Made by a program: the position numbers and the translations under genes
Notes under the pieces: generated by a model
Told to the model about the DNA's origin: nothing
The model's database searches: none
Seen by the model: the letters and a program-made list of their open reading frames with translations, nothing else
Origin: Planctomycetaceae bacterium
Lineage (GTDB): Bacteria > Planctomycetota > Planctomycetia > Planctomycetales > Planctomycetaceae
Length of the DNA: 27,791 nucleotides
Direction of reading: 5' to 3'
Assembly (NCBI GenBank): GCA_013813775.1
Contig: JACCRE010000081.1
Span: forward strand, 1 to 27,791
In this document: positions 1 through 27,791 of the stretch, in pieces
How positions within the stretch are numbered: the stretch's first letter is position 1
How the letters are laid out: the number at the start of each line of letters is the position of its first letter

Positions 1-2
1 TC

Positions 3-1198
3 ATGGACGAGTCGGGATTGGGGTACGTCGAGGGACTGCGGCAGTGTCTGGCGGATGTGAAGGATCCCCGGGTCGTTCCGCGGTGTGATCATCAGCTTTT
101 GGACGTCGTCGCCATCGCGCCGTTGGCGGTGATGTGCGGGGCGGAGGATTGGCCCGACGTCGAAGAGTTCGGCGCGTCGCGACAGGACTGGCTGAAGACC
201 TTTCTGGAACTGCCGGGCGGCATCCCTTCGCACGACACGTTTCGACGCGTGTTCGGCCGGCTGGACCGCGGTCGGTTCGCCGCCGGCCTGTTCCTGTGGA
301 CGCAGGCCCTGCACGAGGCGACCGGCGGGAAGGTCATCGCCGTCGACGGGAAAGCGATGCGGCGGTCCTTCGCCAGGAAATCGGGACTGGCGATGCTGCA
401 TCTGGTGACCGCCTGGGCCACGGAGACCCACCTGACGCTGGGCCAGGTGGCACGGTGTGGACAGGTGGCCTGCGCGGAGAAGTCCAACGAGATCACCGCC
501 ATCCCCGAACTGCTCAAGCTGCTGAGCCTCAAGGGGAGCACCGTGACCATCGACGCGATGGGCTGCCAGTGCGATGGGCTGCCAGTGCGATGGGCTGCCA
601 GAAGGAGATCGCCTCGCAAATCCGCGAGCAGAAAGGGCATTACGTCTTGGGCCTGAAGGGCAACCAGCCCACGCTGGAAGCCGCCGCCGCGGCGTATTTC
701 GAGACCTGTCTGGAGACCGACTTCGTAGGCGTCGCGCACGAGGTCCATGAGTCGACCGAGACCGGCCACGGCCGCACCGAGACGCGGATCGTCCACGCGG
801 TCGAGTTGCCGGCCGACTTCCCGGGCCGCGCCGACTGGCCGGCTCTTCGCACGCTGGTGGTGGTGGCCAGCCGCCGCATGGTGCACGACGAGGAGTCGTG
901 GGAGTCGCGGCATTACATCACCGACCACGGCCCGCGGGCGAAGTTTCTGGGCAGCGCCGTCCGCCGGCACTGGGGGATCGAGAACGGCCAGCACTGGCTG
1001 CTGGACGTGACGTTCGGCGAAGACACTCGCCGCCAGCAGGATCGAAACGGGGCCGCCAACCTCGCCGCCGTCCGCCGCATGGCGCTGAGCCTGCTGCGTC
1101 AGGAGAAGACGAACACACGCGGCGTGAAGAACAAACGTCTCAAGTGCGCCCTCGATCCCGCCGACCTGCTGAAAGTCCTCGCCACAGCCAAGTTTTGA
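3..1198 (+). pseudogene. ISAs1-family DDE transposase, frameshifted by a 32-bp tandem repeat expansion
   Basis: The N-terminal part lies in frame 3 (ORF 3..656) and the C-terminal part in frame 2 (ORF 134..1198, meaningful from about 590). They join at the TIDAMGCQ/KEIASQ motif. Removing 32 bp (two extra 16-bp units) restores one ~388-aa ORF. ISAs1 transposases are single-ORF, so this is a disruption and not programmed frameshifting. Confidence 0.8.
558..601 (+). repeat. Three tandem copies of ATGGGCTGCCAG separated by TGCG (16-bp unit x2 + 12 bp)
   Basis: Read directly: atgggctgccag tgcg atgggctgccag tgcg atgggctgccag aaggag. The unit encodes the conserved MGCQ of the transposase. The extra 32 bp cause the frameshift. 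Confidence 0.95.
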
Positions 1199-1281
1199 TG
1201 CGCCGGCCCTGCGATCGCGACGAGCAGCACTAGCGTATTAATACTGATATTTATACGCATGGTAAAGATGTTCCCTAGAGT

Positions 1282-3840
1282 CTAATCCGCACATGCGCGA
1301 ATTGCATCCGTGAGCAAGTGCTCATATTCGCTGTTTGACTCAGGATGGGCGCTGAACACAACGACCGTCCCACCTCCGAAACGCGTCGCCGCTATGGCGG
1401 GTGAGTGAACCATCATGTCCTTCTGAAAGGGGTACTTCGAGACCTCGGAGCGGTAGTACGCGAGTGGCTCATAGTCTGGGAGGTCCGGCTCGTTGGCCCG
1501 TGAAAGCACCGGTCCTCCCGTGTAGTCGAGAGTAAAGCTGCGTTTGGACGTCCCGAAAAGGCAATAGCCTTCAGACGTCATCTCGACAGAAATCTGCCCC
1601 CACCCCCGAAATGAAGCGCTAACGTATCCTTCATTCGGGACGAACCGCTGGCCTGAGACCACTTGCGCATTGATAAGCTTCAAACCCTGCTCGTGATTCG
1701 CGGAAGCTAGAAAACAGCCGGCACATATCCCGACATAACCACCTCCCTCGTGAACAAACCGACGGACGGCATCCTTGCCGTCGCTGCCGAGCGCGCTTCC
1801 TTGCACGCCAGCATTTCCGCCTGGTACGACGAGAACGTCGTAGTTGCCCAGTTCGCCGCGGCGGATATCGTCTTCCGACACGATGTTCAGCGACATTCGC
1901 GGTGCTTCCGTGATGACGTCATAGATTTCGTCTTCAGTCGGTATGGTCGTCTTATCGGGCACGAATAAGGCAACGGCTACACTTCGACCGGAATCTCGCG
2001 CTGCAACCATGTCGGCAATGAGTTGCCGTTGATCGCTTGATTGCACAGGCACTGCCGGGAGACCCATTGAACGCCGCACACGATTCGCGGCACTCGGATC
2101 GATTTTATAGACGTAAATCGAGTAGCCGACTCTCGCTACTGGTTTGAATTGGAGAAAATACCGATAACCACTCTCCGGACCGTAGATCTGCTGCACGCTC
2201 ATGACATGCCAGCCCGGCGCAGGGCTGCTAGACGGCGACTCTCCACGACTCCGTATTCCGAGTCGCTCAAGCGACACTGACCTCTCAAGAACCATGTAAG
2301 GTGAGTCGACATCAGGATGCGATTCGATCCATTTTTTCAGGTAGAAGTCATCCTGAGACCAACTGTGGCTGGAACCAAGCATGATCCGGTGTCCGCCGGC
2401 CGGCCCGCCTGCAATCTCATTGAAGTAAGACATCGAATGCGGGTAAACCGACAGGCTGCTGAGCACCGACCAGCCTAACGCACCTACAACGAGAGAAGAC
2501 GGAAGAACGCCGGCGCCAATCCAGTTTACGGCTTGGCCCAGCCAGACGAACATAAATGGAAACGCCGGCAGCAAGTAACGAAAATGGTGACTGAAACCGT
2601 CTTGAGAACTCACGAATATCAGCAGAGTGAGGGCTGGAGCCAAGACGACGACCACATCGATATGCCGCGCTTGTCCGAGTCCATCCGGTTCCGCCGTAGC
2701 GACAGCGCCTCGCGAGCGCGACTTCTTATAAAATCCGATGGTCGCGAGAACGCCTAGGCCCCAAGTCCCCAACGGAACCTTGAAGCATAGACCTATCAAA
2801 TAATAGTACCACCAACCGCGCTCCGACCACCTACCGAAGAGATACGATGGCCTGCCCTTCTCGAAGTCGACCTTCTGCAAATCCATCCCCTGGATGAACG
2901 GCCGCGGCAAAGGGATCGGAAGTCGGTGCAGGGGAGAACCTGTGAAACGATTTCCCATTTCGCTTGCGTCAGTCTCTCTTGCCGCGACAGAAGACTCCAC
3001 ACCGGAAAGAAGACGACTTTCGAACTGAAACTCGCCGAGCGGTTTGAACGTTCCCTCGAAGAAATAACCCAGATTCAGCACATAAAGGCCGAGCAACAGC
3101 ACGAACGTCATCCCGGCCGGCCGCGGTTTCGCAGTACCGCGAGCTTCCGCCGTTATGCGCCACAACAGCCATAAAAGAGGCCAGACCGCGAACAGCACGA
3201 TCCAGGTCATCTTCGACAACAGGGCGAGGCCCAGAAACAACCCAGCTACGGCCGCCCGGCCCCATGTCGGCGATCGCAACCATCGCCAGAAGAGATAGCC
3301 GGCCCCCAGGCCTATCGTCGCTGCGATGCCGTCGGTGCCGATCACCGACGACCACGCGAGAATGTTCGGCGAGAAGCACCACAACGTCAGCGCCACGAGC
3401 CCCGCCTTGCGACCATACAGTTCGGCGGCCCAGAGATAACAGAACAGCGCTCCAAGTGCTGTAAAGGGTAGAAGAGCCCAGCGGGCCGCGACCAAAAACT
3501 GCCGCCAGCGGTCTGGGTGCGATTCGACGAACTGGGCACCAAGCACGAACTCCGGGCGCGGCTGAGGGGCGCCCTCGAAATCGCCCCACAACTCCTCGTG
3601 AGCCATGAAGAGGATCGGCAATGTCGCCACGGCCCGCATCAGCGGCGGGTTGACGCAATAGAGGTCGAACGAGCCGTACTGCCACATCGCCATGCCGGCG
3701 GCGAGATGAGCCGGTTCGTCGACGTTCGGCGACTGCCGCGCCCCGAGCCAGCCGACAAGCGCGACCTGGATCGTGAGTAGTGTTGCGACGAAAACCGCAA
3801 CGGCGATATTGTTTCTTGTAAACCGTACCGAATGAAGCAA
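1282..3840 (-). CDS. Fusion protein: N-terminal polytopic GT-C glycosyltransferase (ArnT/PMT_2, GT39/GT83-like) + C-terminal class-I glutamine amidotransferase-like domain
   Basis: The N-terminal ~450 aa have many TM helices with an early periplasmic-loop DEPAH motif typical of ArnT/PMT-family GT-C enzymes. The C-terminal ~250 aa carry YDVLVVPGG...GGGYVGICAG (nucleophile-elbow Cys) and FSAHPE (His-Pro-Glu), the hallmarks of a GATase1 fold. It is one uninterrupted 852-aa ORF. Confidence 0.6.
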   Translation of the reverse strand: MLHSVRFTRNNIAVAVFVATLLTIQVALVGWLGARQSPNVDEPAHLAAGMAMWQYGSFDLYCVNPPLMRAVATLPILFMAHEELWGDFEGAPQPRPEFVLGAQFVESHPDRWRQFLVAARWALLPFTALGALFCYLWAAELYGRKAGLVALTLWCFSPNILAWSSVIGTDGIAATIGLGAGYLFWRWLRSPTWGRAAVAGLFLGLALLSKMTWIVLFAVWPLLWLLWRITAEARGTAKPRPAGMTFVLLLGLYVLNLGYFFEGTFKPLGEFQFESRLLSGVESSVAARETDASEMGNRFTGSPLHRLPIPLPRPFIQGMDLQKVDFEKGRPSYLFGRWSERGWWYYYLIGLCFKVPLGTWGLGVLATIGFYKKSRSRGAVATAEPDGLGQARHIDVVVVLAPALTLLIFVSSQDGFSHHFRYLLPAFPFMFVWLGQAVNWIGAGVLPSSLVVGALGWSVLSSLSVYPHSMSYFNEIAGGPAGGHRIMLGSSHSWSQDDFYLKKWIESHPDVDSPYMVLERSVSLERLGIRSRGESPSSSPAPGWHVMSVQQIYGPESGYRYFLQFKPVARVGYSIYVYKIDPSAANRVRRSMGLPAVPVQSSDQRQLIADMVAARDSGRSVAVALFVPDKTTIPTEDEIYDVITEAPRMSLNIVSEDDIRRGELGNYDVLVVPGGNAGVQGSALGSDGKDAVRRFVHEGGGYVGICAGCFLASANHEQGLKLINAQVVSGQRFVPNEGYVSASFRGWGQISVEMTSEGYCLFGTSKRSFTLDYTGGPVLSRANEPDLPDYEPLAYYRSEVSKYPFQKDMMVHSPAIAATRFGGGTVVVFSAHPESNSEYEHLLTDAIRACAD

Positions 3841-3871
3841 CGGTATTTTCGGCGAACGAAAAATCTTTCGC

Positions 3872-4885
3872 TTACCGCCTCCGCCACCAAATGAAAATCA
3901 GGATGCCCAGCACCACGACGACGTTCGCGACGATCAACGACAAGCGGCCCCAAAGCCGCTCCGGCTCGGATTGGTCCGCCGCCGCGATGACAGGTTCGGA
4001 CCTCGGGACCGGCCGCTCGCCGGAGTAGGCCGGCTTCTCCGACAACCCTTCGCCGTCCCAATAACCAACGATGCGATTGATGCGATAGTCGACGATGGCC
4101 GTGTTCACCGGAAGATCCATCGACGCCAAGGTGAAGCGTTCCGCTGGAATCGCGAGGCCGGTCTCGAAACCGTCGACGGAGATCCGCCGGCGCATCACCT
4201 CGTTGGGCTCGGTTCTCACGATGTCCACGCCTTTCGGAAATGGGTTTGCATCGCCGCCGGACGCGAAATCCGACGCGATCTCAATTCGCCCGCCTGGCCA
4301 CTCGATCGTCCTTCGATGGACGCGAAAGGACGGCTCCTCAATCCAGAAATCGGAGGTCGCTTCACCGGCGAAGCATCGCACACGCCAAACGTCCACGTCG
4401 TCCACCTGCTCATTGCCGAGAACCTCCATCCGGTCGCTGGTCTCGTACCAGAGGCAATCCTTGACCGTGGTGTCGGCGGCCATCAAGTCCGAGAGTCCCA
4501 GAATTCTCGGATCGAACGCCAGGTCGCCCCTCACTCCGACCGCACGCTCCATATCGTAGATATGGACATCTTCGTGCTTTTTCCTACGGAATCCGTGCAG
4601 TTCGTCACCATCGACGATGACTATTTCAACTTCATCCGCCCCTTTGCCGAACTGCTCGAATCGCCGTCGGTCCATGTCAAGTTCGATGACGCAGTCGACG
4701 CTACGGGACGGCTCCGGGGCGAGATACTCGATCGTCAGCGTCGCCTGCAGGCCGTCATGACGTGTGCGGGAGGATTCGACGCCGCGCAGCAATGCCATCG
4801 CCGAAGGGGTGTCCGCTGCCGATAGATTCAACGACGGAACCCCAACGATCGCCACGCATCCGATCATTGCCAAAAGTGATTTCAT
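3872..4885 (-). CDS. Hypothetical exported protein (paralog A1) with N-terminal signal peptide and C-terminal motif-TM-WWRRR tail anchor
   Basis: Shows an N-terminal signal peptide (MKSLLAMIGCVAIVGVPSLNLSAA). The ~280-aa domain is shared with ORF 5574..6644 (HIYDMERAVGVRGDLAFDPRILGLSD, EEPSFRVHRR, FTLASMDLPVNTA, VDYRINRIVGYWDGEGLSEKPAYSGERPV). The C-terminus reads DQSEPERLWGRLSLIVANVVVVLGILIFIWWRRR*. Confidence 0.6.
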   Translation of the reverse strand: MKSLLAMIGCVAIVGVPSLNLSAADTPSAMALLRGVESSRTRHDGLQATLTIEYLAPEPSRSVDCVIELDMDRRRFEQFGKGADEVEIVIVDGDELHGFRRKKHEDVHIYDMERAVGVRGDLAFDPRILGLSDLMAADTTVKDCLWYETSDRMEVLGNEQVDDVDVWRVRCFAGEATSDFWIEEPSFRVHRRTIEWPGGRIEIASDFASGGDANPFPKGVDIVRTEPNEVMRRRISVDGFETGLAIPAERFTLASMDLPVNTAIVDYRINRIVGYWDGEGLSEKPAYSGERPVPRSEPVIAAADQSEPERLWGRLSLIVANVVVVLGILIFIWWRRR

Positions 4886-4990
4886 CGACTCTCTCGGATC
4901 CTGGTGACCTCCGGCGACGCACGAGCAACATCACCGTCGCGGCCCAAAGGCCTGAAGTTTACAACGACGGCGCATTTGCAGCCGAATACG

Positions 4991-5416
4991 TTAGCCTTCA
5001 TCCGTCGGGCACTGAGCATCTCCGGTAGTCGTTTTCGCGGCCTGCGACCAGCCGCTCCATCCGCCGGCGGTGTAGACCACACATTTCTGGGGCTGAACCG
5101 AGGAGTCCAATTTGCATGTCTGACTTCGTTGACAGTCCGCCTGCACTTCCTTCGTAGAACCTGACGATGCGCTCACCGCTCCGTCCGGAAAGCTGTTGGT
5201 TTCGTAAACGCTGACTCCGCACCCGAGGCCGGCATTGGGGTTCGCGTTACTGCAGGCTGAAACCGCATCGGCCGGAATCGTCGCGCACAACTTCGTGCTC
5301 GGATTAGGCGCCTGACACGCCGTTGTTGCCCAGACCGCAACTTGCCCTCCCAAGACGACGGCACCGAATGCCGCCAAACCTCGCACTGACAAGATTCGCC
5401 TTCGCAGCTTACTCAT
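4991..5416 (-). CDS. Small secreted cysteine-rich protein (paralog P2), 8 conserved Cys, C-terminal CPTDEG
   Basis: The start is taken at MSKLRRRILSV (an AAAAAGGAG RBS lies 6 nt upstream, inside the longer listed ORF). It has a signal peptide ending VAVWATTACQ, 8 Cys, an NSFPDG motif and ends CPTDEG. It is a paralog of 6797..7207. Confidence 0.6.
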   Translation of the reverse strand: MSKLRRRILSVRGLAAFGAVVLGGQVAVWATTACQAPNPSTKLCATIPADAVSACSNANPNAGLGCGVSVYETNSFPDGAVSASSGSTKEVQADCQRSQTCKLDSSVQPQKCVVYTAGGWSGWSQAAKTTTGDAQCPTDEG

Positions 5417-5573
5417 CTCTCGCTCCTTTTTAGCAGACGAGGGACCGGAACTCCGGAGTTTGAACAAAGCTCTCACGGCGATTGGTGAGAAGCCTCAACC
5501 TGATATTCAGCTTGTGGGTCGAGCGGCGCGATTCCGATACCGATCACTGAACTCCTAAGCGTCGACATGACAC

Positions 5574-6644
5574 TTACCGCCTCCGCCACCAGATGAAAAT
5601 CAGGATGCCCAGAACCACGACGACGTTCGCGACGATTAACAACCACCGGCGCCAATGCCGCTCCGGCTCGGATTGGTCCGACGCTGCGATGACAGGTTCG
5701 GACCTCGCGACCGGCCGCTCGCCGGAGTAGGCCGGCTTCTCCGACAACCCTTCGCCGTCCCAATAACCAACGATGCGATTGATGCGATAGTCGACAACGG
5801 CCGTGTTGACGGGAAGGTCCATTGAAGCCAAAGTGAAGCGTTCTGAAGGAACATCCACGTCCGTTTCCAACTCATTCACAGTATAGACCCACTCTAAGTC
5901 TGCTTGTTCAGCTGGCATTTTGAACTTCCGGCTAGCAATCACTCGGCGAGGGAATGGTAGCTTTGGATCCGACGGATCGAATTCGGACTCGATTACGGTA
6001 ACTTTAAATGGTGTCTCAGTAATCCTTCGATGAACCCGAAATGACGGTTCCTCTACCCAGTACTCTGAGCTCGTGTCACCCCTTATAGCTTTTACCCGCC
6101 AAAGATTGACCTCTCCCGCACCCTCACTGCCCATAACCGTCAGTTCGTCGTCTTCTTCATACCACAGGCAATCCTTAACAGTGACATCACATGGCATGAT
6201 GTCGGAAAGCCCCAAGATCCGCGGGTCAAATGCTAAATCGCCTCGAACCCCCACCGCACGTTCGACATCGTAAATATGTACGTCTTCATTAGGTTTCCTT
6301 CGGAATCCTAAGAACTCATTGCCATCTCGAATAACAATTTGTCCGGGCACCTCCCCCGCGAATACTTCGGCCCTCCTTTTGATGGGTCCATTTATCTCGA
6401 TGAGGCAGTTAACCGTGGTGATGGGGGGCGGTGAAACATAACGTATTTCCAGCGTCATGCGCGCAGATTCATATCGAGTACGCGATAACTCTGCACCTTG
6501 CAGCAGCGCAGCTGGAGACGGCTGTTCACATTGCGATCCTTGGCAATAAGAAAGATGTATTGCGCAACAGAGAAGAAACCGAAAGGATGCCTTTTGGACG
6601 CGTCGGTGCATCTGAAAAAATTGAGATAAGCCCATTATACACAA
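5574..6644 (-). CDS. Hypothetical exported protein (paralog A2) with C-terminal motif-TM-WWRRR tail anchor
   Basis: It is collinear with A1 at roughly 55% aa identity, and its last ~90 codons are near-identical at DNA level. The start may be at 6644 or at the internal MHRRVQKASFRFLLCCAIHL (6611). Most of the gene is about 50% GC against about 63% in the flanks. Confidence 0.6.
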   Translation of the reverse strand: MCIMGLSQFFQMHRRVQKASFRFLLCCAIHLSYCQGSQCEQPSPAALLQGAELSRTRYESARMTLEIRYVSPPPITTVNCLIEINGPIKRRAEVFAGEVPGQIVIRDGNEFLGFRRKPNEDVHIYDVERAVGVRGDLAFDPRILGLSDIMPCDVTVKDCLWYEEDDELTVMGSEGAGEVNLWRVKAIRGDTSSEYWVEEPSFRVHRRITETPFKVTVIESEFDPSDPKLPFPRRVIASRKFKMPAEQADLEWVYTVNELETDVDVPSERFTLASMDLPVNTAVVDYRINRIVGYWDGEGLSEKPAYSGERPVARSEPVIAASDQSEPERHWRRWLLIVANVVVVLGILIFIWWRRR

Positions 6645-6796
6645 ATCCCTTGTCTACCATATATACATACTTTGAATCCGCTGGTCATTAAAGACGGAGG
6701 CCGTATTGATGCTGATTTGGCCAGCGCCGAACGGCCTCCGTTCTGAAACCAAGCCATTTGATTTCACGCAGCTATTCAAAGTGGCTGCAGCACTTT

Positions 6797-7207
6797 CTAT
6801 CCTTCATCCGTCGGGCACGTATTGTCACCAACTACGGTTTTATCTCCGGATTGATAGCCGCCCCAAGTAGTGCTCGATACACACTTCCTGGTTTCATCAT
6901 TCCACACGCAATATTTCCTCCGCCAACAGTCGGCTGCCTCTTCCTTTGTTGTCCCTGAAGCGGATTCTGCGCCTCCGTCTGGAAACTGATTTCGCTCAAA
7001 AGCGTCGTATAACAAAGTGCAAGTTGACTCCGAGCCGCTACAGGTATATGTCGTTTGCGCACTGGTACAAAATTTCGTGTTTGGATTTGGCACCTGGCAA
7101 GCCGATGTCGCCCAAACGACGAGTTGGTTTCCTAAGACGAGCATGCTAGCGATGGCGCATGCCGCCAATGCCGGTGTGGACAGAAATCTTTGTTTCGCCT
7201 TACTCAT
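6797..7207 (-). CDS. Small secreted cysteine-rich protein (paralog P1), 8 conserved Cys, C-terminal CPTDEG
   Basis: The start is taken at MSKAKQRFLS (an AAAAAGGAG RBS precedes it). Its ATG overlaps the stop of the upstream DUF1573 gene (GATGAGTAA). It has a signal peptide ending LVVWATSACQ, 8 Cys, NQFPDGG and ends CPTDEG. Confidence 0.6.
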   Translation of the reverse strand: MSKAKQRFLSTPALAACAIASMLVLGNQLVVWATSACQVPNPNTKFCTSAQTTYTCSGSESTCTLLYDAFERNQFPDGGAESASGTTKEEAADCWRRKYCVWNDETRKCVSSTTWGGYQSGDKTVVGDNTCPTDEG

Positions 7208-8411
7208 CTGCGTCTCCTTTTTCCAGCAAACGGTGAACAGGAACTCTGAGGGTTCGTACAACGCTCTCGCCGCCATCGGCGAGAAACTCCAACTCGATTT
7301 CCAAATCGCCGTCGAGCGCTGTCTCGCGACGCGGTGCGATGAACACCTTCAGCCGATGCTCTGACGCCGATTGCCGATCGTCACGTTCTGTCCGCACACC
7401 GTCGTCCGCCGCCGTGCTGCGGACATCGCGGATTCGCGCGGGGCGGCTCGTCGTGACTTTGATCTCCCTCGAAACTTCGCCGACTTCGTCGGAGCCGACG
7501 ACGATCATCGCCGGCCTGGCTTCCGCCGGGGCCTTATATTTCGCGAGCACGGGCACGCTGGACTTCGGGACCCGCTCGCTGTCGCTCGACAGGATGATCG
7601 AGCCGCTGAGCGACTTGCTTTGCGTGAACCGGGACAGGTCCAGGTCGACCTTGATTTCGACATCGGAATCGTTCGGCCGCTTCGGCAGAATTTCCGCGGT
7701 GAGAAAGCTGCTTGAAGAAGTGGCTTCAGAGATTTCCACATCGGTCGCCGCCTCCGGCACGACGCGAAAGGTGCGGCTCACGCGCTGCACCGCCAGACCG
7801 TCGATCACACCAAAATTCACCTCGCTCGGCGAGACCCGATAGTCGGGGATGATGTCCGCCCGCACGCCTAACGTGAGCGAACCCCGCTGACCTGGAGCGG
7901 CGGAGCCGTCGCGTGCTTCGTGGTAGCTGACGGTGACGCGACCCGAGGCCGTCACTTGCGCGGTTCCCGTCGTGAAACGGACCGGCAGCGGGAAGCGGGC
8001 ACCGGCTGCGATTGTCATCGGGCCCAACTCATCGTCGCCGGCGACGACACAATGGCAACTCGTCGTCAGCCCGTCGATTTTGACCGGCGCGTCTCCCTGG
8101 TTGACCAGGGAGAAGGTATGAGCGAGCTCTTCTCCCTGACGCTGCTCTCCGAAATCGTGCACGTTCGAGTCGACAACGGCCAATCCGAAATGTTTCGCTT
8201 CGTGACTCGCTTCACCGTCGGTGCAGCCCGCGAGAAGCCCAATCGATGCGACAAGAGCGGCCGGAATTATCGAAACGAGACCGATACGGCGAACAGTCAA
8301 TTCAGCATGGCATCTTGCATCCGAAAAAGTCACAAGAGATCGTCGCCGAGACCCGTCAACGAAGCCTTTTCGGCCCTCGCAACAACGGCCATCAAGGACG
8401 GCGGTTTTCAT
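7200..8411 (-). CDS. DUF1573-domain lipoprotein
   Basis: Has a lipobox-like LLAGC after a hydrophobic stretch. The sequence HDFGEQRQGEELAHTFSLVNQGDAPVKIDGLTTSCHCVVAG matches the DUF1573 pattern (hDFG..G......F...N.G..PL.I......C.C). Its stop overlaps the start of P1. The true start may be internal to the listed ORF. Confidence 0.55.
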   Translation of the reverse strand: MKTAVLDGRCCEGRKGFVDGSRRRSLVTFSDARCHAELTVRRIGLVSIIPAALVASIGLLAGCTDGEASHEAKHFGLAVVDSNVHDFGEQRQGEELAHTFSLVNQGDAPVKIDGLTTSCHCVVAGDDELGPMTIAAGARFPLPVRFTTGTAQVTASGRVTVSYHEARDGSAAPGQRGSLTLGVRADIIPDYRVSPSEVNFGVIDGLAVQRVSRTFRVVPEAATDVEISEATSSSSFLTAEILPKRPNDSDVEIKVDLDLSRFTQSKSLSGSIILSSDSERVPKSSVPVLAKYKAPAEARPAMIVVGSDEVGEVSREIKVTTSRPARIRDVRSTAADDGVRTERDDRQSASEHRLKVFIAPRRETALDGDLEIELEFLADGGESVVRTLRVPVHRLLEKGDADE

Positions 8412-8994
8412 CGTTCACCGCTCCATAAGACTCAGAGCGACCGACGGAGATGTAAGCAAGACGCGTGCATGCTGACCGACGGACATCGCGAAGTCAAGAA
8501 GGGTCTGGACAATCGGATATACGCCACTCCTGTTGAGGGGGCGTCGAGAGCCGCAAGGGGTGGTGGTATGCTTGGGGGGGAGTCAGGATTTCCAGAGGGA
8601 GCATGGTTGGGAGGTTAGGGCATGCAACGCGACCGCAAGATGGGAACGTCGGAGTTCTGGACCGGGGTGCTGAATCTGGGGCGGGTTCGTGGTCGTCGAT
8701 CAGCGGCATGATCCGCAGGCGAAGCTCTGGCGCTTAACCGTGGCCCCGAGTCATCTCGCCGGCGTCTGCCCCGACTGCGGCGGGATCTCCGCCGTACGGC
8801 ACCAGACGCCGGATCGGGAGCGGCTCCGTAGCTGGGCCGAAGGCCGCTGTCTGTCTGCGGATCGGCCCGGCGTCTATCGCCGGAACACGAGCAACGGCAG
8901 TGCTTCATCCGCTCGTCGCCGCGTCGGCCGCAGGCCCAGCGTCAACTGACCTCCATTTCGCTTTCACCATCTTCAATCACCTCAGGAGCACTCC

Positions 8995-9711
8995 ATGACC
9001 ATGACTCTTTCAGAGAGACCACGGCAACGCACGAGCCGTAGCGCAGTGCCAGACACGCCCGCCGATCGGCTGCGTCAAGAGACGGCGGCCGTACGGGTGA
9101 GCTTCACGTGGTTCGGCACACGCAAGGCCCTCACCGCCGGGCAGAAAGCCGAAGCTGCTGAGGCCTTTGGCGCGGAGGAAAAGTTCCTCTCGGCGGGAAA
9201 GAAGCTGCTCGACACGCGGCATCCGCACTTCAAAGCCGTCACCGGCATCAAGGGGCAGGCGACGGCCTACTGGCGATCCGTCAGTCTGTCATACCCCGAG
9301 CCGGGACTACGGCTGATTCGGCGGGACCAGATCGAAGACTTCTCCCGCACGATGGGCGAGTTCAAACGGGAGCTCGACCAAGCGGTGCGGGCTCTCGACC
9401 GGGAGCTGGAGTCGCTGAAGTCAGCGGCTCAGGCACGGCTGGGCCGCTTGTTCGATCCCACGGATTACCCGAGGTCGCTGGACGGGGAGTTCGACCTCAT
9501 CTGGGACTTCCCCAGCATCGAACCGCCGGATTACCTCAGGCGGCTGCATCCAGACCTGTACCGTGAAGAGTGCCGCCGGGCGCAGAGCCGGTTTGATGAG
9601 GCGGTGCGACTCGCGGAGACAGCTTTCACGGAAGAACTCTCGAAGCTCGTCGAGCATCTCCAGGAACGGCTAACCGGCAGCGGAACAGGAGCCGTTATAA
9701 TCTGCGGGTAG
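8995..9711 (+). CDS. Hypothetical protein, possibly DUF3150-like (mobile-element associated); 3' end may be truncated
   Basis: AGGAG lies 8 nt upstream of the ATG. There is no TM or signal peptide. The family assignment is from memory only (RVSFTWFGTRKAL...FDPTDYP). The ORF ends abruptly in GSGTGAVIICG* and overlaps the convergent gene by about 40 bp. Confidence 0.4.
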   Translation: MTMTLSERPRQRTSRSAVPDTPADRLRQETAAVRVSFTWFGTRKALTAGQKAEAAEAFGAEEKFLSAGKKLLDTRHPHFKAVTGIKGQATAYWRSVSLSYPEPGLRLIRRDQIEDFSRTMGEFKRELDQAVRALDRELESLKSAAQARLGRLFDPTDYPRSLDGEFDLIWDFPSIEPPDYLRRLHPDLYREECRRAQSRFDEAVRLAETAFTEELSKLVEHLQERLTGSGTGAVIICG

Positions 9712-10182
9712 ATCGGGACGCAGCCGCCGGTCCACCAGACCATAGATGAGCAGTGCCAGGGCCCCCAAAATCGAGAGCAGTGAAACGAGGCTCGTGAGGC
9801 CCGCAAGATTCCAGCCTGTGAGCAGGAAGACGACCTCTCGGATCGCAGCGGCCGTGGGTGCGAGCAGTATTGCCAGGATCGCCAACAGGAACGCAGGAAA
9901 CCGCCTCGGTCCGCTCGTCGACGGAACAGACACGGCTTTTGCGGCCCGGGCCACGCTGGAGCGGTTGCCCGCGTCACCTCCCGTGAACGCTCGCCACTCG
10001 CGGAGCGGTCGTTGGATCGTGCCCCCCTCCGGCCATGCCAGCGTCTCCGGGGAAAGCGTCCCCGTCTTGAGCCCAGCGAGAATGAATGCCTTGCCATAAG
10101 GCCCCCGCTCTTGCCCCTGCTCCGACAGCCACCAATGGCTCGCCGGTGTCGTGGCTGGCGAAGGCGAAGGAGGATTTGTCAT
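9670..10182 (-). CDS. DUF4339 (GYF-like) domain membrane protein
   Basis: The N-terminal WWLSEQGQERGPYGKAFILAGLKTGTLSPETLAWPEGGTIQRPL matches the DUF4339 pattern (W...G...GP........G.....TLVW..G...W.P). Two or three C-terminal TM helices follow. A GGTGA SD-like sequence lies upstream. Confidence 0.45.
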   Translation of the reverse strand: MTNPPSPSPATTPASHWWLSEQGQERGPYGKAFILAGLKTGTLSPETLAWPEGGTIQRPLREWRAFTGGDAGNRSSVARAAKAVSVPSTSGPRRFPAFLLAILAILLAPTAAAIREVVFLLTGWNLAGLTSLVSLLSILGALALLIYGLVDRRLRPDLPADYNGSCSAAG

Positions 10183-10233
10183 CTCAGATCACCTTTCGAA
10201 CGCGATCGCATGCCACCCGACGAATTGGCAGGA

Positions 10234-10917
10234 CTACAGCGGGGGGAACTCAATGCCGTGGCGGATGCTCAAACGAGCGCGTGCCGCGGCAATCTCTCGT
10301 CCGGTCTCGTCAGCACGACGTCTGAGCTTCGCCTCGTCGGCGACGAAATCTGCCGACGCTCCCCAGGGATCACCGTTCCCCGTCCGCACGAGCGCCTCCA
10401 TGAACAGCTGCCCGCCGGTCACGCGCTTCTTGAGGGCCGCAGCTTCGTCCAGGACGTCAGCGAGTGCCAGAGCACATTCGACGGCCTCGGGATCGACGCC
10501 CACGACGGCTAAGCGGCGCAGTCGGCCGGCAATCCGGGCGGCGGATTCAGGCGTGAGACTCCGTTCCGAACGCATCGTCGTCTGCATCGATTTCCAGTAG
10601 GCGAGTGTCCGCGCCGCAAGGAGTTGCTCAGGCGTCGGACCGCGCGGCACGACGGGAGTTGGTGCGAAGGTGCTCATGACTGGAGTGGCTTCTGTCCCAC
10701 TGCCCGAAGTCAGGACCAAGAGGCCGAGCAGACCGCAACCGAAAATCGTGATTGCGCCTGTCCCGAGGACTGTGGCGACGACCAGCATGTTGCCAGGGCT
10801 CGGTTCCGCAGGGAGTGGCGGAGGCGTTCCAGGTCCTGCCGAACCGTCGATTTCCTGCGGTGCAATGCGAAGCGACCTTTGAGCAGCGTTGCCAGCTCGG
10901 GTTGCCGCAGGAGCCAC
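10234..10917 (-). CDS. Hypothetical membrane protein
   Basis: There is one TM helix (MLVVATVLGTGAITIFGCGLLGLLVL) after a Pro-rich N-terminal extension, so the true start may be the internal Met near 10788. No recognisable motifs. Confidence 0.35.
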   Translation of the reverse strand: MAPAATRAGNAAQRSLRIAPQEIDGSAGPGTPPPLPAEPSPGNMLVVATVLGTGAITIFGCGLLGLLVLTSGSGTEATPVMSTFAPTPVVPRGPTPEQLLAARTLAYWKSMQTTMRSERSLTPESAARIAGRLRRLAVVGVDPEAVECALALADVLDEAAALKKRVTGGQLFMEALVRTGNGDPWGASADFVADEAKLRRRADETGREIAAARARLSIRHGIEFPPL

Positions 10918-11152
10918 GTCACGCAGCCTCAGTCCCCGAATCTGGCTCGCCCGGACCCAGCGCGCGCCATCGACAGAAACGGGGGTGGCCGAAGTGACTG
11001 CCCCGCGACGGGCGAGGTCTTTGAGTTCCGCTGCCGTCAGCGGCCCTACAGTCGCCCCGTCGAGCCGAATCGCATAGGTCCTCGTTGCTCACCACTGGCC
11101 CCCAACTGGTGATTCAGTCCCCGTCACGCCCGCACTCGCGGAACCTGAAACA

Positions 11153-11175
11153 GGATAACCCAAATCGGGTTATCC
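11153..11175. promoter_or_regulatory. Perfect palindromic operator candidate GGATAACCC-AAATC-GGGTTATCC
   Basis: It has 9-bp perfect inverted-repeat arms with a 5-bp spacer and lies 43 bp upstream of the XRE regulator ATG. This is the classic dimeric HTH-repressor site geometry. Confidence 0.6.
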
Positions 11176-11217
11176 GCAACCGGGTTCTAAGCTCGCCCTT
11201 TCCCCCGGGCGGGCGAC

Positions 11218-11517
11218 ATGGAGAAACAGACTCACGATCCGAAGCGGCGCGTACTGCGAGAGCTGCTTCGTGATCTTCGCCGGGAGCAGGGCCTGCGGCA
11301 GGCCGATGTCGCCGCACGGGTCGGAGAGCCGCAGTCCTTCGTCAGCAAGTACGAGACCGGCGAGCGGCGACTGGACGTCATCGCGCTTCGCGAAGTCTGT
11401 CACGTACTGGGAGTCAGTTTGGCCGAGTTCGCCGAGCGGCTCGAAGCGCGACTTGCCGCCAGCGGGGGTCGAGGAGGAAGTCGACGCCGGCGGGGGGCGC
11501 CTTCTGACCGGTCGTGA
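11218..11517 (+). CDS. XRE-family (Cro/CI-type) helix-turn-helix transcriptional regulator
   Basis: LRELLRDLRREQGLRQADVAARVGEPQSFVSKYETGERRLDVIALREVCHVLGVSLAEF is a canonical HTH_3/XRE motif (Q-S-x-hS-x-hE-x-G). It is followed by a Gly/Arg-rich tail. Confidence 0.8.
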   Translation: MEKQTHDPKRRVLRELLRDLRREQGLRQADVAARVGEPQSFVSKYETGERRLDVIALREVCHVLGVSLAEFAERLEARLAASGGRGGSRRRRGAPSDRS

Positions 11518-11540
11518 GCTGTCGCAGGACCTCTCATCTG

Positions 11541-11596
11541 CGAGAACTGGACTTGCGTGTTCGACCTCTGTCGATCTGCGGCGGCAAGTCCAGTTA
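11541..11596 (+). terminator. Hairpin with 12-bp perfect arms (AACTGGACTTGC / GCAAGTCCAGTT) downstream of XRE gene
   Basis: Inverted repeat read directly, with a ~27-nt loop. There is no U-tract, so it may be a factor-dependent terminator or a regulatory RNA structure. Confidence 0.3.
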
Positions 11597-12130
11597 CGAA
11601 GCATTCGAAGTCGGCTCTAGGCATGACTGCGAAGCCAACTCAGAGAGAATTCGCTTTAGGAGGGTCGGAACTCTTCTGCCAGCAGCCGCCCCCGTCGTCC
11701 GAGCGACGCTGACTCCAGCTTTGCAGACGTCGAAGTCGCTGCAACTTGCGCGGGCTGAGACTCTCCTGAGCGCGGAGTTGTGAGCGTGTGGCAGAGTGGG
11801 CGAAGCGGTCCTCGCCGCCCCACCGTGTCCTACTGACAATCGTCTATTGAGAGCAGGCCGCTGTTGAGGAACTGCTCATTCGCGGAAAGCGAAGTGGCGG
11901 ATGCAGGAAAGGCCGGCCAATCTCAGGGTGCCGCCGGTGAATCAGCTTGGCAAAGTTCAGGCTCCCCTAAACAACAAAGAAAACACTGTCATGTAGCCAA
12001 CTGTAGTTAATCCCACAAAACAATCGTTGATTCCGCTGAATTCGATGCCTTTGATCCGTCGCGGCAACACCGCGAATTGCCAGGGAATAGAACCTAAAAC
12101 GCGATTTTCTCGTTGCTGGCAGCTCACGCG

Positions 12131-12238
12131 GTCATCCATATCGTCGGTCAGGATCAGGAGCACGTTCGGCCGGTCAGCGCACACTTGCGAGACGAACGGG
12201 ATCAACAGAAGGAGCATCGCCAGCGATGGGCGGAGCAT
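12131..12238 (-). pseudogene. 5' remnant of a sulfatase gene (signal peptide + RPNVLLILTDDMD)
   Basis: MLRPSLAMLLLLIPFVSQVCADRPNVLLILTDDMDD matches the N-terminus of formylglycine-dependent sulfatases (signal peptide, then RPN[IV]hhIhsDD). Similarity stops after about 36 codons, and an AT-rich patch (about 11940-12110) follows. Confidence 0.5.
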
Positions 12239-12523
12239 CGAACGTTCTCCACAGGAAAAGTCACGCCATTGCCAAATCCAGAACGTGTCAGCCTGCCACA
12301 GCCGTGGGAAGAAATCGACTGCAACTGCCCCCGCGGCTCGTTAGACTCGTTGGAATCGGCCCGGCCGTTGCCATCGAAACGGGCGGAAGCACCTGCGGAT
12401 TCGCTCAGGATTTCCAGCCGGCGTGTGATCCGTGCCCGGCCGGCGTGCGTTCTCGAAGTGTCGCCGCGAAACGTGTCGCACAGTACAGCGTGTCGCCGGT
12501 CGGCGACACCGACGGAACATCCC

Positions 12524-13177
12524 ATGTCGGAAATCATCGACCTCCTCTTCGCGATCCCGACGCTGCCGGGAACGATCCTGCTTGGCGTGTGCCTTGTGTA
12601 CTGGCTCCTGCTCATTGCGGGAGCGGTGAGTCTCGACCTGCTGCATATCGATCTCGACCTCGACACCGACGTCAATCCCGACGCCGCCGGCACCAGTTGG
12701 GGCATGACGGCCTTCAAGTTTCTGAATATCAACGACGTTCCCCTCATGATCTGGCTCTCGATCTTCGCCGCGGCGTACGTCGCGATCGCCGGGGCCGCCG
12801 TGAGCATCCGGCCTGTCGGAGACGACCTCGGCGCCATCGCCGCCGCGATCGCTTGTTCCAGTGCGCTGGCCCTGATTGCGACGAAGCTTCTCACGCAGCC
12901 GTTGCGAGGCAAGTTCGAGGTCGTCGAACCGAACGTCGCCGAGACGCTCGTCGGCCGGACGTGCGTGATTACGACCGTTGAAGTCTCCGAACGATTCGGT
13001 CAGGCCAGCGTCGAGTCGGAAGGCGCTCCACTGTTGCTCAACGTGCGAGCGCCTGCTGAAACGCTTTCGAAGCATGATGTCGCGGTGATCACCGGTTTCG
13101 ACCGCGACCGCAACGTCTTCTTTGTGGAACCCGTCGCCGCCGTCCCCTCCGAACCGCCTACGCGGGAAGCCGTCTAA
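12524..13177 (+). CDS. NfeD/YqiJ-like inner-membrane protein (flotillin partner) with C-terminal OB-fold
   Basis: The start is taken at MSEIIDLLFAIPTLPGTILLGVCLVYWLLLIAGA (the listed ORF has an unsupported 137-codon GC-rich leader). There are four or five TM helices, then NfeD-like beta/OB C-terminus GRTCVITTVEV...VAVITGFDRDRNVFFVEP. Its stop overlaps the flotillin ATG (TAATG). Confidence 0.65.
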   Translation: MSEIIDLLFAIPTLPGTILLGVCLVYWLLLIAGAVSLDLLHIDLDLDTDVNPDAAGTSWGMTAFKFLNINDVPLMIWLSIFAAAYVAIAGAAVSIRPVGDDLGAIAAAIACSSALALIATKLLTQPLRGKFEVVEPNVAETLVGRTCVITTVEVSERFGQASVESEGAPLLLNVRAPAETLSKHDVAVITGFDRDRNVFFVEPVAAVPSEPPTREAV

Positions 13178-15210
13178 TGTCGCTAACCTTGATTCCTGCC
13201 GCCACTTTGGAAGTCGTCGGCCTGGCCGTCGCCGCGGTCGTGGCCGCACTGTTCGTGCTGATCGCGGTCGGCTCGCTCTTTTCGAAGTTCTACCGCAAGG
13301 TCGGACCGGAAGAGGCGATCGTCATCAGCGGCAAGGGCGGCTTGCGAGCCGCGTCCGGCGAAGGCACCTGGGTCATCCCCGTGCTGCATCGCGCGGAGCA
13401 CATGGACCTGTCGGTCAAGCGAATCGAGATTCATCGCAAGGGCGAAAGCGGCCTGATCTGCAAAGACAACATTCGGGCCGACATCGAAGTCGCGTTCTTC
13501 GTGCGGGTCAATAACTCGAAGGAAGCGATCCTGCAGGTCGCCCAGAGCCTCGGCTGCAAACGCGCGAGCGATCGACTGGCCTTGATCGAGCTGTTCGACG
13601 CCAAATTTTCGGAGGCGCTCAAGACCGTCGGCAAGCACTTCGAGTTCGTCGAGTTGTTCGTCGAACGCGACAAGTTCAAGGAGCAAATTCTCAAGGTCAT
13701 CGGCACTGACCTGAACGGATACGTGCTCGATGACTGCGCGATCGATATTCTCGAACAAACGCCGGTCGAGAAGCTCAATCTCAATAACATTCTCGACGCC
13801 GAGGGCATCAAGAAAATCACCGAGCTGACGGCCCGCGAGCATATGCGGTCGAACGAGATCGCCCGCGAAAAAGAGAAGGTCATCAAGAAGCAGGACGTCG
13901 AAGCCGCTGAGGCGATCTATCAGCTCGAAAAGCAGCGGGTCGAGGCCCAGGAGAAGCAGAAACGGGAGATCGCCGCCATCACCTCTCGCGAAGAGGCCGA
14001 GGCCGCCAAAATTCGCGAAGAAGAGCGCCTGCGCGCCGAGTCGGCCCGCATCCGCACCGAAGAAGAGCTGCAAGTCGCCGAGCAGAACAAGGACCGCCAG
14101 ATCGTCGTCGCTCGCAAGAGCAAGGAACGCACCGAAGCGGTCGAGACCGAACGCGTCGAGAAAGATCGCTTGCTCGAAGTCACCGAACGCGAACGAGTCG
14201 TCGGACTCGCCTCGATCGCCAAAGAAAAAGAGATCGAAGCCGAGAAGCGCGACATCCAGGAGGTCATCCGCGAGCGGGTCACCGTCGAGCGCACGGTCGT
14301 CGAAGAACAGCAACGCATCAAAGACACCGAAGAGTTCGCGACGGCCGATCGTGTCAAGCGCGTGGCCGTGACGAAGGCCGAACAAGAGGCCGAACAACAG
14401 CTCGTGATGAAGGTCAAGGAGGCCGAAGCCTCGAAGCGAGCCGCGGAGCTTCACTCCGACCAGATCGTGATCGAGGCCGAGGCTCAGAAGAAGAGCGCCG
14501 AGCGCGAAATGGCGGCCACGAAGATGCACGCCGAAGGTAAGCAGGCCCAGCATGCCGCCGAAGGGCTCGCGGAAGCTCAGGTCATCTCCGCCAAGGCCGA
14601 CGCCCTCGAAAAACAAGGCACGGCTGAGGCTGAAGTGCTCAAGCTCAAGTTCGTCTCCGAGGCCGAAGGCATTCGCGAGAAGGCCGAGGCGATGAAGCTC
14701 TTCGACGGCGTCGGCAAAGAGCACGAAGAGTTCAAGCTGCGGCTCAATAAGGACAAAGACATCGAGATCGCCGCGATCGACGCCCAGCGCCAGATCGCCG
14801 ATGCCCAGAGCCGCATCGTCGGCGAGGCGCTCAAGAGCGCGAAGATCGACATCGTGGGCGGCGAAACCACCTTCTTCGACAAGATCGTCGACTCGATCAC
14901 CAGCGGCAAGCGCATCGACCGCATGGTCGAAGGCAGCCGCACGCTCACCGACGTCAAAGACACGTTTTTCAACGGCGACGGCGAGCATTTCCAGACGCAA
15001 CTCCGCCAGTTCGTCGGACGCTTCAACATGAGCTTCGACGACATCAAGGATCTGTCGGTCGCGGCGCTCGTGGGTCGAATGATTTCGATGGCCGACGACG
15101 ACAGCGAGCGGGGCCAACTCAAGCGGCTGCTCAACGCCGTCCGCGGCAGCGGGTCGGCCGATAAACGAGTGTCTTCGCTGGGACTCAATCGCGAGCCGGC
15201 GAAGAACTGA
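13177..15210 (+). CDS. Flotillin-family SPFH/band-7 protein (FloT/YqiK-like) with long EA-rich coiled coil
   Basis: Has an N-terminal TM anchor, then the SPFH core (EEAIVISGKGG...VIPVLHRAEHMDLSVKRIEIHRKGESGLICKDNIRADIEVAFFVRVN), then about 300 aa of Glu/Ala/Lys/Arg-rich heptad repeats typical of flotillins. The NfeD partner lies immediately upstream with 1-nt overlap. Confidence 0.85.
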   Translation: MSLTLIPAATLEVVGLAVAAVVAALFVLIAVGSLFSKFYRKVGPEEAIVISGKGGLRAASGEGTWVIPVLHRAEHMDLSVKRIEIHRKGESGLICKDNIRADIEVAFFVRVNNSKEAILQVAQSLGCKRASDRLALIELFDAKFSEALKTVGKHFEFVELFVERDKFKEQILKVIGTDLNGYVLDDCAIDILEQTPVEKLNLNNILDAEGIKKITELTAREHMRSNEIAREKEKVIKKQDVEAAEAIYQLEKQRVEAQEKQKREIAAITSREEAEAAKIREEERLRAESARIRTEEELQVAEQNKDRQIVVARKSKERTEAVETERVEKDRLLEVTERERVVGLASIAKEKEIEAEKRDIQEVIRERVTVERTVVEEQQRIKDTEEFATADRVKRVAVTKAEQEAEQQLVMKVKEAEASKRAAELHSDQIVIEAEAQKKSAEREMAATKMHAEGKQAQHAAEGLAEAQVISAKADALEKQGTAEAEVLKLKFVSEAEGIREKAEAMKLFDGVGKEHEEFKLRLNKDKDIEIAAIDAQRQIADAQSRIVGEALKSAKIDIVGGETTFFDKIVDSITSGKRIDRMVEGSRTLTDVKDTFFNGDGEHFQTQLRQFVGRFNMSFDDIKDLSVAALVGRMISMADDDSERGQLKRLLNAVRGSGSADKRVSSLGLNREPAKN

Positions 15211-15234
15211 GCCGCTGTATCAGAACTGCCGAGT

Positions 15235-15276
15235 TTAGCCGCGACCGAAGGAAGCGCTTCGTTCGGTCGCGGCTAA
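15235..15276 (+). terminator. Strong hairpin (15-bp perfect stem TTAGCCGCGACCGAA / TTCGGTCGCGGCTAA, 12-nt palindromic loop) between flotillin and giant ATPase gene
   Basis: Read directly. It lies 25 nt after the flotillin stop and 10 nt before the giant ORF start, and is followed by cctcttgtgtt (weakly U-rich). Could be a partial terminator/attenuator or an RNase processing site setting the stoichiometry of flotillin versus the giant protein. Confidence 0.5.
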
Positions 15277-15286
15277 GCGTCCTCTT

Positions 15287-18200
15287 GTGTTCCGAACCGC
15301 CATGTCCGACGCCGCTCCCGCCGAAACGCTCGACCGCGGCACGTATGAACTGCTTCGCGAGCGATTGCGGGGGCACGGCCGCGAGCTTGCCGAGCGGGTC
15401 GAGAAACTCAATGCCGCACGGAAGGCGACCTTCGGCGGTGTCGAACCTGAACTCGCCGCGACGGAACGCATTTCGACCGAGCACAACTGCGTGCCGCGCG
15501 ACATCGCGGCGGTCGGCGGAACGCTGCTGTTCGGATTCAACGTTCATTTCGGGCTGAAGGCCGAGCGATCTCCCGCCGACGTCTTCGCCGCATACAGCTT
15601 CTCCGAAAGTCGCTTCCATCCGCGGGCGCTCGACTTGCTCGACGACGCGGCGTTTCAGAAGGACTTCAAGGACGTCTATCGGTTCTACAAAGACGCCTCT
15701 TTCGAAAAGTTCGTCAGCCGCGGTCCGCTGCTCTACATGCAGCTTCGCACCGGCCCGGGCGAAGGCGATATTAAGACCTTCAAGTGGGCGGCCGTCGGCG
15801 ACTTGTTGAAGTACGTCGACAACCGCAGCGATCACGAACTGCGGCTTCCGCCCCAGCATGAATTCGATTGGCGGCGACCTCGCCGGGAAGACCACGTCTA
15901 CGGGAAGCACCCGCACGTCAATGTCGCCGACAAAACCTTCGTCGAAACGATCGGCGGCGATCTGACGATCAAGATCGAGAACAACACCGACACCGGCCAG
16001 GGCATCTATGCCGAGCCGGTCGAGAACGCCGATCAGACGCTCGACGACGCGGAGATCCGCTACGCCACTTTCAGTTCGCTCGTTCTTCTGAAGATCAAAC
16101 CCTATCAGGAGGCAGGTGATCGCCACATCGTCTACTGCGAGAAAACCCGCCGGGCCATTCGGCTCGACGGCATCTCCAACTGTTGCCGTTTGCTGCCCGC
16201 CGACCAGGGCATCATCTATCCCGCTGGTTATCTGCTGCACACCGGCGATGGCAAATCCTTCGACGGCGTACCGGAGCACGCCAACTTTGAGCAGCGGATC
16301 GACGCGCCGAACGGCGAAGATTTCCTATATATCTTCTACGACCGCACCGCGGGGCTGTACGTTCTCATCCGCTACAATGTGATCGCGCAAGCGGCCGATC
16401 CGCCGCTGCTGTGCCACGGGTACACGTTGTTTTCCGGGGGCGAGCTCGTTTGCTTCCGCGCGCAGCCAGAATCGCAGCGGCATCATGCGATTCAAATCTG
16501 GCGAACGCCTTTCACCGCCGAAGCATTGCTGCCGGAGGCCGACTCGAGCTCCGACCTGTTCAAGATCGGCAATCGCGAAATCGTTCACGGCCTGTCGGAA
16601 TGCCACGAAATCCTCACGCTGCTCGATAAGGAAGACACGTTCGGCGATCTGTACGCCGAGGTCGCTCAACGGGCCGGCGATCTGCTCGATAGCTACTACT
16701 GGATTCGCAGCCCGGCGACGTTCCGGCTCGACGAATCGCTTGAGCAAGTTCGGTCGGCGGCGTCGGCGGCGATCGACGAGTACGTCAAAGTCGCGCGGGC
16801 TCGCGAAAACGCGAAACAGCAGACGGAAGCCCTGCAGGGCCGCGTCGGCGAGGCGGTCGCGACGGCAAATCGACGGGCCTATGAATCTGTCGCCGACTTC
16901 ACGGCCTCGCTCGCGGAGCTTCGCACGCTGCGCGGCGAAGCGATCGGCCTGCGTGAGGTGCGCTACGTCGATCCGACGGTGATCGACGCTCTCGAACAAA
17001 CGCTGGCCGCGGAGTCGGAGCGGATCGCCGGTCGTTGCATCGCCTTTCTCGACCGGCCGGACGCGCTTGCTCCCTTTGCGACGACGCTTCAAGAGGAACG
17101 GGGCAAGCTCGACGGCATCAAGACGGCTCGTGATGCCAAGGAGTCGGACGAGCGGGTCGCCAAGGTCGCCGCCGATCTCGAATTGCTGATCGAAACGGTC
17201 TCGAACCTGCCGATCGAAGACGCGACGCAACGCACCCGAGTCGTCGACGCGGTGTCGGCCGTGTTCGCCACCGTCAACACGTTGCGAGCCGAGATCCGCA
17301 ATCGTCGGAAAGCTCTCGCCACGACCGAAGGCGCAGCCGAGTTCGGATCGCAGCTCAAACTGATGTCGCAAGCCGTCGTCAACGCACTCGATCGGTGTGA
17401 GACGCCGGAAAAGTGCGACGAACAATTCTCCCGCCTCTTGTTGCAAGTCGAGGAGTTGGAAGGCCGCTTCGCGGAGTTCGACGAGTTCGCGGTCACGCTC
17501 GCCGAGAAGCGGGAAGAAATCGCCTCGGCCTTTGAAACGCGGAAGACGTCGCTGCTGGAGGCCCGCGCCAAGCGATCGGGCTCGCTGGCGGCTGCGGCGG
17601 AGCGGCTGCTCGGCGGCATCGGCTCGCGGGCGAAGACGCTGGATTCGGCCGACGCGATTCAGGGCTATTTCGCCGGCGATCTGACCGTCGCCAAGGTGCG
17701 CGACCTCGCCGGTCAACTATCCGGTCTCGGCGACGCCGTCCGTGCCGACGGATTGCTCACGCGGCTGAAATCGCTTCGCGACGATGCGATCCGCCAGCTC
17801 AAGGATCGACAGGACCTCTTCGCCGAAGGTCCGGGAGTCATCAATCTCGGCGGCTATCGGTTCGGCGTGAACACGCAGCCGATCGATCTCACGACGGTCG
17901 TTCGCAACGGCCAACCGCAACTCCACCTGACCGGCACGCGGTTCTACGAGCCGGTCGATGACGCCGAGTTGCTGGCCGCTCGCGAGTGCTGGGATCAGGA
18001 ATACGTTTCGGAAACTGCCGAAGTCTATCGCGGAGAGTTTCTGACACACTCCTTGTTCGTCGAAGCCGCCGAGGCTGGCATGCTCAAGAAGGTGGCAAAG
18101 TTCGCCGATGCCGAACTGGCGATCTGGGTCGCCGAACGCATGGCTCCGCGCTACTCCGAAGGCTACATGAAAGGAGTCCACGACCGCGACGCGGCGGCCA

Positions 18201-20665
18201 TTCTGAAGGCCCTTATTAAGGTTCACGAAGCATTGGGGCCGCTGCGCGCTGCTCCGCAGGCGCGGGCTCTCGCACGCTTGTTCTGGCGGCATGGGTGCCC
18301 GGAGCGAACGAAGACACGTCTGGATCAGCGTCTGAGCGCGCTTCGCGAGCTTTCCGCCGTCTGGCCCGACCGAATCGACGCGTCGCCGTTGCGAGACGAT
18401 CTGGCCGCGGCGCTCGGCGCCTTCGCGGGCGCGACGACAGCTCTCTCCGAACACGATGCGGTCCACGCAGCGGCTTTCCTCGTCGATCGACTGCTCGTGG
18501 GCGACGAATTGCCCGTCAGCCAGCGCTCCGCGGAGATCGCGAAGGCGTTCCGCGGCGACCTCGTCGTTCGCAACGCCGAAATGCGCTTCCGCCGGGCGAC
18601 CGAGACCGCCGGCGATGACGTCGCCGTTCGCTTCGAACTTGCGCGAAGCTGGCTCGCCGCCTTCGTCGATGTGAAGGACGTCGAGGCGGCGTCACTGATC
18701 GATGAAGCGGCCGTTCTGCTGCTCTCGAACGACGAGCCGGGCGAAACGATCTCCGCGAAGGCATGCCGCGAGCTGAAGGGGCTGCTCGGCGATCATCCGG
18801 TGATCGACAAGGGGCGTTATCGGCTCGACTACTACCGCTTTTTCGAACGGCTGCGGCATCACATCGAGTCGGTGGTGCCGCGCTTCCGGCAGTACGTCGA
18901 TCGCAAGCACGCCGTCATCACCAAAGCGCGTGATGAACTGCGTCTCGAAGAACTCAAGCCGCGCGTGATGGCGTCGTTCGTGCGAAACCGCCTCATCGAT
19001 ACGGCATATCTGCCGCTCATCGGAGCGAATCTCGCCAAGCAGATCGGCGTCGCCGGCGAAGAGACGCGCGCCGATCGCCAGGGAATGCTGCTGCTGATCT
19101 CGCCGCCGGGCTACGGCAAAACGACCCTCATGGAGTACGTCGCCGACCGTCTCGGGCTCGTGTTCCTCAAGATCAACGGACCGGCGATCGGGCACGCGGT
19201 CACGTCGCTCGACCCGTCGGCCGCCCCCGACCTCGCCGCCCGCGAGGAATTGAAGAAGCTCGGCCTCGCGTTCGAGATGGGCGACAACGTGATGATCTAC
19301 GTCGATGACATCCAGCACTGTCATCCCGAGTTCCTGCAGAAGTTTATTTCGCTATGCGATGCCCAGCGCAAGGTCGAGGGCGTGTGGCGCGGCGAGGCCA
19401 AGACCTATGACCTGCGCGGACGGAAGGTGTCCGTCGTGATGGCGGGGAACCCCTACACGGAGAGCGGCGATAAGTTCCAGATCCCGGACATGCTCGCGAA
19501 CCGGGCCGACGTCTATAACCTCGGCGACGTGAGCGGCCGGCACCGCGAAGCCTTCGAGCTGAGCTTCATCGAAAACTCGCTGACGTCGAACGGCACTCTG
19601 TCGCGTCTCGCGGCACATCCGCACGATGTGATCGGCGTCGCCGGTCTGGCGGCGGATAAAGATCCATCGTCGGTCGATCTCGAGGGCAACTATGCGGCCG
19701 ACGAGCTTTCCGCGATGGTCGCAGTGATGCGGAAGCTGCTGCGGGTGCGCGACGTGATCCTGTCGGTGAACGCCGAGTACATTCGCTCCGCCGCGCAGGC
19801 CGATGAGTTTCGCACCGAGCCGCCGTTCAAGCTTCAAGGCTCGTATCGCAACATGAACCGCATCGCCGAGCGCGTGCTGCCGGTGATGAACGACGCGGAA
19901 CTCGACGAACTGATCCGCACGAGCTACCGCAACGACGCACAAACGCTGACCACCGGAGCCGAAGCGAATCTGTTGAAGTTTCGCGAGCTCGTCGGCTGGC
20001 TGTCGGACGAGGACCGACAACGGTGGGAAGTAATTAAGCAAACGTATCGCCGGAACCAGAAGCTGCGCGGCCTCGACGAGGGGGACCGCTTCGGTCAGGC
20101 GATCGCACAGCTCGCGTTGTTCGCCGACGGCCTGTCGGATCTTCGCGGCACTCTGTCCGATGGCATCGAACGCTTGGCGAACCGAACGGAGACGGTCCCG
20201 ACAATCGATCCCGCGCAGACGGCGATCGCCGACCGACTCGAAGAGCTGCGGGGCGCTTTCGGAGCGATGGTCAAGGCCGTCGAGATAAATCGTTTGCAGC
20301 CGGCTCTGGCAGCCTCAAAACCAAATGAGCCCTCGAAGCTGACGATCGATCCCGAGATCGTCCATCAGTTCGCGGAACTCTTGCGGGCAAATGCACCGTC
20401 ACACGTGCGGATCGTGGACGGAGACGGACAGACCTCCGCCGGTCCTCCGGCGGCAATCACGGTCGTCAACAAGATCCCGCCGGCGCTGCTGAACCTGTTG
20501 CGTGATCAGTTCCGCCTCATGGAGGCGTGGCTGCGTCCCGTGCTGTCGGCGTCGGAGCGCCAGTCCGACGAAATGAGCGATCTCGCGGCGCAGATCAAAA
20601 CCTGCCTCGCCGACTACGAACGGCTCGTGGGGAGGATTGAGGCGACGCGCGGGGAGGGTCGCTAG
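15287..20665 (+). CDS. Giant (about 1790 aa) protein with C-proximal AAA+ ATPase domain (AAA_5/MoxR/McrB-like); remainder without recognisable motifs
   Basis: It is a single uninterrupted ORF. The start is GTG at 15287 or ATG at 15302 (MSDAAPAETL). Residues about 1265-1420 read GMLLLISPPGYGKTT (Walker A) ... NVMIYVDDIQH (Walker B-like) ... VVMAGNPYTESGDKFQIPDMLANRADVYNL (sensor-1 Asn and Arg as in AAA_5). The N-terminal ~1250 aa and C-terminal ~370 aa are non-repetitive, mixed alpha/beta, with no signal peptide or TM. Confidence 0.7.
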   Translation: MFRTAMSDAAPAETLDRGTYELLRERLRGHGRELAERVEKLNAARKATFGGVEPELAATERISTEHNCVPRDIAAVGGTLLFGFNVHFGLKAERSPADVFAAYSFSESRFHPRALDLLDDAAFQKDFKDVYRFYKDASFEKFVSRGPLLYMQLRTGPGEGDIKTFKWAAVGDLLKYVDNRSDHELRLPPQHEFDWRRPRREDHVYGKHPHVNVADKTFVETIGGDLTIKIENNTDTGQGIYAEPVENADQTLDDAEIRYATFSSLVLLKIKPYQEAGDRHIVYCEKTRRAIRLDGISNCCRLLPADQGIIYPAGYLLHTGDGKSFDGVPEHANFEQRIDAPNGEDFLYIFYDRTAGLYVLIRYNVIAQAADPPLLCHGYTLFSGGELVCFRAQPESQRHHAIQIWRTPFTAEALLPEADSSSDLFKIGNREIVHGLSECHEILTLLDKEDTFGDLYAEVAQRAGDLLDSYYWIRSPATFRLDESLEQVRSAASAAIDEYVKVARARENAKQQTEALQGRVGEAVATANRRAYESVADFTASLAELRTLRGEAIGLREVRYVDPTVIDALEQTLAAESERIAGRCIAFLDRPDALAPFATTLQEERGKLDGIKTARDAKESDERVAKVAADLELLIETVSNLPIEDATQRTRVVDAVSAVFATVNTLRAEIRNRRKALATTEGAAEFGSQLKLMSQAVVNALDRCETPEKCDEQFSRLLLQVEELEGRFAEFDEFAVTLAEKREEIASAFETRKTSLLEARAKRSGSLAAAAERLLGGIGSRAKTLDSADAIQGYFAGDLTVAKVRDLAGQLSGLGDAVRADGLLTRLKSLRDDAIRQLKDRQDLFAEGPGVINLGGYRFGVNTQPIDLTTVVRNGQPQLHLTGTRFYEPVDDAELLAARECWDQEYVSETAEVYRGEFLTHSLFVEAAEAGMLKKVAKFADAELAIWVAERMAPRYSEGYMKGVHDRDAAAILKALIKVHEALGPLRAAPQARALARLFWRHGCPERTKTRLDQRLSALRELSAVWPDRIDASPLRDDLAAALGAFAGATTALSEHDAVHAAAFLVDRLLVGDELPVSQRSAEIAKAFRGDLVVRNAEMRFRRATETAGDDVAVRFELARSWLAAFVDVKDVEAASLIDEAAVLLLSNDEPGETISAKACRELKGLLGDHPVIDKGRYRLDYYRFFERLRHHIESVVPRFRQYVDRKHAVITKARDELRLEELKPRVMASFVRNRLIDTAYLPLIGANLAKQIGVAGEETRADRQGMLLLISPPGYGKTTLMEYVADRLGLVFLKINGPAIGHAVTSLDPSAAPDLAAREELKKLGLAFEMGDNVMIYVDDIQHCHPEFLQKFISLCDAQRKVEGVWRGEAKTYDLRGRKVSVVMAGNPYTESGDKFQIPDMLANRADVYNLGDVSGRHREAFELSFIENSLTSNGTLSRLAAHPHDVIGVAGLAADKDPSSVDLEGNYAADELSAMVAVMRKLLRVRDVILSVNAEYIRSAAQADEFRTEPPFKLQGSYRNMNRIAERVLPVMNDAELDELIRTSYRNDAQTLTTGAEANLLKFRELVGWLSDEDRQRWEVIKQTYRRNQKLRGLDEGDRFGQAIAQLALFADGLSDLRGTLSDGIERLANRTETVPTIDPAQTAIADRLEELRGAFGAMVKAVEINRLQPALAASKPNEPSKLTIDPEIVHQFAELLRANAPSHVRIVDGDGQTSAGPPAAITVVNKIPPALLNLLRDQFRLMEAWLRPVLSASERQSDEMSDLAAQIKTCLADYERLVGRIEATRGEGR

Positions 20666-20693
20666 TGGACGTCGCAGTTCGACTGCCGGGTCG

Positions 20694-20760
20694 GTGCCAC
20701 TGGCTTTGCCAGTGCAAGCGTTGAGACGGCGGCACTGGCAGAGCCAATGGCACACCTCAG
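20694..20760. other. Nested palindromic structure in convergent intergenic region (CACTGGC-TTT-GCCAGTG hairpin plus GTGCCACTGGC...GCCAATGGCAC)
   Basis: Read directly. It lies between the stop of the giant gene (20665) and the stop of the convergent AsmA-like gene (20819). Probably a bidirectional terminator. Confidence 0.35.
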
Positions 20761-20818
20761 TTCAAGAGCGACGAAACACTAGCGGCATGGCGCCTGAAGG
20801 ATGGCGAAGCTGCAAGCG

Positions 20819-23800
20819 TTATTGCGGAGCCGGTGCGAACGAAGACGCCGGTTTGCGATCGAGGAGCTTCCTCAGTGGATCGCCCACCTGCTTCTCGATC
20901 TCGCGATTCAGAATGCCATTGACCGCTCCCGTCGCCGCGCGACGCGCCAGGTCTTGCAGGGCTCGCGGATCGGGGGCCGGGCGTGAGAGCGTTCCGCGGA
21001 TCGGCACCCGTAGCGACTGACCCCCTAGCGCCGTTGCGACGCGTTCATCCTTGAACCATTGCGCGTCGAGCGGAATCTCAGCGATGAGATCGATCGATTC
21101 ATCGAAGCCGACGCTGCCGGATGTCGAGACGATCGGTCCGTCGGCGTCGCCGAGTCGGACGGCGAAGCGGTCGTGGTGCACGCGGCCGCCTGCGATGCGA
21201 AGACGAACCGCTTGCTGTGGAGCGACGAGCCGCAGGTCGGAGCCGCTCGTCGCATCGCGACCGGCGATCCGTCGGACTTGCCCGATCACGTCGATGAGCG
21301 ATCGGGCGAATGGACCTGGAGTCGCATCGAGTCCCGCGATGAGCAGCGTCGCTTCGGCGTGCGTTTCCGTCGGTGCCGCAAGCGGCGCGGTGCAGGAATC
21401 GACTTCGAGTGACGCGGTGCCTTGCACGGTGGCGGCATCGGCGAGCGTCGGCGTCGCGTATCGCAGCCACCGGCTGCACATCTCGGCCGTGACCGTGATC
21501 GAGTCGGCGATTCTGCCCGGCGCAAGCCGTAACGGAAATCGGCCGTTCAGTTCTGCAGAGGCTGAACCCCGCATTCGGCCTTTTCCGACCGGCCAGTCAA
21601 ACCGCTCGAACTCGAGCGAACCTCGCTCCAGTCGGGCTGAAAGCTCCCCGCTCCCGACGGCCAAGCCATAAACGTCGAGCGAATCCCAGCCGAAACCTGC
21701 CCGAGCCGTTAGACCCGGATCGACGATTCCGGCACCAAACAACGGGCCGCGGAGAGCAAACGGTTTCGCTCCCCGCCCTTTCGCGATCACGTCCGCCGGC
21801 CACGCGTGAATTCGCGGTGCGAGCAGGGGCAGATCATAGCTCAGACCCGCCGTCAGATCGGCGCTCCCACTCGAACTGACGTGATCCAGGCGTCCTTTGG
21901 CATCCACCCCGATCCCACTTGCGACGATCCGCATGGCCGTGACATCCAATGCGTCGCCCAGGCGGTGATAACGGGCCGTCAGTGACACTTCGGCGCGGTC
22001 ATCCGACCAGAGCGGGCGCCACTCGACTCGACCGCCCGCCAATTCCAGAGGCTTCGTCAGCACGGGACGCTCGAACTCGAACTTCGCATCGACGAGCGTG
22101 GCCGTCGCGTCCGACTTCAGATCCGCCGTGCCCTGCACGACACCAGAAACCCAGACGGGAGGCCGCGAGGGGAGTACGTATCGGGCGAGCCGGCCGATCC
22201 CGCCACGAATCTCGAAGTGCCCCGATACCGCCTTGTCGGTCGTCAGCGGCCAGTGGATCCCGGTCCCATCGATCATCGCCGACTCGCTCGTGAACTTCGC
22301 GGTCGGAACGGTCAGCAGTCCCGACGAGAGATTCCAGGAGGCGTTGCCCGTCAGCCGAGCGACAGGCTCGTCGAACATCCGGTTCGCGAAGCCCAGGCGA
22401 AAGTTCTTCGACTCCGCATCGAGGCTGCTCACTCTTAATGACGATCCTGCGAAAGCGATCTCAGCCTTGGCGTCGATCTGGCCGGCGATCGTCCACGAGG
22501 TCGCCTCGGGAAGAAGTCTCCACGCGCGGGCACGATTGAACCAACGCGTCGAGTCCCCCTTGGCCGTCACGGAGAGCTTCCAGTTCGCCCCCGTGGCGAG
22601 CCGGACCGGTTCCATCAGAACGGCACGGACTTCATCTTTTTCGACGCTTTGCAGGGAGATCGTTCCCGAACGGATCTCCGTCACGCCGCTTTGAGTTCCC
22701 TCGCATTCGGCGGAGGCATGGAAGCTCAGTTCCCGTTCCGTCCAACGGCGTCCCGCTAGGCTCAGCATCAGATCGCGGACGGCCCCGGTGGCATCGACAT
22801 CGAAAACCTTGTCCGCAGCGCCACGTTTGATCGTAATTCGACCCTCGGCACGACCTGCGAGGGCATCAGCGGGCAACTCGACGAACCGCGAAAGATTCTC
22901 TCGCAGCCGATCGAGATCCGTGTCAAACGTCAGTTCGGCCGCTGTCGCCGACCCTGCGCCTCGTAGCGTCAGAAACTCTGATTCGGCATGAGCGCTTTCG
23001 ACGGTCAGGCCCGACTCCGTTTGCACCGCCACGAGGTCGAATGCGAACGGCTGACGCCAGACGATCGGATTCTCGGCCGAACCGGCGACGATGTCCGAGG
23101 CTCGCAGCCGAATGGTCCCTCGACGGCGGCCTTCCTCGCCGGACGATTTTACGTCGATCGCCAGCGTGCCCGACTGCACCGGCTGCCGGAGCCGCAGGGA
23201 CTCGGGAAGCGCAGCGGCAATGCTTTTCAGGTCCGCCGAGCAGTTCAACGAGAACTCGTTTGCGAGCAGCGCCTCTACCTGCGGAAGCAGACCATTTTCC
23301 GATAACAGCGTTCCCAGATCGAAGCTGCCGTTCACGGTCGCTGTGCCGACATCACTGGAAAGCTCGAGGTCATCAAGCGTGAGAAGAGAGCCATCGGCGG
23401 ATGCGCGTCCCGCAAGCGACGCCTCTTCGAGCAACAAGGGATGCGCGTCGCTGACGCCGACTCGCTCGAATCGCATTCGTCGTCCCGCGACTCGACCGTC
23501 GACATTCCAGGAGGAGCCGTCGGCCGGCGCAGTGACTAGAACGTCTGCCGTTGCGGTTCCAGTGACGCGTGCCGCGACCTCGAAACGATCGAGCCACGAC
23601 TGGAGCGCCCCGAGCGGCAGATCTTTGGCGACGACGGAGACGTGTGGTTCCGCGTCGCGCCCGTCTCGCCTCACCGATCGCACGGTGAAGGTTCCGGGGT
23701 GCTCGCCGTCGGTCAGCGTCCCGCCAAGCTCGATGTGATCGGGAAGCGAATCGCCGGCGTTGCGGCTGATCGTCGCCGAGACGTCCTTCAGCGAACCGGC

Positions 23801-24340
23801 GGCGCGTTCACCATCGAGCCGCGTCCAAGCAACCGCTGCGTCGACAACTCTAACCTCGAAACCTGATCCGCCTCCTTCGCCATCCAAGAGCGGCGCCAGC
23901 ATCTCTTCGACGTTGCTCCCGCCCGTTTTGAGTCGGACCGACAACTCGGGACGAGTCAGCGTGAGAACACCGAAGCCCTTCGACCGTCCCGCCAGGAGTG
24001 CCAGCAAGTGTTGCGACGTGCGAAACTCCTCGACGCGCAGGAGGTCGTGGCCATCGACGTCGCTCAGTTCGACATTTCTGAGCACCACGGGCGAAAGCCA
24101 GCCCAGGGATGCATGCCCGATCTCGGCCTCGCCGGCATACGCGGGAAGAACGGCATGCACGAATCCATGCCGCAAACCCGACCGCGCCACGATGGCCGGA
24201 GCGAACCACACGACCACGAGCACGGCGAGCAACGCCACGGCAATCACGCGGCCGCTTCGGCCGTTCGGCGGCACCTGCCGAGCGGCGGCAGGCTCGGGAG
24301 CCTCCTCCGGCGCATGAAGAGCGAGCGTCGCTTGTGACAC
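20819..24340 (-). CDS. AsmA/TamB-like envelope protein (N-terminal TM anchor, long beta-rich periplasmic domain)
   Basis: The N-terminus VIAVALLAVLVVVWFAPAIV is a TM anchor. It is followed by GWLSPVVLRNVELSDVDGHDLLRVEEF...LTLTRPELSVRL, which resembles the AsmA N-terminal region. The remaining >1000 aa are beta-strand-rich and low in Cys, with an AsmA-like C-terminus (DESIDLIAEIPLD...LRVPIRGTLSRP). Confidence 0.5.
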   Translation of the reverse strand: MSQATLALHAPEEAPEPAAARQVPPNGRSGRVIAVALLAVLVVVWFAPAIVARSGLRHGFVHAVLPAYAGEAEIGHASLGWLSPVVLRNVELSDVDGHDLLRVEEFRTSQHLLALLAGRSKGFGVLTLTRPELSVRLKTGGSNVEEMLAPLLDGEGGGSGFEVRVVDAAVAWTRLDGERAAGSLKDVSATISRNAGDSLPDHIELGGTLTDGEHPGTFTVRSVRRDGRDAEPHVSVVAKDLPLGALQSWLDRFEVAARVTGTATADVLVTAPADGSSWNVDGRVAGRRMRFERVGVSDAHPLLLEEASLAGRASADGSLLTLDDLELSSDVGTATVNGSFDLGTLLSENGLLPQVEALLANEFSLNCSADLKSIAAALPESLRLRQPVQSGTLAIDVKSSGEEGRRRGTIRLRASDIVAGSAENPIVWRQPFAFDLVAVQTESGLTVESAHAESEFLTLRGAGSATAAELTFDTDLDRLRENLSRFVELPADALAGRAEGRITIKRGAADKVFDVDATGAVRDLMLSLAGRRWTERELSFHASAECEGTQSGVTEIRSGTISLQSVEKDEVRAVLMEPVRLATGANWKLSVTAKGDSTRWFNRARAWRLLPEATSWTIAGQIDAKAEIAFAGSSLRVSSLDAESKNFRLGFANRMFDEPVARLTGNASWNLSSGLLTVPTAKFTSESAMIDGTGIHWPLTTDKAVSGHFEIRGGIGRLARYVLPSRPPVWVSGVVQGTADLKSDATATLVDAKFEFERPVLTKPLELAGGRVEWRPLWSDDRAEVSLTARYHRLGDALDVTAMRIVASGIGVDAKGRLDHVSSSGSADLTAGLSYDLPLLAPRIHAWPADVIAKGRGAKPFALRGPLFGAGIVDPGLTARAGFGWDSLDVYGLAVGSGELSARLERGSLEFERFDWPVGKGRMRGSASAELNGRFPLRLAPGRIADSITVTAEMCSRWLRYATPTLADAATVQGTASLEVDSCTAPLAAPTETHAEATLLIAGLDATPGPFARSLIDVIGQVRRIAGRDATSGSDLRLVAPQQAVRLRIAGGRVHHDRFAVRLGDADGPIVSTSGSVGFDESIDLIAEIPLDAQWFKDERVATALGGQSLRVPIRGTLSRPAPDPRALQDLARRAATGAVNGILNREIEKQVGDPLRKLLDRKPASSFAPAPQ

Positions 24341-24852
24341 GGCCGATTCTCCGGCCCCACCCCCGACGGCTGAGTCCAGGTGTCGGCTCGGTTCTCTGAA
24401 ATTCTTGTGAAGTCGTGCGACCGCGGCCCGGCGCGCGGCGTCAGCCTACGGTTCTCAAGACTAGGATTCGGCCGGTTTTCCCGTCGGCGTCCAGTCGCAT
24501 CCCGGACCTTCCACGGAAAGCCGCCTTCCACGAACCGAACTCGCATGTTGCGTCGGTGTTAGGGGACCGGTATCTTTTGTGACATCGCGTGTTCGCTCGA
24601 ATCGTCACAATGCAACGCGACGACGAGGAACACGCGGCCCCGGCGATTCGGCGTCATTTTTTGACGCCCGCCGTGCGACTTGAACGGTTTTGCGAACCCG
24701 AGGGACGCCCGAGTGCTCTGGTCCGAAGACCCGCAGCGGCGTTCGGCCCGCCGGAACGCCGGCGGGACCGGTGTTTTCGTCTCTCGGCCCTCCCCGCCCC
24801 GCGTCGAACCTTCGATGCCGGCGCCTCTCGTACTTTCACGGATCAATCGCCG

Positions 24853-25452
24853 ATGGTGACCGCCGTGCTCAAGCGGCCGACGCTCGTGCTCAACCGGAAC
24901 TGGCAGCCGATCGGCGTCGCCAGCGTTTCGCGTTCGCTGGTGATGGTTTGGAACGACACCGCGCGGATCGTCGATCCGACCGACTACGCGCTTTACACCT
25001 GGGAAGACTGGTCGCGGCTCAAGCCGGCCGACGGCGAGCCGGTGATTCGCACGGTGCAGTTCGAGATGCGCGTGCCCGAGGTCATTTCGCTCACGCGGTA
25101 CGACCGGTTTCATCGCAGGACGGTGCCGTTCACACGACGGAACCTGTTCCGCCGCGACCGGTTCATGTGCCAGTACTGCGGGGCGAGCCCAGGCGGCAAC
25201 GAACTTACGATCGACCATGTCGTGCCTCGCTCTCGCGGCGGAAACACGAACTGGGACAACTGCGTGCTCGCCTGCGTGCGCTGCAATCATCGGAAGGCAA
25301 ACCGCACGCCGTCCGAGGCCCATATGGCGATCCGGAAGCACCCGGAGCAGCCGCAATGGAACCCAGTCTACGCCGCGCGGAACATCAAAGTCGAAAGCTG
25401 GGAACGCTTTCTCAGCGAGGCGTATTGGAACATCCAGCTCGAAGACGATTGA
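24853..25452 (+). CDS. HNH endonuclease (McrA-like small HNH nuclease)
   Basis: CQYCGASPGGNELTIDHVVPRSRGGNTNWDNCVLACVRCNHRKANRTP contains the Cys4 zinc knuckle plus H-N-H catalytic residues. The start is taken at MVTAVLKRPTLVLNRNW (24853). The upstream part of the listed ORF is an Arg/Pro-rich leader, probably not coding. Confidence 0.75.
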   Translation: MVTAVLKRPTLVLNRNWQPIGVASVSRSLVMVWNDTARIVDPTDYALYTWEDWSRLKPADGEPVIRTVQFEMRVPEVISLTRYDRFHRRTVPFTRRNLFRRDRFMCQYCGASPGGNELTIDHVVPRSRGGNTNWDNCVLACVRCNHRKANRTPSEAHMAIRKHPEQPQWNPVYAARNIKVESWERFLSEAYWNIQLEDD

Positions 25453-25748
25453 AACACGCAATCATCGAGAGCGTCGAAGCCCACCGGCCACAACCGGTGG
25501 GCCTCTTTCGATGAGGCGTACCGCATCGCCCGCGCGACGGTCGAGGGGGTGCGGGTTGGGTGGCATGCCTTCGCCAAGGGCGTAGGCATGTTCCGCGATC
25601 ACATGCTTACGGCCATTCGGCCGAAAGCATGCCACCCATCAATTGAGCCGAGTGTGCGTAACAGTCGATGGCGTGCGGCGTACTTGTTCAGGCTGCTTTG
25701 AGGCGGTGTGGGCCGGTCGTTTCCTGTCCTGTTTAAGGGGCACTTGCG

Positions 25749-26132
25749 ATGTCGTTCGAAATCAATGTCGTGCGCGGTCGCTCGAAAGGCCGCCTGACGT
25801 TTTCCCACGGCGACATCAGTGTGGATACCGACTGCTGGTGGGATCCCAAAGTCGTGGCCGTCGCCGGAACTTACACCGGCTACGCGACGCACATGGCGAA
25901 CAAGAAAAACAGCCGGGGCACCAAACGCGAAGCCATCTGGTTCGGCAAAGCGGTGCCGATCGCCCGTCGCACGCGCAAGTCCAACGACATCTTCATCCAC
26001 ATGGGCACGAGCGCCGGCTGGTCCGACGGCTGCATCGTCGCCGCTGAGGATCAAGTGCTGAAAATCTGGAACACGATCTCGCCGAAAGAACAGGCAAACG
26101 TCACGATCGTGATTGAAGATAAGGAGAGTTGA
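25749..26132 (+). CDS. Small DUF2778/Tlde1-like protein with L,D-transpeptidase-type His/Cys motif
   Basis: NDIFIHMGTSAGWSDGCIVAAEDQVLKIWNTI fits the YkuD/DUF2778 catalytic signature (hHgG/T...G.S.GCI/V...). Upstream GTYTGY...R matches the substrate-binding G.Y motif of DUF2778. It is 127 aa with no signal peptide, and AAGGGG lies 8 nt before the ATG. Confidence 0.4.
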   Translation: MSFEINVVRGRSKGRLTFSHGDISVDTDCWWDPKVVAVAGTYTGYATHMANKKNSRGTKREAIWFGKAVPIARRTRKSNDIFIHMGTSAGWSDGCIVAAEDQVLKIWNTISPKEQANVTIVIEDKES

Positions 26133-26431
26133 AAAAGTGCTCACTGCTCGGCAGGAAGACCGGGGCGTTCTCGCGAGTTGATGGTCGAGCGACATCACGA
26201 CCGGGGCTAACGACTCCTAAGAACCGGCCCCGTCAGCCCCGGTTCCCCATGCGACTTCAACGCAGAAAGCGTTTCAGCACCGCAGCCACCCCGCCGCCGA
26301 ACGACACGCATCACTGGGCGGCGGGAGTTGACTCGGATTTCAAAAAACGGTGACCCGCCGCTCCGGTGCATGCGATGGTTAGGCGGCATACTCCCGGGGT
26401 AACGAAGACGTTCCCCAGCCACCCGCCGAGC

Positions 26432-27791
26432 CTACATTCCGGTCGTGACTTTCAGTCCATTCAGCAGTGCTCGACCAGACTTGGAATCGCCCTCGCCAGA
26501 CTTGGAATCCCCCTCAAAGGTAAAGTATATCGGGCTATCGGTAACCTGAAGCGACTCGTCCTCGATCCGGTTGCCCATGACGTCGTAGAAGGTCAGCCCC
26601 TTGGGGGCGGTTAGCGTCAGGGCCGGCCCCGCCCCGCCCCACAGGAAGCCGACAAACGCGTCACCCTTCTGGAAGATGTGGGCCTCCAGCCGCTCGTCCA
26701 GCGCCACGGGCCCGTGATACTTCGCCCCGTCCAGGAAGTGGCTGGCGATGGTCAACCCCACGCCGTTGACGCGCAGGCTGCCGTCATATTCGGTGAGCTC
26801 TTTCCCACCCACCCATGCGGTCGGCTGCGACGGGCTGGAGTTGGTGAAACGGGCGAAATAGTGGAACCATCGCTCCATTTGTCCCAGTGAGAGGCTTTGG
26901 AGATAGTTCTTGACGCTGTGCTTGGTGTAGGTGTGCAGGTCTTGGAGCTCCCGCTGCCGATACCCTTGCTGCTGAAGGGCCGCGAAGCCGGGGAGTGTGG
27001 TGAAGAAGGAATTGCAGGTCGGGCCGGTTTCGGTGTTCCAGCCGGGTTTCTGATACGTCGCGAGCATGTCGGCGTATTCCCGGAACGGCTTTTCATCATT
27101 GCCGTAGAAATGCACGGAAAGAATGTCCACGGCATCCGCGCCGGCGACCTTCATGGCCGCGTCATAGAACTCGCGATTGAACCCGCCGCCGGCCATGCCG
27201 ATCACCTTGGCCTGCGGATCGGCGCGCCGGATTGCCTCGGCAGTGACCTTGAGGACATGCCCATAGTGTTCGCCCCCTTGAGCCTTCTCACCCAGCTCGC
27301 TATTCGGTTCATTGAAGACCTCCCAGTGCTTCACCGAATCTTTGTAATGATCGACCGTAGCAAAGACGTAGTCCGCCCAGTGCTTGAAGAACTCATCTTG
27401 CTTGTCTTCTCTCCAGATGCCTGGGTCGCGCACCCCTCGCCCGCCGGTAAAGGGAAGAACATACGGCTGCATCCAAGGTTGATGTCGATAATAGGATCGC
27501 ATGTTGAACATCTGGAGCATCAACAGGATGTTGGCGTCGTCGGCGTTCTTGATCAGCTTGTCGAAGAACTGGTATTGGTCCTGCTCCGGCTCGACCGTGG
27601 ACCAGCGGACGATCTGCTTCTCAAGCACCCAGTTGAAGTTGGCACGCTTCAGAATGGCCAAGGCCTTGGGGTCGTGGAGGTGAGCATCGGTGCCGAGTGT
27701 GCCTTCTGGATACTTGCTGTTCAGGTGGAGATTAGGCGGCACGACGGAGTAGACCATCTCCGCCTGGGAATCCCCGGCCGTGAACAGGATG
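26432..27791 (-). CDS. Glycoside hydrolase, clan GH-A TIM-barrel (GH5/GH39/GH42-like); N-terminus may extend beyond window
   Basis: HWEVFNEPN is the acid/base Glu motif and GWNTETG the nucleophile Glu, typical of clan GH-A. The frame stays open to the window edge upstream of the Met at 27757. Confidence 0.6.
   Translation of the reverse strand, partial: ILFTAGDSQAEMVYSVVPPNLHLNSKYPEGTLGTDAHLHDPKALAILKRANFNWVLEKQIVRWSTVEPEQDQYQFFDKLIKNADDANILLMLQMFNMRSYYRHQPWMQPYVLPFTGGRGVRDPGIWREDKQDEFFKHWADYVFATVDHYKDSVKHWEVFNEPNSELGEKAQGGEHYGHVLKVTAEAIRRADPQAKVIGMAGGGFNREFYDAAMKVAGADAVDILSVHFYGNDEKPFREYADMLATYQKPGWNTETGPTCNSFFTTLPGFAALQQQGYRQRELQDLHTYTKHSVKNYLQSLSLGQMERWFHYFARFTNSSPSQPTAWVGGKELTEYDGSLRVNGVGLTIASHFLDGAKYHGPVALDERLEAHIFQKGDAFVGFLWGGAGPALTLTAPKGLTFYDVMGNRIEDESLQVTDSPIYFTFEGDSKSGEGDSKSGRALLNGLKVTTGM
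26475..26516 (-). repeat. 21-bp in-frame tandem duplication (EGDSKSG x2) near C-terminus of the glycoside hydrolase
   Basis: ccagacttggaatcgccctcg / ccagacttggaatccccctca, 18/21 identical. It encodes FEGDSKSGEGDSKSG. Confidence 0.8.

Follow-up and report, generated by a model that had tools for sequence, protein, structure and literature searches.

Gene order and duplication at the locus

The window, i.e., the whole 27,791-nt stretch of Planctomycetaceae DNA that was analysed, carries on its minus strand the genes D (DUF1573 lipoprotein), P1, A2, P2, A1, and G (GT-C/GATase-like fusion), in this order. The genes and the associated features are as follows:

7200..8411, minus strand: D, DUF1573 lipoprotein (longest ORF, 403 aa)
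6797..7207, minus strand: P1, secreted 8-Cys protein, 136 aa (ORF)
6690..6743, minus strand: GC-rich stem-loop in the P1-A2 spacer (from folding of the spacer)
5574..6644, minus strand: A2, LolA-fold periplasmic protein with C-terminal membrane helix and RRR (356 aa from TTG)
5573..5870, minus strand: putative gene-conversion or recombination tract, copy 2, at the A2 3' end (298-nt direct repeat)
4991..5416, minus strand: P2, secreted 8-Cys protein of the second paralogue type, 141 aa (ORF)
3872..4885, minus strand: A1, LolA-fold periplasmic protein, 337 aa (ORF)
3871..4168, minus strand: putative gene-conversion or recombination tract, copy 1, at the A1 3' end (298-nt direct repeat)
1282..3840, minus strand: G, putative GT-C glycosyltransferase fused to a class I GATase-like domain, 852 aa (ORF)

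This arrangement agrees with the preliminary description, which reported a tandemly duplicated two-gene cassette 3' of a DUF1573 lipoprotein, except that P1 had been given 137 aa instead of 136. P1 and P2 share 43% identity (BLASTP E 8e-34) and A1 and A2 share 58% (E 2e-134), which is far above chance. As for the start codons, in-frame ATGs at 6635 or 6611 are likelier for A2 than the TTG giving 356 aa, and for D the TTG at 8300 is likelier than the start of the longest ORF, giving a product of 366 aa whose signal (MTVRRIGLVSIIPAALVASIGLLAGC) includes the lipobox LLAGC. The stop codon of D overlaps the start codon of P1 (ATGAGTAA), and the sequence AAAAAGGAG-N6-ATGAGTAAG lies 5' of both P genes.

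The two tract copies (3871-4168 and 5573-5870) are 90% identical over 298 nt, while outside them the two cassettes have a DNA identity of about 50-55%. The P-A duplication is thus old, with the 298-nt tract as the likely product of gene conversion or recombination. Copy 2 of the tract is also the downstream edge of a low-GC segment that holds P1 and A2 (about 5834-7240, with GC of about 0.50 vs about 0.60). The window probably encodes two variants of P that are paired with separate A partners, and a pair of the P2 and A1 types is also found in locus L047 (62% and 66% identity, respectively). Distances within the P and A families correlate with r of 0.70, a value inseparable from shared ancestry.

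The stem-loop at 6690-6743 consists of ACGGAGGCCGU...ACGGCCUCCGU, followed by CUUUAAU. The P1-A2 spacer folds with -52.2 kcal/mol (z -4.5), and 0 of 200 shuffled sequences were equally stable; the P2-A1 spacer has no counterpart of the stem-loop (folding z 0.25). It is possible that the structure serves as an attenuator or processing site. Scans of the window yielded 0 promoter-like sites, 12 terminator-like sites against 8.1 expected, and neither Rfam families nor tRNAs.

Properties of the encoded proteins

All four products (D, P, A, and G) are exported or membrane proteins. The signal peptide of P1 ends around residue 34 with Ala at -1, leaving a mature domain of about 100 aa. Both P proteins of the window contain VWAT(S/T)ACQ, N(Q/S)FPDG, and a terminal CPTDEG, and their 8 Cys align; these motifs, as well as the shared upstream context, read as first described. 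In the wider P family conservation is limited to PNP, FPDG, the terminal C-P, and the 8 Cys, which are each kept in 157-163 of the 163 sequences in the alignment. Although CPTDEG had been called invariant, TDEG, similar to WAT, is therefore a subfamily feature. The Sec-type signal peptide and the conserved cysteines support the suggestion that P is secreted and stabilised by disulfides. The core of the P model has a pLDDT of about 97 and its fold finds no match among solved structures, so P is, according to the model, a compact disulfide-rich protein with a confidently predicted fold and no structural relative.

Several other identities of P were rejected. Among the 159 aligned sequences with a residue before Cys1, this residue is A (31), Q (22), D (20), P (18), or another one, and hence does not belong to a lipobox with its G/A/S requirement, so P is not a lipoprotein. 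P shows no YTV match in Pfam even at E<=1, which removes it from the YTV wall proteins, lacks the combination of prepilin leader (G/FxxxE) and pilin alpha-beta fold that marks type IV pilin-like proteins, and has no relative in viral contigs that would make it phage-borne. No Pfam or NCBIfam family matches P1 or P2, the sole Pfam match being DUF2374 at noise level (E 0.15).

As for A, A1 starts with a signal peptide, has a disordered linker, and ends in a membrane helix and the residues RRR; in A2, which the A-family HMM matches with E 8e-135, the helix spans residues 334-352. The signal peptide, helix, and RRR tail are conserved across the family, in line with the membrane-anchored periplasmic location given initially; the region upstream of the helix is variable except for one Arg. 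The fold is an open antiparallel beta-sheet half-barrel with an internal helix, which is that of the LolA superfamily, and the best fold matches are LolA3, LolA, and LolB. The conserved C-terminal helix holds the LolA-fold domain of A at the inner membrane. The earlier statement that neither P nor A belongs to a recognised family holds for Pfam and NCBIfam, but not for the fold of A. A1 and A2 have no match at E<=1 in Pfam (LolA, LolA_like, and DUF2092) or NCBIfam, 6 of 51 A homologues match DUF2092 weakly and 2 of 51 match LolA_like, and no PDB sequence was found with the A profile. A sorting signal at the C-terminus of A (PEP-CTERM, LPXTG, and similar) was likewise rejected, with no NCBIfam match at E<=1.

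Conserved polar motifs of the A family include DPRxLGL, WIEEPSFR, and DYRxxRxxGYWDG. All named relatives of the stand-alone family are Planctomycetota. Distant A-like domains (22-35% identity) are fused to TlpA/Redoxin in six independent proteins (L034, L035, L036, L041, L043, and P0093), at loci without P and D; L036 has an active WCGPC motif. Elsewhere such domains occur in fusions with ECF sigma factors and BlaR1 sensors.

D has a signal peptide that ends in a lipobox (L-x-[GAS]-C), whose Cys column is kept in 13 of 15 homologues. It matches Pfam DUF1573 (PF07610) with E 5e-14 and 52.5 bits vs a gathering cut-off of 26.1, and NCBIfam choice_anch_D and OS_HP2 (seleno)protein below their cut-offs (33.8 vs 100 bits for OS_HP2). 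The Ig-like DUF1573 domain contains a CxC motif, SCHC, and this pair and the lipobox Cys are the only cysteines of the window's D. The motif is invariant, reading SC[GHSTR]C in 15 of 15 homologues; it was absent from the preliminary description. Sec/Cys pairs are known to mark redox-active residues. Selenoprotein forms of DUF1573/OS_HP2 carry UxC/UGC at a CxC-type motif (PMC2398784; PMC9312934; PMC13188914), which is provisionally equated here with the CxC of D, judging from the motif pattern and from where NCBIfam OS_HP2 matches. The invariant CxC and the selenoprotein homologues point to redox chemistry rather than adhesion or toxin-immunity, and the CxC is likely a redox site, although it could bind a metal instead.

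The lipobox of D and the fold matches of A could also be read as lipoprotein handling, with A binding the acyl chains of D, P being the bound passenger of D, and the D-P complex being retained, positioned, or handed over in the envelope. Loci L044 and L045, which have D and A together even without P, fit this reading. A, however, is tethered to the membrane and thus cannot shuttle like LolA, its conserved residues are mostly charged or polar (D125, D266, W276, RR, DPR, and WIEEP) and do not form a plain greasy groove, and A-like domains are also present in sensors and enzymes that have no lipoprotein partner, so this explanation is judged unlikely.

G combines a polytopic N-terminal domain with a C-terminal class I glutamine-amidotransferase-like (BPL_N/DJ-1-like) domain, as seen from the Pfam matches to BPL_N (E 1.5e-14) and PMT_2 (E 3.2e-6, barely over the cut-off with 27.9 vs 26.1 bits) and weak DJ-1 matches of the C-terminal domain. 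The window's G has no Pfam match to PMT (PF02366) or PMT_4TMC, while the L006 homologue has a weak PMT match; NCBI names the protein glycosyltransferase family 39 (GT39). Motifs kept in the homologues are SPN(V/I)DE(P)AHL, GGGYxGxCAG, and S(A/P)HPE. The first, a DE motif in the first extracytoplasmic loop (SPN(V/I)DE(P/V/T)AHL), occurs in 6 of the 7 homologues in the alignment, and the other two hold the Cys-His-Glu triad of the C-terminal domain, with HSE in one homologue. By its motifs, G is best described as a probable GT-C glycosyltransferase whose catalytic DE motif is intact, fused to a domain with a Cys-His-Glu triad.

A conserved envelope operon in Planctomycetota

Comparison of related loci demonstrates that the duplicated pair is a local duplication within a conserved, undescribed Planctomycetota cell-envelope operon, D-P-A(-G), with 1-3 copies of P between D and A and with G following in one clade. 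P lies directly 5' of A in about 19 independent loci, D directly 5' of the first P in 14, and A directly 5' of G in 9; contigs of the remote P members are short. The adjacency of P and A expected from the preliminary description thus recurs, but the conserved unit is larger than the pair. The most tightly linked neighbours are in fact D and P, since their stop and start codons overlap (ATGAGTAA or ATGA) in the window, L047, L050, L005, and L054. D-A without P occurs in L044 and L045, and A alone in L049 and L052. At least 5 independent D-P-A loci (L004, L019, L022, L024, and L029) lack G, and in these A is followed by housekeeping genes or by convergent, opposite-strand genes.

P copy number is variable, and the gene-conversion tract and low-GC P1-A2 segment are signs of cassette exchange, which supports the diversification proposed earlier. 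Together with the tandem duplication and the transposase or conjugative-element genes that adjoin several loci, they might suggest a diversifying toxin- or bacteriocin-immunity or adhesin-receptor cassette, where P is a secreted effector and A its membrane-bound protector. Such a function is very improbable: P and A do not keep a 1:1 ratio (L005 has 3 P for 1 A, L001 has P-P and no A, and L047 has P-A-P-P), the linkage to D, and in one clade to G, is stably kept in what looks like vertical descent, and P conserves a single framework with no variable toxin tip. Pfam, NCBIfam, and PADLOC gave no toxin, immunity, or defence matches, which speaks against the toxin-immunity-like role initially offered, as does the lack of P in viral contigs.

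Tandem P paralogues also resemble sets of genes for major and minor subunits, Planctomycetes are known to have cysteine-rich wall proteins (PMC8567305), and the stem-loop 3' of P1 could boost the expression of P over that of A. These observations would fit a structure of the surface or the cell wall (fibre, sheet, or crateriform component) with P as subunits, D as an Ig-like, PapD-like assembly factor, and A as a membrane platform. The absence from P of a pilin signature, a fold match to pilins or other polymer subunits, and a YTV family match, and from the operon of an usher, secretin, or other export machine, makes this quite improbable.

According to the GT39 name of G, its PMT_2 match, and the conserved DE(P)AH, which is like the DE motif of PMT, the operon might instead be a protein-glycosylation cassette. 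A polyprenyl-phosphate sugar would then be the donor with which G glycosylates P (or D) in the periplasm, and the LolA-like groove of A would hold this lipid-linked donor, as LolA-type folds bind lipid tails. The A and G genes are adjacent or overlapping, and in L005/L006 a GT87 gene follows. However, D-P-A also occurs in the loci that lack G, and P has neither an invariant Ser/Thr (T88 gives way to V, and T125 to I or V) nor the Ser/Thr/Pro-rich linker typical of O-mannosylation sites. Glycosylation as the main function is therefore considered unlikely.

Proposed function and comparison with known systems

The reading favoured here, tentatively, is that the operon serves the maturation of P by thiol-disulfide chemistry in the periplasm and its assembly, with glycosylation as an add-on. 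Translational coupling would ensure that D and the first P are made together, and the CxC of D, acting as a dedicated thiol-disulfide catalyst or chaperone, would form or shuffle the four disulfides of P in the periplasm. Folded P would be received by the membrane-tethered A domain, a putative client- or ligand-binding module of the type that appears fused directly to TlpA-type thioredoxins in related proteins. In the clade with G, a step of glycosylation or other processing may follow at the membrane, acting on P or on a lipid-linked partner that A holds, and P would end as a structural or ligand protein that is secreted or part of the envelope. General Dsb enzymes could, however, fold P without a dedicated catalyst.

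A broader form of the same proposal, put forward as speculation, regards D-P-A as a new periplasmic oxidative-folding or redox relay of non-thioredoxin parts. Here the Sec-replaceable CxC of an Ig-like lipoprotein would act on a four-disulfide client with a new fold, and the LolA-fold A would serve Planctomycetota and Verrucomicrobiota as a general module that docks the clients of thiol chemistry outside the cytoplasm.

Planctomycetes have a cell envelope that is still poorly understood and many proteins that lack annotation. The present analysis defines a conserved, self-contained envelope operon, gives the orphan A a LolA-like fold, and flags a likely redox site (CxC) in DUF1573, a widespread domain of unknown function. 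If true, the redox reading would provide the first function for DUF1573 and a LolA-fold domain that serves protein clients, not lipids, and the glycosylation reading a GT39-like enzyme from bacteria whose acceptor is encoded by a linked gene.

Among known systems, the N-terminal domain of DsbD and Mia40 (CPC) are Ig-fold or CxC thiol-disulfide relays; the clients of Mia40 are small and Cys-rich, and DsbD partners with TlpA/CcmG-type thioredoxins. The likeness is confined to the logic proposed here (two Cys in close spacing outside a thioredoxin, small multi-disulfide clients, and an oxidising compartment), with no homology claimed, and no recycling partner equivalent to DsbB, Erv1, or the DsbD membrane domain was found in the D-P-A-G operon. 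In comparison with the LolA/LolB superfamily, especially its LolA_like/DUF1329/LolA3 branch (PDB 9tp6, 4z48, and 3bk5), A shares the fold at 8-11% identity, but is anchored by a C-terminal membrane helix, whereas the LolA/LolB types are soluble or N-terminally lipidated, and has polar motifs of its own; the function of LolA3 is itself unknown (PMC13103446).

Similar to PMT/GT39 and ArnT (PMT_2), G has a polytopic N-terminal domain, a PMT_2 match, and DE-x-x-H in the first loop, while its amidotransferase-like domain with the Cys-His-Glu triad is foreign to the characterised enzymes. D shares with the uncharacterised DUF1573/OS_HP2 family the Pfam match over the cut-off and the CxC, which is UxC/UGC in selenoprotein forms (PMC2398784; PMC9312934), but as a long lipoprotein it has about 240 additional residues that match no family. 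Finally, YTV proteins are secreted, cysteine-rich envelope proteins restricted to Planctomycetales (PMC8567305); P is likewise secreted and cysteine-rich, but consists of one compact domain of ~100 residues and is not a repeat protein.

Gene order and the conserved operon

Six ORFs occupy the minus strand of the window between 1282 and 8411:

7200-8411, minus strand: D, DUF1573 lipoprotein ORF
6797-7207, minus strand: P1, ORF of a small secreted eight-cysteine protein
5574-6644, minus strand: A2, ORF of a LolA-fold protein with a C-terminal membrane helix
4991-5416, minus strand: P2, paralogous ORF of P1
3872-4885, minus strand: A1, paralogous ORF of A2
1282-3840, minus strand: G, ORF of a GT-C/amidotransferase-like fusion

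P1 and P2 are 43% identical (E 8e-34), and A1 and A2 58% identical (E 2e-134). The sequence details that the preliminary description gave for the P genes are all present, namely AAAAAGGAG-N6-ATGAGTAAG upstream of both genes, as well as VWAT(S/T)ACQ, N(Q/S)FPDG and the C-terminal CPTDEG in both products, and the eight cysteines of P1 and P2 align. The length of P1, put there at 137 aa, is 136 aa. As for the gene starts, D most likely begins at the in-frame TTG at 8300; its product then has a classic lipoprotein signal with LLAGC at the end and a length of 366 aa, in agreement with homologues (356-385 aa). A2 probably begins at ATG 6635 or 6611, not at TTG. The D stop codon overlaps the P1 start (ATGAGTAA), and such an overlap is found in 5 independently called loci, L054 with its remote P among them; we infer that D and P would be translationally coupled. 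Public gene calls look imperfect at 5574-6644 and 6797-7207. The database copy of A2 has 294 aa, so that its signal peptide is absent, and the protein collection holds P1 only in a 154-aa version, the exact 136-aa form being absent. P proteins are unnamed in every source.

Among 50-odd fetched loci, whose ORFs were all scored against profiles of P and A and against the D and G proteins of the window, the recurrent gene order is D, one to three copies of P, A, and G.

Gene orders in the window and in related loci
D-P-A-P-A-G: window
D-P-A-G: L003, L007, L011, L014/L050
D-P-P-P-A-G-GT87: L005/L006
D-P-A-P-P: L047
D-P-A without G, lower-GC group: L004, L019, L023-L025, L029

The first P lies immediately 3' of D in 14 independent loci, A immediately 3' of P in about 19, and G immediately 3' of A in 9. 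The adjacency behind the two-gene P-A cassette proposed from the window thus recurs, but the conserved unit is larger, D-P(1-3)-A with G as an optional last gene. The products of this operon are four proteins, each extracytoplasmic or in the membrane, and no description of it was found in the searchable literature. Departures from this order include P-P with A absent (L001), D-A with P absent (L044 and L045), an IS transposase in the expected D-P position upstream of A (L010 and L012), a divergent P missed by the P profile (L040), and an orphan A adjoining IS remnants in Schlesneria paludicola. Same-strand unrelated genes lie 3' of A in L004, L019, and L024. That P and A form a toxin-immunity cassette, as the pairing had first suggested, is highly improbable, since P:A ratios vary among loci and the searches revealed neither a toxin nor an immunity domain.

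Several observations concern the surroundings of the operon. L003 (JAJFIP010000046.1) carries the full D-P-A-G order, yet belongs to a MAG labelled Emcibacter sp. (Alphaproteobacteria); mis-binning is likely, because all named relatives are Planctomycetota. In L005 (5344-7677) the genes upstream of D encode ECF sigma factors and a further, short DUF1573 protein, and Ser/Thr kinase genes adjoin the operon in L005, L007 (13279-14319), and L050 (3436-8085). These neighbours may represent a regulatory context or a coincidence in kinase-rich genomes. Elsewhere in the window, 12113-15210 on the plus strand encodes a YqiJ_N membrane protein (354 aa) and then a 677-aa coiled-coil flotillin/SPFH-like protein without a Pfam match, a gene region that accounts for the strong AT skew at 14001-15000. 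It is followed by a 1792-aa protein (15287-20665, plus strand) combining DUF3686, by annotation a DNA-repair ATPase, with DUF7902 and AAA_5, and by an adjoining 1173-aa ORF (20819-24340, minus strand) without a Pfam match.

The P and A protein families

Neither P nor A has a match in Pfam, NCBIfam or PADLOC. For P, a single-sequence search gives only 2 matches and a profile search 31 clusters, and 165 proteins are recovered when an HMM is run exhaustively against 1.84 billion representatives; the best 150 of them have 72-189 aa (mostly 115-150 aa). P starts with an ordinary Sec signal peptide, which commonly has Ala at position -1; a lipoprotein is ruled out by the variable residue preceding the first cysteine (A, Q, D, P). 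All eight cysteines are kept in 157-163 of 163 aligned sequences, and PNP, FPDG, G-x-T, and the terminal C-P are likewise conserved. Of the features that P1 and P2 share, therefore, the cysteines, FPDG, and C-P hold for the family, while WAT and TDEG are confined to the near subfamily. With a mean pLDDT of 88, and 96-98 in blocks covering most of the mature domain, the AlphaFold2 model is a confident one. P is judged from these data to be a new family without a recognisable structural relative. Its fold is not pilin-like and the operon comprises no export machine, which makes a structural subunit a very unlikely role for P.

Homologues of A fall into 92 clusters, and the named ones are all from Planctomycetota, except for one Limisphaerales protein with an A-like domain fused to TlpA. 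According to the confident model (pLDDT 90.8), A belongs to the LolA fold class, as a new member that is an orphan in sequence. Its C-terminus consists of a disordered linker, a membrane helix of the pattern R-x-x-L-I-x-x-(N/G), and Arg residues. Conservation of this pattern suggests specific helix packing instead of a passive anchor. Distant A-like domains are fused to TlpA/Redoxin in six proteins (L034, L035, L036, L041, L043, and P0093), with WCGPC intact in L036, to an N-terminal ECF sigma factor in L035 and L041, to a BlaR1 M56 transducer in L042, where a BlaI-like gene lies upstream, and to a YkuD L,D-transpeptidase in L046. Given such varied architectures, the A domain is predicted to be a reusable periplasmic binding module, and as far as could be found this domain family is undescribed.

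Duplication and mobile DNA

The two cassettes of the window have about 50-55% DNA identity. The last 298 nt of A1 (3871-4168), however, are 90% identical to those of A2 (5573-5870). Because the linker and membrane helix encoded by this tract vary among species, recent gene conversion or recombination is a better explanation of the identity than selection. Bounded downstream by the same tract, the P1-A2 segment (5834-7240) has a GC content of about 0.50, whereas D, P2-A1, and the remainder of the window have about 0.60. The difference suggests that a cassette from a lower-GC lineage was substituted here; the overall GC of L003, the carrier of the closest P1-type gene, is about 0.50. The AAAAAGGAG-N6-ATGAGTAAG element upstream of P2 looks like a relic of the D 3' end, in which case the duplicated unit would have begun inside the end of D. 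In L047 D is immediately followed by a P2-type/A1-type pair (62% and 66% identity), and a P1-type gene comes after the pair, so the two P types already existed before these organisms diverged and need not occur in the same order.

The P1-A2 spacer contains a strong GC-rich stem-loop (6690-6743, minus strand; z -4.5) with CUUUAAU after it, and the P2-A1 spacer lacks such a structure. The stem-loop may act as an attenuator through which P is expressed more strongly than A. As for mobile DNA, a 354-aa DDE_Tnp_1 transposase ORF (134-1198, plus strand) is found directly past the G 3' end, and integrase, TraG (TraG-D_C), ParA, and RPA genes neighbour the operon in L007.

A possible maturation system

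D is a DUF1573 protein according to Pfam. (S/T)-S-C-x-C is invariant in 15 aligned homologues, and the CxC and the lipobox cysteine are the only cysteines of D in the window. DUF1573 corresponds to the OS_HP2 selenoprotein family, with Sec forms carrying UxC/UGC (PMC2398784; PMC9312934; PMC13188914), and a Sec/Cys pair is an established sign that the residue is redox-active. Judged from sequence, the invariant CxC of D appears to be of redox type. G matches PMT_2 and BPL_N in Pfam and is named "glycosyltransferase family 39" or "BPL-N domain-containing" by NCBI. The GT-C motif SPN(V/I)DE(P)AHL is conserved, as are the nucleophile-elbow Cys (GGGYxGxCAG) and HPE of the C-terminal amidotransferase-like domain, and with motifs conserved in both halves, both look catalytically competent.

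In the mechanism that we tentatively propose, D would form or rearrange the disulfides of P, which has the size of a client; P would then be handed over to A at the membrane, and in loci with G, P or a lipid-linked partner would be glycosylated or processed. Dedicated glycosylation of P by G is an unlikely alternative, as several D-P-A loci are without G and P has no invariant Ser/Thr. It is more doubtful still that A handles the lipoprotein D, since A is membrane-tethered and unable to shuttle. We consider it improbable that the operon represents a redox relay of a new kind, built of non-thioredoxin parts; we class it as a variant among extracytoplasmic maturation systems of kinds already known. 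Compared with these, D belongs to a family uncharacterised in its own right, A shares the LolA fold but has an unusual anchor, and G is of the GT39/PMT_2-like GT-C type, although its fusion partner is unprecedented.

Follow-up and report, generated by a model that had tools for sequence, protein, structure and literature searches.

The window analysed here, a 27,791-nucleotide stretch of DNA from a Planctomycetaceae bacterium, carries three consecutive genes on the + strand: a gene for a YqiJ/YuaF-type membrane protein (12524-13177), a flotillin gene (13177-15210) and a gene for a giant ATPase (15302-20665); the coordinates given in the initial annotation were all borne out. The first gene encodes a short NfeD-like protein of 217 aa. 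Its reading frame is open from 12113, and the ATG at 12524 was taken as the start because the alignments of homologues begin there. Three hydrophobic (TM) segments, an acidic loop (DLDLD) and a soluble C-terminal domain are discernible in the protein, which matches Pfam YqiJ_N at 5e-6, above the cutoff; the match and the three TM segments uphold the NfeD/YqiJ-like identity originally proposed, with the protein now placed as YqiJ/YuaF-type. The NfeD domain itself (PF01957, the C-terminal OB-fold) found no match in the window protein and matched one of 15 homologues (E = 0.0049), and a profile of 15 YqiJ-like homologues returned a single, weak PDB match, to B. subtilis YuaF (2k14, E = 0.21). In other genomes, a BLAST-detectable YqiJ-like homologue lies 5′ of flotillin at 50 loci, and a divergent 237-aa equivalent occupies the YqiJ-like position at nine more.

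The flotillin gene encodes an SPFH/Band 7 protein of 677 aa. The junction with the gene upstream reads TAATG, the last base of the TAA stop (13175-13177) being also the first of the flotillin ATG (13177-13179), which is the 1-nt coupling of the NfeD-like/flotillin pair remarked on at the outset. A single TM segment at the N-terminus is followed by an SPFH domain, a long coiled coil rich in Glu, Lys and Ala and a conserved C-terminal region. A Pfam search with the full-length sequence gave no match and a search with residues 1-234 alone gave Band_7 at 3e-12 (residues 41-183); the Pfam C-terminal model ‘Flot’ gave no match. NCBIfam FloT aligned with residues 22-321 at 7e-8, scoring 32 bits against an equivalog cutoff of 700, and NCBI names an identical protein ‘flotillin family protein’. 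Identity to the flotillins at loci of other phyla is mostly 49-66%, with two lower values of 37-43%.

The third gene had been read as a 1792-aa ORF beginning 76 bp after flotillin. That ORF is present, from a GTG at 15287 to 20665 and 76 nt past the flotillin stop; an alternative ATG at 15302, which gives 1787 aa and a 91-nt spacer, is the likelier start, because homologues align from that Met and because the gene call on a second contig with an identical flotillin also gives 1787 aa. The product matches Pfam DUF3686 (residues 28-466, 1e-168), DUF7902 (residues 587-670, 9e-24) and AAA_5/AAA (residues 1263-1386). Two claims of the initial annotation, that the AAA_5 domain was the only recognisable part and that about 1250 aa of N-terminal sequence were unannotatable, therefore do not stand: the two DUF families cover part of that region, and its fold is predictable (AF2, Foldseek). 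No TM segment is predicted, marking the protein as soluble, and its partner genes encode membrane proteins, in agreement with the idea of a large cytoplasmic NTPase beside a membrane scaffold. More than 3600 homologues were found, forming 406 clusters at 50% identity (E ≤ 1e-30); full-length matches of about 1600-1900 aa align collinearly, identity across phyla is 42-51%, and a 74-sequence alignment contains 255 near-invariant residues (≥97% conservation; residues 1-1600, no gaps). Databases name these proteins ‘DNA repair ATPase’ or ‘MoxR-like ATPase’.

In an AF2 model of the ATPase (mean pLDDT 79 overall), a beta-propeller and a helical array precede a MoxR-like AAA+ domain. The N-terminal propeller (residues about 45-405, 15434-16516) lies within DUF3686, follows a helix at residues 12-44 and has about 27 strands at residues 50-401; at probability about 1.0, Foldseek matched it only to propeller structures in the PDB (CyRPA, prolyl oligopeptidase, Elp1 and Ski8 WD40). 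It is followed by an extended array of helical bundles or coiled coils (residues about 418-840, 16553-17821), inside which DUF7902 is located (17060-17311), and by a small conserved beta domain (residues about 845-885, 17834-17956), modeled with modest confidence as strands at residues 846-884. The motif of this domain is G..F.VN...D...V....HLTGT, with G850, F854, V856, N857, H875, G878 and T879 invariant. A helical linker domain (residues about 910-1210, 18029-18931) is the least conserved part of the ATPase core (conservation 0.33-0.43 at residues 1001-1200) and leads into the MoxR-like AAA+ module (residues about 1220-1440, 18959-19621), for which the nearest folds are NorQ and CbbQ. The Walker A motif (GYGK1273TT), Walker B motif (D1335-D1336), putative sensor-1 N1383 and putative Arg finger R1401 are all among the near-invariant residues, and from these conserved motifs the protein is predicted to be ATPase competent. 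Walker B is DD rather than the usual DE, which could make hydrolysis slow or regulatory. The conserved C-terminal helical region, comprising the AAA+ lid and an extension (residues 1441-1600, 19622-20101; alignment and AF2), contains the invariant motif RTEPPFKLQGSYRNM. The remainder is a lineage-specific helical tail (residues 1601-1787, 20102-20662) with a gap fraction of 0.35-0.79 in the 74-sequence alignment, and tblastn matches from Bacteroidota, Verrucomicrobiota and Clostridia mostly stop near residue 1620.

The spacer between the flotillin and ATPase genes holds a + strand hairpin (15235-15276) with perfect 15-nt inverted repeats as its arms (15235-15249 and 15262-15276) and a fold that extends to about 17+3 bp; the surrounding fold has z = −3.7, and none of 200 shuffles was as stable. 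No T-run follows it, and a terminator scan did not call it. Stable hairpins are also found in many, not all, of the flotillin-ATPase spacers at other loci, and the hairpin may be an attenuator or an mRNA-processing site.

The order of these genes is conserved far beyond the window. At 70 of the 73 informative genome loci (those with ≥2.5 kb of upstream sequence), flotillin is the gene immediately 5′ of the ATPase and shares its strand; the loci were sampled from seven phyla: Planctomycetota, Bacteroidota, Verrucomicrobiota, Desulfobacterota, Clostridia, Kiritimatiellota and Omnitrophota. The homologues of the giant ORF thus nearly always adjoin flotillin, so that the refuting case named in the initial annotation, homologues never next to flotillin genes, did not arise; an adjacency so far beyond chance supports the proposed three-gene module as one functional unit. 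The same flotillin-ATPase order appears in two annotated plasmid records (Pseudomonas and Streptomyces), records from Deinococcus, Proteus and Vibrio contain further ATPase homologues, and at three loci the ATPase is present without an adjoining flotillin. In Clostridia, four loci have a complete ATPase gene; two of them show an 11-nt overlap between the flotillin and ATPase ORFs, and the other two a gap of 11-12 nt. Pairwise distances for flotillin and ATPase are correlated (rho 0.46; 0 of 500 permutations as high), indicating from the sequences that the two have been inherited jointly. The genes flanking the module in the window are common to one close relative only, and neighbouring genes differ from locus to locus, with no defence genes kept with the operon. 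The three genes form a real operon, kept across bacterial phyla.

The system was first taken to be undescribed, a claim that fails: Ravi et al. 2024 (mSystems, PMC11237479; preprint 2020) reported the same operon by comparative genomics and placed it in the phage-shock (PspA) membrane-stress network. Its components there are YqiJ-YuaF, band-7-flotillin and a beta-propeller-coiled-coil-AAA+ protein (example ANH61663.1 from Dokdonia donghaensis); a full operon includes CesT/Tir-PspA and an abbreviated, widely distributed operon lacks it. A role in sub-membrane dynamics or as a chaperone was predicted from this computational description (PMC11237479), and no experiments on any operon member were found in the searchable literature. 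We recovered the full form in 16-18 Bacteroidota loci, with upstream CesT_Tir_1 (1.6e-56) and PspA_IM30 (2e-41) and a divergent XRE-HTH/S24 regulator, and on pQBR103 the operon ends an array headed by PspA, followed by polyamine genes, YqiJ-like and SPFH. About 18 of 80 loci link the ATPase to PspA. The ATPases of Bacteroidota operons with the published architecture are 43-48% identical to that of the window, which likewise has the 3TM YqiJ/YuaF-type protein, the TM plus band-7 flotillin and the propeller/coiled-coil AAA+ protein. Unlike the full operon, the window has no CesT/Tir-PspA dyad, S24 regulator or phospholipase D gene, and the Planctomycetota ATPase is longer by a tail of about 190 residues. 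The Pfam scan, which covered the larger ORFs of the window, gave no match to PspA or CesT_Tir. Because no such dyad was found, the window is assigned to the abbreviated form; it is a further example, in Planctomycetota, of the minimal three-gene version of a system already described.

The first two genes share their order and coupling with E. coli yqiJ-yqiK and B. subtilis yuaF-floT, and the products correspond in architecture (3TM plus soluble domain; TM, SPFH and coiled coil); in contrast to those pairs, window-type flotillins fall far below the FloT equivalog model and are nearly always followed by the giant ATPase. For the ATPase, the working analogy is HflK/C-FtsH (and also prohibitin/m-AAA protease), where an SPFH scaffold is likewise genetically and functionally coupled to an AAA+ ATPase; the partnering of SPFH cages with AAA+ machines, as in HflK/C-FtsH, is established (mentioned in PMC13086221). 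However, FtsH is a membrane-anchored classical AAA+ protease, whereas the window ATPase has no TM segment or protease domain (no M41/peptidase domain in Pfam or NCBIfam), has a MoxR-like fold and exceeds a typical FtsH by about 1100 residues. MoxR proteins (NorQ, CbbQ, RavA) are about 250-500 aa long, usually with a VWA/MIDAS partner. In comparison, the 1787-aa window protein has a propeller and about 800 helical residues ahead of its ATPase, in addition to the DD Walker B, and no VWA domain was found in the window or among the conserved neighbours. MoxR ATPases such as NorQ and CbbQ remodel protein complexes.

The window probably carries a conserved bacterial operon for membrane maintenance in its abbreviated form, without PspA, in which the soluble MoxR-like ATPase remodels flotillin and/or PspA assemblies. 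This reading draws on the synteny, tight spacers, joint inheritance and PspA linkage, on the published prediction (PMC11237479), and on the conserved ATPase motifs, the MoxR-type fold, the position of a soluble ATPase beside two membrane proteins and the SPFH-AAA+ precedent. The following mechanism is our inference as regards physical docking, substrate, remodelling direction and triggering stress. The 3-TM YqiJ/YuaF-like protein and flotillin would be co-translated, as their 1-nt overlap suggests, and would together build an SPFH scaffold or cage at the inner membrane, on its cytoplasmic side; the ATPase would dock on this scaffold through its propeller and long helical array. ATP hydrolysis would then drive assembly, disassembly or remodelling of the flotillin oligomer, of client membrane proteins or of recruited PspA/ESCRT-III polymers, making the ATPase an energy-consuming turnover factor in the membrane-stress response, and the intergenic hairpin may lower its expression relative to the scaffold. 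Several features were counted against the membrane-maintenance reading: the window has no PspA, no VWA partner and flanks common to one close relative only, Walker B is DD, and three loci have no adjoining flotillin.

[quoted passage not shown] However, the ATPase is bound far more tightly to flotillin, its main genomic partner, than to PspA; it lacks an MIT domain, its AAA+ module is MoxR-like and not of the classical Vps4 type, and the window has no PspA gene among the ORFs scanned.

An anti-phage or conflict system is improbable; in it, the flotillin module would sense phage perturbation of the membrane and the giant NTPase would serve as effector or switch, much as BrxC/PglY or McrB do. 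The defence resemblance raised in the initial annotation has in its favour that the P-loop NTPase is large and has a long N-terminal part that is not catalytic, to which can be added operon copies on megaplasmids, small nuclease-like genes (PD-(D/E)XK_3, DUF559, Uma2) within or beside the operon at some loci and a STAND NTPase gene upstream at one. Against this, PADLOC 2.0, which covers BREX BrxC/PglY, DISARM, McrBC and other known defence families, gave no significant match for any component, its sole output being a 30-residue P-loop match to IetA (E = 0.0023); no homologue was found in phage records; no effector gene, be it for a nuclease, a methyltransferase, a protease or another protein, consistently accompanies the operon; the flanking genes vary and include no conserved defence genes; and the cross-phylum identity and number of near-invariant residues are unusually high for defence genes.

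A DNA repair ATPase, for which proximity to flotillin would mean membrane-tethered DNA processing, is more doubtful still. Its basis is the Pfam description of DUF3686 as an ‘ATPase involved in DNA repair’, the NCBI name, and the LexA/CI-like character of the divergent XRE-HTH plus S24 regulator in Bacteroidota; literature searches for DUF3686 and PF12458 found nothing to support the name, no DNA-binding, nuclease or helicase domain was detected (Pfam, NCBIfam, fold comparison), and the sole conserved partners are membrane proteins and PspA. Coincidental adjacency of an ordinary two-gene NfeD-flotillin unit and an unrelated large gene, to which the strong hairpin and 91-nt spacer of the window might point, is refuted by the synteny data and was rejected, because 70 of the 73 loci, spread over seven phyla, keep the order and strand, and in some the ORFs overlap or nearly abut.

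In bacteria, flotillins and PspA form large scaffolds on the membrane. Within the membrane-maintenance setting favoured above, we suggest tentatively, as a possibility and not an expectation, that the ATPase is a dedicated ATP-driven disassembly or turnover machine for flotillin cages, docked PspA/ESCRT-III polymers, or both; the propeller would read the cytoplasmic face of flotillin or YqiJ, and the helical array would transmit force. The name ‘DNA repair ATPase’ is a database mislabel. Locked to flotillin, about 45% identical across phyla and fixed in a 1600-residue architecture, the ATPase is an obvious candidate for a Vps4-like role, and if it is indeed a disassembly machine, it would fill, for bacterial membrane-repair scaffolds, the vacant place of an energy-consuming Vps4 counterpart.

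The three genes of the operon all lie on the plus strand of a window of ~62% G+C, and checks of the ORFs, the gene overlap, the hairpin and the spacer reproduced every coordinate assigned to them in the initial annotation. The reading frame of the first, YqiJ-like gene (12524-13177) is open from 12113, with homologue alignments beginning at the ATG at 12524; from there it encodes 217 residues with three hydrophobic segments and a Pfam YqiJ_N match (5e-6). Its TAA stop and the flotillin ATG have one base in common (TAATG, 13175-13179). The flotillin gene (13177-15210) encodes a 677-residue protein with one N-terminal transmembrane segment, 100% identical to an NCBI protein entry (P0121). For the giant ORF, which ends at 20665, the GTG at 15287 chosen initially gives 1792 residues and a 76-nt spacer; the ATG at 15302, giving a 1787-residue ATPase, is favored by the homologue alignment and by the 1787-residue gene call on JALYEL010000861.1, a second contig with an identical flotillin. 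The best match to the ATPase among those listed from the protein collection was only 71% identical; the word-based selection of candidates in that search probably missed the identical entry.

Full-length flotillin matched nothing in Pfam, even at E ≤ 1, probably because of the composition of its long Glu/Lys/Ala-rich coiled coil, while residues 1-234 scanned alone matched Band_7 (3e-12). The coiled-coil part of the gene also stands out at the nucleotide level, with a very strong AT skew (+0.40) at 14001-15000. A single-sequence search of the PDB with flotillin gave no match, and the corresponding profile retrieved QmcA only, at 0.007. A PsaL match of the YqiJ-like protein in the PDB sequence search was judged spurious.

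Between the flotillin and ATPase genes lies a 15-nt perfect inverted repeat (arms 15235-15249 and 15262-15276), in a region that folds at −43 kcal/mol (z = −3.7). It was rejected as an intrinsic terminator (a T-run is absent and the terminator scan made no call) and as a repeated REP-like element, the two arms being the only exact matches in the window. Nor is it a conserved feature: stable hairpins occur in many flotillin–ATPase spacers and are missing from short ones. It is plausible that the hairpin helps to set the stoichiometry of scaffold to ATPase.

Within the giant protein, the N-terminal sequence that had been considered unannotatable is in fact matched by Pfam families, DUF3686 at residues 28-466 (1e-168) and DUF7902 at residues 587-670 (9e-24), ahead of the AAA_5/AAA domain at residues 1263-1386. 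No transmembrane segment was predicted. Residues 1-1000, modeled with AlphaFold2 at a mean pLDDT of 79, are predicted to form an N-terminal helix, ~27 strands (within residues 50-401), a series of long helices (418-839) and a small beta domain (846-884). Across 74 aligned full-length homologues, drawn from seven or more phyla, gaps are essentially absent over residues 1-1600 and 255 positions are conserved at 97% or more, including Walker A (GYGK1273TT), Walker B (D1335-D1336, thus DD rather than DE), N1383 and R1401; the last two, assigned by eye, are read as the putative sensor 1 and Arg finger. The C-terminal tail of ~190 residues is lineage-specific. When residues 1-1000 were run with HMMER against the full set of 1.84 billion cluster representatives, 406 clusters scored at E ≤ 1e-30, and the full-length matches, of ~1600-1900 residues, are collinear with the query. 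The ATPase has a fixed architecture. In sequence searches of the PDB its matches (VAT, p97 and Rpt3) were confined to the Walker A region; the ATPase fold looks MoxR-like.

A genome scan recovered 80 loci encoding ATPase homologues, from Planctomycetota, Bacteroidota, Verrucomicrobiota, Desulfobacterota, Clostridia, Kiritimatiellota and Omnitrophota. Flotillin lies immediately 5' of the ATPase on the same strand in 70 of them, as established by tblastn and ORF-level BLAST, which upholds the initial proposal that the three genes form one functional unit and decisively rules out the case named as refuting it, in which ATPase homologues would never adjoin flotillin; its identity to the flotillin of the window is 49-66% in most of these loci. 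Seven of the others have too little upstream sequence to be judged (at least 2.5 kb was needed), so that flotillin is absent from only three, L027, L036 and L057, where the upstream genes are unrelated and a search for an alternative SPFH gene found none. In L027, from a Desulfobacteraceae MAG, a STAND NTPase (AAA_16/NACHT) and a separate TPR protein are encoded upstream in place of flotillin (4333-6978); in L057 a small nuclease-like Uma2 gene lies 5' of the ATPase (5921-6508). A YqiJ-like gene is detectable ahead of flotillin in 50 loci, and in nine more that position is taken by a divergent 237-residue equivalent, which shares the acidic DxDxD loop. Spacers between flotillin and ATPase are often 11-130 nt, and two Clostridia loci have an 11-nt ORF overlap instead. 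Pairwise distances among the flotillins correlate with those among the ATPases (rho 0.46, with 0 of 500 permutations as high).

Homologues of the ATPase are also encoded on plasmids and secondary replicons of Pseudomonas, Streptomyces, Deinococcus, Proteus, Vibrio and others. In the two records inspected, Pseudomonas fluorescens pQBR103 and a Streptomyces plasmid, the annotation gives a small protein, then SPFH/flotillin, then a 'DNA repair ATPase'; the pQBR103 proteins are homologous to those of the window. Some Verrucomicrobiota and Bacteroidota loci carry a PD-(D/E)XK_3 (five loci) or DUF559 (four loci) gene between flotillin and ATPase; such small nuclease-like genes in or beside the operon (for example, L040 8485-8859 and L038 9521-9943, and the Uma2 gene of L057) resemble selfish elements that have inserted into the spacer.

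Across the 80 loci, no other gene of the window is conserved with the module, its flanks being common only to the closest genome relative, L048 (CAWJNW010000013.1, 84% identity). In L048, ORF calling split both the flotillin gene and the ATPase gene into pieces, which may reflect assembly indel errors rather than pseudogenes. L048 alone also retains the 1173-residue ORF convergent with the ATPase gene (20819-24340, minus strand), for which Pfam and PADLOC gave no match. At the left contig end is a DDE transposase (134-1198, plus strand; DDE_Tnp_1, 3.2e-9), where local G+C reaches the window maximum of 67.5%. It is followed by a run of minus-strand genes (1282-8411), one of which encodes an 852-residue protein that combines PMT_2 glycosyltransferase and BPL_N/ThuA-like parts; another encodes a DUF1573 protein, which has a further match to a HYDIN/VesB-like Ig domain. 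Within this run, at 6001-7000, G+C falls to 49%. About 1 kb 5' of the operon, on the same strand, a gene at 11218-11517 encodes a 99-residue XRE-family HTH protein (HTH_3, 2.6e-14). As this gene is not kept in other loci, regulation of the operon by it is only a possibility. The regulators beside the operon are different in other lineages: Bacteroidota have an XRE-HTH and S24 protein, and some loci of Verrucomicrobiota and Kiritimatiellota have a phage CII-like protein.

Clustering of the remaining ORFs showed that in 16-18 Bacteroidota loci the operon extends further upstream: a 131-residue CesT_Tir_1 protein (1.6e-56) and a PspA/IM30 protein (2e-41) are encoded there, together with an XRE-HTH and S24 peptidase regulator whose gene is transcribed divergently. 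In L081, the P. fluorescens SBW25 megaplasmid pQBR103 (NC_009444.1, 85521-104326), the module is joined to a PspA/polyamine-type operon in the order PspA, rhomboid, DUF2491, DUF350, DUF1190, glutathionylspermidine synthase, YqiJ-like, SPFH, ATPase. Both arrangements place the module in the phage-shock/ESCRT-III membrane-stress neighborhood. The system, initially supposed to be undescribed, is already in the literature: Ravi et al. (2024, mSystems, PMC11237479; preprint 2020) describe an operon of CesT/Tir-PspA with three further genes, one of them a 3TM protein with YqiJ/YuaF as prototype, and report a wider distribution for 'related abbreviated operons'. The gene order of the Dokdonia donghaensis entry in their Table S3 is the order recovered here, and the window holds the abbreviated form. 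The operon type is thus already known from computation, and the window adds a member. According to a 2025 review (PMC7619361), bacteria appear to lack a Vps4-like ATPase, and the roles of PspA's Band-7 partners are undetermined; a literature search for an experimental study of the ATPase found none.

The operon combines two membrane proteins with one soluble ATPase that has conserved nucleotide-binding and hydrolysis motifs, and its genomic link to PspA is recurrent. MoxR ATPases are hexameric remodelers of protein complexes, and SPFH cages pair with AAA+ machines, as in HflK/C–FtsH. We consider it reasonably probable that the flotillin/YqiJ scaffold would assemble on the cytoplasmic face of the membrane, that the ATPase would dock onto it through its propeller and helical array, and that ATP hydrolysis would power assembly, disassembly or client remodeling under membrane stress. 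In the main variant of this model, which we regard as unlikely, the true substrate is PspA and the ATPase is a Vps4 analogue. Much less probable is a defense system, the flavor of the initial annotation: PADLOC, run on the three proteins and on the 1173-residue neighbor, gave only a P-loop match, tblastn against phage records gave none, a conserved effector is absent and the conservation of the ATPase is very high. A role in DNA repair is more improbable still, its sole basis being the database name (Pfam describes DUF3686 as 'ATPase involved in DNA repair'). Coincidental adjacency of flotillin and ATPase is refuted by the recurrence of the pair in those 70 loci.

Specialists in the genomics of PspA and flotillin would not find the module surprising. 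In pQBR103, the two PspA operon classes from Ravi et al. are united in a genetically tractable host, and the module stands as a well-defined candidate machine for the turnover of bacterial flotillin and PspA scaffolds.
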